A DNA stretch of 64,000 nt from positions 8,680,001-8,744,000 of the forward strand of contig NC_092674.1 in NCBI RefSeq assembly GCF_964355755.1, in the 5' to 3' direction. Positions 1-64,000 of this stretch are shown here, piece by piece (position 1 is the first letter of the stretch; the number at the start of each line of letters is the position of its first letter). Below the pieces are notes generated by a model that was not told the origin of the DNA, did no database searches, and was given only the letters and a program-made list of their open reading frames with translations. A program made the translations under genes and the position numbers. This stretch comes from Antedon mediterranea (Eukaryota; Animalia; Echinodermata).

Positions 1-1274
1 GCGCTTATCGTGGTGAATCGGTTAATTGTCTTTCTATTTTTGCCAGACTCCGTTGATACAAATTGGGGAAAACCCAATATTTTCGCTGAAAAGTTAGGAG
101 TCTTCCATTTGTTTTGGCCTCACGATCGATCGAAAAGTGGGCGAATTACAGGTGAAAAACAAAAATATCAATCCGCGCGCAATGCATTTTGGGATTTATA
201 GCGGGCCGCTATAATTATTAGAATCGACTTGTTTTTCACATTTTTAACCGTTTAAAGACGAAAAAAGTTATCGCAATAGGACCATATAGTATTATCAATA
301 AATCATCTTCTCTTCACCACACCCACAAAAAAAAACATGTTTTGTCAAAAATACAAATTGCAATTTGAAACAACTAAAGATGGGTATTTCAGTTGAAATT
401 GTGCAAATGTGGCTTCGCATGCTGCAATGCAGCTAAAAGTAAAAGGACGTCACGTTAAAGAGAATGTTTTTGTTTCTGCTTGCGTGCTCATGATTTTACA
501 AAATGTTTTCAGAGGGATGATGATGATGGTTGCGATCGGTGGTACAGAAAATAAAATAATTCCGATATTGTTCCTGATAACAAAGAAGCAGATTAAAACT
601 GTGTAGTTGTTTATTTGACCCATTTGGCTTAGATTCCTATATGGCCTAGAGGACTTTCATAATACTACCTACTCACTAGCGGTCTAACTAAAATACAGTT
701 AGTCTAGAGTAGTAGTTTAATACACTACCTGGCTCAGGCCATCCATATCCTCCTTCATCGTTACCACGTGGCATCGTGCAGATGTACACTAACCCAGCTT
801 ACTAGCTAACTACACTCCCCACCCACCCTAGCTCTAGCTAGGTATGCACTGCGCTGCCACTAGGCCTAGCCTATTTTGGGTCTCATGTCTTGCAGCATCT
901 GAAAATACATACAGTAGGCCCTACTAATACTGTACATTATTATTTTTTTTATTGACACTGGAAGTATCTAGGCTTTCCTGTTCTGTTACAATGAAATATA
1001 TTATTTATTATCCTCAGCAGTGAAAAAAAATATATTTTGTTGTTGAATATGCCATGATTTTAAACAAAAAACACTCTCAGCAAGTTTGCTTCATTAATAC
1101 GTCATTTTACTTTAGGTGCATGCGAAGAAGTAGTCACCGTGTTTGACAAGGGCATCATGTTGATTTTGAAGAAAGAAGAGAAGGAATAGTTTATATCAAA
1201 TTCTCAAATGTATTGCAGTTACAAATAATTATAATTTAGAGAATCCATTCTTTTCTCCCATTTTTTTATACTAG

Positions 1275-1500
1275 ATTCAGCTTCGTGGATACCAGTTTGC
1301 AACATTTTACTTGGAAGCTAGGGAGTATGCTCTTGGTATAAAATGGGTACAGAGCTACCTAGCTGTTAAACATAGTGATAGCAGAGCTCACAAATTACTT
1401 GGCAGTCTTTATGAGGCAGTTAAGGACTATGGGAAGGCTATCGACAGTTATAAAAAATCATTGGAGTTTAATGAGACCCAAAAAGAATTGATGTTAAGAA
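1275..1500 (+). CDS. RANBP2: RanBP2 exon, N-terminal TPR region
   Basis: AG acceptor at 1273-1274 and GTGAGT donor at 1501; [18 protein letters not shown]...[38 protein letters not shown] is TPR-like and matches the Nup358 N-terminus. Confidence 0.9.
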
Positions 1501-2040
1501 GTGAGTGTTAAAACTTGTATGAATTTAATAATTTAACCAATCATGATGCAATGGATTGTCTGAACTACCGCTTGTGATTGGTCAACTTACAATATGTATT
1601 TCGTCCAAGTAGAAACCAAGCTTTAGCATGCAAATGTTATGAAATGTTTGCAATGTGTGTGCAAACAGTACACTAATGGTTTATATCATTACATCTAGAT
1701 CACATTGGCTACAAGTGCAGCCGAGTGTGTATCCACCCAATTTATTAGCGAAATTATAAACTACATGCCATTTCCTGCAATTCCTTTAATAAAATTCATG
1801 TTTCTTCAAAACATTTAAAAGTATGATAATATTGGAATGGGACTCTCATTAACAAAATTTTTAGCATTTAAGCTACTAACAGAGTTGTACTGTATTACAG
1901 CGCATCACGTATGCAAAACCCAGGAGAGCAACAAATCGCTCTCCTCAAATCACCGAGGAGAGCAATTCGCTCTCCTTGCAAAAATTTTAAATCGCTCTCC
2001 TCAAATATTTATGTTGAAGTTGAAGGATGGTCGCCCCCCA

Positions 2041-2071
<31 letters not shown>

Positions 2072-5000
2072 GCACAACAAATGTATACTGTACCTCTTCC
2101 CTAAAATCCCCCACACCCACCTTTACACACAATATTTTCCGTGGGGATCGTATTATTCTACAGTACAAAAAACTCAAGCCAATTTTTTTTTATGGCCTGC
2201 CTGGGTAGATTGGGTTTCAGGAGCCTGGAGAATCCTGTCCTGGCCAACTATTATGCCTTTAGCCTAGCTTTTCTAGCCTAGCTTGTTGGCCTAGAAATCA
2301 GACAGAAAACCTGAAAAGTATTTACCTGCAATTCATAAATTATACAATTCTAACATGCAACAGCCATTAAAATATTGATAACAAGTTACAAAGTGTCATT
2401 TTAAAATTATTAAGAAAGATATTTGATCGTGTTTACATGTGTCACACATGGGCGCACGCACAATAGGGGAGGGCTGAGAGAGCTTCTAGAAGATGCTGAC
2501 GTCACACATCAGCACGTGTTTTGAGGAGGATTTGAGTGACCAAAATTGGTTAGAACTTTCGAAGAAATAATCCATCTTCAAAATGACATAATTAAAGCAA
2601 CCAGCAGCTAAGCTTTTTAAAATAATAAACATTATATTTAGGCCTCCTATATTAATGTTTCCTTTTAAAATTAAATATATTTTATTAACTCGTTCCATAA
2701 AAACATAAAGGGAAAAATTATTGGTTGGGACATGATCTTCCTGTAAAGGAGGTGTTTCTATGACACCGTACTGGTTGCACTATGAGGCGATGAAGTAAAC
2801 TCGCCCTTGAATGCGCGCAGGCAGGGGAATCCCCTTTGTTGGTACCTCGCACTGTGAGATGGAGCGCGATGAATTGCTCTCTTTTTCGAAGGTTGTTGAT
2901 TGCGATCGCGCTCGCGATCCTTAAAAACGAGGGACTGCCATTAGGCTTGTAGCTTTATAACTTAGCTTATATATTATTAGCCTAGGCCTAGATTGGTTTT
3001 AACTTTTAAAAATCCACGTGTTTTTAGGCCTCTTGACAGAAAAATCAACACTGTCAAAAGCTAGGCTCTATTTTGAAAATTAAGGAGCGCGATAAATTGC
3101 TCTCCTCGAAGCCTGTTGAGGAGCGCGGAGGAGCGCGGTCGCGCAGGCGCTCCTTATAAATGATGCCCTGGTATTAGTGAGAATGTGTACCTTTTCCTCT
3201 TACAGTTGCATCCCTTGGTTGTACCATTCAGAATTATGATGTGGAGAAGTTGAGATATTGGGTAGAAAGAGCTGAAAGGTTCTACCCAGGTCACATCAAT
3301 ATTCATAAAATCAAGGTAAGTTGTTTCTCAAAAAAAAAAACTGGTATACCAGACTGACTGAAATGTTTAGTGTGAAGTAACCCATGTTGGTAATATATCT
3401 CGGTATAAATTTGTAATTATTTTCGGAAAAGACAAAAAGTAGCGAAACAAACCTGCTTGACAGTTTCTGAGTCCTGTTTGGACAGCTTCTTCAGAAGACC
3501 AGAATATCTTCATGAATATTCAAAACCAGATGAACATTTTTAATTGTATTCTCGGTATACTTGATTTAATAATTGCACATAAAAGCATGCATTACCCCTT
3601 TCACACCAAAACTATGCAGTGATCTCTGAAGACACCCTATGGTTTGTGACCATTCAAAACGTTGAGAAACCCTTGGGCTACCCCTTTCACACCAACCTAG
3701 CAACACCGGGATATTTAAAATAAAATCGTAAATGACGCCCTCCGGAGTTTGATGTTGACACCTTTCACAATGTGTCCCTGCATTTCGCCCTCCAGTATCA
3801 AATAAAGTGATGCGCCAAAAAATGGTAGTGATATGACATCATCATATCCGTATATATTGGCATAAAGTTTGATAGTGTAGACAAAGCTTTAGACCAGAAG
3901 AGCCATGACGTTTTAGGAATTGTAACTTAGCCAACCAACTAGATATTGGTCCGTGTAACAACAAGTTACTGAGTACCATAATCACTTTGATTTAAACAGT
4001 TACTGTATTCTTTGCTTATTAGAGTGATAATCATGTTTACATGTCCACATTAAATGTACTTCAAGAGATAATTACAACTGTATGTATACATTGTACTACT
4101 TGATGTTATTGTACATTTTTTATATACAGTAGAACCAACCCTGTAATACATTACCCCAGGTTCCTTTTCATGTACCATCTTAAAATGGGGTGTCCCCTGA
4201 ATAGAGATGTTCCAAAGTATGAGTTCTGCTGCATAGCACAATGACAACTTGTTCTAAAAATACTTTTAGTAACACTATTAAAAAAATGATTAGCAAATTT
4301 TATTAATTATTGTAAATACTAAGAAATCCTTGAAGAAAAAAATGTATTTATTAATAAATATTAACAAGCAGGGCTCAATTTAGTGCTAGCCCGGCGTACA
4401 ATGGCTAGTAAAAACAGCTCCGGGCTACCTAAAGTATCTTCCTTTAAGCCCGGATGGCTAGTAGGTTGTGGGAACTCGAAATTGGGACGAAATGACCTCA
4501 TAAAAATAACTCCAGCATAAAAGACATATGTCTTGGCAACATCAGCAAAAAAAACCACTCGCGGGCTGCTGTGGCCATAACAAGTGATGATGTAGGCGGA
4601 GCCTCTCATAATCAAGCAAATTTTCCGAATTATGATTGGCCATTTATGTTTTTGTCACCCAGGTTATTGTGAAGTAGGCGGAGCTTCATTATCAGGTCAA
4701 ACGTGTCACAAAAATATGACCATAAATAACGAACTGTGATTGGCCAAATGTAGTAGAATTTTGTCAATGTTAAAAATAACTTGTCTAGTCTTGTCAGGCC
4801 TGGTTGTCACAGAGATCAAAGCTAGGGATATTTTGTAGGGCTGGGTGGCTGACTCTATCCCTGTAGGTAGGCCATGGAGGCCATATTTTATAATATGCGT
4901 AGGCCTAGATAGAATCAAAAGCCATCGTTTGGCATCGTGATGGCTGCTCAGCAGCTAGGCCTAGCTAGATACTACCATTTTAGTAACAGTTGAGTAGAGT

Positions 5001-8000
5001 AGGCCAGGTGCTCCAATGCGATCTAGGCTAGGTAGGCGCGCCTACGTCTATCCTAGCTACCCTACTATAAATAATAGGCTCTCTAGGCCTAGCCTAAGGT
5101 AGACAGAATCTAATTAGTTTTCTTGGCTAGGTTGAAGCCCAACAACAAAAAGACCACAATAAATCGATTCTGTGAATATGGTGAGCATGAAATAGATTAT
5201 GCGTCGCGACGCAAAGTTAATTTTTATAATGTGAACAATAAAGAAATACAATTTTGTGTAATTTTTCATGCAATAATAGTTTAATACAGTATTTATGTAA
5301 ATGTTTAGCAATTCTCGAGCGTTTAGATTAGTGCGCCCTCTATTGTACAAAATGCCTGAATTCATTTATATGGCGGCCCGCGATTTTTTTTTTCGTACAT
5401 AAGTTGGGGACCCCCTCATGAAACGTCACAAAATAAACATGAATAATTCATCAGTTAAATTTTCTTGTTCCGTGTGCACCCAAGCGTATAGCAACAAGAA
5501 GTGATTACACGCACAACTTAATTCTGCTATTTTATTATCAAACAATATGCATGTACTCAAAGGAACTTTAAAAATGCGCGTATGTGAACACATGAGATGG
5601 GAAGATTAGACCCACGAGAATAAAAAATGTATTTTTGTGTAATGTTATTGTTTAATTTTGCTGACTTATACCTAACACACACAAACACACACCCACCCCC
5701 ACAGTTACTACTAGAATAATAGACATGGGTTTAGAGACTAATAATTAGGCCTAATAGTATTAATAGAAACTATAATTTTAATACGTAATTCTTTAGTAAT
5801 AAATTATATTAAAAACACCTTAAACTAAAGGCTGATTATTTTGACAATTCACACAAAACGCCGCTATTCTTTTATGAAATCCCACGCGGCAACCACAAGA
5901 ATCGTACCGCACTTGTGTAATCACTTCTTGTTACTATACGCTTGGGTGCACACGGAACAAGAAAATTTAACTGATGAATTATTCATGTTTATTTTGTGAC
6001 GTTTCATGAGGGGGTCCCCAACTTATGTACGAAAAAAAAAATCGCGGGCCGCCATATAAATGAATTCAGGCATTTTGTACAATAGATAATAATAAGAGTG
6101 GGCTAGTAAAATAATGTATGGGCTAGTGAAATCTACAGTGAACTAGCCCAGTGGGCTAGCAACATGAAAAAGATAAATCGAGCCCTGACAAGTGTATTTT
6201 TTTTGGTATTTTAACTGAGTATGCAATTTAAAGTGCAACTTTTTAGTATAATCTGACGTGTGCACTACTTCCCTTCAATGTAGATTGTTAACTCTTCTAA
6301 TTTGTTCACCTTGAAGAAATGCACAGGCTTGGTTCACAATGTATCAAGGGTTAAGCTGATCTCGGGCAACGTTGGCTTGAGCAGTCGTAGCTTGCGCTTC
6401 ATCAAGAGTATTTGATTTAGGAAAGCATTGCTCAGTTTTGGTTAAATGCAGCTGAATTGATGGTTAACTAGAATTGGTAAAATATAACTAGGAATTCTTG
6501 GGATTGTAAAATTGGTCAAGCAGACCTTCATTTAAAGAAATAAGAGGAGAACACTCAATAGCTCCTGTTAAATTTTCAAGGAGATAAATTGTTACAATTT
6601 TTTTTATAAAAGAGAATAAAAAACATGTGTGGGATAGAGGGTACATCCCTCGCGCTCCTTTTAAATGAAGGTCTGGGCAAGCATATATGTTTCCCAATGA
6701 ATCTGATCTTGTCAAGTTTACAGCTCGGACTTCTGCAATGAATCTGCTGGGATAGCCTAATCTTGGCAAGCGCTGCTCGGACTTTGTTTTGCAATGGTTT
6801 AACCTTAATCTAGGCAAGCGTAGGCATTCCCTGCATTAAAAAAATAATAGGTACTTTATTTTAACACATAAAAGCTAGTATTATATCACCTCAATAAAAA
6901 AAGTGTTCTACTACAAGGCCGATGATTAACCCAGGCCTGATTAACCGGATCTTGGGTAAAGGGTCTTTCACACCTGTTCCGACACGGTTGTGGTCTGGCA
7001 CTGGCAAATCCAATGGTACTGCAATGTTTCGTTTTTTACGACTACGACCATATCGGTTGGTGTCGTGAAATCGAAACATTGACGTTTGATTCGCCGAACC
7101 GGAACCGTGACAGAACAGGTGTAAAAGACCCTTAGGAATTTCTCAAACTTGATTCACGATGAATCTGGGATAAACCTGATCTTAGAGGAAGCATATCTCG
7201 GCTCCAATGAATCTGCGGTTAACCAGCTGGGCAATTCCATGGTCACTCGCATTACACATTACAGTCATTTTTGTTAGTCTAAGCTTTGTACTTTCTATAC
7301 TAATTGGATTTTTAAGTCAATGTTTTATATGAACATACTTTAAGTGCAAGTCTTTAATAAAATACTATAAAAAAAATGTATGTCTTTTACTTCGACAATG
7401 ACGGCATTGCGAAATTCTGTCACACGCATTACACAAAAAAGACACAACAAAAATTTGATTAAATTTGATAAGAACGTGTCCTTAAACTAAAAATATATGA
7501 ATCAAAAGATCTTATATTTTTAATTGCTGTACTTTTAAAGTATAAAATAGGATAATAAAAAAATTCAACATTACATAGATTTTTAAAATATTTTACATTT
7601 TAACAAAAAAGTCCCGTCACTCGCATTACTGTCACTCGCATTACCGTTAGAAGTGAACTTAGTATATACTAAGCAAAGCAGAAAGAAAAGTAGACAATAA
7701 TTAAATAATGCAACATTAAACCACTCAAAGAATGTTATATCAATTTTCAAGTAAAAACTTTTATTTCAACTCATTTGGATGAAGTTCTAAAGGACATCAT
7801 CTATTTTTAACACTAACAGAACATCTTGATTTTTTACAAACACAGTAACAGAACACTTATACGGTCACTAAAAATGAAAATAGAAAATTCAAACAGCCAT
7901 TTTACAAATTATGGAACTCAAAGTTCTTCGCAAACCAGCATCAAGCATTCTTTTTGCCCTGGTAGTGGCTTTAGCAAAGCCATAGCACTTCTAAAAGGTG

Positions 8001-11000
8001 ATGGCCCGTCTGATGCCAAAGCAGCCTTCTTTGCTCTGAACTTAGCCACACGTTTTCTATTAGCAACTTTAAGAGCATCAATCTTCTGCTTCTTCAAAGC
8101 TGGTGGCAGAGCTAGAATTTTCTCTTTTCTTTTACTTTTTTACTTCTTTTCGAAATTTCATTTTGTTTGTTTCTGTATGAGGTGTATTTTCCCTCGGCTT
8201 TCAGTTTTTCTAGGTACTTTCTCTGTCGTTCGGCCATTTCTAAAGGCAGGATGCAAATTTGAATGATAATTTAAAATTATTTTTAAATAATAAGCAATTA
8301 TATATTTTGTTTTTAAAACTACAATGCTTTAGACCTGGTGGTTTAAAATATGCCTAGTAAATAATAATATATAAATAATAATATATAAATAAATTATTAT
8401 AGCCTTAGGCCTATGCGGTGTTTTCAAATTGTAGAATTTGAAATAATTAACACTAACAATATAAGAAAAAAAAACTTAAAAATTGTGATTAAATATAAAT
8501 GTATACTTATTCTTACCTTCTTATCTTCACAAAAGATTGTACCAAATTTGTTAAATCTCACCAGATTTAGTGTTTTTTATTTAATGAGCTCTTATAATGA
8601 TTTGATTTTTCAAATGATTTAACTGCAAAAAGGTCGTTGCTAAGGATTGTGCCCTCAACAAACCTAATGCTATAATTATTATACTGTAGTGCCTCCAAAT
8701 AAGGGCCAAATCACACATTGTATTATGAAATTAATGTATATACTAATTCTGGGACTAATTCATAACTAATGATAGATTAATTACTATTTTACTTTACAAA
8801 AAAAAGAGTTTTAGTAATGTCACTCGCATTACATTGTCCATTTTTTAACGTCACTCGCATTACATGTCACTCGCATTTCACTTTTCAATGTCTCAACAAT
8901 TTTGTATTTACGGGGATTTTTTATTTTTATTGTCAAATTTTAATTGTTCAAAGTAGTATAGCTAAATTATAAAATTTCATTAAAAAAAAATATCATCATG
9001 ATGGTATAAAAAAAAAAAATCATTTTTTTTGTCACTCGCATTACATACCCTAATATATAACAGAATATACACAGCACTCCTATATGGGATATTCAACATT
9101 TGTAGTTATATCATATTTTCCATATATCTTAAGTGTACTACCGTATTACTTAGACATGTTACTTTATAAATATTGCTTTGTTGGGAAAATAATAATCAGT
9201 TAACGTAATTACCTATTTTTCACACCTAAAAAAAAATATATATTCAACATTGAATAAACGTAATTTTTTGGCTGCAAAAAGTCATAAATGAATTGAAAAA
9301 GTTAAAAACCTAGTTCCCACATATTCAAAGAGTAACATAAACACAAATTTTGAGCTGACTAATTAATTTGAATTTTTTTGGTCATGTCCATGTTTGCATG
9401 GAATTGCCCAGCTCTTGACAAGCATATATCAGGCTCCATTCATAATGGTTTAATCTGATCAAGTGAATATCTCAAACTTAATTCGCAATGAATCGGGGGT
9501 TAACCAGATCTTGGACAAGCATACCTCAGGCTCCATTCATAATGGTTTAACCTGATCAAGTGAATATCTCAAACTTAATTCGCAATGAATCGGGGGTTAA
9601 CCAGGTCTTAGACAAGCATACCTCAGGCTCCATTCATAATGGTTTAACCTGATCAAGTGAATATCTCAAACTTAATTCGCAATGAATCTGGGGTTACCTA
9701 GATCTGGCTGTTCACTTACTACTACACTGCCGTACTTTGAGAAAAGGCATTATCTACATTTTTTTCGAAATTGAGATTTTTGTCTTATTTGATTCTTAAG
9801 GGCATAACTTAACATCTGAATTGACCATACATGGCATATTTTTGTTTGATGTTCTTCTCAAGACTATACATTTAGAAATAGAATATTATTTGTATGTTTT
9901 TTATAATAAACAAAAACGCGTTTTGCTCATTTACTCAAAAGTACCTTTTTGTAGATAATGCCTTTTCTCAAAGTACGGCAGCACAGTTCTCTACAAAAAG
10001 CTATAGAGTTTACAAATAGTTAAATCATATTAAATTCTGGTTTTCATCGGAATAAAGTTTGATCTATCACATATCAATCGTAATGAAAGCCAGTAGTAAT
10101 AGAAACAACTGGTTTAGAAAATCAAAGTTATGGGCAGGAAGCATCTAAAGTTCAATGAACTGTTAAAGTGTGATTGAGTCATTGGCCAAGTTTTATTTAT
10201 ATATTTATCCATTTCTTGAATTACATTTGAAATTGTTTTAATTAAAACCATTTAAATCAAAGGATTTTTGTCTCAGAATTTTTTTCTTTAGTAAACTGTA
10301 TATAAAAAAAAAATATGACTTTAAATGGATTGAATAATATCTGACGTTTTTTTGTTCTGAACTTAATTTCAATCTCCTTACTTCAATTTGGAAAAAGGTA
10401 ATCTGTTAATTTGATTGTACTATATTCAATGCCAACTCAACACAGGCTATTGTACAGTAAAAGAAATTGTCCTGACTGCTCTGCACTCATTAAAAAACTT
10501 CTATTAACATCATAGATAAAAATGTATTAATTTAATTTCTAGGAAAATCAACTTAAAATAATTCAATGTACGTTTCAGTTTCAGTTTATTTACCAATAGC
10601 AATTAAAAAATAGCATATAAAAAAAACAAATGATAATTATCATTTGTTTTTTATGTAAAGAGTTTAAACAAATTAAACTAGATTTAATTCGTCACTATGA
10701 CGAATTATAGGTTACAGTATATGCATTGATTTTAATAAAGATATATTGATTTGGTCATGATCTTTAATTATTTATAATGAAAGATATGATCTTTGTAGGA
10801 CAAATACAATATTTGATTTTGACAGAATCAATAGGGTTATATGCATGATAATGCATATAACCTTATTTATTTCGGTAATTGCATACAAGTGATGTAGAGG
10901 GGAAGAGGGCAGATCAAGGATTACCGTATATTTCGGTGTATAAGTCGCACCTGTGTATAAGACGCACCCCCTAACTGAGAGTAAAATATCGGTATTTTTT

Positions 11001-14000
11001 ATATCGTCGATGTATAAGACGCACCTTATTTTTCATCAAAACAATGTTTTTTTAAATTGTAATCAATATTATTGTAATAATATATTTTGTTATATCTACA
11101 ACGGCGTCCTTTATTTAGGTTTTTTCATACCTAGGCTCGGCCGCGTCCAGCCTCAACAAGTTCTTTCTAACTTGTTATTCATGAGTTTCGCCGCAACATC
11201 GAGTGCATGACCGTGTGTGTAACATGTACGTGTGTGGGCTAGCCTCGCTCGATCATTTCGAGAGGGCGCACGTTTTCACGGACAATCAGAGCCATACATA
11301 TGGCTCTGCGGACAATCGTATTCGATTAGTATCTATGTATCCGAGAAGTGTATACGCTAGGTCCATGCTATAATCAACTGGAGAATAGTCAAATACCGTA
11401 CACCATGTGGCCGCCAAGAAGGGTTTGCGCTAGGCTAGAGGTACGGCGGTCGTGCGTATAACTATAAATACACCATGTGGCCACCAAGAAAGGGCTTGCG
11501 CTGGGGGTACGGCGATCGTGCGTATAACTACTGTATAAATAAATACTATTCTAATCGTACGTAAACGTTTACAAATGAAATTTTATGGGAGCGCCATAAT
11601 GAACAAATCTTGTCATCATATTTAGTATAACATCATGCTAAAATGCCTTGAAAACTAGGCAGAAGCAGGTTGCCGTTACGTTAGTTAGTTAAACTGTAGC
11701 TAGGCCTAGCCTAGCAGTAGCAAACGAGGTGACGATAGCATATAGGCCTATGTACAATCTGTGTGGTGAGGCATTTATGTTCGGTGTATAAGACGCACCC
11801 TTAATTTAGAGGTCAAATTTGCGTGTCAAAAGTGCGACTTATACACCGAAATATACGGTATTTGCAATTGAGAAGCACTAACATATTGTATTCAAAGTCA
11901 AAAAGTACTTTTTTTTCCTAATTTTAGCTGTTAAAAGGGGAGCACATGCTCCTAACGCAACCTAAAAGCCTAAATTTTCTATGTACCCTGTTCATATTCA
12001 CACTACACAATTAGTACCCTTTAAAGAAGCTAAAGCTCTGTCTACACTATTAAACTAGTTTGACAAAAAAGTGTGATGTGCCCAAATATGGTAGTGATAT
12101 GACATCATCATGTCCATATATGGGTATCAAATTTTGTGTCACATAAAGTTTGATAGTGTAGACAGACCTTAAGAGAGGTCTTCCCACTTTCCTTTAACTT
12201 TTTGGCACCAGGCGTATTATAATAGTTGACTTTAATAACGCCGTACATTTCTAGCAATTGCTCTAAATGGCTGAATGAGTAACAAATGGTATTTGACTTG
12301 AATTATCATTGTGACCTAATTCTAAGTTTCCTAAGAACTGAGGTTGAGTGATTCCTCATGTGTTCTCTTTTCATCAAAACTTCAACATGATTCACTATAG
12401 AGTAAAGTTATACTGTATAGAGTTTATTTACATTAGTAGGTCAGCAATACTAATTACTAGGTCAATTAATACCCATATAACATGTCTCATGTCACAGCTT
12501 TGACTGCAAGGGCCTAATGAATTACAAATTGTCGCGCGATATAATCAAAAGTGAATATCATCTCTTGGTTTGGCTTAGCACACAGGAAAATAGCTGAATA
12601 AATGTTAATATTTTTTTATTTCCTAGGAAAACATATTCAGGAGATCCGGGAAGTTACCAGATTATGAAATCTATCTTCGTAAAAAACTGGTAAGTCTACA
12701 GACTAATCTAATACTATACTGCACAGTTCTTAACACCTTTGTGCTCAAAAGGCTTTTAACCCACTTGATGGATTGAAGTGATACTGTCATGAGAAAATAA
12801 TATTGGGACAGAATTAGATTCAAACCCTGGACTAGAATTAGTAGACAAGCATGTTAAATACAAAAATCAAATATTTTTAAATAAATAACCTTTTTAATAT
12901 AGTTAAAAGTATGTTGTACTTATGTATATCCAAATAGCATAAGAAACAATTATCACTATCAGTCTGCAATTACGACTCAGATTTTTCTGATGATTTTTTA
13001 TTTGGATCTCTCTTCTATCTAAACAAATAAATAGTTAATAATAATACTTCTTAAATTCTTTTAGGTTCAAAGGAAAGGAGATTATTATCTAAATTGCAAA
13101 CTAGTAAAACTACTGATCGAAATGCATAGGTTACGAGAAGCAGTCGACCATATCTTACTTACTCAAGATCTAGAGTCTGTTGCGGACCAACCAATCTGGT
13201 GGGAGAGCACAGTCCACACTTTAGAGGTAAGTATTGAGGTCAAGCATCACGGTACCCCCCTCAAAAAAGGCCTGTGGAGAACAGCGTACTTATATGTCAA
13301 TATCCAACAAAAATGTATTAGGTCTCGTACATCTTTATTGTGCTCATCTCATTGGACACCACACAAACAGGACGACACAGGCAGTAACTGGTATGTTTTG
13401 TCCTTACCACATGATTGGTTGTTTTTTGTTTTTTCTTTTTCATTTCCAAAAACACACGCGCGATTGGTTGGTTATGTATGTATATGTAAATGTCATGCAT
13501 TAGTTGGATTCACCCTCGCAAAATATATTTATTTTAATAGAGTATTTTCACACAAAAGATTAAAATGAAATGGCCATATCTTGCTGATTCAAGATTTATT
13601 TTTTCTTGTAGATTTACATAAAGAGCATAAGACAAGGTGAAGAGAAAACAGCCAATGAGGAGACGATAATGGAGATGCATAGTCACCTATTGGTGGCGCT
13701 ATCCAAGTGGATTTTGTTGAGTCTAGCGATGATGGATAAACCACCTCACAATGCCGTAATCCTCTTAAAGGGGTTAGTACTTTGTATATTTAAACTCAAT
13801 CAATCGATTCTCATACAGTAATCAATTACCACATTTTATACAACAAATTTACATGACAGTTTTATTCAATTCATATTTCTACTTTGCACTTAATCATCAA
13901 ATTTCATATAATTAAGGTAATTAAATTATATACCAATTACAGTTTAGACAAAAGGAAATATAATAAATACCACCCTCTATGAGACGTTTTTATCAATCAA

Positions 14001-17000
14001 TATGTTTGTATTTAATTTATATATGAATGATAAAATCCAGTAGCCAAAGGCCAATGACGGGATGCCTTAAAACAATATTGAAATGCATCAAAAACAAGAC
14101 AGACAGAATAACGGAAAAAAGACTCCATAAATTAAACCAACTTACAAGAAAAAAAAATTAATTCTAACGTCTATAGATAATTACAGAGTGTATTTTTTTT
14201 AACTTGCAGGCTTGATCAGTGCCTATTGAGAGCTAACAGCCTCAAGATCAATTCCAACTGGGACAGCATCTTGGATGAGATGTCCGCTCACCTGTACTAT
14301 TTGATAGGTCTACATCTGTGCCGCATGGCTGCAATGGTAATGTTAATACATTGTTGGATAGCCTGATTTTATGTTATAATGTCTAAACCACACTGGTGGC
14401 AAATCTGTTTCTGTCCCCTTAGCATGGGGAAATTATATAGATTGGTGCAGCGATAAATAGTGATTTCTTCTTTCAATCAAAAGAATTGATTGTGTAGCAT
14501 ATGATATATATGCTTGCTAAACACTGTAACAAATATATTTTCTTAGTAATAACCATCTTTCCCTCACTGGGTTAAATTTTGGTTATCTAAGCCTGGCAGA
14601 AATTAGCGACGGTGAAAATTAGGTTGTAGAATGTGCCTCTTTCCGATTGTATACTTTGAAGCTTCAAACTAACTAACTGCCAATGATGTATAAAAAACAT
14701 GACAAAATGTTTTCATTCATACAATGCACTTTTGCAGGGATCTTTTCGCTGGGCAGATATATTAGGATTCGTCACCAGTTGCTTTGCCCAGAGTGCCCAA
14801 GTGAAGCTACCAGACATGTCAGGGCGGCCCGAATATCAATCAAAATGGAAATTACTAGCGAGCGCTAGGCTTAGTGAAGTCTGTGAGTACCCACTTTTTT
14901 TATGTATTTCAATTTAGAAACTATAATTGTTATTCCTTTGTTTATTTTTAAAGGAGACCGAAAGACAAAATATCCTGAGAGTAAGAGATTGTGTTGAATA
15001 TGAGTCACTGGTGTTAATCATGCATAGCAGAATCACTCAACCATAGAAAATTTACTCATGTATAACCATGCATCACACTGACTAATGACACATTTTTCAA
15101 AAAAAAAACCCCAATCAACTAAATATTCTACGATTTTGAAAAACCGTATTCCTTTTAGATATCTGTTTTCTCTATGATTTTCGGTTTTTAGTTTTATAGT
15201 TTTATAGTTTGAACTAATTTAATTGCTATGATATATCTTTGTTTGTAGTCCATATGCTGCATGCTTTCAAGAAACAGTATGGACCAGATTGGTTGGAAAA
15301 GTGCCAAAGAAGTTCTGCAAACTTACAGGTAATGATGGTATTTCCTGTCATGAAGTGTTTCTCACTACCCTGGTGTTCAATCATCCATGAAAGAATTACT
15401 CAACCGTAGCAACAACAAAAATCCCAGATTTTATAGAGATTGACTGCAGATTTATTGTGACAACTGGCCAATTATAGTAGAATCATAGATGAATGTTACT
15501 GTTCCATAATGTATATTATTATTATTATTATATTTTGAAGATTAGTTTAGAGCTATGTTTAAATTCACCATTAACAATCATTAAACCTAACGGATAATGA
15601 CAATATACGTTATTTCTTCTTGTAGAGCCAGACACATTTGTTTCATGTTGTCTTTGGACAGGAAGCAGATCCAAATAAATCCTTCTTCATGTCGGACACA
15701 AACTTTGCCAAGTTGCAGGGGGTCATCTTAGATGACCTCGTTGGAGTAGTCCTTAAATATGATCAAGGTTAGCAAAACTATAGTAAAACCCCTATTAGGC
15801 GTCATCTACAAATTATTTCAGACCACAAATCAGCGTCCAGACGCGTTTTCTATTGTTTACCCAAAAACGCGTCTCAAAACCCGTCTGATTTGGCTGCGTC
15901 TAGACGCCAATATGCATGTTCGACTATGGCCCCGCCCCTATATACGGCTGACTGCACATTGTTATACACAGTACTGTGTACTGGTGTTAAACGCGCTACA
16001 TACAAGTGAATTCATTGAGAGCGTGATATTAAATTATTATTTACAACCGGCAGTAAGACAAACAAATCAGTACAGGTATACCCTTTAACCGCCGACAGAG
16101 TATACTGTAAAGCGCAAATTTTCGTTTCTATTTATTTGCGACCTTTTATTTTTGCGATTTTATTTTTCTTGTGCTAAAGAGTGAATTTACCACATGCAAA
16201 AACGTTAAAGTTAACTTTTGGAACATGGAATCACTCAAACTATTGACCTACAGTACAGAAAGAAAATACTGCAACTTTACCTACGAAGTAGCTTCGTAGG
16301 CTACGTTGTTGGCTTCGTAGGTTCCATTGTTTGGCTTCGTAACCTCAATAAACAACTTTCAATGAGCTACGTTCTGAACTTCGTAGGGAGTTCGTAACCT
16401 AAATAAACAACCCTACGATGTTCTTAGTGCAGTAAGAAGGTGTGAAATTAATGTGTTAAATTTAACTGGCGGAGGACCAAGTTGTAAATATATAATATTT
16501 TTTAATCGTAATCGTTTCCTTCGTGCGTGTTTACCTAATCAACGGCGAATATAAATATAAATTTCCCACGATGTAAAACGTAGAGACACGCGATCCAACA
16601 CAGGTGAACCTCAACGAACAGGCCAACTAATAAACATATTATAGCGAATGTCCAGTCCATCCAGAACGATGTAGTGAATATATTAGTTGGTTCCGAGCTT
16701 TCTCAGGCGTATATATTTCCACGCGACGTACACAGCTGTCACTGAATGATAACTCATACAAAAAGTATATTTAACTCAACTAGAACTTTTATTCCTTGTA
16801 ACGCAATTAATACATCTTACTTCCACTGTACCAGTCAAGCCTTATTTTCTTTATCATCTTTCCGTTTATCTACTCTGATCTTATTCTCTCTTCTCGTTTA
16901 TCTACTCTGATCTTATTCTCTCTTCTTCTAATATCTATTACATTCCACTTTTATACTGGACATGCAAATTTTAGGCTTCAGAGGAGGATAACATTTTCCC

Positions 17001-20000
17001 TCCACAAATTATACGATTTTGATTGGCTAATAATATAAGGCGGACCTGGTCTAAAGCATCCTTCTCTAAACACAGAGAATCACAACATAAATAATATGAC
17101 ATTCCCCTTTTTGGGAAAAAGATTGTGTCAATCTTTCCAAAAATTTAACATTTAAAACCATTTTACTATAAACTATCTACAAATAACACCTCTATAATAT
17201 ATTATGCACGGCTTAATCCATCTGCATTTCCATTTAATGATCCTTTCTTGTAAATAACTTTAAATTTATATCCTTGTAAAAACAGAGCCCATCTCATAAG
17301 TCTAACATTGGCACCCTTCATTGAGTCCATCCATCTCAATGCCTGGTGGTCAGTATGAACTTGAAATTTAAATCTGTAAGTCTCTGCGGACACATCATAC
17401 TTTTCTAAGATTGCCTTCTTTAAGGTATCATAATCTACACATTCTTTTACGGTTAAGGATGCATATGCTGTCCTAGCTTTACCAGACAGTTCAGGTGCTA
17501 ACCTAGCGGACCACGTATTTTTATCCCAACCTGTGGCTTCTGCCAAGTGTTCAAATGTTCTAAAATATATATCAATATCATCTGATTCCTTCAAATTAGG
17601 AACCTTTACCTTCATTTCATCTACTATATTCCTAGCATTACTGTAGCTAGACCTATTTTCTAATTCCATCATTTTCACTCTTTCTTGTGATTCAATTTTT
17701 CTTTGCTCTATATCTGCTTCTAATCTTAATTGGTCTTGTTGGTATTGTAATTCTAACTTTTTGTTTTCGGCCTTGGCCTCGAACTTCATTCGAAAATATT
17801 CGAGCATCATATCTTTAGGCATACCGCCGGGTATTTCGGGCAAATCAATATCCCTAGCCATTTTATCATATATTTCATTGACTTGGTCAACCTCTTCTTG
17901 GTCAACCATTTCTTCCCTAGTATCTTTTTCTGACATAGTCTTATCTATATTTTTACCCGATCTTAAAGTTGTCATGCTAATAACAATTTTATTAATGAAA
18001 TATGTAAACTTATGTATACAAAATATGTTATAAAAGTATTTGTACCTTGATTCCATTCAGATATGTAAAAATATGAAATCCACATAAATTTTTAAATGCA
18101 ATACAATCTAAGACATTAATTAGACATTAAATAATATGACAGATGCCGAGAAAAAAAGATCGTACACAATTCATTCTAAATATAGTATCAGAACGTTTTC
18201 AGTCGGTCGCTCAAAAAGACTGCCGACAGAAGACCGTAATAAATACAGACCTAGTTTTTTTTGTCACATGGCATGAAACGCGATACTCTGGCGGCTGCCG
18301 TCTGATGACAATAAAACAGTAATTAAGATCGTGTACCTGGATTTTGTGTCACATGACATGAAACATAATACTCTCTCTCTAGCTCTAAACTGCTCACATG
18401 TTTTTCCCCTCCAAATTCTGGTCGAGCCTTTTTCTTTACACATGTCGTAATCATTTTAAAAGGCCTATGTTAAATCTTAATATGGAACATATATTTATTT
18501 TTCATATCCTAGCCTAGGCCTAGGTGTCGTTGTTTTTATATTTCGCTAACCCAAGGTAGGAGCGTTAAATAATTTATAGGCGGCCTAGGCCTAGATAGTG
18601 TAGGCCGCCGAAACTAGGCTAGCCTAGACTTTCTTTCTCTCTGTCTGAGCTGAGGTCCACAGGCCCGATGTCGTCTCATCGGCGAATTTCCGTCCAAATT
18701 AGGATAACCTAGGCCTAGTCTCAGATTTGTTGGTTCTGTGAAATGATACCAATGTTGTTTCACCATACAAGCAATACAGACGGGTTTTAATCACTCAGAC
18801 GCGTTTTCTATTGTTTTACCTACTAAACAGCGAAAACGGGTTTTAATCACACAGACGCGTCTTCGCCGCGATTGGGTAGCTCATGAATATTCATAATAGA
18901 TCGTTAATGAGGTTCAGCATTGGACAGACGCGTCTGATGGGTTGCAAGTTTTCAGACGCGTCTCTGTGGTCTGAAATAATTTGTAGATGGCGCCTTAAGG
19001 AGATACCTTCTTGACTCAACAAAGTGTCCTCTTAATAATGTTGTCCCTATAAACCTATATTTGTTCATTAAAAAGGAAACGTGTCCCTTTAATGGGTGGA
19101 CGGAAAATGTCCTTTATGCTATTTTCCCAAGTGTGTCGCCTGCTTTCGTCGTTTTTTCTGGCTTGAGCTATTGTACATCTTAAATGTCTTGACAAAAAAG
19201 TAGACAAAATACAACATTATTTTTAGCATAAAACGTTGTTTTTAAAAAAAAGGAGGCGACATCCAAAAAGCAAGCGTGCAGGGATGCTAAACATTAATAT
19301 TTATTTTGCCTTATATGAATGTGTTGGCATATACAACGTAGAATGTTATATTAAAGCAATCTAACAAGAGGCTGCTAGCTCCGGAGGTAAAAGGGTTTAT
19401 CTGTGGCTGCGACACGATCAGTTCCACACTCCCTAACAGACACCGTCTGACATAAGATCAATGGACTGTTATGAATTCCTACCTTGGCAAGGCAAGCTCA
19501 GTTCCACACTCCCTAACAGACACCGTCTGACATAAGATCAATGGACTGTTATGAATTCCTACCTTGGCAAGGCAAGCTCAGTTCCACACTCCCTAACAGA
19601 CACCGTCTGACATAAGATCAATGGACTGTTATGAATTCCTACCTTGGCAAGGCAAGCTCAGTTCCACACTCCCTAACAGACACCGTCTGACATAAGATCA
19701 ATGGACTGTTATGAATTCCTACCTTGGCAAGGCAAGCTCAGTTCCACACTCCCTAACAGACACCGTCTGACATAAGATCAATGGACTGTTATGAATTCCT
19801 ACCTTGGCAAGGCAAGCTCAGTTCCACACTCCCTAACAGACACCGTCTGACATAAGATCAATGGACTGTTATGAATTCCTACCTTGGCAAGGCAAGCTCA
19901 GTTCCACACTCCCTAACAGACACCGTCTGACATAAGATCAATGGACTGTTATGAATTCCTACCTTGGCAAGGCAAGCTCAGTTCCACACTCCCTAACAGA

Positions 20001-23000
20001 CACCGTCTGACATAAGATCAATGGACTGTTATGAATTCCTACCTTGGCAAGGCAAGCTCAGTTCTACACTCCCTAACAGACACCGTCTGACATAAGATCA
20101 ATGGACTGTTATGAATTCCTACCTTGGCAAGGCAAGCTCAGTTCCACACTCCCTAACAGACACCGTCTGACAATGACATAAGATCAATGGACTGTTATGA
20201 ATTCCTACCTTGGCAAGGCAAGCTCAGTTCCACACTCCCTAACAGACACCGTCTGACATAAGATCAATGGACTGTTATGAATTCCTACCTTGGCAAGGCA
20301 AGCTCAGTTCCACACTCCCTAACAGACACCGTCTGACATAAGATCAATGGACTGTTATGAATTCCTACCTTGGCAAGGCAAGCTCAGTGTCCTTTTGTAA
20401 AGCTTTTCTACTTTGTTAGTAGTTTTTGAATCACGCTTATAATAATCTTAAAAATACAGTAAAGTTGGAGTATAGTGTATTATATCAGATATTTTCTTCT
20501 CCAGATGCTGTGATGGCTCAGCCACACAATCTGCAACTTCTGGTGTGGTTAGGCCTTCAATGGGACGTCAGAACGGATGGTATTTCTCCAGACCTTGGCA
20601 CTTTCATAGAGAAATCTTTTGATAAACTACATTTTTCTTCCAACAACTTGAAAATCACAAGCGTTGATAACTTACGACTCCTTGATATTGAGGTATTGAA
20701 TATACTGTGTATTATTTTTTTAATGTAATTATTTCTGATCTCTTGAAACAAATCCAATTCTTGTGGATATCCACTTGATCCAAAAACTACCGGGGTAATA
20801 ATAATAATATTGACAGCACTTAGAAGTTTCACAACATTGGGAGCTTTATAAATCCAGGATAAATATTATTATTATTATTATTAAACAGCTGATGATCTGA
20901 CAAATTAATTAACCCTCCAAATATTTAATATCACATCAATCAACCTAATTAAACATTTAATAATAATAATAATCATTTTTTATATAGCGCTTATTGCACA
21001 ATGCTTCTAAGCGCTTCACATTATTACCCCAGTCATTTTTTTGGACCAAACACAATGGAAACATACTCCCATAATGCAGCTAGTAATCAGCGCAAAGTTG
21101 TGCCTTGATCTAACCGGCTACTTATTTATACACCTGGGCTGAGAGAGGCAAACATAAGTAAAGTATCTTGCCTAAGGATACAAGCAATGTGGCAAGAGTG
21201 GAATTCGAACCACGATCTCACAATCGGTAGTCCAACGTCCAACACACTGCGCAACACGCCCTAATAATACTTGTTAAATATGACTAAAGTTGCGTGTTCT
21301 TTTTGCCTTAGGCTTTCTTGTACGTTCTGGTAAAATCTGCAAAGACTAAAAGAGATACTTTACTAGCAGAAGGTCGCACCAGTCCAGACCAACCATCAGT
21401 CCTACCTGTGGCATTATGCCAGATGCTGTATACTGAAGAACAAGAGAAATGGTTCAAGGCTGTATGCGCACTGTACACTGGAAATGCTAAGTAAGTAATT
21501 TTGATATTATTCTACTGCAGTTACTGCTTTAACTATATATTTTATCTCTTAAAACCTGTTTATGCAATTATTTAACAAGCCTGTTTTTGTAATCATACAT
21601 ACTTTTTATTGCATTAAAACAACCTAAATTCATGTTATTTTTGTATGTAGTTACTGCAGTAACTTCAGAAGAATAATTTTGACATGATATTTTAGAATAT
21701 TTTTGAATTGCACTATAAACCGACTGGCGGTTTTTAACATTGTGTGATATTTTCTTTTTCCACATATAATCTTCCAACTTTAGATGTTAAAATGTTTATT
21801 TCCATAGGTCTGAAGAGCGGGCCAAAATTCGTCTTGCAATCCAGAAGGGCTTAGAAGCCATTCGTAATTCGAACCAGTTTAACATTGACACACCACTGCT
21901 GATCCATCTTGCTAAAACTTTCAGGACCAGGGTAAGTTTAAATGAAGACCTTGAATGATAAAGTCTTTCACTTAAGTGATATTCACATAGATGAGAGCAT
22001 TTGTAAATTCTAAGGGTGTTTCCCGAATTGCCTAAATTAGAAATACGGACACTGGGATTCATATTTTAGGACAAAATTCTTTTTTCTCTTTTTGGAATTT
22101 TTACAAGTTAAATCTTACTTTCTGTATAAATTTGAAGGAAAAAAAACACAAAATCTTTTAGTTTACAATAACATTTTCAAGAAAAATTTGTCATAGTATT
22201 CAAGGATGTTTTAGAATGTATTTTTGGTTTATCTTTTGTTGTTAATTAAATTTTTTGTATTTTAATACCAGATGCTGGAAGAGAAGAAAGAAAATGATGT
22301 TCCAGGCAATGAACAGTTTCTAGCCTGCCAGCGTCTTAGTGTACACTACTGGCAAGCTGCTAGTGAACACCTCAAGTTGTTAGCAAGGTATAGAACATTT
22401 AATAAGGATGACTAAAGCTTTATCTACACTATCAAACTAAAAAAAATTAACCTTAAGCCCTGTGTAAAATATGAAGCTGAAGTTGACAAACAAGCATGAA
22501 TGTGCAATACTCGGGGTACAGCGAAAGAAGCTGTAATGACGTCATAAGACCGGATGTAACGTCACATACACATCAATAACTGCACTACCAAATACAGCTA
22601 TACGGTACCATCTTCGAGACGTGATATGGCTGCATCCGGTATGAAATTAAAAAATGCGGCTCTATAGCTTTGAGGACATGTCCCTGTAGTATATTCATGC
22701 TAAATCCGAGCTCAATACTACAACGAATAAGGGAGGAGTATTTACCGATTACACAAAATAAGTATTTAAATAAATAATAAAAATAAGATATACTGTGTAT
22801 AATTATCATATTGCGTATACACTACTTTTCACCATAAAGTTTTTAAAAAAAGTTTCGCCCGGGCTCGAATCAGGTACCTTCTGCGTGTTAAGCAAACGTG
22901 ATAATCACTACGCCAAGAAGCCGCATATAACTACATAACGCTGTGGTGTGTGTCACACATTGTGGCTTCTTAATTAAACAAATTAATTAACAAAAATCCT

Positions 23001-26000
23001 AGACTCGGGTACCCCGAGTAATAAAAAGTATGATGTTCCCAAATATGGCAGTGATATGGATATGGATAGGGATATGACATCATCGTGTCCATATATGGGC
23101 ACATCACATTTGTTTGTCATAAACTTTGATAGTGTAGACAGAGCTTTAGAGTTATATCAGAAACGTGCAAGTATTAGTTCCTAAACTAATAACTCGCCAA
23201 CATTTAAAAAAATAACTTGATATAACAAAATATCTAAATTGTTTAATAATAGAGAATGGAGATATATCAATATGCTTTAAAACTGTTGAAACTATAAAAC
23301 ATATGTGCAAGTTTTTAGAGGTTTTTTTTGTTACTTTACAGTGATAAAGCATTGACTCCTCCTAAACATGCATTCTTTGTAGCTTCACATGGAAAAATAA
23401 AGGTGAGATGAAAAATAATATATAGCTAGTTTATCTGTATACTACAGACCACATTGTAGAAAGATTTTGTATATATATTTTCCTAATTAATATAGGCATT
23501 ATTTTCTGGTGATTTATTAGTGGTTAGGTCATCTACAGCCAATCACTGGGCCTAAGCAAAACTAACTCAAGGATCCTGCTAGTCTTAACTGTGCATGCTA
23601 AATGTTTGTGTAACAGCAACAAATATTGTATCTTTGACCTAAGCTCCTCTTTCATTTTTCTATGGTTGAAAACTACATAAAGGAATAGACTGTAATTTAA
23701 TATTGATGTGTTTTCTAATTTAACAGAAAGAGGAGATATTTTATTTCCAAGAAGAAGCAGCTATAGCACTGTCAGAGTATGAGTTCCAGCAAGGACACCA
23801 TCAACAGGCCCTTAATCTTCTCTCCAAGGTGAAAGGTGTAACTGGACTTTTCACAAAGGCATTGGTAGGGACTATCTACAGTATTATGTTTATGATAAAT
23901 TGACTATATATTACCCAATGGCTTTCAATCCAAGATATTGACTTATATTATAAAGCACTGTTTTCAAAAGTCTTACTTATTCACAGATGTGTAAACAACT
24001 ATCGCAGATGGAGATTGATGGAAAGGAAGACAGTCAGATTACAGCCAACATGATCTTGGCACAAGGCACATATTTAGACCAGTGTACGTATGCCCTCTAC
24101 TCCGCTATGGATGCTATACAGGATGATCATAATAGTGTAAGTATTTTAGAGTTGCAGGTTGCTCACCACGATGTTAACCATGTATCTGACAATAGTTTCA
24201 AGTTCTGTTTACACTATCAAACTTTCGATGATGTGCCCATATATGGACATGATGACATATCACTACCATTTTTAGGCACACCACATTTGCCCTATATATT
24301 TTTTAACTTATTATACCACTTCCCAGCTTCTCATTATCAACCACTTAAATCCTGACATCCAACCCTCTAAACATCTCTTCCCCAACTTAGGAAATTAACA
24401 TTATTGTATCAAGCAAAACTTGAACCAAGGACACATCACATTAAACACACATCATGACACTACCTAGCACTATAGACTGACCATGGAGTCCTCCATAATA
24501 AAAATATCAATGTCTCTGCCTGATTAGACTCAAAACTAAACCTAATTACAATTTCAGTCTATGCATGAAGAAATTCAACAGCTGCTGGAAGAGGTAGATA
24601 CTGAAAAGCAGCAACTTGCTCATAAAGGTTTAGAAGAAACCGAAACATTTGATACACCACGCAGAATTAGTAACAGCACACCTATGAATAGGAGATCTTT
24701 GGGGAAGACTCCTGCATCTGCAAGAACATCGTCAGTTGCTGGCAGGGAAACATTGCCATCTATTGGTGATATGTCAACATTTCAGCAAGTAAGGAAAGAC
24801 TGCAGTAATACTACAAGAGTTTCTGCAGTAGTACTATGAAAGTTGCTGCAGTAATACGACTTGTGGTGTCACCCTAATTATATTACAGTTAATATTTGCA
24901 ATTGGGATAAGCCTTCCTCTCTAATTATATAAGGATAGGGTAAACTAATATCTAGGCCTTAGCAATCCCAAGATTGGATGAGTTTTTCTTGTATTACATA
25001 TAGACTGTAATTATGTATATTTTCAACAGGGGTTAAGTCCGGATCCAAGTCCACGACGACTAATGTCAGAGTTGCGTACAATGAACGCAAGTCAGACACG
25101 CCTTATCGACGAGAACTCGCAATTACGAACACTTGCATTGTCCCACAGTCGTTTACTTGAGCAGAATTCTGAGATTCTATCAAAACACAATGAGGTGATG
25201 GACCAGAATAAGTTTTTGATGGAACAGATTCTTCATTTAAATGTAAGTAAGACAGTATTTGTGTGTGTAAACTTTGGAATGCACATTAGTACTGTGTTAA
25301 GCTTGTATACCTGGTTTCACTTAGTGATTGAGTGGCCGAGCGGTTAAGACAGTGGAACCGTAATTACGAAGCCATAACATCGGTATGCTCGAAATAGGAC
25401 TATAAACCGTATGTCCAGTTTACACATCTAGCTCTTGTGCATCTTTCGAGGCAAGTAGGTGTTGTATTAGTACACACACAGCCACTGTCGCACACAGTCA
25501 CTGATCATAACTGGCTCATTGTTTGTCCCATCATTCACTAAATGTGTTATATCTAGTATTTCTCTGGATGAACAAGACATAGTAAGAATTTAAATTTTAA
25601 AAAAATAAATTCTACTAGACTCATACTTAACCGTACCAAAGTTAATTCATTTAATTTTCTATAAGTATGGTTGTCATTGCAGAAAGAATTACAAGAGTTA
25701 AAATTAAACAGTTCAATAAGCTCACCAAACCCAGCAAAAGAGAAGGATACTAGTACCATTAACACAGACCAAACCATCATTATTAACGCCGCTGATTGTA
25801 GAATTGAACATGCTGATGCCCCAAATTTAACAAATCCTCAACCTGTTATGTATTACCCACCACACACACCAATGTTTCCCCCTCAATTCATACCAGGCTA
25901 TATACCGGGAATTCCAATACCTGGATTGGCGGAACAGCAATACATACCTTCCATGATGAACTCAACCCCGGGACCACACTATCAAGGAGAGGAAGCATAC

Positions 26001-29000
26001 GAAGCAGAAGGTGATGCGTATAATATAGATCCACATGTGTCACTAAAACTGCGAGACAACAATGTGTTCTCCACCCCAGCACGCAATATTGCACAGAGTA
26101 GAACACCAGAGGCTAGTATTTCTTCAGAATCCACACGTATTGATGAAGGATTTGCAGGCTTCTCTGGACTCAATCAACCAACACCGTTCTTGCAGCAAAA
26201 CCCCTCAACAGGAATGCCTCAAGTGGCACCAAATGGAAGTGCTGGCATGAAACCTTCCATCTACCAACCAAAACTTAACATACCACAACCAGCATCCTCA
26301 CCAGTTGCTATGAGTAAAGATGAAACTGCTCCAGAGAGGTCTGCCAGTGATGCTCCATTGTTACGTAAAATACTAATAGGGTCAGATGTTGACCCACCTC
26401 CTGCTGTTACACAATCTTTTCCTGCTTTTTCATCTGTTTCTTCAAACTCCAGGTTTGGCGGAGGAGACAAATTATCTGAAAAATCTGCTGTTTCGCCTAA
26501 TTTTACATTTGGTACTCGTCTGGAGTCTGCGAAAGCAAAAGAAGCTGAGCATACTCCAGTTTTCACTCCAAGTGCATCTTTTGGAAGTAAATCTGATGCA
26601 AGTGGAAACCCACAAACAGTAACCTCTGGCTTTTCATTTGGAGGTGGTAATATCTTTACCCCAGTGTCTACTAATCCAGCTTCAACCATCCAATTCAACC
26701 AACCAGCAGCTCAGCCCACAAGCAGTGGACCTTTTAGTCAGCTAGTAGCAGCTACTGGTTTCAAGGGTCTCAATTCTAACTCAACAAAGGAACCTACCAC
26801 CACTTCACCATTTGCTGGGCTTAGTTTAGGTGCTCAAACCCCACCAACAGCAGCACCTCAGCCTAGAAAGCCTACCGAAGGCTCTTTATTTTCAGGTCAG
26901 GAGTCTGTAGTATCCAGTTCAACCTCAAAAAGCAGCGGTTAGTTTTTTGTTCTATTTTTCTTTTATTGCTTAAATAAGGGAGTACATAAATGTTAATTGA
27001 TCAACAAAATCTTCACCAATATGTTGAATAATAAAAACCTGCATCTTCTCCACTACAGTAGGTAAAAAAGGATGGAGTTACATATTGAAAATCTTCAAAA
27101 TAGTATATTGTTATGCAGTATATAGATATATCTAATGATTTGAAACTGTTTTCCTTAAGAAGATCTGACAAGCAAGACCCAGTTGGCTTGTGCTGCAATG
27201 AACAATTTTCTTAACCCCATTTAATTGTACTGTCTTATTTTTTAAATCAGAGGAGGATGATGTTATATTGATTTATGAAAGAAAACCAACTCCAGCACAG
27301 ATTGCGATGGCTCTCAAATTGAAGCTGCCTCCAACATTCTATCTCTATGAATACAAAAAACCGTGCCCTGGTTGTATTGGTTGTGAAGATATCAATCTGG
27401 CAATGTTGTATAAAAAGGAAAACAAAGTTTTCAAAGATGCCACTCAGGCCAGTACTACTATCTTGCAAGACCCTAAACCAACACAAGAATGTAAGTTTTT
27501 CATATATACAGAAAAATGTTTTTGAAAGGTATTTTTAGACCTTGTTTATATTTAATTTTTTATATATATATATATTCTTTTTCAGCAACTTCTACAGAAC
27601 CATTGATGTTTGGAGGAGGATCGTCCACCTCTTTGACCTTTGCGTCTGTCACAGCTGGCAAACAAAATACTCCAGATTTTATGAAACAACGTAATTCACT
27701 TTTTACTTCTAACTTTTTACAATTAACTCGGTACTCATTTGTTAATAGAACAACTTAAATAATAAAGTTCACTATTATTTATTATTCATTATTTCAGAAT
27801 CTGCAAAGGCATTCTCTTGGACAAGTGCTGGCGCACAGCTGTTTAGCTCTAGTGCAGGAGGTGATGATGAGTACGACCCACATTATGAAGCTATTGTGAC
27901 TTTGCCTGAAGTTGTCGATCTTAAAACTGGAGAGGAAGACGAAAAATGCCTTTATAAAGATCGTGCCAAACTGTACCGATTCAACAAAGATATAAACCAG
28001 TGGAAAGAGCGTGGAGTTGGAGATGTCAAATTCATGCAGAATAAGAACACTGGTAGGATACGTGTGCTAATGCGTCGTGATCAGGTATTGAAAGTGTGTG
28101 CTAACCACATGATCACAGCAGACCTTGATATGAAAGCTATGCAGTCATCAGATCGTGCCTGGGTCTGGAGTGCACTTGATTTCTCTGAAGGAGAAGCGCA
28201 AATGGAGCAATTGGCAATCAAGTTCAAGAAGCCAGAAATGGCAAAGGAATTTAAAGAGAAGTTTGATGAGTGTAAAGTCCTTGTTAAAGAAGCAGAAACA
28301 AAAGCAAATGAAAAGCCGGAAACTAAAAAGATCCCAGAAAAACCAAAAGAGGTTTGTACATTATTTAGCTTTAATGGGGAACTGAAAGTGTCTTCTGCCT
28401 GATAATGTTTTACAAACATTTTTATATAATCTTCGTTAAATGAAAATGATAATACATATACTTTATAATTATCCATAATTTACGATTATTAATTAGTTTT
28501 TGAATGTGTAGTGTATAATGTAGTTATCAGAGATTATGATATTTGTCTTCAAAGAATTTCATATGTTACATTAATGTTTCTATTTTAAACTTTTCCTGAT
28601 TAGACTTTTGCTGACAAGTTCAAACCAAAAGCAGGAACATGGATATGCGACACTTGTCTTGTTAACAATCCTCCTGACACAGTTAAATGTCTTGCTTGTG
28701 CTACACTCAAACCAGGAGCAGCACCACCTCAATCGGCAGCTGCATCAACTAAACCTTCCGGAGCTACTGGATTCAGGTTTGATGGTCCAACTAGTTCACC
28801 ACAAACTTCAAAATTCAGTTTTGGTGGAGGTTCTGGTCCTGCAAGTGATGTTAAATCTCAGTCTGGTTTTTCTTTTGGAAAGCCAGCAAATGTTGCAGAC
28901 AGTAAACCTTCAGAATTTTCTTTTGGAAAGTCCACTGGTGGTGCTGCTGCTCTCCCCTCCACAGGCTTCTCATTCGGACAAGCTAGTGGTACGCCTACCT

Positions 29001-31498
29001 CAGGCTTTTCTTTTGGTAAAACTGATGGTAATAAAGCAGACTCAACAACTAGCAAGCCATCTGGGTTCTCTTTCGGCCAGACAAGTGACAGTAGTCAGCA
29101 ACCACCAACTGGTGGATTTTCATTTGTTGCTGATTCAAGTAAAACAGCATCCCCAGTCCAATCGAAAGCAGCACCTGCTGTCACTACTGATGTTACTGCT
29201 GAAAAATCAATGGTAAACAATTTCAATATTCTTTCAATATAATATATTTTGTTCCGTAAAACAATAATACTATTTTGCTTTGATGGCCAATTGGGAGATA
29301 ATTTCTTTTTGATGCGTCATGGTTCCGACAAAACACTTCCCAACTCTTTTATTATTTAGTACATAAATATAATACCTTTATTAATTATCTTAACACTTTT
29401 TAGACTTTAGCAGAACGATTAAAACCTAAACCAGGATCCTGGTCTTGTCCTACATGTTACTGCCAGAATTCTGCCGAACAGAAGAAATGTCCAGCATGCC
29501 AAACCTGCCAACCAGGTAGTCAACCAGAAGCATCTAGTTCAACTGCACCTTCTAGCAGTTCTTTCCAATTTGGCAGCAGTTCAGCTTTCGGACAGTTGCA
29601 AGGAAGTAGCCAAGAAGGTGCTGTGGCACCAACAACACCTACAAAGACTTTCTCATTTGGTTCTTCTGGAAAGGTATTGCCGCAATTCTCTTTTGGTGAA
29701 GGTGGTGAAACTACTGGCGCCACTTCAAAACCCGTCTCAACTGGATTTACCTTTGGGGCAACACCAGCATCCAGTGGATTCATATTTGGAAATAACCAGA
29801 ATCAAAATGCATCCGAAGAACAAGCTCTTGATCTTTCATCACCAAAAAAGACAGGCAGCCCAAGCTGTAAATTTTCAGAGATACCAAAATCATTCACCTT
29901 TCAATTCAAAATGGATCCTTATGAAGCAGCAAATGCACCACCAGCATCTCCAACAAAATCACCTGGTATTCAGCGATCACCTGGTCTAATCAAATCACCA
30001 GGTCTAGATAAGTCAGGAGATGATTCTTATTACAAAGATGATGACAATGATGGTCTGCATTTTGAGCCAGTTGTTCAACTTGATCTGGTGGAACTTACAA
30101 CCGGAGAGGAAGATGAAGAAGCAGAGTTTTGCCATCGAGCAAAGATGTATCGATATAACAAGGAAACCAATGAATGGAAAGAACGTGGTTTGGGTGATAT
30201 TAAAATACTAAGACATAAAGTAACTGGACTATACCGCCTTTTAATGAGACGAGAGCAAGTTCTGAAGTTATGTGCAAACCATTTCATTCTCCCAGAGATA
30301 GTTCTTCGGCCAAATTCAGGTTCTGATCGGTCTTGGGTCTGGACAGCAATGGATGCTTCTGATGATGGACAAGTCAAATCTGAATTGCTGGCAGTTCGTT
30401 TCAAGACTGCTGAGACTGCTACTGAATTCAAAGAAGCATTTGAAAATGCAAAGGAAGCTGTCAAGAAGATTAAGAGTATTAAGAAGTCTGAGCCAGCAGA
30501 AGTAAAAGAGACACAGGAGATAAATAAAGATGAAGTGAAGGAGATCGAAAATGAAGAGGTAACAGAAGACCAAAAAAGGGAGGAAGTTGAAGATGATGAA
30601 GAATATGAAGATGACGACGATTATGAAGACTATGATGATGAAGATGATGATGACAATGATGGTGAAGATGACAATGTTGATGAAGATGTAGAAGAGGAAG
30701 AAAAACCGAAAGAATCTCAGGAGGAAAAAAAATTAGAAAAGCAGGAAGAAAAACAGGAGGAAAAGCCAGGAAACACAAAAGATAATACTGCAGGTATTGT
30801 TTGTTATTCCTTACGTATTAAATGTAGTTGTATAAGCCTAATTCCATATTTTTTCTAAGCCAGATTGGTGTACATAACACTTTTATTTTAATGTTTTCTC
30901 TTTAGCTGCTGCTGCACCTAAATTAACATTCAGTTTCGGAATGGACTTTGCATCGGCAGTCAGAAAATCAATGAACGAAGATAAAACTAAGCCCAGCTCA
31001 ATATTCAGTCCTGAAAAGAATTCTGGTTCCAGTCCCAATAAAGGTTCTGATCAAGGATTTTATCCAGAAGAAGAACGGGATGATCTGCAGTTTAAACCAG
31101 TTGTCACCTTGCAAGAGGTGGAGGTAAAGACTGGTGAAGAAGAGGAAGAACAGTTGTTCTGTCAACGTGCTAAGCTTTTCCGTTGGAATCGTGACGAATC
31201 CCAGTGGAAAGATCGTGGCGTTGGAGAGATTAAGATCTTAAAACACAATGTCTTGAATCGATGTCGTATTTTAATGCGCAGAGATCAAGTATTGAAAATA
31301 TGTGCCAACCATATCATCACACCAGAGATGGAGTTAAAACCAAATGCAGGGTCTGACAGATCCCTTGTTTGGAACGCTATGGATGCATCTGAAATGGAAC
31401 CGCAATTGGAACAGCTGGCTGTAAGGTTCAAAACTTCGGATATTACTTCTGAATTTAAATCAGTCTTTGAAAAATGTCAAAAGAGTCCAACCAATTAA
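1275..31498 (+). CDS. RANBP2: RanBP2/Nup358 nucleoporin (E3 SUMO ligase), multi-exon, 5' end not located
   Basis: GT-AG exons read in a continuous frame: 1275-1500, 3206-3315, 12627-12689, 13065-13226, 13612-13772, 14210-14336, 14738-14882, 15249-15328, 15626-15767, 20505-20692, 21312-21490, 21808-21931, 22272-22387, 23342-23402, 23727-23864, 23987-24136, 24558-24788, 25030-25242, 25683-26937, 27251-27490, 27586-27690, 27798-28351, 28604-29212, 29404-30793, 30906-31498. Peptides match recalled RanBP2 motifs ([51 protein letters not shown], three WKE/DRG RanBDs, two W-x-C-x2-C-x3-N-x6-C-x2-C fingers). Confidence 0.95.
1898..3170. mobile_element. Non-autonomous hAT-like DNA transposon with internal poly-C tract
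   Basis: Imperfect TIR cagcgcatca / tgatgccctg, flanked by direct repeat gtatta; subterminal gagagc..gctctc repeats; poly-C at ~2033-2069. Confidence 0.6.
4369..6187. mobile_element. Non-autonomous hAT-like DNA transposon
   Basis: TIR cagggctcaattta / taaatcgagccctg, flanked by direct repeat acaag; subterminal gggctagt repeats. Confidence 0.65.
5340..6085. repeat. Foldback element with ~170-bp near-perfect inverted arms, nested in the hAT-like element
   Basis: 5340-~5510 is the reverse complement of ~5916-6085. Confidence 0.85.
6961..7131. mobile_element. MITE, possibly PIF/Harbinger-like
   Basis: TIR gggtctttcacacctgtt / aacaggtgtaaaagaccc. Confidence 0.6.
7229..9409 (-). mobile_element. 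Deleted DNA transposon, Sola2-like
   Basis: TIR gggcaattccatg / catggaattgccc with 4-bp duplication AGCT; many internal gtcactcgcattac motifs; basic frameshifted ORF remnant on the minus strand at ~7940-8140 ([20 protein letters not shown]). Confidence 0.6.
9414..9705. repeat. ~97-bp tandem repeat, about 3 copies; degenerate relatives at ~6690-7225
   Basis: Repeated ctcaggctccattcataatggtttaacctgatcaagtgaatatctcaaacttaattcgcaatgaatc. Confidence 0.8.
9727..9981. mobile_element. MITE with ~32-bp perfect TIRs
   Basis: ctgccgtactttgagaaaaggcattatctaca / tgtagataatgccttttctcaaagtacggcag. Confidence 0.75.
10924..11858. mobile_element. Non-autonomous Tc1/mariner (pogo/Tigger-like) element
   Basis: Perfect TIR ccgtatatttcggtgtataagtcgcac at both ends, TA duplication, repeated gtgtataagacgcacc subterminal motifs. 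Confidence 0.85.
12034..12169. mobile_element. Short MITE family; other copies near 3810-3890, 22414-23148 (interrupted) and 24200-24300
   Basis: TIR agctctgtctacactat / atagtgtagacagacct; shared core ggtagtgatatgacatcatcatgtccatata. Confidence 0.75.
15798..18994. mobile_element. PIF/Harbinger-like non-autonomous transposon carrying a nested Gypsy remnant
   Basis: ~30-bp TIR ggcgtcatctacaaattatttcagaccac / gtggtctgaaataatttgtagatggcgcc, TTA duplication, cagacgcgt subterminal repeats. Confidence 0.8.
17202..18056 (-). mobile_element. Internally deleted Gypsy (Gmr1-like) LTR retrotransposon ORF: gag fused to RNase H C-terminus
   Basis: Gag motif [37 protein letters not shown] joined directly to [33 protein letters not shown]-stop. 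On the minus strand a polypurine tract (aaaaaggggaa) is followed by TGTCA at 17101, the probable 3' LTR start. Confidence 0.85.
19421..20388. repeat. Minisatellite: 12 near-identical copies of an 80-bp unit
   Basis: Unit gttccacactccctaacagacaccgtctgacataagatcaatggactgttatgaattcctaccttggcaaggcaagctca; one substitution and one 6-bp insertion seen. Confidence 0.97.
20960..21261 (-). mobile_element. tRNA-derived SINE with L2-like 3' tail
   Basis: Minus strand: tRNA-like head with B-box ggttcgaattcc; central ccttaggcaagatact..cccaggtgtataaat; tail taagcgctatataaa plus (tta)n. Confidence 0.75.
22852..22922 (-). pseudogene. Degenerate tRNA-Val(AAC)-like sequence inside a 12-bp-TIR element (22508-23020)
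   Basis: Minus strand ggcttcttggcgtagtgattatcacgtttgcttaacacgcagaaggtacctgattcgagcccgggcgaaac resembles eukaryotic tRNA-Val AAC, with broken acceptor and T stems. Confidence 0.7.
25327..25530 (+). mobile_element. tRNA-derived SINE fragment
   Basis: A-box tggccgagcggttaag followed by a degenerate body (aggactataaaccg). Confidence 0.45.
25683..26937 (+). CDS. RANBP2: RanBP2 large exon, Pro/Tyr-rich and FG-repeat region
   Basis: Within the 423-aa ORF 25671-26942; CAG acceptor and G|GTTAG donor; FTFG/FSFG motifs. Confidence 0.9.
27251..27490 (+). CDS. RANBP2: RanBP2 exon with IR (internal repeat, SUMO E3/Ubc9-binding)-like motif and CPGCIGC
   Basis: [28 protein letters not shown] closely resembles vertebrate IR1 (recalled as [28 protein letters not shown]). 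Confidence 0.85.
27798..28351 (+). CDS. RANBP2: RanBP2 exon, Ran-binding domain 1
   Basis: [40 protein letters not shown] RanBP1-domain signature. Confidence 0.95.
28604..29212 (+). CDS. RANBP2: RanBP2 exon, zinc finger 1 plus FG repeats
   Basis: [28 protein letters not shown] followed by repeated FSFG. This frame is absent from the ORF track because it has no upstream start codon. Confidence 0.9.
29404..30793 (+). CDS. RANBP2: RanBP2 exon, zinc finger 2, FG repeats, RanBD2 and acidic tract
   Basis: [22 protein letters not shown]; [25 protein letters not shown]; D/E-rich run. Confidence 0.93.
30906..31498 (+). CDS. RANBP2: RanBP2 last coding exon, RanBD3
   Basis: [25 protein letters not shown]; TAA stop at 31496-31498. 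Confidence 0.9.
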
Positions 31499-33450
31499 AG
31501 TAAGTTGCTCATCATATACTCCTTATAGGCTCATTCACTAAAACACCTTTCCTACCCCATCAATGTTGCAATCAAAGTATGGCAATCCTTCATGATGAAT
31601 GTTTTCAAACACATTTGTGTTATAAATCTGTTTGATGTTTTTTTTTTTTCAGATATTGGAGATGGCAGATTGATAATGTTATGTACGATGACACCCCTTT
31701 TGACGTGTAGTAACCCATTATGTAACATAATTAATAGAAATAAATTGTGTAACAATGAAGATTATAATTATGTTACAATGTAACATCTTATTAAAACTAC
31801 TAAAATGCCAATCACAATGTTGCCTAGCAACTAAAGTATTTTGCATATTTATGATTTTGCATGATTTATATCCTGTGAATTTTTGAAGATTTATCAAGGG
31901 GGAAGAACGAATACCATAGTTAAAAGGTTCAATAACAATAAAAGAAAACAAACATGAACAATTAAAATGGTTATTGACATCACAGTGTATCATAGATGAC
32001 ACAAATTTGTTTCTATTCATATTGAGATAATAATATGAAATTCCATTTACGAAAAAAGGTTGCTTCATGTAAAGGAATGTTGTAGGTACTTACTCTGTAT
32101 AATAGCCTTGCTTTGAGTTAAGAGTAAAATCTATTATAGTTAAGAGCTCTTTCATATAATATTGTGATCTACTTTCTCTGTTACACTTACAGCTTTTTAT
32201 TTGTACTTTATTTTATATAGAATAAATATGAGTAATTTTGCCAATTAAACTTACTGGATGAAGTCTTATTTTTCGCATTCTTTTATAAATAGTATATAGA
32301 GTAAGTAGCAAGGGAACAAGTAGATAGCTTTTGATTTGATTATATCAATACACTATATAAAGAAAAAAAAGACAAAAGGAATATCATGTACATTGTATCA
32401 GTATCTATAATACTATGTACATTTTGGCGCTACTTTACTTTGGAATATGTACAGTACTATAGTTTAGTTTATGAATGATTATATTTTTGTTCTGTTCAGT
32501 AGGTCAGACTATATACAAATGTTTACTACTGATTAATTAATATAAATCATCATTTCTGAAGAAAGAACAATAATTAAAACTGTCAAAAAGTCGAGCTGCG
32601 TTTTAATTAAATTAATTATTATTTAAATATTTCTTGGGTTGAGCTCAAGCAATTGAGGTGCAAAATGGATGCGTGCCTCAACAAACTGTTTAAAGCTCAG
32701 GTACAGGCATGAATTTTAAATATAATATTTGGTTAATTGTACATAAATCAAATATGTGCAACATACATCATGACAAAAAAACATGAATTTCAATCAAAAT
32801 GGTAAAATAAAAAATTTAGAAAAATTCGGCTATAAAAACCATTTAGATAGTACTACCTGTAGTTAGGTAGTTAAACCTAATGTAATAACATGTCTGGTGA
32901 CTCTCTAGCAAGTGAAAAAATAAATGGTGGGTATACGGTGGATAATTTTTGCTATAGCACGAAAATAAAAACACCAGGAACGTAAAATTCAAGTTATATT
33001 ACGTATATTAAGCCATAACATTTTTTACCACACCGTTTATTTTTCATAGTATTTTAAAAATTCCTCTCTATTTACAACATTTGTGTACAAAAGAATAGAG
33101 ATTTTATCCCCCAACAAAGTGCTTATTTTCAACAAGATCCTGTAACACAAATAAAATTCCAAAAATTATGAAACATAATGATAATTATTGGAATGTATGA
33201 TCAATAGAAATGTTTTGCCCCACCTCACCTGGCCTTTAAATCTTTAATGAAAGGTTAATTATTAATTGATTTAGCGTTTATCAGAATGTATTTGTATAAA
33301 ATGAAAATAATTAGATGTAGGCCTATACAGTGATAATACCATGGAGCTATAACATTTTTAATTGTATTGCTCCATTGTAATACGTTTCGTATAATGATTT
33401 GATTATCATAGACTGAGTTTTGGCCAACTTGGCTTACCATAGTGTAACTT

Positions 33451-33473
33451 GGGAATTTCCAGAACAATGACGT
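33451..33473 (+). promoter_or_regulatory. NF-kB consensus site (GGGAATTTCC) plus adjacent CRE-like TGACGT upstream of TRIM copy 1
   Basis: Exact match to GGGRNWYYCC at 33451-33460; retained in the paralogous promoter at 44657-44666. Confidence 0.55.
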
Positions 33474-33953
33474 ATCACTACATTCTGATCCCTTTCCTGC
33501 CCACACTGTACTGTACTATACTTTAATCGTTCTGAGGGGAACCACCACCACTAGGCAGGAATTTATAAAAGTTTAAATTTCATTTCAAGGTAAGCCTATG
33601 TTATTTGGTAAAAAGATTTTAAGTTGTATTGTTATTGCTCCTGTTACCGGTCCTTCCCGTACTTCCAAATTAGTACTCTAGCCGAGTTTAGGCCTACATT
33701 TAGGCAGCGCCTGCTTAGACCCATCAAGGTATTACAGTAGTACTGTAGGCGTGCTAAACGACCGCAGTGTATGCAACGCCCAAATGATTCGCTAATCCGG
33801 CCAAATATTTATCATGTTTGGCTTTATATTTTTAACTATAAACGGTCTATATAAGCTATCTATGAGAACTAATAAATTAGTAATAATTAGGTTATTTATA
33901 ATAATAGTCTAGACCTACCTTACTTTTCACAGGATTTTTTCAACTGCCATGGG

Positions 33954-35473
33954 ATGGCATCTAAAGAATTGATTGAAGTAATTGATGCAGCAGCACTTGA
34001 GTGTCCTTTATGTATGAACCACTTCACAAGCCCAAAGATTCTAGCATGTGTTCATTCATTCTGTCTTGAGTGTCTTGAGAAATGGATGAAGAAAAGCAAT
34101 GGTGTACTCAGCTGCCCAACATGTCGTGAAGTCTGCCAGATTCCAGAAGGAGGACTTCAAAACTTGAAGAATAACATATTCATCAGTGGCTTGTTGGACT
34201 ATGTCACTACATTAGAAGAGAAGACCGCTCCAACTTGTAGTCTTTGTAGTACAGCAACATGTTTCTGCTGTCGAGATTGTGATGAACAAATTGCACGTCT
34301 TGCAGAGATATCCATGCAAAAATGAAGATATCACAACATCATCGCATCATCACGATGGAAGAATATACTGTTATCAACCCTGTGGAACATTTGGCTTCTA
34401 AATCTGTATATTGTTGCAACCATAATATGCCACTTCATTTCTTCTGTGGCAGCTGTAAGGTTCCAGTATGTGTAGGCTGTACATTAGTGGAACATCCAAT
34501 ATCTGATGGTCATAACATAATAAATATAGAAACTGCATTTGAGTCATTCGCAAAACTTTCAGAAAGTTTTATAAATAAAGCAGAAGAAAATTTGATTAAG
34601 TTTCATGACATTGCAAAGCAACTCAAAATAAAAGAGGAATTGGAAATGTCTAATTACAAAGAGTGTGAAGTAAAAATCACAGAAGAAGCTAACAAGGCAC
34701 ACCAATTGATTGATCGTTATAAGAAAGATCAACTCCAAGACCTTGAATCATCTCACCAACACAATCTTAAGTTAATCAGTGCCAATGAAAGTGAGGTTGA
34801 ATTGGCTATTGCTAAATTTTCTAGTACACAGGGAATTGTACGTACCTTGATACATAGCCCAAACCATGCTATGGCATTAAGATCAAGTTCTGATGTTACC
34901 AAACGAATGGACGAGCTTGTAGAACAAGATAACATTTCTGATGATATTCTCACACCAAATTTGGTGAAATATAAGAATACCAGATTTGAAGTGAAGACTG
35001 TTGATATTTTACATGGCAATGATGATTATGAAGCGATCATGACTTTACCAAAAGCCAGTCTAAAGACTGAAGATAGAATCAAAAACTGGTTATGGAAAGA
35101 TCTTGCCAAGTTGTGGACTTTCAACAAGGATACATATCCAAAGTGGAAAGAACATGAAGGTCATGTTGTCACATTTTGTCATACAAACTCTGGTAAGATG
35201 CAAATGTTAGTATTGAAAATTGAAATCTGTATTAGTCAGACAGTCACAGCAGACAGTGAGATGAAAGCAGTGAAGTCATCAGGACATGCCTGGGTCTGGA
35301 GTGATGCGGAAATGAAGAAATATGCACTCATATTCAAGGAGCCACAGTTCGCAAGAAAAATTAAAGATGATTTTGACGAGTATAAAAAGCTTGCTAATGA
35401 AGTAGAAGTAACAGCAAATGAGAAGCAGCAAACAAAGAAACAACCAAAAGAAACAAACAGAAAAGGTTTGTAA
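33954..35473 (+). pseudogene. TRIM-RanBD chimera copy 1: RING, B-box1, B-box2, coiled coil, diverged Ran-binding domain; one 1-nt frameshift near 34290
   Basis: C3HC4 RING (CPLC..CVHSFCLEC..CPTC) and B-boxes; the C-terminus aligns to RanBD1 (YEAIMTLP..KDLAKLWTFNKD..AWVWS). The two ORFs join if one base is restored (CDEQ-x-CTSCRDIH). Likely 5'UTR intron 33590-33932. Confidence 0.85.
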
Positions 35474-35599
35474 ATTTATTACTTTATTAAGTACCTTTAT
35501 CTCAAACCCATTGCTTAAACATAGAAAGGGGAGAGAGGGATGTTAAGTTAATGAATGAAATTCTATATTCACAAATTAATTAATCTATTTTAATCATTC

Positions 35600-38572
35600 T
35601 GTTCCGGACAGTCTACTAGTGGTACCACTGCCTCCTCTCGAACCACAAGCTTCCGATTTCGACAGACTAGTGTTTTGCCTACCTTTTCTTTTTGTAAAAC
35701 TACTACAGCTATAAAACCTTGCTTCTCTTGGCAGCCAACAACTGCTAGTGACAGCCAACAAACTACTGGAATTTCATTTGATGTTGATTCAACTAGTAAA
35801 GAAGTGCAACAGAAAGCATTACCTGATTCAGCTGGTGTTAATTTTGGCAAATCAATGGTAAATAAAATGTAACTTTCTTCCCAGATACAGTATGTTCTAT
35901 AAGATAATGGTGATGGTTTATTTTATAATTAATTTGAACTGTAGTTATTCAGAGATAATGACAGTCTTCAAAGGATTTCATATGTTACATTAATGTTTCT
36001 ATTTTAAACTTTTCCTGATTAAACTTTTCCTGACAAGTTCAAACCAAAAGTAGGAACATGGACATGCGACACTTGTCTTGTTAATAATGCTCCTGACACA
36101 GTTAAATGTCTTGCTTGTGCTACACTCAAACCAGGAGCAGCACCACCTCAATCAGCAGCTGCATCAACTAAACCTTCCGGAGCTACTGGATTCAGGTTTG
36201 TCGTTCCAACTAGTTCACCACAAACTTCAAAATTCAGTTTTGGTGCATGTTCTGGTGCATGTTCTGGTCCTGTAAATGATGTTAAATCTCAGTCTGGTTT
36301 TTCTTTTGGAAAGCCAGCAGATGTTGCAGACAGTAAATCTTCAGAATTTTATTTTGGACAGTCCACTGGTGGCTCATTCGGACAAGCTAGTGGTAAGCCT
36401 ACCTCAGGCTTTTCCTTTGGTAAATCTGATGATGGTAACAAAGCAAACTCAACAACTAGCAAGCCATCTGGGTTCTCTTTCGGTCATACAAGTGACAGTA
36501 GTCAGCAACCACCAACTGGTGGATTTTCATTTGTTGCTGATTCAAGTAAAACAGCATCCCCAGTCCAACCGAAAGCAGTACCTATTGTCACTACTGATGA
36601 TACTGCTGAAAAATCAATGGTAAACAATTTCAATATTCTTTCAATATATTTTGTTTCGTAAAACAATATCACTATTTTGCTTTGATGACCAATTGGGAGA
36701 TAATTTCTTTTTGATGTGCCATGCTTCCTACAAAACACTTCCCAACTCTTTTATTATTTAGTAAATAAATATAATACCTTTATTAATTATCTTAAAACTT
36801 GGTATTTCAGATTTTAGCAGAACGATTAAAACCTAAACCCGGATCCTGGTCTTGTCCTACATGTTACTGCCAGAATTCTACCGAACAGAAGAAATGTCCA
36901 GCATGCCAAACCTGCCAACCGGGTAGTCAACCAGAAGCATCTAGTTCAACTGCACCTTTTGGACAGTCCACTGGAGGTGCTTCCCTCCCCTCCACAGGCT
37001 TCTCATTCGGACAAGCTAGTAGTAAGCCTACCTCAGGCTTTTCCTTAGGTAAATCTGATGATGGTAACAAAGCAAACTCAACAACTAGCAAGCCATCTGG
37101 GTTCTCTTTCTGTCATACAAGTGACAGTAGTCAGCAACCACCAACTGGTGGATTTTCATTTGTTGTTGATTCAAGTAAAACAGCATCCCCAGTCCAACCG
37201 AAAGCAGCACCTATTGTCACTACTGATGTTACTGCTGAAAAATCAATGGTAAACAATTTCAATATTCTTTCAATATATTTTGTTTCGTAAAACAATATCA
37301 CTATTTTGCTTTGATGGCCAATTGGGAGATAATTTCTTTTTGATGTGCCATGCTTCCTACAAAACACTTCCCAACTCTTTTATTATTTAGTAAATAAATA
37401 TAATTAATTATTAATTATCTTAAAACTTTGTATTTCAGACTTTAGCAGAACGATTAAAACCTAAACCAGGATCCTGGTCTTGTCCTACATGTTACTGCCA
37501 GAATTCTGCCGAACAGAAGAAATGTCCAGCATGCCAAACCTGCCAACCGGGTAGTCAACCAGAAGCATCTAGTTCAACTGCACCTTCTAGCAGTTCTTTC
37601 CAATTTGGCAGCAGTTCAGCTTTCGGACAATTGCAAAGAAGTAGCCAAGAAGGTGCTGTAGCACCAACATCACCTACAAAGACTTTCTCATTTGGTTCTT
37701 CTGGAAAGGCATTTTCACAATACTCTTTTGGTGAAGGTGGTGAAACTACTGACGCCACTTCAAAACCTGTCTCAACTGGATTTACCTTTGGGGCGACACC
37801 AGCATCCAGTGGGTTCTTATTTGGAAATCTTTCATCACCGGAAAAGACCGGCAGCCCAAGTTGTAAATTTTCTGAGATACCAAAATCATTCACCTTTCAA
37901 TTCAAAATAAATCCTCAGGAAGCAGCAAATGTACCACCAGCATCTCCAACAAAATCACTTGGTATTATTCATTTTGAGCCAGTTGTTCAACTTGATCTGG
38001 TGGAGCTTACAACTGGAGAGGAAGATGAAGAAACAGAGTTTTGCCATCGAGCAAAGATGTACCGATTTAACAAGAAAACCAATGAATGGAAAGAACGTGG
38101 TTGCGGTGACATTAAAATACTAAGACATAAAGTAACTGGACTATACCGCCTTTTAATGAGACGAGAGAAAGTTCTGAAGTTATGTGCAAACCATTTCATT
38201 TTCCCAGAGATAGTTCTTCGACCAAATTCAGGTTCTGATCGGTCTTGGGTCTGGACAGCAATGGATGCTTCTGATGATGGACAAGTAAAATCTGAATTGC
38301 TGGCAGTTCGGTTTAAGACTGCTGAGACTGCTACGAAATTCAAAGCAGCATTTGAAAATGCAAAGGAAGCTGTCAAGAAGATTAAAAGTATTAAGAAATC
38401 TGAGCCAGCAGAAGTAAAAGAGACACAGGAGATAAATAAAGATGAAGTGAAGGAGATCGAAAATGAAGAAGGAACAGAATACCACAAAATGGTGGAATTT
38501 AAAGAAGATGAAGAATATGAAGATGACGACGACGATGATTATGAAATAATTAAATTTATCTTTGATTTATAA
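35600..38572 (+). pseudogene. Duplicated RanBP2 ZnF/FG/RanBD2 exons downstream of TRIM copy 1
   Basis: Degenerate FG exon ~35600-35857; ZnF1 exon 36023-36619 (acceptor AG mutated to AA); hybrid ZnF2/FG exon 36811-37248; ZnF2-RanBD2 exon 37439-38572 cut off in the acidic tract. Intron sequence is also duplicated. Confidence 0.85.
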
Positions 38573-41360
38573 AAGAAAAAAGGGTTTACGAATTACTTTC
38601 TGAAATCAAATGCATAAGAATGGGTTTACTAAATTACTTTCTGAAATCAAATGCATAAGAATGGGTTTACTAATTACTTTATCATATTATATAATTTTCT
38701 AATAGATGTTTTTTATACAGTTTTCTAAATACATGAACATTTGTGGAGTTTTTAAGTTCAACGGAGAGTTTATTCCATATTAAAATTTCTTTATTTGATA
38801 ACACATTTGTTTGAACATAGTTTTCCTTAAATTGGTAATAAAATGTTCCATGCTGTCTGGTATTATAGGTATGAATATCTTTATTTTATTTAAAATACCG
38901 TTGGATTATAGAAGGAAGTTGTTGTGGGCTTTGTACATTATTATGGCAGTATTTAATTCAATTACATCAAATATATTTAATGTTTTAAATGTATACAAAG
39001 TGGGTTTAGTGTGAGCTAAATAGTCAGCTTTATAGACAATTCTAATTACCCTTTTTTGTAACAAAAATAAATGCTGTAATGTACTTTTATATGAGTTACC
39101 CCATATTTCACAACAATAATTAATGTATGGTAAAACTAATGAATTATACAGAATAAATAATACACTACTTTCAAGTAGTTTTCTTAATCTATAGCCTAAG
39201 TTATACTGATGTTTTTAGCAATTTTTGTGTTTAACATGTTTTTTCCAATTAGCTTACAATCAATTTCTATTCCAAGAAATGTAGTGCTATAAACCCGGTC
39301 AATTTCAACATCGTCTATTGTTACTTTGGTTTCACATGTAACGTTTTTGGAATGGAAGATTATATAATTTGTTTTTTAACGTTTAACGAAAGTTTATTCA
39401 CTGCAAACCATATGTGAAGTTTATTTAACTCATTACTGACAATACTGCAAACTTGTTTCACATTTTTGCCAGAGCAAATAAGATTTGTACCATCAGCAAA
39501 TAAGATAAAATTAAGCAATGGCGACACACGATAAATATCATTTATGTACAGCAAAAATATGGAGGGCCCCAAAATTGAACATTGCGGTACACCGCATATA
39601 ATTTCTATAGGATCCGATTTGATAAATAACTTTTTAACCACCTTGAAGCCACACTTCGAATTCCATAATATTCTAATTTTTTTAGTAAGATGTCATGGTC
39701 AATGGTGTCAAAAGCTTTCTTGAGATCTATAAAGACGCCAACCGAGTAATTAGACTTGTCTATTGCAAATGTAATGTCTTCATTAAGTTTAAATAACTTA
39801 TTTGGTTTTCGCCCAAATTATTCTACAACCCATGCCTTAATAAGCCATGGGTTGTAGAATAATTTGGGCGAAAGCCAAATTGTCCACTATATAATAAATT
39901 GCGTTTGTTTATAAATGTCATTAATCTATTGTTAAACATCTTTTCTAATATTTTTGAAAATTGCGGAAGTAAAGAGATTGGCCTATAGTTGTTAAAATCT
40001 TGTTTATCACCAGATTTATAAACAGGTATTACCTTTGCACTTTTGAGCATATTTGGAAATGTTCCACATTCTAATGACAGGTTACATATACGCGTTACAG
40101 GTTGAACAATTTCATATACAGGTATTACTCTTTTAACCATATACATATCGATATTATCAAGTCCATAAGAATATTTACTTTTAAAATTTAGAACTTCCCT
40201 TAAAACTTCCTCACATGAAACATTGTCTAAAAATAATGATTGTTGTACACTTTCATTCATATATGATCTAAAACTTGTATCATCAATATGTGGAATTTGC
40301 TTAGCTAAATTAGGTCCAACATTTGAAAAACCATTTGCAATATTTTTGGGATGAGACACAATTTCATTTCCCTGTTTAAATTCTCTTGGTAAATTATTTG
40401 TGGTATTCTTTCTGTTTGCGAAATCATTTAATATCTTCTAAGTACCCTTGATGTTCTTTTCTTTCTCTTTCAAGATTTTACTGTAGTATGTTTTTCTGCA
40501 TTTCTAAGAATTCTTGTTTGTTTTTATATGTTTTGTATTTATTTGCTGAAGCTAAACTTTGGTATTTTTAAGTCCCGTAGTAAACCATGGTTTATTTTCT
40601 CTTTTTTTAGATATATTAATTTTTTTCAATGGCAAATTTTTATTATACAAATCAGTAAAAACATTTATGAATTGATTATATGCCAAATCCGGGTCATTTA
40701 CATTTTCCAATATTTGCCAATTTGTATTTCTTAGGTCAGATTAAATTTTTTTATATTCTCGTCATTAATTACTCTTTTAAAAATAAAATTGGGTTCTTGT
40801 ATAGTTTCCACATTATAGTCAACAAGAGAAAAAACAAGTTGATCACTTATATCATTTATCAAAATACCACTTTTCATGGAGACTTCAATCTCTGGCGTAA
40901 ATATGTTGTCTATAATAAGCGAAGCACTAGTCTCAGTTACCCTTGTTGGTTTTGTTATAAGAGGGAAGGTGCCATTACTAATAATATATCCACAAAAAGA
41001 CTTGTGTACTTGTTACTTTCATATTTCAAAAGATCAATATTATAATCACCACATATGTATAATTGTTTATCTCTCTTTTCATGAAAAATGTTCAAATCCA
41101 AATCACTACCAGGTGCTCGGTAAATACAACTGACGATTATATTTCTTTTTGTATCATTGACAATTTCAACAGAAACACATTCGCAGCAATTTTTCTTTCT
41201 AAATGATACATTTTGTATTGTTTTGTGTTTAATTGAGCTTTTATAAACAATGCTATCCCACCCCCAGATTTGTCTTCCCTCGATGTAAAGTATGATTCAT
41301 AGCCATTTAAACTAAAGACATTTTCTTTGCTATCACTTGCCCATGTCTCAGATATTGCTG
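38546..41360 (-). mobile_element. Degenerate non-LTR retrotransposon (CR1/L2-group LINE)
   Basis: Minus-strand remnants: endonuclease AISETW (~41340-41360); RT NYRPISLLPQFSKILEK, QFGFR, GVPQCSILGP, LFADGT; several frameshifts. Confidence 0.9.
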
Positions 41361-41383
41361 ACTACAGCTATAAAAACCTGGGT

Positions 41384-42625
41384 TATCTTTCAAGATACCA
41401 AAATCATTCACCTTTCAATTCAAAATGGATCCTCAGGAAGCAGCAAATGTACCACCAGCATCTCCAACAAAGTCACTTGGTATTATGCATTTTGAGCAGT
41501 TGTTCAACTTGATCTGGTGGAGCTTACAACTGGAGAGGAAGATGAAGAAACAGAGAATTGCTGGCAGTTCGATTCAAGACTGCTGAGACTGCTACTAAAT
41601 TCAAAGCAGCATTTGAAAATGCAAAGGAAGCTGTCAAAGAGAAAAATTTAGTAAGAAGTCTGAGCCAGCAGAAGAAGTAAAAGAGACATAGGAGATAAAT
41701 AAAGATGAAATGAAGGAGATCGAAAATGAAGAGGCAACAGAAGACCACAAAAGGGAAGAAGTTGAACATGACGAAGTATATGAAGTTGACGATGATTATG
41801 AAGACTATGAGGATGAAGATGACAACGATAATGGTGAAGATGACGACGATGATGAAGAAGATGCAGAAGAGGAAGAAAAACCGAAAGAAACTCAGGTGAA
41901 AAAACAAATAGAAAAGTAGGAAGAAACAGGAGGAAAGCAAAAGATAATACTACAGGTATTGTTTGTTATTCCAAGGAAGAGTGAAATTTCACTCTTCCCT
42001 GGTCATTCCTTTTCCTTACATATTCAATGTGGTTGTATAAGCCTAATTCCATCTCATGTTAGCCCGGTTTGTGTACATAACACTTACCTAAATTAATATC
42101 AGCAGTCAGAAAAACAATGAATGACGATAATTATATAAGCGTAGCTCAACATTCAGTCCTGAAAAGAATTCTGGATCAAGTTCAAAGAGTTCTGATCAAT
42201 GATTTTATACAGAAGAAGAACGGGATGATCTGCAGTTTAAACCAGTTGTCACCTTGCAAGAGGTTGAGGTAAAGACTCATGGTGAAGAAGAGGAGCAAAA
42301 GTTGTACTGTCAACGAAGCTTTTCCGTTGGAATCGTGTGACGAGTTCCAGTGGAAAGATTGGCGTTGGAGAGATTAAGATCTTAAAAGACAATGGCTTGA
42401 ATCGATGTCGTATTTTAATGCGCAGAGATCAAGTATTGAAAATATGTGGCAACCATAATCATCACATCAGAGATGGAGTTAAAACCGAATGCAGGGTCTG
42501 ACCGATCCCTTAGAACGCTATATGCATCTGAAATGGAACTGCAAGCTTCAAAACTTCGGATATTGCTTCCGAATTTAAATCAGTCTTTGAAAAATGTCAA
42601 AAGAGTCCAATCACTTAAAGTAAGT
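41384..42625 (+). pseudogene. Third, decayed copy of the RanBP2 3' end (deleted RanBD2, acidic tract, frameshifted RanBD3)
   Basis: Nucleotide similarity to 29880-31505 with an internal deletion at ~41555 and many indels; 3'UTR-like similarity continues to ~44500. Confidence 0.9.
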
Positions 42626-42771
42626 TGCTCATCATACACTCCTTCATAATAGGCTCATTCACCAAAACACCTTTCCTACCACACTCAATGTTGCAATCAA
42701 AGTAGAGTATGGCAATCCTTCATGATAAATGTTTTCATATTTTAAACATAATGTGTTACTGTACTATCTGT

Positions 42772-42881
42772 TTTTAGTCGCGTGGACGCGACTCTATAGT
42801 TTACTATGTCGGTCGGTCGGTCTGTCGGTCCAGTATCACTATGCGTTTTAGCACGCGGCTTATGGCTGTTGGCCTTGTTTT
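42772..42881. mobile_element. Helentron/DINE-like short insertion
   Basis: T-run flanks, palindrome agtcgcgtggacgcgact and (gtcg)n microsatellite; absent from the parental 3' region. Confidence 0.5.
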
Positions 42882-43129
42882 TATTAAAAATTAATTTACT
42901 ACTAAAAATGTTGCCTAGCAACTAACTCTTTTGAATATTTATGATTTTGCATGAGTGTATCCTGTGAAGTTTTGAACATTTATCAAGGGAGAAAAACGAA
43001 TACCATACTAAAAAGGTTAAATAAATAAAAGAAAACAAACGTGGACAATTACAATGGTTATAGACGTGAACAGTGTATCATAGATTACACACATTTGTAT
43101 CATAGATTACACACATTTGTATCTTTTGG

Positions 43130-43390
43130 AATGGAGTTGTGGGTTGGTGGTTATGATGCTTGTCTACCACTCCAAGGGTCCTAGGTTCAAATCCCGTCAC
43201 ATGTCAGGATTTTTTCTAAGGACCAAATTACTCCACTCCCAAAGACTTGTAATAAGACTTTGTTTATGTAGAGCATCTTGTGTATATGTTTGTCTTGTGA
43301 ACCTCCGATGGTCCCTAATGATCAGCAATAGCTGGATGGATCACCACCCTCATTAAAAATATGGTTTTAAAAAAAATCAAAAAAAAAATC
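43130..43390 (+). mobile_element. tRNA-derived SINE
   Basis: A-box tgggttggtgg, B-box ggttcaaatcc and A-rich tail; absent from the paralogous parental region near 32005. Confidence 0.7.
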
Positions 43391-43398
43391 TATATTAA

Positions 43399-43945
43399 AG
43401 ATGTATTGCCCCTTTGACTAATTCCAAAAAAATAAAAAATAAAATATTTCGAAAGAAAGGTGGGTCATTTTAAAGTATCATAATAGTTATTAACTATCAC
43501 CAAAACTTTTTCGAAAAAAAAAAATTTAACTGAAATACAGACTTTTTTTTGTTAAAAAAATAACTTTGACTTCCAGTCAAAGTTTTCAATCAAAACATAT
43601 CCCATAATGAAACGCACTTGTTTGGCTACTCTGTATGCATAATCATAAAACTTCCTCATGATCTGGGTGAAAATACCTTCTTAACCGTGACGAGTTGTAA
43701 ACAATCCTAATTTAGCATATGCATAATGCGTACTCATGGTTTGAAATCTTTGTTTACTTTCGCTCGTGACGATTTTCCAGATGAAATGTAATTAAACTAA
43801 TTTACCTGTTAATTACGTAAACTTGTTGTTTTTGGCTCGAATTTTCGACTTAAAGTGAATAACTTTAATATTACTTTGATATGGCCATTTTACATTTAGA
43901 ATATTTTGACCTTCATTTTTTTGTGTTTCAAGGGACAATACATCT
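43399..43945. mobile_element. Kolobok-like non-autonomous transposon
   Basis: TTAA duplication; TIR agatgtattgcccctt / aagggacaatacatct. Confidence 0.75.
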
Positions 43946-44959
43946 TTAATATAAGATAATAATATGAAATTCCATTTAGGAAAAAATAAGACAAGGATGC
44001 TCTTTGTAAAGGAATGGTATAAGTACTTATGTTTTTATTATTTAAGAGCAAAATATATTAATTTACCTCATATTATATCAGCAATTTATTGGGATCTACT
44101 GTTCCCTTTACTTATAGCTTTTTTAATTTTTGCTGTATTTTACATGTATATGGATAAATAAAAATGAGTAATTCTGCTAGAATTCTTACTAGATGAAGTC
44201 TTACTTTTCTTTTATCAATAGTATATACAGTAACAAGGGAACAAATAGATGGATTTTCGATTTGATTAGGCCTATATCAATACATTATTTTTTTTAAAGA
44301 CACATCATTTGCATTGTTTCAGAGATTGCCCAAAATATGTACATAATAATATTGAGGGGATTTTATTTATATTCTATCCATGTACATGTTGGTGCTACTT
44401 TACTTCGGCACCTAATTTGAAATCGTTGGGCACATGGTGAGCTCAAGCAATTGCGGGTGCAATATGGGTGCATACCTGATGGAAACCAACCTCAACAAAC
44501 TGCTTTAATCTTTAATGAAAGGTTCATTATTTCAGAATATAAATTAGCATTTGTCAGAGTGTATTAGTAAAAGATGAAAATAATTATATAGGCCTAACTA
44601 ATACGTTTCGTATAAATAGAGTTTTGGCCAACTTGGCTTACCATAGTATGTAACCTGGGAATTTCCAGAACAATGACGAACAGTTTTTTAACACTCTACA
44701 TTCTGATCCTTGGACCCTTTACCACCCCTTCATATTATTGAGAGGAACCACCACCACTCCTACCAGGAATTTGATTTCAAAGTAAACTTCTTTGGTAAAA
44801 CGATTTGTATATTTTGTTATTGCTCGTTCATAACATCTGTCTGTTGGTCTTTCAAACTAGGCTAGTAGGCCTAGCTAGGCCTAGGCCTACTAGGCTAGCT
44901 AGTAGGCCTTCTAGTACTAGTAGAACTAGTCTACATTAGGATATTGCTTTTTTTAGGCG

Positions 44960-45992
44960 CCTTTTATGTAAATGGTGACGTTTTTTTCCATATAAAATAA
45001 AAGCTATACATTTTAAAGTAAAACTGGTGTGTGTATGTATGGCTACGTATCAGTTGGCAAATGAGATTGTTTTCTAATGTATTGAAAAGCTCGCAATCCT
45101 GTCGGTGAAAGCATCTAACAGTTGGAATGTATAAGGCTTAATTTAGGCTAGTGTCTTACCGTAATCATTCACAACAAGTAGCTGATAAATACCAAGTATT
45201 TATAAGAGACACTAGCTGCCCAACATGTCGTGATGTCTGCCAGATTCCAGAAGGAGGGCTTGAAAAGCTACAGAACAATATGTTCATCAATGGCTTTATT
45301 GGACTATGTTACCACATTGGAACGGAAGACCGCTCCAAATTGTAGCCTTTGTAGTACAGAAGCAAGTTTTTTCTGTCGTGACTGTGATGAGTTATATTGT
45401 ACAAGTCACAGAAATGACCACACAAAAATGAAGATGTCACAACATCATTGCATTATTACAATTGAAGAATATACTGTTATCAATCCTGCATAGTACATAA
45501 GCTGTTGACTGTTTCTACATTAGCTGGTGTTGATTTTTATTTACTACATAAGCTGGAGGTTTTACTACATAAGCAGAAGATTGCTCTACATTAACGGTTT
45601 TTTCGACATTAGCTGGCGTTTTCTACATTAGCGGTTGTAACAAGCCTTGTGTGGGGTATGTATGATAATAATATATGCAGAAATAAGAAAAGTATAATAT
45701 GCATATGATATTGAATGTAGTGGACACATCAAAACATTAAAACTAATGTCTCTTATAAATACTTGGTATTTATCAGCTACTTGTTGTGAATGATTACGGT
45801 AAAACACTAGCCTAAATTAAGCCTTATACATTCCAACTGTTAGATGCTTTCGCCGACAGGATTGCCCGCTTTTCAATACATTAGAAAACAATCTCATTTG
45901 CCGACTGATACGTAGCCATACATACACCAGTTTTACTTTAAAATGTATAGCTTTTATTTTATATAGAAAAAACGTCACCATTTACATAAAAG
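44960..45992. repeat. ~250-bp inverted repeat pair (44960-45211 / 45748-45992) enclosing a TRIM fragment
   Basis: The arms are reverse complements with few mismatches. Confidence 0.9.
45213..45490 (+). pseudogene. TRIM fragment (end of RING plus B-box1), near-identical to 46973-47245
   Basis: SCPTCRDVCQIPEGGLEKLQNN / CSLCSTEASFFCRDCDELYC with one frameshift. Confidence 0.9.
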
Positions 45993-46816
45993 GGGGAATC
46001 CCGGATTATTTAGTTTTAGCGGCAGCGCCTGCATGGCATGCGTGCAGCTCAATGCGATTGTTTCTTCCAGCCAAAACAAATATCGGTTAATTTTTCAACC
46101 AATAAAAGTGCGCATGATCAGTTATTACCAAACAACCAGATGCCCAATCACATTGCAACAATTTTCACGTCGCATTTATCCAATAATTATCTGATTTGAA
46201 TGAGAAAAAAAAGAATTTCCGCGTAATTGATTGAACCCTCTTCTTGAATATTTGGACAAACAAATAAACAATGCATCGCGCGTCATAGCATGTTTATTGA
46301 ATTCTTCAACTACAGTTTAAGTTTTAAAAAATCAAGCTAAGATACATAAGTTGATAGAAATACAGATCTATTTATCAACATAGTACTGTAATGTTGAACG
46401 CATTTTTGTTTGCGCTAGCAACCACGCAGCGCCATCTATCATTGTGACGTCACACTGCAGAACTCTATAAATCCTGACGTATGCAGTGCCCTACTGCATG
46501 GAAAACATTACTGTTGCACGAAAACAGCGGATTGCTCATTCTTCTGATATATACTGTATTCTTTGCCCTATATATAGGGTACTACTGTACTAGGAACTAC
46601 TACTAGGCATGCTGAAACGACGCAGGGTATGGAACGCCCACATTATGCGCCAACTAGGCCAAATATTTATGTTATATGTTAATTTCGCTTGGTATTTCTA
46701 ATTATGTATAAACTTTGCTCTATCAATGGAAAGATCTATAAGAAATGTATGAGTATAATAATTAGTTTAATTTATTATATAAAACTTTTACTTTTCACAG
46801 GATTTTTTCATCTTCC

Positions 46817-49000
46817 ATGGCATCTAAAGAAGTAATTGAAGGAATTGAATCTGCTGCACTTGAGTGTTCTTTATGTATGAACCGCTTTACAAGACCAAAA
46901 GTTCTGACATGTGTTCATTCATTCTGTCTTCGATGCCTTGCGGAATGGGTGAAGAAAAGCGATGGGGTGCTCAGCTGCCCAACATGTCGTGATGTCTGCC
47001 AGATTCCAGAAGGAGGGCTTGAAAAGCTACAGAACAATATATTCATCAATGGCTTATTGGACTATGTTACTACATTGGAACAAAAGACCGCTCCAAATTG
47101 TAGCCTTTGTAGTACAGAAGCAAGTTTTTTCTGTCGTGACTGTGATGAGTTATACTGTACAAGTCACAGAAATGACCACACAAAAATGAAGATGTCACAA
47201 CATCATTGCATTATTACAATTGAAGAATATACTGTTATCAATCCTGTAGAGCGTTTGGCTTCTAAATCTGTATATTGTTGCAACCATAATATGCCACTTC
47301 ATTTCTTTTGTGGCAGCTGTAAGGTTCCAGTATGTGTAGGCTGTACATTAGTGGAACATCCAATATCTGATGGTCATAACATAATAAATATAGAAACTGC
47401 ATTTGAGTCATTCGCAAAACTTTCAGAAAGTTTTATAAATAAAGCAGAAGAAAATTTAATTAAGTTTCATGACATTGCAAAGCAACTCAAAATAAAAGAG
47501 AAATTGGAAATGTCTAATTACAAAGAATGTGAAGTAAAAATCACAGAAGAAGCTGACAAGGCACACCAATTGATTGATCGTTATAAGAAAGATCAACTCC
47601 AAGACCTTAAATCATCTCACCAACACAATCTCAAGTTAATCAGTGCCAATGAAAGTGAGGTTGAATTGGCTATTGCTAAATTTTCTAGTACACAGGGAAT
47701 TGCACGTACCTTGATACATAGCCCAAACCATGCTATGGCATTAAGATCAAGTTCTGATGTTTCTGAACGAATGGACGAGCTTGTAGAACAATATAACATT
47801 TCTGATGATATTTTCACACCAAATTTGGTGAAATATAAAATTAACACACACCAAACCATCATTGTTAACGCCGCTGACTTTAGAATTGAACATGCTGATG
47901 CCCCAAATTTAACAAATCCTCAACCTGTTATGTATTACCCACCACACACACCAATGTTTCCCCCTCAATTCATACCAGGCTATCTACCGGAAATTCCAAT
48001 ACCTGGATTGGGGGAACAGCAATACATACCTTCCATGATGAGCTCAACCCCGGGACCACACTATCAAGGAGAGGAAGCATACGAAGCAGAAGGTGATGCG
48101 TATAATATAGATCCGCATGTGTCACTAAAACTGCGAGACAACAATGTGTTCTCCACCCCAGCACGCAATATTGCACAGAGTAGAACACCAGAGGCTAGTA
48201 TTTCTTCAGAATCCACACGTATTGATGAAAGATTTGCAGGCTTCTCTGGACTCAATCAAACAGGAATGCCTCAAGTGGCACCAAATGGAAGTGCTGGCAT
48301 GAAACCTTCCATCTGCCAACCAAAACTTAACATATCACAACCAGCATCCTCACCAGTTGCTGTGAGTAAAGATGAAACTGCTCCAGAGAGGTCTGCCAGT
48401 GATGCTCCATTGTTACGTAAAATACTAATAGGGTCAGATGTTGACCCACCTCCTGTTGTTACACAATCTTTTCCTGCTTTCTCATCTGTTTCTTCAAACT
48501 CCAGGTTTGGCGGAGGAGACAAGTTATCTGAAAAATCTGCTGTTTCGCCTAATTTTACATTTGGTACTCGTCTGGAGTCTGCGAAAGCAAAAGAAGCTGA
48601 GCATACTCCAGTTTTCACTCCAAGTGCATCTTTTGGAAGTAAATCTGATGCAAGTGGAAACCCACAAACAGTAACCTCTGGCTTTTCATTTGGAGGTGGT
48701 AATATCTTTACCCCAGTGCCTACTAATCCAGCTTCAACCATCCAGTTCAGTCAATCCTCTTCTATATTCAACCAACCAGCAGCTCAGCCCACAAGCAGAG
48801 GACCTTTTAGTCAGCTAGTAGCAGCTACTGGTTTCAAGGGTCTCAATTCTAACTCAACAAAGGAATTTTTGCTGGGCTTAGTTTTAGGTGCTCAAACCCC
48901 ACCAACAGCAGCACCTCAGCCTAGAAAACCTACCGAAGGCTCTTTATTTTCAGGTCAGGAGTCTGTAGTATCCAGTTCAACCTCAAAAAGCAGCGGTTAG
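46817..49000 (+). CDS. TRIM-RanBP2 chimera copy 2: intact RING, B-box1, B-box2, coiled coil fused in frame to the RanBP2 Pro/FG exon (727 aa if unspliced; donor at 48996)
   Basis: Uninterrupted ORF with AG acceptor at 46799-46800 before the ATG. The junction near 47839 (LVKYK|INTHQTII) switches from TRIM sequence to a near-identical copy of 25758-26937. Confidence 0.9.
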   Translation: MASKEVIEGIESAALECSLCMNRFTRPKVLTCVHSFCLRCLAEWVKKSDGVLSCPTCRDVCQIPEGGLEKLQNNIFINGLLDYVTTLEQKTAPNCSLCSTEASFFCRDCDELYCTSHRNDHTKMKMSQHHCIITIEEYTVINPVERLASKSVYCCNHNMPLHFFCGSCKVPVCVGCTLVEHPISDGHNIINIETAFESFAKLSESFINKAEENLIKFHDIAKQLKIKEKLEMSNYKECEVKITEEADKAHQLIDRYKKDQLQDLKSSHQHNLKLISANESEVELAIAKFSSTQGIARTLIHSPNHAMALRSSSDVSERMDELVEQYNISDDIFTPNLVKYKINTHQTIIVNAADFRIEHADAPNLTNPQPVMYYPPHTPMFPPQFIPGYLPEIPIPGLGEQQYIPSMMSSTPGPHYQGEEAYEAEGDAYNIDPHVSLKLRDNNVFSTPARNIAQSRTPEASISSESTRIDERFAGFSGLNQTGMPQVAPNGSAGMKPSICQPKLNISQPASSPVAVSKDETAPERSASDAPLLRKILIGSDVDPPPVVTQSFPAFSSVSSNSRFGGGDKLSEKSAVSPNFTFGTRLESAKAKEAEHTPVFTPSASFGSKSDASGNPQTVTSGFSFGGGNIFTPVPTNPASTIQFSQSSSIFNQPAAQPTSRGPFSQLVAATGFKGLNSNSTKEFLLGLVLGAQTPPTAAPQPRKPTEGSLFSGQESVVSSSTSKSSG

Positions 49001-49309
49001 TTTTTTGTTCTATTTTTCTTTTATTGCTTAAATAAGGGAGTATATAAATGTTAATTGATCAACAAAATCTTCACCAATATGTTGAATAATAAAAACCTGC
49101 ATCTTCTCCACATACAGTAGGTAAAAAATGATGGAGTTACATATTGAAAATCTTCCAAATAGTATATTGTTATGCAGTATATAGATATATCTAATGATTT
49201 GAAACTGTTTTCCTTAAGAAGATCTGACAAGCAAGACCCAGTTGGCTTGTGCTGCAATGAACAATTTTCTTAACCCCATTTAATTGTACTGTCTTATTTT
49301 TTAAATCAG

Positions 49310-51250
49310 AGGAGGATGATGTTATATTGATTTATGAAAGAAAACCAACTCCAGCACAGATTGCGATGGCTCTCAGATTGAAGCTGCCTCCAACATTCTA
49401 TCTCTATGAATACAAGAAACCGTGCCCTGGTTGTATTGGTTGTGAAGATATCAATCTGGCAATGTTGTATAAAAAGGAAAACAAAGTTTTCAAAGATGCC
49501 ACTCAGGCCAGTACTACTATCTTGCAAGACCCTAAACCAACACAAGAATGTAAGTTTTTCGTATATACAGAAAAATGTTTTTGAAAGGTATTTTTAGACC
49601 TTGTTTATATTTAATTTTTTATATATATATATATATATTCTTTTTCAGCAACTTCTACAGAACCATTGATGTTTGGAGGAGGATCGTCCACCTCTTTGAC
49701 CTTTGCGTCTGTCACAGATGGCAAACAAAATACTCCAGATTTTATGAAACAACGTAATTCACTTTTTACTTTTAAATTTTTACAATTAACTCGGTACTGA
49801 TTTGTTAAAAATGTATTGTCCCCAAAAAACATGAAAAATGAAGATTAATTAAATCAGATTTGAATAGGTTATTTTGTAGTTTTAATAAAGTTAATCACCT
49901 CCGTAGAAAAAAATAATGTTTTCACTTATAACATAACATAATAAATAAATTACAGTTTTTTTCAGATAAATAAATTTTGTTTAGATCCAATTTTTTTTCA
50001 AAAGCCCCTTTCTCACAGAGCTGTGTGCCAGGAATATTGCGGGAATATACCATTACCATGCCGGTATGGTTTTCTGTGAGAACGGGTCGTCTTGGCATCA
50101 TGCCGGCATCGACATGACCTGCTTTAGACCTGTAATATTCTAGGTATATTCTGTGAGAACGTAACGCTGTTATATTCCGGGGTTATATTTAATTCCTGGT
50201 CGAGTCTTTGACACCTTGCGCGGTCAAATGTATCACTTTGGCGCCGATTCAATTCAATTAACAATAATAATGTCGAACTGGAGGGATAATGAGATAAGAG
50301 ATGTGCTTAAATAAGGCGACAAAAAGAAATTTGTAGCATAATTTATAGGCCTAGCCTCTAGGCCATAGCTCTTTTGTTGGTGCCTGACCCTTTGTCACCT
50401 TGTAAATTGTACAGCCTTCTAAGGTGTTTTACATATTGCTGATGACGGCTAATTAATTGCTGCTGGCTGTACCTGTATAATATATGCACAATATACTGTA
50501 CATAGCATGTATTGCATAAATATGCTATTAAGGAAGATAATAACCTGTAACTTAAAATAAGTACAAAAATACAACAACAAAAATAATAACAATAAAGGAC
50601 GCCCTCAATAATTATTTTGTCGGAGACTTTTATTGGCCGAATATGCCCGACTCCTTTCTCACAGAAAGCCAGTATATACCGGTTATATTTCCGGCACGAT
50701 AGTCCGATGAGAATGGGTATATGCGGGTAACGATACCGGCATGACGCCAACATAATACCGGTATATTGCAGGCACATCTGTGAGAAAGGGCTAAAGTGGA
50801 TAACTATTATGTGATATTAAAAAAAAATATTGTAAAAAATTTTTTAGGGGGACAATACATCTTTAATAGAACAACTTAAATAATAAAGTTCACTTTATTT
50901 CAGAATCTGCAAAGGCATTCTCTTGGACAAGTGCTGGCGCACAGCTGTTTAGCTCTAGTGCAGGAGGCGATGATGAGTACGACCCACATTATGAAACTAT
51001 TGTGACTTTGCCTGAAGTTGTCGATCTTAAAACTGGAGAGGAAGACGAAAACTGCCTTTATAAAGATCGTGCCAAACTGTACCGATTCAACAAAGATATA
51101 AATCAGTGGAAAGAGCGTGGAGTTGGAGATGTCAAATTCATGCAGAATAAGAACACTGGTAGGATACGTGTACTAATGCGTCGTGATCAGGTATTGAAAG
51201 TGTGTGCTAACCACATGATCACAGCAGACCTTGATATGAAAGCTATGTAA
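49310..51250 (+). CDS. Downstream exons of chimera copy 2: IR motif exon 49310-49549, exon 49649-49753, truncated RanBD1 exon 50904-51250
   Basis: Near-identical to parental exons with intact splice sites; a 195-bp deletion in RanBD1 ends in TAA at 51248-51250. Confidence 0.65.
49809..50862. mobile_element. Kolobok-like element with nested MITE (~50004-50792)
   Basis: TTAA duplication at a site that is empty in the parental intron (~27742); TIR aaatgtattgtcccc / ggggacaatacatct; inner TIR gcccctttctcacaga / tctgtgagaaagggc. Confidence 0.85.
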
Positions 51251-51527
51251 AAACCAAAAGAGGTTTGTACATTATTTAGCTTTAATGGGGAACTGAAAGT
51301 GTCTTCTGCCTCATAATGTTTTACAAACATTTTTATATAAATCTATATTTATATAATATATATAAATGAAAATAATAATACATATACTTTATAATTATCC
51401 ATAATTTACGATTATTAATTAGTTTATTAATGTGTAGTGTATAATGTAGTTATTCAGAGATTATGACATTAGTCTTCAAAGAATTTCGTATGTATTAATG
51501 TTTCTATTTTAAACTTTTCCTGATTAG

Positions 51528-52977
51528 ACTTTTGCTGACAAGTTCAAACCAAAAGCAGGAACATGGACATGCGACACTTGTCTTGTTAACAATCCTCCTG
51601 ACACAGTTAAATGTCTTGCTTGTGCTACACTCAAACCAGGAGCAGCACCACCTCAATCGGCAGCTGCATCAACTAAACCTTCCGGAGCTACTAGATTCAG
51701 GTTTGATGGTCCAACTAGTTCACCACAAACTTCAAAATTCAGTTTTGGTGGAGGTTCTGGTCCTGCAAGTGATGTTAAATCTCAGTCTGGTTTTTCTTTT
51801 GGAAAGCCAGCAAATGTTGCAGACAGTAAACCTTCAGAATTTTCTTTTGGAAAGTCCACTGGTGGTGCTGCTGCTCTCCCCTCCACAGGCTTTTCATTCG
51901 GACAAGCCAGTGGTACGCCTACCTCAGACTTTTCTTTTGGTAAAACTGATGAAGGTAATAAAGCAGACTCAACAACTAGCAAGCCATCTGGGTTCTCTTT
52001 CGGCCAGACAAGTGACAGTAGTCAGCAACCACCAACTGGTGGATTTTCATTTGTTGCTGATTCAAGTGAAACAGCATCCCCAGTCCAACCGAAAGCAGCA
52101 CCTGCTGTCACTACTGATGTTACTGCTGAAAAATCAATGGTAAACAATTTCAATATTCTTTCAATATAATATATTTTGTTCCGTAAAACAATAATACTAT
52201 TTTGCTTTGATGGCCAATTGGGAGATAATTTCTTTTTGATGCGTCATGGTTCCTACAAAACACTTCCCAACTCTTTTATTATTTAGTAGATAAATATAAT
52301 ACCTTTATTAATTATCTTAACACTTTTTAGACTTTAGCAGAACGATTAAAACCTAAACCAGGATCCTGGTCTTGTCCTACATGTTACTGCCAGAATTCTG
52401 CCGAACAGAAGAAATGTCCAGCATGCCAAACCTGCCAACCAGGTAGTCAACCAGAAGCATCTAGTTCAACTGCACCTTCTAGCAGTTCTTTCCAATTTGG
52501 CAGCAGTTCAGCTTTCGGACAGTTGCAAGGAAGTAGTCAAGAAGGTGCCGTGGCACCAACAACACCTACAAAGACTTACTCATTTGGTTCTTCTGGAAAG
52601 GTATTGCCGCAATTCTCTTCAAGGTGGTGAAACTACTGGCGCCACTTCAAAACCCGTCTCAACTGGATTTACCTTTGGGGCAACACCAGCATCCAGTGGA
52701 TTCATATTTGAAAATAACCAGAATCAAAATGCATCCGAAGAACAAGCTCTTAATCTTTCATCACCAAAAAAGACAGGCAGCCCAAGCTGTAAATTTTCAG
52801 AGATACCAAAATCATTCACCTTTCAATTCAAAATGGATCCTTATGAAGCAGCAAATGCACCACCAGCATCTCCAACAAAATCACCTGGTATTCAGCGATC
52901 ACCTGGTCTAATCAAATCACCTGGTCTAGATAAGTCAGGAGATGATTCTTATTACAAAGATGATGACAATGATGGTC
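51528..52977 (+). pseudogene. Duplicated RanBP2 ZnF1 and ZnF2/FG exons (51528-52139, 52331-~52977)
   Basis: Near-identical to 28604-30056; frameshifting deletion at ~52620; homology stops just before RanBD2. Confidence 0.9.
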
Positions 52978-54129
52978 AGTTTTTAGACTGGCTATTGCTT
53001 CGTAATCATCATCGCCATTTAAGATATTAATGAAGAGTCACAACATCATTGCATTATTACAATAGAATATACTGTTATCAATCCTGTAGAGCGTTTAGCT
53101 TCTAAATATGTATATTGTTGCAAACATAATATGCCACTTCATTTCTTTTGTGGTAGCTGTAAAGTTCCAGTATGTTTAGGATGCACACTTGTTGAACATC
53201 CTATATCTGATGGTCATAAAATAATCAATATAGAAAATGTATTTGAGCTATTCACAAAACTTTCAGAAAGTTTTAATTGCAAAGCAGCTGAAAGAGAAAG
53301 AGGAATTAGAAATGGTGAATTACAAAAAGTGTGAAGCAAAAATCACAGAAGAAGCTGACATCAATTGATTGATCATTATAAAAAAGTCCAACTGCAATCT
53401 CTCGAATCATCTCACTGGGTCCGTGGAGGGCCTAATCCAGTTAAACTTGATGACCAGTAATAATACATTTAACATTTAATCAGTGCCACTGTAAGTGATG
53501 TTGAATTAGCGATTGCTAAATTTTCCAGTATGCAGGGAATTGCACGTACCTTGATACATAGGCCAAACCATGCTATGGCACTAAGTTCAAGTTCCGATGT
53601 TTCTAAACAAATAGGCCAACTTGACAAACAACGTAACATTTCTGATGATATGCTCACATTAAATTTATCTGAATACAATAATACCAGATTTGAAGTGAAG
53701 CCTGTTGGTATTTTACACGGCGATGATTATAAAGCAGTAACCATGCCTAAAGATGGTCTAAAAACTGAAGAGGAAAGTGAAAACTGTTCTTTGAAAGATC
53801 TTACCAACTTATGGTGTTTTAATAAGGATGAAAATAAGTGGATAGAATATGACGGTGATACTGTCAAATTTATTCATACAAAGAAAACTGGTAGGATGGA
53901 AATGCAGATACTGAACATCAGTGAAAACAGCATAGTCACAGCAGACAGTAAGATAAAGGCTATTCCATCATCAGACCATGCCTGGGTTTGGAGTGAAGCA
54001 GGAATGAAGAAATATGCACTAATATTTAAGGAGCCAATATTGTTAGCACGAGAATTCAAAGAAAATTTGATAAGACGAAGAAAAAGCTTGTTAATAAAGT
54101 ACTTGAGGAAGAAAGGGTTCCACTTCTAG
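52978..54129 (+). pseudogene. TRIM-RanBD chimera copy 3, 5'-truncated and frameshifted
   Basis: B-box2 (CKHNMPLHFFCGSCKVPVCLGC), broken coiled coil, then diverged RanBD (KDLTNLWCFNKDENKW..DHAWVWSEAGMKKYALIFKEP) collinear with copy 1. Confidence 0.88.
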
Positions 54130-54301
54130 ACCCCCTTGAGCCAGAAGAAAAGGTTTGTAAATCCAGTACCATTATTGAAAATGGAAAATAAAAATAATAT
54201 TATCATAAGTGATAAAAAATTTACATAAATACCTAAAATTGATGACTCGAAATTTAGTTATTCACAGATTCAGTTATTCTATTTTAAATTTCTTTTATTA
54301 G

Positions 54302-54400
54302 AAATAAAATCACATGGCAGAAAATTGGAAATGCCCTCTTTGCCGTAATATTAATAGGATTAGTATATTGTATTGTCGTATTTGTTGTGGCAAAAGACCA
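54302..54400 (+). pseudogene. Diverged RanBP2-type zinc-finger exon belonging to chimera copy 3
   Basis: WKCPLCRNINRISILYCRICCGKRP fits W-x-C-x2-C-x3-N-x6-C-x2-C; the preceding acceptor resembles the parental ZnF1 acceptor. Confidence 0.7.
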
Positions 54401-54409
54401 CTATCACTA

Positions 54410-54499
54410 TCCAGTCTATACAGCAAGAACGCAACATGGCCCAACATTGCTTAATTTTGGTGATGACGAGAAACGGTGTTTCAACACGCCATGGCCGTA
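54410..54499 (-). pseudogene. 5S rRNA-derived fragment (5S pseudogene or SINE3 head)
   Basis: Minus strand tacggccatggcgtgttgaaacaccgtttctcgtcatcaccaaaattaagcaatgttgggcc resembles the 5' half of metazoan 5S rRNA. Confidence 0.65.
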
Positions 54500-56999
54500 A
54501 ATTAAAGATTTGAATATTATACTGTAATAACAGGATTAAAGCTGTTCACAATGATTAAAGATTTTAAGAAAACCTAGCAGTAAACTAAAGCTAAAATTAA
54601 AGTGTTAGAGACCATTTTATTTATTAGGGTTGATATGAACAAATATTATACATAAAATTATGTTATTGTCATTTTCTTGGCTTATCTACACTATATTTAA
54701 TTTTAAATTTACTTTATGTAAAAATACATAGTTATAACATTTATTACTGACATTTCAAATAAATACTGTACATTTAAAAAAGATTTTCCGGGAGAACACT
54801 AAAAGTTAATTTAGCTTATTTTCATTAAGAACCTTTTATAATCTGAAATAAATAGGCTAATCTAAAAATTTAAAAAGTATTATGTAACAGAAATTAATAT
54901 ATAAAACAAATTGATTAAAAATGATAATGATGACTAGTTATTTGATTTGAAAGTACTAAAATGTAATTTAACTTTTTTCTTTAAATTATTCTTGTTTTCA
55001 ATTTGCTGAATAGATTGAGGGATGTTATTCTATGCCATTATGCCTGTATAATAAAAAGATTTTTAGATATTTGATTTTAAGATTTAGGATCTTAAATAAC
55101 CATTAATACAACTAAATACTTCTAGTCATATATTGGTGGTTAGATGAAACTACTTAAAATTTTCCAGTCAAAAAAGGTACTGATTTCCCATAAAACATTT
55201 TATGAACATGGATAACTTGAAGTTGTTTTTCTATCCTCTAGACACGGTTACCCAATATGTTTGGTTGAAATTGTTTATCTAATATAAACCTAGAAACGTT
55301 ATTTTGAGTGGTTTGAAGACTTTGTTTAAGCTTTTGAGAAACACCTGAAAACCATAAGCAACATGCATAACCAATGTGACAATTATTGAGTGAAGAATGT
55401 TACATAAAAAAATGTAGACATGCAGAATGAACTCCAGAAGTTATTTGAGATCGTATCACGTCATCTTCATGTCAAACTTTAGGAAATGCTTTTTTTACAT
55501 TCTGCAAAATTTATGAATTCTCTCATTGCAAAATGATTAAAGATATATTTTCCCCATGAATTTTTTATTTTATTTTTTGTTTAATATGCCATTTTAATGT
55601 CACATATTAGTTATTAACTTTGACCAAAAATTGGATCGAAAAAAAACACATTAATTTACCTGAAAAAAATGTAATTTCAAGCAAAAATATCTAAATTGTT
55701 TTAGGTTACAATTAACAGTTTTCTTTTTATAAGTGAAAAACTTTTTTTTCTACACAAGTAAATATATATATATTTTTTTAAACTGCAAAATGGCCTATTC
55801 AAAGTCTTAGTAATCTTCATTTTTCATGTTTTGGGTGGACAATACAATCTTACATAGAACCCTGAGTATGCTAGTATTAGAGTCAATTGTAAATTCACTT
55901 TTAAAAATACCAATCTCCCAATTTTTTAACCAGCAATTCAACAGGTTAAGATGTTTTGATAGTGAATACCCACAAATGCACACTAATACATTTTTAACTG
56001 ACACTGTTTGGTCAAATTATATCATACATTTTTTTTAGGATTTTTTATCTATTTAACAAAAATAGAAATAGATTAGGTAGAATATTAATTATAAGTAGGA
56101 CAAGAAAAATAGAATGAAGACATTTTAATAATGATATTTGAATAATTAAAATGAGCTCCAAAAACATATTTAACAAGAAATATTTCTTACAAAAAATGCT
56201 GCTCGACTTGTTGACGTAACAGTTTAATTTTTTTAATTATTGTTCTTTCTTCATTAAATGATTCTTTTGTTTAAAATTGATATTCTATTTAATAAATTAA
56301 CAATAATTTTGTGTAATCCTAACGTAAACTATTAATTAGGCCTACTTTACATATTCCATGGTAGGGGGCTCCCTAAAGGTGGTAGTGACCCACATACTCC
56401 AACATTCCCAGTCAACAAAATATACCACTAGCCGTCAATAAACGTCTATCTATACACACCATTCGCCAAAAATATTTACCATAGAGGAGGAAGGATTGTT
56501 TTGACTATTAGTCAATGATAAATTGATGGTATTAATTTATACCCGGCCTACGTTAACGGCCAAAACAAAAACATTGTTTATATTGAGTCTGAGATGTCTT
56601 TACATACATCTCATAGACAGTTTACTACTGTATAACAAATGAACTACTATGCAAAATGTATAACTGCAGGTGGTGTTTCTACTCAATATTCAATTTTTCA
56701 ATAGCGCCCTCTATTGGAGTGTATAGGAGCTGTCAATTTCCGATCACCACGGGACGGGACGTACGTATAATTATTATATGAATTTCTTGGAAGGTGATCC
56801 TGCTATCCATATTAAAATACATGTCAATGACAAATACTGGATTGATAATGGAAACTAAATAAGTAATTGCTAATTAGAAAATAGCGTTGTACACTTTTAA
56901 ATGAAAAAATTAAGTTCAATAAAAATGTGGGACTCTTGTTTCTTGTTTATTATTTATTGTGCATGCAAAGCGCATGTTGAAAAAAAATTAATGTTATGA

Positions 57000-57110
57000 A
57001 AATCTAGCGCATGCTCATACTTAGAAGATGGCGGTCTGCTGCATAAACAATCACACAGTGTAGGGATGTATCGTCCATATTTTACTCATTATTTTCCAGT
57101 ATAAGGTAAG
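57000..57110 (+). promoter_or_regulatory. Possible promoter and first exon of the next gene
   Basis: gcgcatg motifs, YY1-type aagatggcgg at ~57025, AG|GTAAG donor at 57106, locally raised CpG content. Confidence 0.4.
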
Positions 57111-59754
57111 ATTTAAGAATGTTTTGCTATTTTTGGACTTTACTTGAAGTAGATAGTTGTAAAACGTATTTTTAGTTATTGACTTACGGTGTGAACACTG
57201 AGTTTTCAGTTACTTTTCTGCGGTGACAGCCTACGCTGGCTCGATCGGGCAGCCTGAGTCTGAGAGTGAGCACCCCGCCAGCTGTTTGTATTGTGGGGTA
57301 TCGTATGCTTTTGAAAATAGAGCAATGTAGGTCTGAAAAATTAATCGTGTGTAACCGGATTACCACTTTTCTTTACATTAATTACATGTTGTATGTTATG
57401 AACATTTAAAATGAATTATGGTAAGACGTACGTCAAATAATTTTAGTTTGCATAATCGTCATTTCTGTTGTCACGTTCGTCTGTCACTTTAGCCTATGCC
57501 AACACAGTGAGTAACGTAATTAAACCGTCCGTGACCTCTCGTCGATAAAAATTCGGTCTCAATTTTCCATAACACACTGCAGTACACCGTCTGTCGGCTT
57601 ACTTCTGGAAAAGCCTTTACTATGAATGTTATACCTCCCATTTACTTACACTGCCTGGTATGCTGTACCTTAAATATGTAAGTGCAATTGAATTTTCAAA
57701 TCGTTATTGGAAGTTAAACGTCCATTGTCATCCTACATTCTGGCATTCACGAATGATAAGTACCTCAAGTGAAAATTCTTTATTTTTAACTATAAATAAT
57801 ATTTTTATATGGATTATCTGTCAAAGTTTACGAAAATGGTAAGTATGCACATTTATTATGTGTAGCCTAGATTTAGACCTTGTACAAAATCAAAAGGTCT
57901 GTTGTGATCCTTCCTGCTACATTGTCATTAATTGTTGAATCAATCACAGCATCAATAAATTTTTTTTTCAAATTTTTTTAGCAATTTTAGCCCGAGTTCT
58001 AAAAAGCTGTCTTTGCTATTAAAAATCAAAATGAACAATTCATTCATTTAATTTCTTTTTTTTTTCTAATTGAAAACCCATCCTTTTGCCAAAGAGTAAG
58101 TAACCATAGGAAGCATACAAGGTTGATAAAAGCTTTTGTGGTTCTGTTGTCATGGTGATGTCAGTCATTAATATTTTATTTCCCATAAGTCTCAAAGCAT
58201 AGTAATAATCAATTTTTATCATTCATTAACGTGATTTTTTAATGATCATCCGGCTAAATGTTGTTATTATATATTTTGGTTGGGTATTTCCCACTTTCCT
58301 ACAATTAATAATCACATGTTATAATTATGGATACCATCTGTATATGTATTCTAATAGTCATACTGTCCATTTCCATAATATTTTCCAATTACAAAATGGA
58401 ACTGTATTTGTTTGTATACAGTTTACCAATGTATAGTTGTCCCACAAGGCCTGTTGTATTGTTTAAAAAGTTGGCCTACAGTGATAAACCAACCTGTATG
58501 ATTACAGTATATTATCATAAAGAACAGAATATAATATTTTAAGCCAAAAACATCACCAGTTTTCGACAACATTAACCAACAATTAGATAAACTATTAACT
58601 ACCACACACTCAAATCTAATTGGCTAATTCATGTGGTGTACTTTAATCTTGTATCGTGTGTTACTTAGTAAAGAATTTAGTTGTTATGTTATTATGAAAC
58701 TATAATTACCTATTATTGTTTTATTACTTTATAATATTATAATAATAGTTGATGTACGGCTCTGAATATTCTACTGATTCCTCATCAATACAATTGTGAT
58801 GAACTAATGAAAGCAGTTAGAAATGGTGAAACTAAAATTAATGGTGAGACAAAAATTAATATTCAAGCAAATTGCAAACAATATCAAAGAACAATTTGCA
58901 AAATCTTAATGTGGACATTCAGGGCGATTTATGGACCTGTTTCTGTTGCATAAAAATAAATCGGTGTGAATAAATTAACTCCATTTTCTTGGGAGCAGAA
59001 ACAGATTTGTGGTAACCGGTTAAAAGGCAGCGCAAAATAACCGGTTAAAAACACCCATTCAATTTGGTGTAAGACTTTTTCTTAAAGAATGAAGAATTGC
59101 TAACACAATATTTATAATCTTTCAAAAAATTGAGGGAAAAAAAATGTTAAGTTACATTTTAGCTATCAAACTAGCGCTTCGCCTTGGCCAAGTGAGAGGC
59201 TGGTACCTACAGTACATTTTTTCCATCAAGAATAATTTTTCTTGTGTAGAAAAAATGTCCTCTCTATTCAAATTGGAGCTTAATAAAGTCAAATATGAAC
59301 TGCTATTTTGCGATTTATAACAAAAGCTATAACTTGTTTTTAGTACAGTATTATTTATAGTATTCCATCAAAGAATTTGACTGTGTTAAATTTAATTTTT
59401 TTCATTTAACTGGTCATTTTTGTAATTTGTCCCATTTCTGACGAAAGAAAGCAGTTATTTTCTCAAAGGAGAAACCAATTCTTAAAACTTGCACAAAGGA
59501 ATAAGGAAGTTTTTGTTTAAGGTCAGAAGTAGGTTGTACATGACAGGAAGCAATTGTTAATTTTAAATGTGCTACAGTAAAATGTTAGGGATTGTTCCAT
59601 CAAAAACTTTAACAATGGAAGCTACTCCATATTTTTTTTTAAAGAGAAAAAAACATTTACTGTATTTTAGTGTGAAGAGTTAAAATTTGGTATACAGTAA
59701 TCTTGTACATTACCCTATTGCCTATCCCACACCCTCATATCCTATCCACCTCTT

Positions 59755-59905
59755 CGCTCCCTCTCTCTTCCAGTATCTCCCTCCCTCCCTACAGTACCTC
59801 CCTTCGTCCCTACAGTATCTTCCTCCCTCCCTACAGTACCTCCCTCTCTCCCTACAGTACCTCCCTACAGTACCTCCCTCCCTCCCTCCATACAGTACCT
59901 CCCTC
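59755..59905. repeat. Pyrimidine-rich ~21-bp minisatellite (ctccctccctccctacagtac)
   Basis: About 7 imperfect tandem copies. Confidence 0.85.
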
Positions 59906-62900
59906 CATTTGTCACATTTGTATTTTTGAGCAACTGTTTTAGCTTAATCAGATGAGGTGTGCATGTTTCAAATGAGGTCATAATTTATTAACCTACCCTG
60001 TATTTAAAGACCTTTAATAAAATCAATTAATTTTCATCTCGACGCCTGAAATTAATTATTGGTAAAACCTGTAGTACACCTGACTATTAACAGCTCAGTA
60101 CATGTGGTGTTTGCCTCCAGTAATTAAAAAGCAATTTAACAATTTAAAGTCGTTTTTTCTGATTCTTGTGTTAACATAAAAATAATTATTTGGTATACCA
60201 ATTTGTAGATTAATTATTGTGCTTCTGTAGATCAAACTAGCATGTGATATTGGTTCTTTTTTTCTTTTCTGTGCCATTGTATCTTTAGACAAGATATTCC
60301 AATTGCCTTGTCCTTCGGTTTGGACATAAATCTGTTGGTCATGTGTACATACATTGCTTGTGTGCACAATACTAAAGTACATTGTCTTTGAAAAGAGAAG
60401 TGGTCGCACTCTGTGCGCTGATCATGGTCCTGTATACTTGGCCCTCTAGGATTTAGTACATACTAAAGAAGTCACCCAGAAAGAAAATAAAGTAGAAATA
60501 AAATTATTGGAATTGATGATACATCAAAATATCTCTGTCTATAAATTAATTCCAAGTTTTTTTTTCTACTCTACTTTACTGTAAAATAAGATAATGTCAT
60601 TTTTCCGCATTTTTAAAGACAGTCTATTAAATGTTTAAAACCATTACAGTTTCCTGGAAAACTCAAAACCACATGGGACTGTTTTTAAATCTTTCTGTTT
60701 TATTTTATTTGATGGTCGGAACAGAACAGTACAGTAAGGTTATTAATGTTCCAATGGCAGGGTAATTATCTTGGTCACGTTAGCATCTACATCCTGAATT
60801 GGATTTCAAAACAGCAACAATATTTTGAGGTCACCAAATAAACCCATATGTTAAAATACAGTACAGCATATGATGGCTTATTGTGGTGAATGAGTGATTA
60901 CCAGGGCGTTTTTCTATTTACGATGACCAAACTAGTACTGTACGTCATGTTAGTACATTGTGCACATGCCGGAATATTTCTCACTCCTCAACACAGGTTC
61001 CATGGATTCTAGGTCCAATGACGACTGGCAACACATTAATTGACCTAGGTTGTTGGTCTGCCTAATATTGTGTACTGTACAGGATTTATTAGAATTTCAA
61101 TCAATTGGGGACCTTGGGTCCTGCAAAGGATCTGGTTTTTTCTCTTCCTACAGTACAGTAATAGTAATACAGAAAATATTCTGATTCATTTTTCTTGGCA
61201 GCTGATTTTACTGTATCTCACTAGTAATTGCCAAAAAATCTTAAACTGTATAGGATTCATGGTTCATTAAAACTCAGAGGAGACATTGGTGATAAATTAA
61301 CTTTATACAGTACAATCACAGACAAGTGAAAGCTGTGAGATAGTGACCACAGAAATGCAGACTTCAATTACCTGCTGGTATAGTACTCCTTTAAATAGCT
61401 GCAGAATGTTATAAACATTCCAATGTTTTTAAATTAATTTGATAAATGACCAATGGCTAAATAAAATAGATTAATGCACATTTTTCCAGACCTACAGAAA
61501 ACATTAGAAACTTTACATCATAGTCGTAATAAATAGAATAGGTGGCAACTTTCAATGTTGTTGGTTTTGATGAAATAAAAAGAAAAAATATTTTAAAAAA
61601 AAGAATAAAACATTTTAATGAAATTTTCACATAGTCTGATCAAATGATGTGATGATAAGAACGAATAAAATCATTAAATTGTTGTTTGTACCAGTACAGT
61701 ACTAACTGTATTAGTATCGGCCATTGGTGGTGCTAGCGAGATGCTAACTTCCTTCTCCCTCTTCTCCAACTCTAGTCTATTCCTTCATTAAACATACAGT
61801 ACAATATTGTATGCCGAGGGCTTTAGAAACTTTAACATAGTGCCAGTACATTAACCTGTGCTGGATGCGTACACTGAACTGAATACCGTACTTTAGACTG
61901 TAGCTGCTATTTAAGGGCTAAACATACTTTTTAAATTCACAATGCTACAGTATGTTTGAGTTGGCCGATTGCCTGTTTCTTGTTTTCAAGGTCATCGACC
62001 GTTTTGAAGTTTGTGTTTTGTTCATTCCATTCCAGCCACCAGCACATTAGGATAACTTGAACTGGATGTGGTTAATGTGTTCAGGACAGACTAAAACAAG
62101 ATGTTTGTTTGTATATTTTTGTTACCCCATGATAATTCCTTTGGCAAATAAATATTGTGGGAAAAAGTGTGTGTGTTTACAGTACTGATCAGAGGTAAAA
62201 GTAGTTGACAGAAGTTGCTGAAGAGAGTGAACACAAATTTTAAACTATAAAACATTTCAATACACTTTAAAAAAAAAATCTTATATTGATTGATCGATTG
62301 GTGTTTATTTCAGTTATCTGCAAAGTAAATTATTGCCTATACTGTAGGTAACCACCACAAGTTTGTAAATTTTACAAACATAATGAAACAATTGTATGTA
62401 GAGTGTGAAAGGATTCTGTAGGCTGGCAAAAACACTTTTACAATACTGACTGCATTTTCTGTGTGAAACGTACACTACCCTACCCAATTTGGATGTTACG
62501 CAACGATGTTCTATACAACAAAAGTAAGTTGCCACATCAAAACTGGCAGTTCAGATGAACTGTCGTCTTGTAACAGTACAGTAATGTGTATTGACAAACT
62601 CATGTTTATAAATATTTTCAGTAGTTTACTGTACACTATCCTAGTGGGTAATTTTTGTTGATTATAGATTTTGTTTACTGATACAGTATACAAATTTAAA
62701 AGAGATTACTATACTAATACTACTATGTTAATCAAACTATTATTGGCTAGGTGAATTCATTAACCTAAAAATGTAGTTTATTATCGCACACAATGACATT
62801 CTGGTTTCTACTGGAAGTTTAATGTGATTTGTTAACCCATTTTATAGTGTTCCCAAATGACTAAATGGTCGTTTAAGATTGTCTTAGCAGAATAACCTGT

Positions 62901-63734
62901 GATTTGTATGTCAATACATAATAAGGTACTGTAAACGGTAAACAATGTATTCAAATTAATAGCATGAATTATTCCTGATAATAATGTATCTAAATTAGTG
63001 AGCCTCATGAATAATTCATGAGTTTTTAAAAGTAATTATCTGTAGTGAGAACACCTTCTTTGATCTAACCGATGAGATTGTTCTTTTTGGAGATATTGTT
63101 GTTTTGTGGTTACTTTACATGTAAAAACGACTTCAGATTTTATCAGTAATAATGTAAGCTCCTAAAAGTATTACTTTAATTAAGACCTGAATATTTTTTC
63201 ATTCTTTAATTTTAATCTGTCTTATTGCCTTATTCCTTAAAATGCATGCATAATTCAATGTATAATTCATGATTTAATTTGAAAAATTTGTATTACTTGC
63301 TTTCAGTACAATACTATATTACTTCAATACTACCAAGGGAACTATAACTTGGTATAAGATTATGTCATTGTATTGTTCTAATCAGGAGCTAAATGAATGC
63401 ATTATGACAAGAAGTGGTTTCCGTTTTGGATAAAAGGACTTGATGAAAGATGGAAATTTACATTGTCTACCGGTAATTCTTTTAATAGACTGCAGTACTT
63501 CCACTCGACCATAGGAAACAATTTATTTTTGAATAATGGAAGCTTTTTTCGTGTAGCTTTATCAATGAAGTTAATAAATTATGCATGCAATAATTATAAT
63601 TATGAATTTTTTAAATTCTCCATCAATTATCTATTGTTAGTACCATTAATTTAATTTTGGGAGATTACCATAAGTACTATGAGTTGGACTATATGCATGA
63701 TTTTGGGGTATTGCTATAAAACACCGCAAACCCC

Positions 63735-64000
63735 GCAAACCCCCGCAAACCTCCAAAAAAAACATAGCAAACCCCATCGAACCAACATAAAAGTGATTGA
63801 ATCATGTACAGTAGTGTACAACCCACTGGGTATATCCATGTAAAATAATACATTTTTACTGTTAACTGATTATTTTTGGGGTAAAACATCATTTTTTGGT
63901 CAAAAATGATTGCTAAACCCTGCAAACCTCCAAAAAAATATAGCAAACCCCATCGAACCAACATAAAAGTGATTGAATCATGTAGTGTACAACCCACTGG
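63735..64000. repeat. ~175-bp tandem repeat running off the window end
   Basis: gcaaacctccaaaaaaa..tagcaaaccccatcgaaccaacataaaagtgattgaatcatgta..caacccactgg occurs twice. Confidence 0.8.

Follow-up and report, generated by a model that had tools for sequence, protein, structure and literature searches.

Downstream of the intact RanBP2 gene of the feather star, the window (the whole 64,000-nt stretch analysed) holds three copies of a RING-B-box-coiled coil (RBCC) module joined to parts of RanBP2. These TRIM-RanBP2 fusions are real. Our preferred reading, to which we give a probability of roughly 0.45, is that the working members of these chimeric genes are fast-turnover defence ligases with nuclear pore parts as the target-binding end. 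RanBP2 and the TRIM gene downstream of it probably duplicated in tandem several times over, which would have created the chimeras, and copies would be born and lost quickly. By analogy with the TRIM family, the coiled coil would dimerise the protein, the B-boxes would cluster it, the pore-derived end would catch whatever uses Nup358 as a docking site, whether viral capsids, viral proteins or complexes of receptor and cargo, and the RING of the putative ligase would ubiquitinate the caught target. A tie of the feather-star genes to infection is putative.

The RanBP2 gene and its chimeric neighbours

N-terminal exons of RanBP2 were traced by tblastn from about position 1233, and the seven 3' exons (25683-31498) gave an open 1581-aa frame once spliced, encoding IR1-M, two zinc fingers and three RanBDs; the initial annotation was right that an intact RanBP2 gene adjoins the cluster. 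No cyclophilin domain was found in the spliced 3' exons of this donor, which end with RanBD3. The features are:

1233..31498, + strand, intact RanBP2/Nup358 gene, the donor (5' limit approximate)
25683-26937, + strand, RanBP2 3' exon
27251-27490, + strand, RanBP2 IR1-M exon
27586-27690, + strand, RanBP2 3' exon
27798-28351, + strand, RanBP2 RanBD1 exon
28604-29212, + strand, RanBP2 ZnF1/FG exon
29404-30793, + strand, RanBP2 ZnF2/FG/RanBD2 exon
30906-31498, + strand, RanBP2 RanBD3 exon
33954..35465, + strand, copy 1 exon 1: RING, B-box 1, B-box 2, coiled coil, RanBD*
35612..35857, + strand, old FG exon from the RanBP2 ZnF1/FG exon, 26% diverged, open
36038..36619, + strand, younger duplicate of the ZnF1/FG exon, 5% diverged, open
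36811..37248, + strand, hybrid exon: ZnF2 and a second FG block, in frame
37439..38572, + strand, copy 1 last exon: ZnF2, FG, RanBD2 duplicate, shortened acidic tail
38909..41296, - strand, broken LINE-like reverse-transcriptase element behind copy 1
41388..42737, + strand, decayed duplicate of RanBP2 3' exons (RanBD2 part, acidic tract, RanBD3)
44960..45993, strand not given, fold-back element with inverted arms of ~250 nt
46817..48995, + strand, copy 2 exon 1: RING-B-box-B-box-coiled coil and Pro/FG exon
49310..52977, + strand, copy 2 downstream RanBP2 exons, as follows
49310-49549, + strand, copy 2 IR1-M exon
49649-49753, + strand, copy 2 exon
49808-50863, insertion of 1.05 kb in copy 2
50904-51262, + strand, copy 2 truncated RanBD1 exon, stop at 51248-51250
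51528-52139, + strand, copy 2 ZnF1/FG exon
52331-52977, + strand, copy 2 ZnF2 exon, -5 frameshift at 52619
53029..54129, + strand, copy 3, dead RBCC-RanBD* without RING or B-box 1

In copy 1, which is present as a RefSeq model in Antedon mediterranea (XP_071950715.1), the RBCC meets a divergent RanBD1 derivative (RanBD*, 35018-35401; Pfam Ran_BP1 E 1.2e-7) within the same exon, at a junction near 35005-35015. The annotated RBCC-RanBD1 fusion was confirmed at this junction, which a contig bridges, and failed at the RING: a base missing at 34289 puts the RING region (33954-34292) in a different frame from the remainder, and RING, B-boxes and coiled coil share one frame only if the base seen in runs X5 and X7 (below) is restored. 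Close to its end, near 35450, exon 1 has one base more than organism B and than the phase of the parent exon would give. A single FG is left in the old FG exon, whose six indels are all in frame and whose acceptor lies later, at about 35709, in the RefSeq model. The original acceptor AG of the younger ZnF1/FG exon is now AA, with an in-frame AG 15 nt further, and the RanBD2 duplicate in the last exon has both HFEPVV and EWKERG intact.

Ligands of a C3HC4 RING were found in copies 1 and 2. Exon 1 of copy 2 is one open frame (46817-48997, 727 codons up to an intron stop) with RING, B-boxes and coiled coil in TRIM/RBCC order, the coiled coil being assigned through homology to crinoid TRIMs. It is fused at 47839/47840 to a RanBP2 Pro/FG exon about 2% diverged from the parent. 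This fusion stands as annotated in its open frame and bridged junction; the downstream part is broken, for the RanBD is truncated, translation of the spliced model ends within it at aa 956, and the last exon carries the -5 frameshift. Rescue by skipping the truncated RanBD1 exon was ruled out by a stop at aa 844.

Copy 3 keeps the joined RanBD1 derivative that had been described (Pfam Ran_BP1 E 2.4e-7; one exon with the RBCC; five of five internal indels in frame) and is otherwise dead, with RING and B-box 1 missing and frameshifts of -38, -7 and +2, the first two within the coiled coil. The RanBD* of copies 1 and 3 has about 69% nucleotide identity to RanBD1. Each of the three copies bears at least one lesion in the assembly, and a full protein from RING to intact RanBD is encoded there by none of them (0/3); the chimeric copies are more damaged than the initial annotation claimed, and their lesions count against the defence-ligase reading.

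Repeated duplication of the region was borne out, and the chimeras likely formed through successive duplications. The region is rich in duplicates of 90-99% identity, and within the fold-back element lies a RING/B-box fragment of 275 nt that matches copy 2 at 98% identity. The captured RanBP2 exons fall into three age layers (26-29%, about 5% and 1-2% diverged), which points to three rounds of capture in the feather star.

Junctions in contigs, other individuals and transcripts

In a locus so crowded with near-identical repeats, and with no single contig spanning the whole stretch, the fusions could be an assembly artefact. We regard this as hardly credible, and the data largely refute it. Short-read contigs of run X1 bridge the junctions of both copy 1 (34868-36004, 1137 nt, 0 differences) and copy 2 (47732-47910, 179 nt, 1 difference), copy-specific sequence 26-29% diverged from the parent is impossible as a mis-join, and organism B has the same derived RanBD*. 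The depth of X1 contigs, read without a single-copy baseline, was about 150 for copy-specific sequence vs. 430-510 for collapsed RanBP2 exons. In organism B (run X7), RanBD* was found in up to seven contigs per site with indels in frame, and one contig carries the base missing at 34289. Runs X10 and X11 (organisms C and D) matched nearly letter for letter at a depth of 2-8 and were left out as evidence for other species.

We took X5, from another individual, as a spliced RNA library because its RanBP2 contig shows a GT..AG joint and an exon-exon join. A TRIM contig of X5 is frame-intact, with 10 differences in 736 nt vs. copy 1, and stops at 34858, short of the copy 1 junction. Among the X5 contigs, which cannot show absence, no junction-crossing TRIM-RanBP2 transcript was seen; there was no cover at 35036-35202 and no piece over 47840. 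One X9 contig of 768 nt matches the RBCC over 422 nt and then runs on for 346 nt. A word-based search for homologues of the RanBD* region by itself gave 76 candidates, of which none scored.

Selection and motifs in the captured exons

The old fusion (RBCC-RanBD*-FG*), 26-29% diverged from RanBP2, has no stop in its exons, and 11 of their 12 indels preserve the frame; in the dead duplicate nearby (41388..42737), which served as pseudogene control, 5 of 13 do so (Fisher p 0.011; binomial p 5e-5). Between copies 1 and 3, omega (dN/dS) of RanBD* was 0.41 (p 0.006 against 1), and neutral evolution, with the frame retention above, does not describe the old fusion. Omega of the RBCC was 0.15-0.24 in three of four comparisons and 0.51 in the remaining one. 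The branch test for positive selection on RanBD* was not significant for any branch (omega of 1.9 on the copy 1 branch, p 0.37). The old fusion held its reading frame over a long period, and past selection on it is supported. Frame retention may reflect only avoidance of nonsense-mediated decay, which counts against the defence-ligase reading. With introns as the clock, the amino-acid changes of the young exons are compatible with neutrality (p 0.42 and 0.84); a departure is seen only with dS as the clock (p 0.03 and 0.02). This, the omega near 1 of the young FG exons and the lack of a branch with omega significantly above 1 likewise count against the defence-ligase reading.

RanBD* is predicted to retain the PH-like RanBD fold (pLDDT 74.6, at least seven strands and a C-terminal helix, with RanBDs as the best Foldseek matches); this model relies on canonical RanBDs in the alignment, and a single-sequence fold gave a pLDDT of 37.7. 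High-affinity Ran-binding domains are marked by HFEPVV and EWKER motifs and a basic surface (PMC3045386). RanBD* of copies 1 and 3 lost HFEP and EWKER, keeps 9 and 11 of 30 conserved polar positions and none of six conserved arginines, and is predicted to bind Ran no longer. Loss of the arginines is explicable without adaptation, because all six parent codons are CGN and prone to CpG decay after relaxed selection. The RanBD2 duplicate keeps 27/30 polar positions and both motifs, and the younger FG, zinc-finger and RanBD2 exons are predicted to bind transport receptors and RanGTP still. Judged by motifs, the old fusion lost its Ran-binding and FG motifs and the younger exons restored intact ones. 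The loss weakens the bait idea, and so does the divergence of the old domains, since a bait should stay similar to the host part.

These losses bear on a second explanation, which we rate only somewhat below the defence-ligase reading, in which the RBCC is the sole working part, duplication mechanics alone attached the pore exons, and selection does no more than preserve an open frame and a folded tail. Duplication from within RanBP2 to within a downstream TRIM gives the junction automatically, a close paralogue (XP_071965594.1, 373 aa) is almost tailless, functional motifs decayed, omega of the FG exons is about 0.8-1.0, and copy 2 acquired two lesions within 1-2% divergence. However, omega on the copy 3 RanBD* branch was 0.29 (p 0.003), and an early stop with polyadenylation would be easier than five exons staying open.

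Quite improbable, in our view, is a host transport regulator, i.e., a ligase that would dock on RanGTP or karyopherins, using FG repeats, zinc fingers and the intact RanBD2, and would ubiquitinate transport factors or cargo, with copy 2 adding an IR1-M SUMO-ligase motif. The well-kept RanBD2 duplicate and the RanBDs of an amphioxus model (28/30 and 30/30 conserved polar positions) would suit it, as would IR1-M in copy 2 and in the amphioxus and Owenia models described below. Housekeeping regulators are generally stable and single copy, whereas these copies turn over, are frameshift-polymorphic and have a separate origin in each lineage.

Relatives and known systems

Two separately derived TRIM-RanBP2 gene models are in the databases, one from the amphioxus Branchiostoma lanceolatum (XP_066299091.1) and the other from the annelid Owenia fusiformis (CAH1780692.1). 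Like the feather-star genes they have RING-B-box-coiled coil and then FG, RanBD and IR1-M parts of RanBP2; they differ in their unrelated TRIM donors and own-lineage RanBDs, and are predicted models only. The amphioxus model retains a filamin domain and intact RanBDs, and in the ESM Atlas its protein matched only ordinary TRIM45-like clusters, below 0.8. The Owenia model also has a Nup98 GLEBS (E 1.3e-17). In trees built by a quick method with SH-aLRT support only, amphioxus and Owenia RanBDs each group with those of their own lineage, the feather-star RBCC nests among crinoid TRIMs, and RanBD* groups with RanBD1 of the same genome. Among 70 RanBD proteins scanned, TRIM was the only foreign partner (2/70), and the other 68 had no foreign Pfam domain. 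A phmmer search of protein P0033 (5271 aa) gave no match to RING or B-box. A passenger tail leaves both the choice of TRIM and the GLEBS unexplained.

The separately derived amphioxus and Owenia models strengthen the bait idea, and recurrence of the fusion, as far as predicted models tell, is the new element here; with the crinoid cluster, they make it testable. A bolder extension of the defence-ligase reading, possible though rather less likely than not, is that animals repeatedly and independently joined docking parts of Nup358 (RanBD, zinc finger, FG, IR1-M) and Nup98 (GLEBS) to TRIM ligases, giving a so far unrecognised convergent class of "false pore" traps for viruses on their way to the nucleus, with new captures from RanBP2 renewing the feather-star bait while old copies decay. 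If transcripts exist, the nuclear pore would be a repeated bait source across animals, and the proteins would indicate pore surfaces used by viruses of marine invertebrates. If the tails are passengers, the locus still records the birth and death of chimeric genes through tandem duplication.

The initial annotation knew of no natural TRIM with a RanBD. This is contradicted by zebrafish ftr52, for which a spliced transcript with RBCC-RanBD-CypA architecture, derived from a RanBP2-like gene, has been described (Boudinot et al., 2011, PMC3137616). Our literature search, which covered few subscription papers and no supplements, found no invertebrate TRIM-RanBP2 fusion, ftr52 being the only relevant case. 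The feather-star genes share its build, an RBCC joined to RanBP2-derived RanBD exons, and ftr52, regarded as a probable pseudogene (PMC3137616), has a RING-exon lesion too. The zebrafish gene is a single-copy finTRIM with a cyclophilin domain and demonstrated splicing, whereas the feather-star genes have a crinoid TRIM2/TRIM56-like TRIM, no cyclophilin, several copies and several capture rounds including ZnF, FG and IR1-M, and are known from genes rather than junction transcripts. The position of the RBCC among crinoid TRIMs and of RanBD* with its own RanBD1 suggests a separate origin.

Human RGPD genes are likewise fast-evolving segmental duplicates derived from RanBP2, which favours a passenger tail; they combine RanBP2-derived sequence with a GRIP domain, and no RBCC is reported in the accessible part of the source (PMC6920530). 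Engineered TRIM-nucleoporin fusions do restrict HIV-1, as had been stated: TRIM-NUP153C, an FG fusion, does so (PMC3795039), and TRIM-RanCyp constructs have also been made (PMC5843284). They indicate that a TRIM scaffold carrying part of a nucleoporin is able to restrict a capsid or report on it, and differ in being laboratory constructs directed at vertebrate lentiviruses. In TRIMCyp, a host protein contacted by viruses took the place of the TRIM C-terminal domain repeatedly and independently (PMC3137616). TRIMCyp arose by retrotransposition and has demonstrated antiviral activity, whereas the feather-star genes arose by DNA duplication with introns, have no CypA (no Pro_isomerase match in the pieces scanned) and have a putative antiviral role; TRIMCyp is the precedent for a host protein used by viruses becoming an antiviral sensor through fusion to a TRIM.

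Structure of the donor gene and the chimeric copies

Self-comparison of the window, which is animal DNA, revealed a tandem mosaic structure, the elements of which are as follows.

Features of the TRIM-RanBP2 locus (window coordinates)
about 1233-31498: intact RanBP2 gene, the donor (parent)
17205-18056, minus strand: LTR-retrotransposon remnant in a RanBP2 intron (284-codon frame, RT_RNaseH match E 7e-8)
19418-20388: tandem array in a RanBP2 intron, an 80-nt unit present 12 times, its copies 98% alike
start 33954: copy 1, with RING, B-box 1, B-box 2, coiled coil and RanBD* (a divergent RanBD1 derivative) all in one exon
35612-35857: old FG exon of copy 1, after the RanBD* exon
behind the young exons of copy 1: broken reverse-transcriptase element, then a decayed RanBP2 3' duplicate
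44960-45993: fold-back element with inverted arms of about 250 nt; inside it a RING/B-box fragment that shares 98% identity with copy 2
start 46817: copy 2, intact RBCC fused to the Pro/FG exon at 47839/47840
49808-50863 and about 43395-43950: two TTAA-flanked insertions with similar short inverted ends
53029-54129: copy 3, a second RBCC-RanBD*, broken

Splicing of the seven 3' exons of RanBP2 in the window gives a single open frame comprising the Pro/FG exon, IR1-M, RanBD1, two zinc-finger/FG exons, RanBD2 and RanBD3. A cyclophilin domain is absent from this RanBP2, which ends with the third RanBD (30906-31498). It has only one IR1-M, placed ahead of RanBD1.

Copy 1 matches XP_071950715.1 ('uncharacterized protein', Antedon mediterranea) at 99%, and its closest other TRIMs are Antedon and Anneissia proteins. 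Its RanBD* gave a Pfam match at E 1.2e-7. The crinoid TRIM relatives are alignable to about 35005 and carry other sequence beyond, which places the junction near 35005-35015. The old FG exon is followed by three young RanBP2 exons, later duplicates that have diverged by about 5% and encode three zinc fingers, FG repeats and one RanBD2 copy; the RefSeq model (1148 aa) is RING-less and has these exons joined in. The RanBP2 exons of copy 2 differ from the parent by 1-2%. Since the captured blocks retain RanBP2 introns, they are DNA duplicates, and a duplication from inside RanBP2 to inside a downstream TRIM would directly yield such junctions. No target-site duplication was seen at the fold-back element; the two TTAA-flanked insertions may be Kolobok-like.

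Junctions and lesions

The in-frame joins proposed in the initial annotation are real and not mis-assembly, as contigs of run X1 (the best match to the window, possibly the source sample) cross the junctions of copies 1 and 2. A single 1137-nt contig equals 34868-36004 with no difference. The copy 2 junction is spanned by a 179-nt contig, 108 letters of which lie on one side and 71 on the other. RanBD* and the old FG exon are also present in organism B (run X7) at 85% or higher identity, with up to 7 contigs per site; the junction there is covered by overlapping contigs, and no single piece among those listed has 31 letters on both sides. At 35478-37473 the FG/ZnF exons of X7 are joined differently, suggesting other tail architectures in organism B. 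Contigs of X1 and X5 (another individual, spliced RNA library) skip 136 nt over B-box 1 (window 34180-34317), indicating a B-box-1-less TRIM paralogue elsewhere.

The chimeras are more damaged than the initial annotation implied, the RBCC of copy 2 being intact. One base is missing from copy 1 at 34289, which puts the RING out of frame and cuts it off from the rest. One X7 contig and a 736-nt X5 contig do have a base at this position, so frame-intact relatives exist; the latter (10 differences from copy 1, ending at 34858) could be an allele or close paralogue. Near the end of its exon, copy 1 has one extra base that is absent from X7 and with which the natural acceptor of the old FG exon is no longer in phase. 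The spliced model of copy 2 (956 aa) stops early, inside a deleted RanBD1, with further junctions downstream; message decay is therefore expected unless the message ends early. Copy 3 is dead.

Selection and domain function

The old exons have diverged from the parent by 29% (RanBD*) and 26% (old FG) without a stop. Indels in these two exons were in frame in 11/12 cases vs. 5/13 in the dead duplicate at 41388..42737 (p 0.011); the count for all RanBP2-derived exons of copy 1, 18/19, includes young FG repeats, which favour in-frame indels. When a 480-nt RanBD1 stretch evolved neutrally, 14% of the runs were still stop-free at 0.1 substitutions per site; at 0.2 the figure was 3%. Omega was 0.41 for RanBD* between copies 1 and 3 (p 0.006) and 0.24, 0.23, 0.15 and 0.51 in four comparisons of the RBCC. 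The FG exons are near 1, and the Pro/FG exon of copy 2 (0.66-0.71) is not different from 1. By branch, RanBD* omega was 0.29 for copy 3 (p 0.003), 1.9 for copy 1 (p 0.37) and 0.74 on the path to the parent. Pairwise omega for the young RanBD2 and its exon was 0.25-0.38, half of the path being the constrained parent. A neutral duplicate was rejected for the young exons with dS as the clock, but not with introns; the selection signal there is ambiguous.

According to PMC3045386 (excerpt), Ran is recognised through basic residues and the HFEPVV and EWKER motifs. Measured against 70 canonical RanBDs (48 columns 80% conserved), RanBD* keeps 9/30 (copy 1) and 11/30 (copy 3) of the polar positions and 0/6 arginines, while 16/18 and 13/18 hydrophobic positions are still hydrophobic; polar and hydrophobic positions do not differ significantly in identity (p 0.13 and 1.0). 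The arginine loss can be CpG decay, because the parent codons are CGN in 6/6. An alignment-based model gave a PH-like RanBD fold (pLDDT 74.6), which the canonical alignment rows favour; the lone sequence gave no fold. We predict that RanBD* would be a folded yet Ran-blind domain. The old FG exon has one FG left. The young exons have intact FG repeats (the RefSeq model has 15 FG behind RanBD*), and their RanBD2, accompanying the zinc fingers, has both HFEPVV and EWKER motifs.

The pore-derived tail may be a passenger, a reading that we hold to be a serious, if lesser, possibility; it comes close to that of a defence ligase because functional motifs have decayed, every copy in the window carries lesions and no junction transcript was seen.

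Fusions in other phyla and known systems

Among the 150 best HMMER matches of copy 1, a query whose RBCC favours TRIM fusions, two non-crinoid proteins (both predicted models) combine RBCC and RanBDs; both would rank on RanBD score alone. Branchiostoma lanceolatum XP_066299091.1 has RING, B-boxes, filamin, FG, IR1-M and two RanBDs. It tracks a B. floridae TRIM2-like protein into the NHL start and becomes RanBP2 at residue 476, so that RanBP2 blocks, in swapped order, replace the NHL region of a TRIM2-like RBCC-filamin. It is annotated as RanBP2-like only, and both RanBDs are intact. Owenia fusiformis CAH1780692.1 has RBCC, RanBDs, zinc fingers, Nup98 GLEBS + FG and IR1-M, and part of it may be a true RanBP2 gene mis-joined. 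Its Nup98 GLEBS/FG region is at aa 923-1060; two different nucleoporins contribute to this one TRIM model. Used as a control, the 68 other RanBD matches scanned with Pfam showed no foreign domain, only native RanBP2 domains (E 1e-7). One more match, Hydra vulgaris XP_065643044.1, is over-long at 5271 aa and lies outside that scan; nine of its stretches match RanBD*. The TRIM match P0118 has WWE and PARP catalytic domains.

In a RanBD tree of 74 rows, RanBD* grouped with the RanBD1 of this genome (support 97). The amphioxus RanBDs joined RanBP2 domains of B. floridae (99, 99), and the first of the Owenia RanBDs paired with the second (100). In an RBCC tree of 36 of the 77 candidates, copy 2 is placed among TRIMs of Antedon, the amphioxus RBCC beside the B. 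floridae TRIM2-like protein; Owenia was a long unplaced branch. Given this own-lineage grouping and the amphioxus switch point, the crinoid, amphioxus and Owenia fusions look independent.

Because selection acted in the past, capture was renewed and such fusions recur in other phyla, we prefer, tentatively (probability roughly 45%), the reading that the chimeras would be a fast-turnover defence ligase with a pore-derived bait. TRIM assembly and ubiquitination, steps of the proposed mechanism, are general features of the family.

Excerpts of earlier work report that engineered TRIM-NUP153C restricts HIV-1 (PMC3795039), that RanBP2 is a lentiviral cofactor (PMC5843284) and that human RGPD duplicates derive from RanBP2 (PMC6920530). 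The literature searched, which covered texts outside supplements, yielded no description of TRIM-RanBP2 fusions in invertebrates or of their recurrence. The likeness to TRIMCyp drawn initially applies to the design; the locus lacks a cyclophilin and so is not a TRIMCyp. A natural TRIM with a RanBD, for which the initial annotation named no described case, has a precedent in zebrafish ftr52, described in an excerpt of PMC3137616 as a spliced RBCC-RanBD-CypA gene with a RanBP2-like gene as partner and a premature stop. The chimeric locus of Antedon is a variant of the ftr52 kind.

Follow-up and report, generated by a model that had tools for sequence, protein, structure and literature searches.

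The crinoid Antedon mediterranea carries a chimeric gene in which a TRIM protein, an immune-type ubiquitin ligase, is joined to parts of the nucleoporin RanBP2. The chimera is real, its first Ran-binding domain (RanBD) is both constrained and remodelled, and it is to be placed with those TRIM proteins whose targeting region has been exchanged. The link between the RING, B-box and coiled coil part (RBCC) and RanBP2-derived domains is seen in one exon of the DNA, in contigs of sequencing run X9 that cross the domain and join downstream exons, and in a RefSeq model. Tentatively, and with a confidence slightly short of even, we favour the explanation that a crinoid TRIM fused to a duplicated segment of the neighbouring RanBP2 gene and that the first RanBD of the fusion, predicted to keep its fold, has likely lost Ran binding and likely acts as a remodelled module for a ligand or bait.

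Genomic setting

The window, i.e. the whole stretch of 64,000 nucleotides analysed here, carries the RanBP2/Nup358 gene with a TPR exon near position 1233 and three RanBDs, the last one ending at 31498. About 25 kb of tandem partial duplicates, interspersed with TRIM sequence, are located 3' of RanBP2, and at least three TRIM/RanBP2 junctions along with many partial duplicates lie inside 30 kb. The RanBD that served as reference for all comparisons is termed the parent.

27881..28351, + strand: parent RanBD, first of three in the window's RanBP2 (Pfam, gene model; Ran_BP1 177.9 bits)

The window's RanBP2 apparently possesses only three RanBDs, compared with five Pfam stretches in the proteins of amphioxus and Ptychodera. 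An IR-like exon precedes the first RanBD, a stop directly follows the third, and a splice donor lies just past this stop, in the gene as well as in a duplicate. Several repeats were observed in the region. At 19418-20388, within a RanBP2 intron, an 80-base unit is repeated about 12 times in tandem (98-99% identity), and a frame resembling an LTR-retrotransposon gag/pol remnant by eye is present at 17202-18056 (minus strand), also in a RanBP2 intron. Broken endonuclease/reverse-transcriptase frames, LINE-like by eye, lie between duplicated blocks at 38906-41296 (minus strand). A fragment of TRIM copy 2 (98%) at 45214-45488 is flanked by an inverted repeat (44960-45215 / 45743-45993).

The fusion exon and its sister copies

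TRIM copy 1 unites the RBCC and the diverged RanBD in a single coding exon.

33933..35465, + strand: large coding exon of TRIM copy 1 (RING, B-box 1, B-box 2, coiled coil, diverged RanBD)
34002..34124, + strand: RING finger (Pfam zf-C3HC4 family, at most 38.8 bits)
34289..34290, + strand: frameshift by one missing base, in the window allele's B-box 1
34403..34528, + strand: B-box 2 (Pfam zf-B_box, 29.5 bits)
35024..35416, + strand: diverged RanBD (Pfam, collinearity with the parent)

An AG acceptor before 33933, the main ATG at 33954 and a donor after 35465 delimit the exon. The order RING, B-box(es), coiled coil is present, the coiled coil being assigned by homology only, and the TRIMs closest to this RBCC are of crinoid origin (57-63% identity). 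The C-termini of the sister TRIMs yielded no significant match to a filamin repeat that could stand for the displaced ancestral domain. A contig of run X1 is identical to 34868-35950 (0 differences) and spans the junction of coiled coil and RanBD, which is thus not an assembly artefact.

The frame from RING to RanBD is broken in the window allele. The deletion at 34289 recurs in an X1 contig that matches the window exactly; the missing base is present in a contig of run X5 (same organism, other sample) and in one of X7 (organism B), so that the frame is intact near 34289 in these runs, no single contig spanning it as a whole. Given the intact base in other contigs, the frameshift marks either a null allele or, if several near-identical paralogues exist, one of them that is dead, and the window allele of copy 1 is a probable null. 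The RefSeq model starts 3' of the frameshift. Two trivial explanations were discarded. An assembly error, for the fusion as for the frameshift, is excluded by the exact X1 contigs (X1 may be the source sample), and the intact X5 frame does not stem from copy 2, as the contig is of copy-1 type with 10 differences versus 57 for copy 2. Copy 1 also features an out-of-frame ATG 5 bases upstream of the main start, opening a 7-codon upstream frame (33949-33972) that is absent in copy 2.

Two further TRIM copies are situated downstream.

46817..49000, + strand: copy 2, an intact RBCC in frame and in one exon with a recent copy of another RanBP2 exon
53030..54152, + strand: copy 3, a pseudogene with B-box 2, a broken coiled coil and a second diverged RanBD (53728-54068)

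The copy 2 open frame comprises 744 codons from stop to stop and represents a second, younger TRIM-RanBP2 fusion at the locus; the RanBD copy downstream of it is truncated by a 197-base deletion at about 51248. Differences between copies 1 and 2 are unevenly spread, with 49 sites in 34124-34389 and only 8 in 34390-34858 (copy 2 47250-47720), a sequence pattern that suggests gene conversion or a recombinant origin. Copy 3 lacks a RING and has coiled-coil deletions of 38 and 7 bases, the former also found in an X1 contig, as well as an insertion of two bases, near 54068, within the C-terminal helix of its RanBD. The statement of the first-pass annotation that the frame is open in both RanBD copies did not hold in view of this insertion and of the copy 1 frameshift near 34289. 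A probable null allele of copy 1 next to a dead copy 3 fits a birth-and-death family.

Downstream exons and forms in organism B

The diverged RanBD had initially been taken for the TRIM C-terminus. It is probably internal instead: the donor at 35465/35466 is kept, and RanBP2-derived exons follow.

35450..35450, + strand: extra base of the window allele, placing the donor in phase 1
35612..35857, + strand: diverged FG exon, an approximately 65% identical old copy of the RanBP2 FG stretch (frame open, none of the 4 FxFG motifs retained)
36038-36619 and 36811-37248, + strand: two younger RanBP2-derived zinc-finger/FG exons
37439..38572, + strand: last exon of the RefSeq model, with zinc finger, FG, intact RanBD and acidic tail

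The RefSeq model XP_071950715.1 (Antedon mediterranea) corresponds exactly to five stretches of the window; this predicted model uses a phase-1 acceptor at 35710 within the diverged FG exon. The intact RanBD at 37970-38368 has WKERG, scores 156.7 bits for Ran_BP1 and shows an omega of 0.25 against the parent (p 0.006). As the same gene model contains this intact RanBD, the protein as a whole need not have given up Ran binding. The downstream zinc-finger exons and the intact RanBD are about 90-95% identical to their source, compared with 65% for the diverged RanBD. Being much younger, they were not its partners for most of its history.

Organism B, a related organism, contributed further copies of the domain. 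In its samples, contig ends in the parent domain agreed with the window at 30 of 30 and 29 of 30 letters. For the 3' half of the diverged RanBD, no fewer than two open forms are seen, two in each of three samples, with in-frame indels in the domain; collapsed contigs mask differences between the forms over 35114-35329. Copy 1 and form 1 of organism B differ at 18 residues. The base at 35450 is missing from both forms in X6 and X7, which shifts the donor to phase 0, and the organism-B donors are in frame with the downstream exons. The window allele, spliced to 35612 or left unspliced, would run into a stop a few codons past the RanBD.

Contigs of run X9 start 5' of the diverged RanBD, cross the domain and join downstream exons. 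One connects the donor at 35465 to 35612 with 20 of 22 letters matching; the evidence of a second, which agrees with the 36038 acceptor over five letters, is weaker. We read these joins as splices, X9 carrying no RNA label on record. Contigs of X6 and X7 continue into the intron past the donor. Run X5, whose RNA nature is a guess, has no coverage of 34943-35179 and is uninformative either way, and pieces from X10 and X11 were left out owing to a depth of 2-5 or short length.

Identity, fold and Ran contacts of the diverged RanBD

The collinearity with a RanBD seen in the first-pass annotation was borne out: 35024-35416 aligns along the first RanBD of the window's RanBP2 with about 65% DNA identity. 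Pfam Ran_BP1 (PF00638) recognized copy 1 with 32.5 and copy 3 with 31.5 bits at a cut-off of 23.2, and RanBP2 and RanBP1 were the top matches in a sequence search of the PDB. A word-based search with the RanBD region gave zero matches among 65 candidates, and a full scan of representative proteins returned the window's own model as sole close relative.

The motif changes were likewise found as described, with copy 1 having WKEHE and copy 3 WIEYD in place of WKERG, MRRDQVLK and CANH absent, and LWxFNKD, AWVWS and YALIFK retained. The losses are common to copies 1 and 3. Arginines dropped from 8 in the parent to 2. Greatest variation in the middle of the domain, another early observation, was confirmed for the middle third in post hoc comparisons of copy 1 with copy 3 (19/33 vs 27/73 changes, p 0.057) and with organism B (10/38 vs 8/87, p 0.024); in the structural model, variation peaks at residues 41-78.

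The absence of a PH-like fold, which would have refuted the initial interpretation, was not encountered. AlphaFold2 with a 53-row alignment predicted a seven-strand barrel plus helix at pLDDT 80.3, compatible with PH/EVH1, a fold driven by the canonical RanBDs in the alignment and thus showing compatibility only. Folding from the single sequence was uninformative (pLDDT 39.9). Foldseek ranked RanBD complexes at the top and Homer EVH1 lower, and an Atlas feature search pointed to EVH1/WH1/RanBP1 clusters at 0.81-0.87, which are leads only. The residues F34, W41, W94 and a new W32 (parent numbering) probably lie on what we take to be the EVH1-type peptide groove, a placement that partly follows known EVH1 structure.

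A RanBD grips Ran through three elements, its N-terminal extension, the EWKER motif and a set of basic residues, and EWKER forms salt bridges with the effector loop of Ran (PMC3045386). In the diverged RanBD the N-terminal extension is mostly kept; EWKER, which reads KWKEH in copy 1 and KWIEY in copy 3, and the basic residues are eroded. Judged from its sequence, the domain likely no longer binds Ran. The same paper reports that the RanBD of RanBP3, devoid of nearly half of its contacts, still binds Ran weakly. A similarly weak binding that tunes transport complexes would agree with the WKE and most of the N-terminal extension retained by copy 1, but we regard it as highly improbable: no more than 5 of the 22 invariant polar residues survive, deletions affect the RRDQ and DFS regions, and copy 3 is without the WKER lysine as well.

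Decay or selection

Neutral change was simulated from the parent in 1000 runs per setting and evaluated against a profile built from 141 of 381 RanBDs in 120 proteins, with contact positions proxied by family conservation. Copy 1 contains 0 stops in 141 codons where 5.7-5.9 are expected under neutrality (P 0.002; copy 3, P 0.008). Its hydrophobic core is kept at 30 of 32 positions compared with 24.1-24.9 in the simulations (P 0.005-0.019). Form 1 of organism B gave the same result, which is not independent, and core hydrophobicity in copy 3 (22/28) was not significant. All five indels in the copy 1 domain are in frame, against 9 of 32 in non-coding duplicates; the count stems from a protein-guided alignment, and a DNA alignment breaks one 9-base gap into 8+1. 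For invariant polar positions, the 5 of 22 kept in copy 1 gave P 0.013 without CpG hypermutation and 0.076 and 0.123 with it, a Fisher test of invariant versus variable polar sites in copy 1 gave p 0.11, and the 9 of 21 kept in copy 3 were not significant. CpG decay could account for part of the polar loss, since 7 of 8 parent arginine codons contain CpG.

Codon models, in our own implementation, gave an omega of 0.79-0.96 for parent versus copy 1 and of 0.44-0.48 (p 0.016-0.030) for copy 1 versus copy 3. A further comparison of the latter pair gave 0.50-0.54, below 1 (p 0.005-0.031) and higher than that of the RBCC of the same genes at 0.21 (p 4e-6 to 0.032). Of six RBCC comparisons, four yielded 0.22-0.32, while the values of the remaining two, 0.42 and 0.57, were not significant. 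The copy 3 branch was under purifying selection (0.27-0.31; p 0.002 for 0.27-0.28). For the copy 1 branch, omega was 1.8-2.3 (p 0.26-0.40), and with organism B added the copy 1 clade reached 1.11-1.25, not different from 1. Copy 1 versus organism B showed 19 N/3 S changes for form 1 and 24 N/7 S for form 2 (p 0.18-0.77), based on 33 of 40 listed differences, 7 being left out as belonging to other paralogues, one run or the tail; 5 further differences lie outside this list.

Plain neutral decay, the outcome that would have undone the initial interpretation, does not describe this pattern, in which stops are avoided, the core is kept and omega lies below 1. The same observations argue against the rearrangement of TRIM and RanBP2 pieces as sole explanation, namely a hotspot that joined them repeatedly and left a fusion that was once translated and is now decaying without a new function. 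Such a hotspot would account for the clustered junctions and partial duplicates, and for the frameshift, the extra base 35450 and the out-of-frame ATG of copy 1; copy 3 no longer functions, omega reaches 0.92 in the RanBP2 part of copy 2, and a premature stop is also reported for zebrafish ftr52 (PMC3137616). Frameshifts, however, are avoided within the domain, organism B has open and apparently spliced forms, and the copy 1 frameshift is missing from the X5 and X7 contigs. We consider decay at a hotspot unlikely.

The first-pass annotation had further proposed diversifying selection on a variable surface analogous to PRY-SPRY loops. Neither part was demonstrated. Point estimates for the copy 1 lineage range from 0.8 to 2.3, none significant, and without a clock omega never significantly exceeded 1. 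In PRY-SPRY domains variation sits in the loops; here, changes fall in strands as often as in loops, both between copies 1 and 3 (21/49 and 12/31) and between copy 1 and organism B (10/52 and 5/37). On the stem before the split of copies 1 and 3, omega was 3.3-15.5 (p 0.023-0.28) under a clock with the parent omega fixed at 0.05-0.3, p falling below 0.05 in 3 of 12 settings, with 0.45-0.68 on later branches; the test needs a clock, which the unequal branches do not obviously obey. A stem burst followed by slower branches is the shape expected of neofunctionalisation, here with borderline support from sequence comparison. Neofunctionalisation of the diverged RanBD is plausible and unproven.

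Part of these data would also suit a functional fusion gene in which the diverged RanBD amounts to no more than a folded spacer, with selection on it relaxed, and the downstream zinc fingers, FG and intact RanBD would direct the TRIM to Ran/transport-receptor complexes. The constraint and WKERG of the downstream RanBD, a copy 1 clade omega indistinguishable from 1 and a diverged FG exon that is likewise without motifs yet open are in line with it, and a spacer within a translated protein would retain core and frame as well. The age difference between the domain and the downstream exons speaks against such partners during most of its history, and so does the copy 3 branch, which evolved under purifying selection; no FG exon of the diverged type was found behind the copy 3 RanBD in the window comparison. 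A mere spacer appears rather unlikely; if it is one, the locus still documents clearly how domains are shuffled at a hotspot of rearrangement.

Proposed function

In the explanation we favour, i.e. a remodelled ligand module on a TRIM scaffold, an early burst common to copies 1 and 3 would have removed the Ran contacts, after which the domain would have evolved under loosened purifying selection. F34, W41, W94 and W32 would leave a peptide-binding groove. The fusion TRIM would ubiquitinate targets bound via this domain, by analogy to TRIMCyp most likely proteins that make contact with the nuclear pore on its cytoplasmic side, e.g. those of viral particles.

A bolder version holds that TRIMs of crinoids, fish, amphioxus and annelids independently captured Nup358 segments as pore decoys and that positive selection drove the crinoid RanBD to exchange Ran for a pathogen ligand. 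We give it little credence. The decoy idea extends, by analogy, two reports: an engineered fusion of TRIM5 and the Nup358 cyclophilin inhibits HIV-1 (PMC3234246), and HSV1 capsids dock via Nup358 (PMC4429625). If true, TRIMCyp would have an invertebrate equivalent at this locus, equipped with a novel recognition domain.

Comparison with known systems

The targets of TRIM ligases are decided by captured C-terminal domains, and TRIMCyp is a capture that yielded an antiviral factor. The chimera shares with TRIMCyp and TRIM5-Nup358Cyp an RBCC scaffold on which a captured host domain replaces PRY-SPRY; the cyclophilin of TRIMCyp binds capsid unchanged, whereas the diverged RanBD lost its native contacts. 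With RanBP3 it has in common the RanBD fold and eroded contacts in EWKER, the N-terminal extension and the acidic tail. Unlike it, RanBP3 is a nuclear CRM1 cofactor with weak Ran binding and not a TRIM fusion (PMC3045386).

Our literature search retrieved a single report of a TRIM with a RanBD, zebrafish ftr52, and neither a crinoid TRIM-RanBP2 fusion nor a remodelled RanBD on a TRIM. Boudinot et al. (2011, PMC3137616) describe ftr52 as an RBCC-RanBD-CypA fusion; the alleles they sampled carry a premature stop close to the N-terminus. Both systems combine a TRIM tripartite motif with RanBP2-derived exons, a RanBD beside the coiled coil, a transcript that is spliced (in the crinoid apparently so) and a premature stop. 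As described there, ftr52 ends in a cyclophilin and descends from finTRIMs, whereas the crinoid RBCC is closest to crinoid TRIMs, shares one exon with its RanBD, and this RanBD is heavily remodelled. A Pfam scan of the RefSeq model detected no cyclophilin domain, and by this test the crinoid fusion is not a member of ftr52. That it arose independently is suggested by its two halves, each of which has its nearest matches among crinoid sequences.

Among 268 proteins searched with the RBCC, the matches were the four crinoid TRIMs, the model of the window itself and TRIM-RanBP2 models of three further animals: amphioxus, Owenia and masu salmon, the last in two isoforms. XP_064832631 (masu salmon), XP_066299091 (amphioxus) and CAH1780692 (Owenia) are each a single predicted protein in which RanBP2 domains come after RING, B-box and coiled coil; they are gene models only and could be merged neighbouring genes. 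Their RanBDs adjoining the TRIM parts are canonical (126-199 bits on our RanBD profile), unlike the diverged crinoid domain. The amphioxus model retains a filamin repeat. The Owenia model includes RBCC, RanBDs, Nup98 GLEBS/FG and RanBP2 parts, its last RanBD being degenerate (37 bits), and is either a real multi-nucleoporin fusion or a product of merged genes. With a probably independent echinoderm case and candidate parallel fusions in three lineages, the concept of a nucleoporin as TRIM bait becomes testable.

Follow-up and report, generated by a model that had tools for sequence, protein, structure and literature searches.

Gene arrangement at the locus

The window, a stretch of 64,000 nucleotides from the feather star Antedon mediterranea, carries a RanBP2 gene and, directly downstream of it, TRIM genes. 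The exons for the N-terminal ~890 residues of RanBP2 map at 1233-25230, and the segment that was copied (25758..30055, + strand) lies in its seven 3′ exons, which hold 1581 codons without an internal stop. TRIM copy 1 (33954..35473, +) consists of an RBCC with a frameshift in B-box1 and an old, diverged copy of RanBD1; the NCBI model XP_071950715.1 begins past this frameshift. TRIM copy 3 (53029..54140, +), recognised from ORFs, Pfam and alignment, is a 5′-truncated, frameshifted B-box2-coiled coil with an old, diverged RanBD. Both sister chimeras are thus broken. In copy 2 the RBCC half is whole (RING-B-box-B-box-coiled coil, 46817-47839) and runs into a 4.3-kb copy of RanBP2. The locus is crowded with near-identical duplications.

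The fusion junction

In the ORF list, 46817..49000 is a frame of 727 codons that runs from an ATG to a TAG, as the original prediction had described. The alignment also bears out the predicted in-frame, intronless switch from TRIM to RanBP2 at 47839/47840 (+): the TRIM side is common with copy 1 up to PNLVKYK, the other side is RanBP2 from 25758 onward, and the two share at most 1 bp. The DNA behind the junction is a ~98% identical copy of RanBP2 25758..30055, introns included, and its bit score of 3209 excludes chance for the junction itself. In DNA run X1, a 179-nt contig bridges the junction over 47732..47910 with 0 differences at depth 15, confirming its presence in reads, in a run that possibly comes from the source animal of the window and is not independent of that individual. 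The parent-type depth in X1 at 47878 is 13.1, and the two depths are compatible with both chromosomes bearing the junction. Read contigs of four out of ten runs were compared with the window up to position 51320; long X1 contigs with mixed parent and fusion letters are read as merged near-identical copies rather than alleles.

The TAG that closes the frame (48998-49000) lies inside an intron that begins with GT at 48996 and ends with AG at 49309. Since the TAG is two bases into an intron that is spliced in the parent, the 727-codon ORF is a first coding exon and not a whole gene. The original prediction had overlooked this intron, which follows position 48995; with it, the default product would be 956 aa, not 727. 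The lack of a point nonsense change in exon 1 is not surprising, with a probability of 0.46-0.61 for 13-20 neutral changes.

The TRIM half of the chimera

A pyrimidine tract and an acceptor AG (46799-46800) lie ahead of the ATG (46786..46816, +) in sequence common to copy 1, and the coding exon therefore needs a non-coding exon upstream. A region homologous to that upstream of copy 1 aligns at 44480..44860 (+) and may serve as this exon, with a candidate 5′UTR donor GT at 44782 (+; GT at 33590 in copy 1, by alignment). The RING finger (aa 17-57; 46865..46987, +) has 8/8 ligand positions in the alignment and is matched by Pfam zf-C3HC4 (E 2.2e-07; 31 bits against a cut-off of 21) and zf-C3HC4_4 (E 2.3e-08), indicating that an N-terminal C3HC4 RING is present, for which ubiquitin E3 ligase is a candidate role. 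A B-box1-like domain (aa 95-130) and B-box2 (aa 151-192) follow at 47099..47392 (+), where Pfam ANCHR-like_BBOX (E 2.7e-06) and zf-B_box (E 1.8e-06) both score above the cut-off. The coiled coil and return helices (aa 192-325; 47390..47791, +) were predicted by AlphaFold2 as helices 192-301, 303-309, and 313-325; pLDDT is 53-79 in this block and 58 in the whole model, in which the RING is poorly modelled. Pfam TRIM_CC did not match the 727-aa protein at E 0.01.

The break falls after the whole predicted coiled coil and return helices, at the place of the TRIM family's own C-terminal domain, as had been predicted. In the crinoid family this domain looks filamin-like, which is a lead only (Atlas score 0.86, below the 0.9 bar). 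Compared with copy 1, the RBCC has been under purifying selection (w 0.26 and 0.28, p 8e-05 and 0.012). Most of this history is older than the fusion.

The RanBP2-derived exons

The tail of exon 1 (47840..48995, +) is a Pro/Ser/Thr-rich copy of parent positions 25758-26937 with 20 substitutions and a 30-bp deletion. It is FG-poor, with 4 FG motifs in 386 aa, the first at aa 564; Pfam Nucleoporin_FG did not match it, and it lacks the dense FG/FxFG motifs of an FG-nucleoporin domain. Intron 1 (48996..49309, +) has a donor identical to the parent's, and the parent splice is backed by contigs of run X5 starting at 49309. An AATAAA at 49088 in this intron is present in the parent intron too.

Exon 2 (49310..49549, +) encodes the RanBP2 internal-repeat (IR) element, which has a SIM-like strand DDVILIYE, followed by CxxCxxC (Pfam IR1-M, E 1.4e-08). 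The element is 99% identical to the parent's, and the exon matches human RanBP2 2629-2665 and the 1Z5S and 3UIN peptides. Its aa 1-38 align to human 2629-2665 with E 6e-11, so that the SIM strand and helix (motifs I-II of IR1) are present, in the spliced model only; towards motifs III-V, which wrap Ubc9, the match extends weakly to aa 64, and to 1Z5S alone. The first motif of human IR1 is the SIM (PMC3281653). SUMO E3 activity of the feather star element is putative. Exon 3 (105 nt; 49649..49753, +) has AG/GT ends, and in an X5 contig 105 letters separate 49549 from 50904. In exon 4 (50904..51262, +), RanBD1 is cut by a 195-bp deletion (parent 28142-28336), leaving Pfam Ran_BP1 positions 1-74 of 122. 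By alignment to the parent, exon 5 (51528..52139, +), which lies 3′ of the stop, carries a RanBP2 zinc finger and 6 FG motifs, and the 5′ part of exon 6 (52331..52977, +) carries a zinc finger and FG motifs up to the end of the copy at parent 30055.

Five RanBP2 introns were copied, at 94-99% identity, and all parent splice sites are kept. Parent-like splicing is predicted to give 956 aa with the RBCC, the Pro/Ser tail, the IR/SIM element and 60% of RanBD1. This model has 5 FG and 2 FxFG, against 18 FG and 14 FxFG in the 1581 aa of the parent, and 12 further copied FG motifs lie past the TAA stop. A complete RanBD and a cyclophilin domain are absent: the copy stops short of RanBD2, coding sequence in the parent's final exon runs out after RanBD3, and Pfam found no cyclophilin domain in 13 frames scanned. 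The N-terminal ~890 residues of RanBP2 are missing from the chimera, in agreement with the predicted replacement of this region.

Lesions, divergence and selection in the copy

The spliced frame ends at 956 aa with a TAA at 51248-51250, beside the 195-bp deletion. A 5-bp deletion after 52618 shifts the frame of exon 6. Intron 3 carries an insertion of 1,054 bp (49809..50862, no strand assigned) with terminal inverted repeats, a TTAA target duplication and a read depth in the thousands; the parent intron is without it, and this high-copy sequence marks the copy as having taken a transposon insertion. Every disabling lesion is 3′ of the IR exon. Disabling lesions in an intron-bearing duplicate are a feature that the copy shares with unprocessed (duplicated) pseudogenes. 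The predicted intactness holds for exon 1 only.

Exon 1 differs from the parent by indels of -30 and +21 and by a -16 and a +1 that lie 14 nt from each other. Organism B has the 21 bp, with 6 more, in its RanBP2, and thus they were lost from this parent allele and not gained by the fusion. In the compensated frameshift (48866..48886, +; alignment to the parent), a net -16 is followed 14 nt later by a +1 T, without which the frame would stop after codon 689. Rescue by +1 is possible at only 36/1155 positions (a 3% window), suggesting selection, unless one repair event made both changes or they are run-length errors.

dS between copy and parent is 0.021, and together with the copied introns this supports the predicted recent, DNA-level event. 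The exon-1 tail has 6 synonymous and 14 non-synonymous differences from the parent (w 0.76, p 0.6 against w=1). When 13 of its 20 sites were polarised by hand with organism B, nine changes fell on the fusion side, all of them altering the amino acid (9/9), and four on the parent side, 2/4 of them silent. For exons 2-4 up to the stop w is 0.28 (4 silent, 4 replacement, p 0.08), for exons 5-6 it is 0.51, and for all RanBP2-derived codons it is 0.54 (p 0.07); no w of the exon-1 tail, exons 2-4 or exons 5-6 differs from 1 at p 0.05. Polarised with the tail of copy 1, exons 5-6 have 10 changes on the copy, 2 on the parent and 2 unresolved. One of the 10 copy-side changes borders the 5-bp deletion.

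These results do not support the predicted fresh FG-nucleoporin tail, given its 4 FG in 386 aa, the 12 copied FG motifs past the stop and the lack of purifying selection on the exon-1 tail. Nor do they support a soluble FG-bearing E3 ligase; the default product would be a 956-aa protein with the IR/SIM element, a broken RanBD1 and a premature stop.

Transcripts and relatives

Run X5 is RNA-like: a contig joins exons 2-3-4, and intron 1 is without depth. Its spliced contigs show the parent using these splice sites. Among its other contigs, one of parent type runs from 47840, and a TRIM contig is mostly copy-1-like in its letters. The predicted junction was not seen in RNA, as no bridging contig is among those listed for X5, a single run of another sample whose contigs cannot show absence; no copy-2 letter occurs at the listed diagnostic sites. 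Among the contigs listed for organism B run X7 only a parent-type contig covers 47840-48088, which does not prove that B lacks the fusion. Run X10, with depth 2-5, is uninformative.

No identical 727-aa protein was present in the protein collection searched, no annotated fusion model was among 11 matches of 399-1273 aa, and the fusion tail had no match among 160 proteins compared. No longer relatives were found, in a search that missed the parent too, and no relatives of the old RanBD; these blanks are therefore weak. The Atlas has no RBCC+RanBD cluster with at least 50 members.

Origin of the chimera

The copied introns rule out retroposition. For the 5′ junction, where the two sides have only 0-1 bp in common, unequal crossover at a shared sequence is ruled out as well. 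At the 3′ end of the copy lies an inverted 56-nt filler (52976..53031, −) that by blastn-short resembles the beginning of the old, diverged RanBD in copies 1 and 3 (27/31 to 35004-35034, 17/18 to 35053-35070, and 13/13 to 53756-53768). This inverted scrap supports a template-switch replacement of an earlier TRIM-RanBD fusion, and the predicted swapping out of an old, diverged RanBD is upheld by it. An old event at the TRIM genes next to RanBP2 would have fused an RBCC to a RanBD1 copy, as still present in copies 1 and 3. A recent non-homologous template switch would then have placed RanBP2 25758-30055 behind the coiled coil of copy 2, and the same event would have removed the old RanBD of copy 2 and left the inverted scrap at the far end. 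In copies 1 and 3 the old RanBD has stayed open over a dS of about 0.5 (w 0.44-0.77 against RanBD1 and 0.53 between the copies), suggesting a domain that was once constrained yet fast-changing; the RanBD2 of copy 1 has w 0.29 (p 0.02).

A decaying or a working gene

We regard copy 2 as a recent chimera, an RBCC in frame with a 4.3-kb RanBP2 copy, that is probably decaying rather than working (probability about 0.6), because a stop codon and a frameshift interrupt its later exons. A transcript spliced at the parent's sites would read the RBCC, the Pro/Ser tail, the IR/SIM element and 60% of RanBD1 and would stop at codon 957. As a rule, a stop triggers nonsense-mediated decay when it precedes an exon junction by over about 50-55 nt; this stop, 624 nt ahead of the exon 5/6 junction, would likely do so. 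The lesions (the 195-bp deletion with its TAA, the 5-bp frameshift and the 1,054-bp insertion), the absence of purifying selection on the exon-1 tail and the polarised changes in this tail and in exons 5-6 make decay likely. By analogy, the broken sister copies 1 and 3 and the premature stop of zebrafish ftr52 (PMC3137616) make the same outcome likely here. The -16/+1 pair, the whole and constrained RBCC, the w of 0.28 in exons 2-4 and of 0.54 in all RanBP2-derived codons, the junction depth and the kept splice sites suggest the opposite, and the recurrence of RBCC-RanBP2 joins, twice here and in three other lineages, may by analogy speak against decay as well.

Rather less probable is a working, truncated TRIM ubiquitin ligase with nucleoporin parts as its targeting end. 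Its coiled coil would dimerise and its RING would ubiquitinate bound targets, possibly; these targets would perhaps be transport receptors, viral capsids or SUMO/Ubc9-bound proteins, caught by the disordered FG tail and, if spliced, by the IR. The intact RING and B-boxes, the break after a whole coiled coil and the narrow rescue window of the compensated frameshift fit such a protein, but the tail has only 4 FG (5 in the 956-aa form) and its codons are without purifying selection. For the 727-aa form, polyadenylation would have to occur in intron 1, but the AATAAA there is just the one of the parent intron. For the 956-aa form, the transcript would have to stop short of exon 6 or evade decay. 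This form would keep the parent-like IR, which aligns to human IR1 and lies 5′ of every disabling lesion; however, only the first 38 IR residues match human IR1 well, and the cut RanBD1 cannot be expected to fold. An engineered protein of this design, TRIM5 RBCC joined to NUP153 FG, restricts HIV-1 5-10 fold (PMC3795039), and the predicted chimeras XP_066299091.1 of amphioxus and CAH1780692.1 of Owenia carry RanBDs of their own lineages, but these two are single-member predicted gene models. TRIM genes are numerous in these animals, so that recurrence can come from chance and proximity.

It is unlikely that the chimera had a short useful life that is now coming to an end, with exons 1 and 2-4 kept open for a time, the +1 fixed, and selection then relaxed. 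This would be a birth-and-death cycle of immune baits, of which copies 1 and 3 would, improbably, be earlier turns. The long-open old RanBD and the constrained RanBD2 of copy 1 agree with such a cycle, and so does the transient benefit that the authors of ftr52 proposed (PMC3137616), but a dS of 0.02 gives too few changes to part early constraint from neutrality, and this history differs from that of a decaying chimera in past function only. That the assembly wrongly joined two neighbouring repeats at the junction is highly improbable: the duplications are near-identical and X1 may be the assembled animal, but the X1 contig is a separate product of reads and crosses the junction without a difference, and a mis-join could not create the copy's own substitutions, deletions and transposon.

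Other published and predicted chimeras

In TRIMCyp, the host turned a virus cofactor into a trap by fusion to an RBCC. As in TRIMCyp of primates, tree shrews and rodents (PMC6677749), where the TRIM C-terminal domain was replaced repeatedly and independently by a virus-bound host protein, the usual domain is replaced in the feather star. TRIMCyp arose by CypA retrotransposition (PMC3137616) and has proven antiviral activity, whereas the feather star chimera has copied introns, no cyclophilin and putative activity.

The one natural TRIM-RanBP2 fusion that we found in print is zebrafish ftr52, an RBCC-RanBD-cyclophilin A gene that has a premature stop and is transcribed (Boudinot et al. 2011, PMC3137616). 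Both genes join an RBCC at the DNA level to multi-exon RanBP2-like sequence that replaces the usual C-terminal domain, and both have a premature stop. While ftr52 is a B30.2-class fish TRIM with RanBD and cyclophilin joined at exon borders, the feather star gene, known from DNA, belongs to a crinoid TRIM family and has its join inside an exon, with a Pro/FG region, IR and RanBD1 and without cyclophilin. PMC9334734, consulted for RanBP2, deals with zinc-finger proteins. No invertebrate TRIM-RanBP2 fusion is described in the titles and abstract openings of the literature matches listed, which cover open-access papers; TRIM catalogues in supplements could contain such models.

Two further predicted chimeras, from amphioxus and an annelid, came to light in this analysis. 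XP_066299091.1 (Branchiostoma lanceolatum) has the order RBCC(-filamin)-FG-IR-RanBD, the same as in the chimera, and CAH1780692.1 (Owenia fusiformis) joins an RBCC to RanBP2 and Nup98 pieces; both are single-member gene models with open frames as annotated. Like the feather star protein, both begin with a RING, B-boxes and a coiled coil, behind which come parts of RanBP2 (FG, IR1-M, RanBD) without its N-terminal helical region. In contrast, their RBCCs are only 24-30% identical to that of the feather star and to each other, XP_066299091.1 keeps a filamin domain and has its RanBP2 pieces in changed order, and CAH1780692.1 adds Nup98 GLEBS/FG. In a quick tree the amphioxus and Owenia RanBDs group with those of their own lineages; the RBCC tree joins the two on long branches and cannot show kinship.

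More speculatively, and with considerable doubt, animals may time and again, and independently, make antiviral TRIM ligases in which Nup358/RanBP2 (and Nup98) pieces are grafted behind an RBCC as bait for capsids or transport-receptor complexes heading to the nucleus, and the feather star gene, ftr52, XP_066299091.1 and CAH1780692.1 might be turns of this process. This would be a nucleoporin counterpart of TRIMCyp across chordates, echinoderms and annelids, and the feather star locus would catch two grafts, an old RanBD and then FG/IR giving a SUMO-reading ubiquitin ligase. Within a single gene cluster, TRIM and RanBP2 sequences were joined in frame twice in succession, and the scar of the rearrangement can still be read. 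If any chimera is expressed and kept by selection, it would point to nuclear-pore surfaces used by invertebrate viruses and would offer natural baits to test. If the feather star copy is decaying, as is more likely, the locus would be a clear, dated example of TRIM genes sampling a neighbour's C-terminal domains.

An engineered TRIM5-Nup358Cyp fusion works in cells. The artificial Trim5-NUP153C, in which an RBCC precedes the NUP153 FG segment, restricts HIV-1 5-10 fold (Matreyek et al. 2013, PMC3795039). Like the feather star chimera it combines an RBCC with a disordered FG-nucleoporin segment, and such a protein can restrict virus via single FG motifs (PMC3795039); it differs in the nucleoporin and in having 29 FG against 4-5, and no virus is linked to the feather star case. 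The ape RGPD genes (RANBP2-GCC2) are likewise young chimeras formed by partial RANBP2 duplication and juxtaposition, with recurrent duplication and gene conversion (bioRxiv 10.1101/2023.03.07.531415). RGPDs keep the RanBP2 N-terminus and gain a GRIP domain, whereas in the feather star RanBP2 gives the C-terminal part behind a TRIM head.

A young TRIM-RanBP2 chimera with a predicted premature stop

TRIM copy 2 is a real, young, DNA-level chimera of a RING-B-box-coiled coil (RBCC) half and a RanBP2 half. As originally predicted, a 727-codon frame runs from 46817 to 49000, and RING, B-box1-like, and B-box2 domains were detected in it. In an AlphaFold2 model of residues 1-378 (mean pLDDT 58, RING poorly modelled), a long helix spans residues 192-301 and return helices span 303-325. 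Since these helices end at residue 325, the junction at codon 341/342 is predicted to come after the whole coiled coil. The switch to RanBP2 was also confirmed: from 47840, copy 2 matches the RanBP2 gene of the window from 25758 to 30055, five introns included.

The ORF is a single exon rather than a whole gene. Its TAG lies within an intron ending in AG at 49309, and its end (AGC G/GT TAG, slash at the donor) is the same as the donor of the parent. Contigs from run X5, which is from another sample and was treated as RNA on its behaviour, begin at 49309 with ten additional letters, and they connect exons 2 and 4 through a stretch of 105 letters, as long as exon 3; thus the parent uses these splice sites. 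Spliced like the parent, copy 2 has 956 codons and then a stop (TAA, 51248-51250). The stop borders a 195-bp deletion that leaves the RanBD with 74 of 122 positions. By default splicing, the frame of copy 2 would therefore end prematurely after 956 aa. The exon 4/5 junction lies 12 nt downstream of this stop and the exon 5/6 junction 624 nt downstream, and by the 50-55 nt rule on stop-to-exon-junction distance such a transcript is likely to be degraded.

Moreover, 5 bp are missing from exon 6, and a 1,054-bp insertion flanked by a TTAA duplication lies in intron 3; the parent has neither change. The gene is not intact, contrary to the original claim: the RBCC and the IR (internal-repeat) exon are whole and exon 1 is open, but disabling lesions occur from RanBD1 onward. 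The FG-bearing tail was also overstated, as the exon-1 tail, 386 aa long, contains four FG motifs; a further 12 of the copied FG motifs are in exons 5-6, beyond the stop. Many contigs skip ~49995-50793 within the TTAA-flanked insertion (49809-50862), suggesting a second, nested element, and related ends were found at 43400-43950 and 55727-55852.

Age and selection

Copy 2 and the parent were compared over 1013 RanBP2-derived codons, giving dS 0.021 and w (a dN/dS-type ratio) 0.54 (p 0.07 against 1). Divergence is 1-4% in four of the five introns and 5% in a 55-nt piece. The RanBP2 allele in X5 is 16 letters away from the fusion, compared with 18 for the parent of the window over the same stretch, while contigs of organism B, used for polarising, have 9-13 differing letters in 250-350 against the copy 2 tail, about twice the copy-parent distance. 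The low dS, the copied introns, and a divergence near allelic depth thus bear out a recent DNA-level event. Judged by these distances, the age of the fusion is close to the depth of allelic variation: it is young, but has existed long enough to acquire its lesions.

None of the regional ratios differed from 1 at p 0.05: exon-1 tail, w 0.76 (6 silent, 14 replacement); exons 2-4 to the stop, 0.28 (4 and 4); exons 5-6, 0.51 (5 and 8). When the exon-1 tail was polarised by hand with organism B, using a table that holds the best-supported subset of sites, 13 of 20 sites resolved, nine to the fusion side and four to the parent side. All nine fusion-side changes are replacements (neutral probability 0.08), one of them common to the X5 RanBP2 contig. 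In exons 5-6, 10 changes fell on the copy and two on the parent, and two were unassignable to either. Copy 2 is likely decaying, with a probability of about 60%.

A working truncated ligase, with a nucleoporin bait or SUMO-reading function, is a less probable alternative. Exon 2, missed in the original prediction, encodes the RanBP2 IR element (Pfam IR1-M), and its first 38 residues align with human RanBP2 2629-2665; as described in PMC3281653, human IR1 serves as the main SUMO E3 element and contains a SUMO-interacting motif (motif I). The copy 2 tail differs from the parent by −30, +21, and −16 followed by +1. RanBP2 of organism B carries the 21 bp and six more, so the +21 reflects bases lost from this parent allele. 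The X5 RanBP2 contig has 101 gap letters against the fusion, indicating that length changes are frequent in this region. Had only the −16 occurred, the frame would end after codon 689, and a +1 rescue is possible at only 36 of 1155 positions; the −16/+1 pair is thus the best single argument for selection on copy 2. The two changes are 14 nt apart and both touch T runs, however; they could stem from a single repair event or be run-length errors. That copy 2 is a once-useful gene now dying is improbable.

Junction and origin of copy 2

An assembly error is very improbable, since a 179-nt contig of the DNA run X1 crosses the junction (47732-47910) with no differences at depth 15; parent-type letters at 47878 had a depth of 13.1. 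X1 may be the animal the window came from, and this contig is therefore uninformative on population frequency.

At the 5' junction, the partners have at most one base in common. The 56 nt at the 3' end of the new copy are an inverted piece of the old-RanBD start, as found in copies 1 and 3. The simplest reading of the sequence is that a single template-switching event put RanBP2 25758-30055 behind the coiled coil of copy 2 and also deleted its old RanBD. The proposed swap of the old RanBD is supported by this reading and by the inverted piece. There would then have been two separate in-frame TRIM-RanBP2 joins at the locus, ~15-20 codons apart in the TRIM linker.

The TRIM half of copy 2 is a mosaic relative to copy 1. 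From RING to B-box1 they are ~85-90% identical (dS 0.42, w 0.26), and from B-box2 onward 96-99% identical (dS 0.07, w 0.28), a pattern consistent with an old paralogue that had exchanged its 3' part with copy 1. A contig of organism B differs from the copy 2 RING region at 4 of 345 letters. An element at 44960-45993, presumably in the 5'UTR intron of copy 2, has 256-bp inverted arms (95% alike); between them is a 275-bp TRIM copy 2 fragment (45214-45488) 97.8% identical to 46973-47246. It resembles a transposon with a captured gene piece.

Similar chimeras in other lineages

Copy 2 is of the same kind as zebrafish ftr52, an RBCC-RanBD-cyclophilin gene reported to be transcribed and to carry a premature stop (PMC3137616), and TRIMCyp, described as functional and of repeated origins (PMC6677749), and is a further variant. 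An engineered RBCC-NUP153 FG fusion is reported to restrict HIV-1 (PMC3795039), TRIM5 fused to the cyclophilin domain of Nup358 is mentioned in PMC3234246, and ape RGPDs are described as RANBP2-GCC2 fusions (bioRxiv 10.1101/2023.03.07.531415). No paper among the matches listed concerned an invertebrate TRIM-RanBP2 fusion.

Besides P0003 (Antedon mediterranea XP_071950715.1), which is encoded in the window at 99-100% identity and marks it as feather star DNA, two of 149 RanBD-bearing proteins (best 150 of 214 matches) start with an RBCC. The gene model from Branchiostoma lanceolatum (P0074, XP_066299091.1) has RING, B-boxes, filamin, IR1-M, and two RanBDs. Its tail shares 67-80% identity with Branchiostoma RanBP2, with the pieces rearranged, and its RanBDs group with those of Branchiostoma. 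The gene model from Owenia fusiformis (P0017, CAH1780692.1) has RING, B-boxes, RanBDs, zinc fingers, Nup98 GLEBS and FG, and IR1-M, and its first RanBD groups with its second. Neither protein matched the N-terminal 900 residues of RanBP2. These two proteins, each a single predicted gene model, look like separate origins. The recurrence of such fusions at this locus and in three further lineages raises a testable question. In P0017, RanBP2 and Nup98 pieces are combined behind one RBCC.

The other TRIM copies and the RanBP2 gene

The RanBP2/Nup358 gene occupies ~1233-31498 (N-terminal exons mapped with four orthologues), and its seven 3' exons give 1581 codons with no internal stop. Downstream, three TRIM copies are interleaved with RanBP2 duplicates: copy 2, copy 1 (33954-35473, RanBP2 tail ~5-7% diverged), and copy 3 (53029-54140, broken). 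The diverged RanBD of copies 1 and 3 groups with Antedon RanBD1 (SH-aLRT 99, quick tree) and is 46-49% identical to it (dS 0.5-0.8, w 0.44-0.77), pointing to an old fusion that was probably constrained in the past. Antedon and Anneissia relatives have the same linker followed by a different C-terminal domain, tentatively filamin-like. P0006, an Anneissia relative of the same TRIM family, has DUSP and ubiquitin-like domains ahead of the RBCC and is apparently another chimera with a neighbouring gene type.

Copy 1 (region 33954-38569) has a net 1-bp frameshift in B-box1, cutting off the RING; the NCBI model of the rest is P0003 (1148 aa, B-box2-coiled coil-RanBD-zinc finger-RanBD). The tail of copy 1 consists of sequence of two ages: a RanBD1/exon-5 remnant is old, and a copy with exon 5/6 parts duplicated in tandem is younger (~5%). 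X5 contains a TRIM contig with mostly copy-1-like letters. The RanBP2 tail of copy 1 is interrupted by minus-strand fragments (38545-41393), whose flanks repeat exon 6 parts and which, judging by their translations, we take to be LINE endonuclease and reverse-transcriptase pieces.

In the parent (27251-31498), a single IR element, with CxxCxxC directly behind it, precedes all three RanBDs; RanBD3 is the last domain before the end of the final coding exon, and no cyclophilin domain was seen in this segment. RanBP2 introns contain a 284-codon frame (17202-18056, minus strand), presumably a broken LTR-retrotransposon remnant from how its translation reads, and a tandem array of ~12 near-identical copies of an 80-bp unit (19418-20388).
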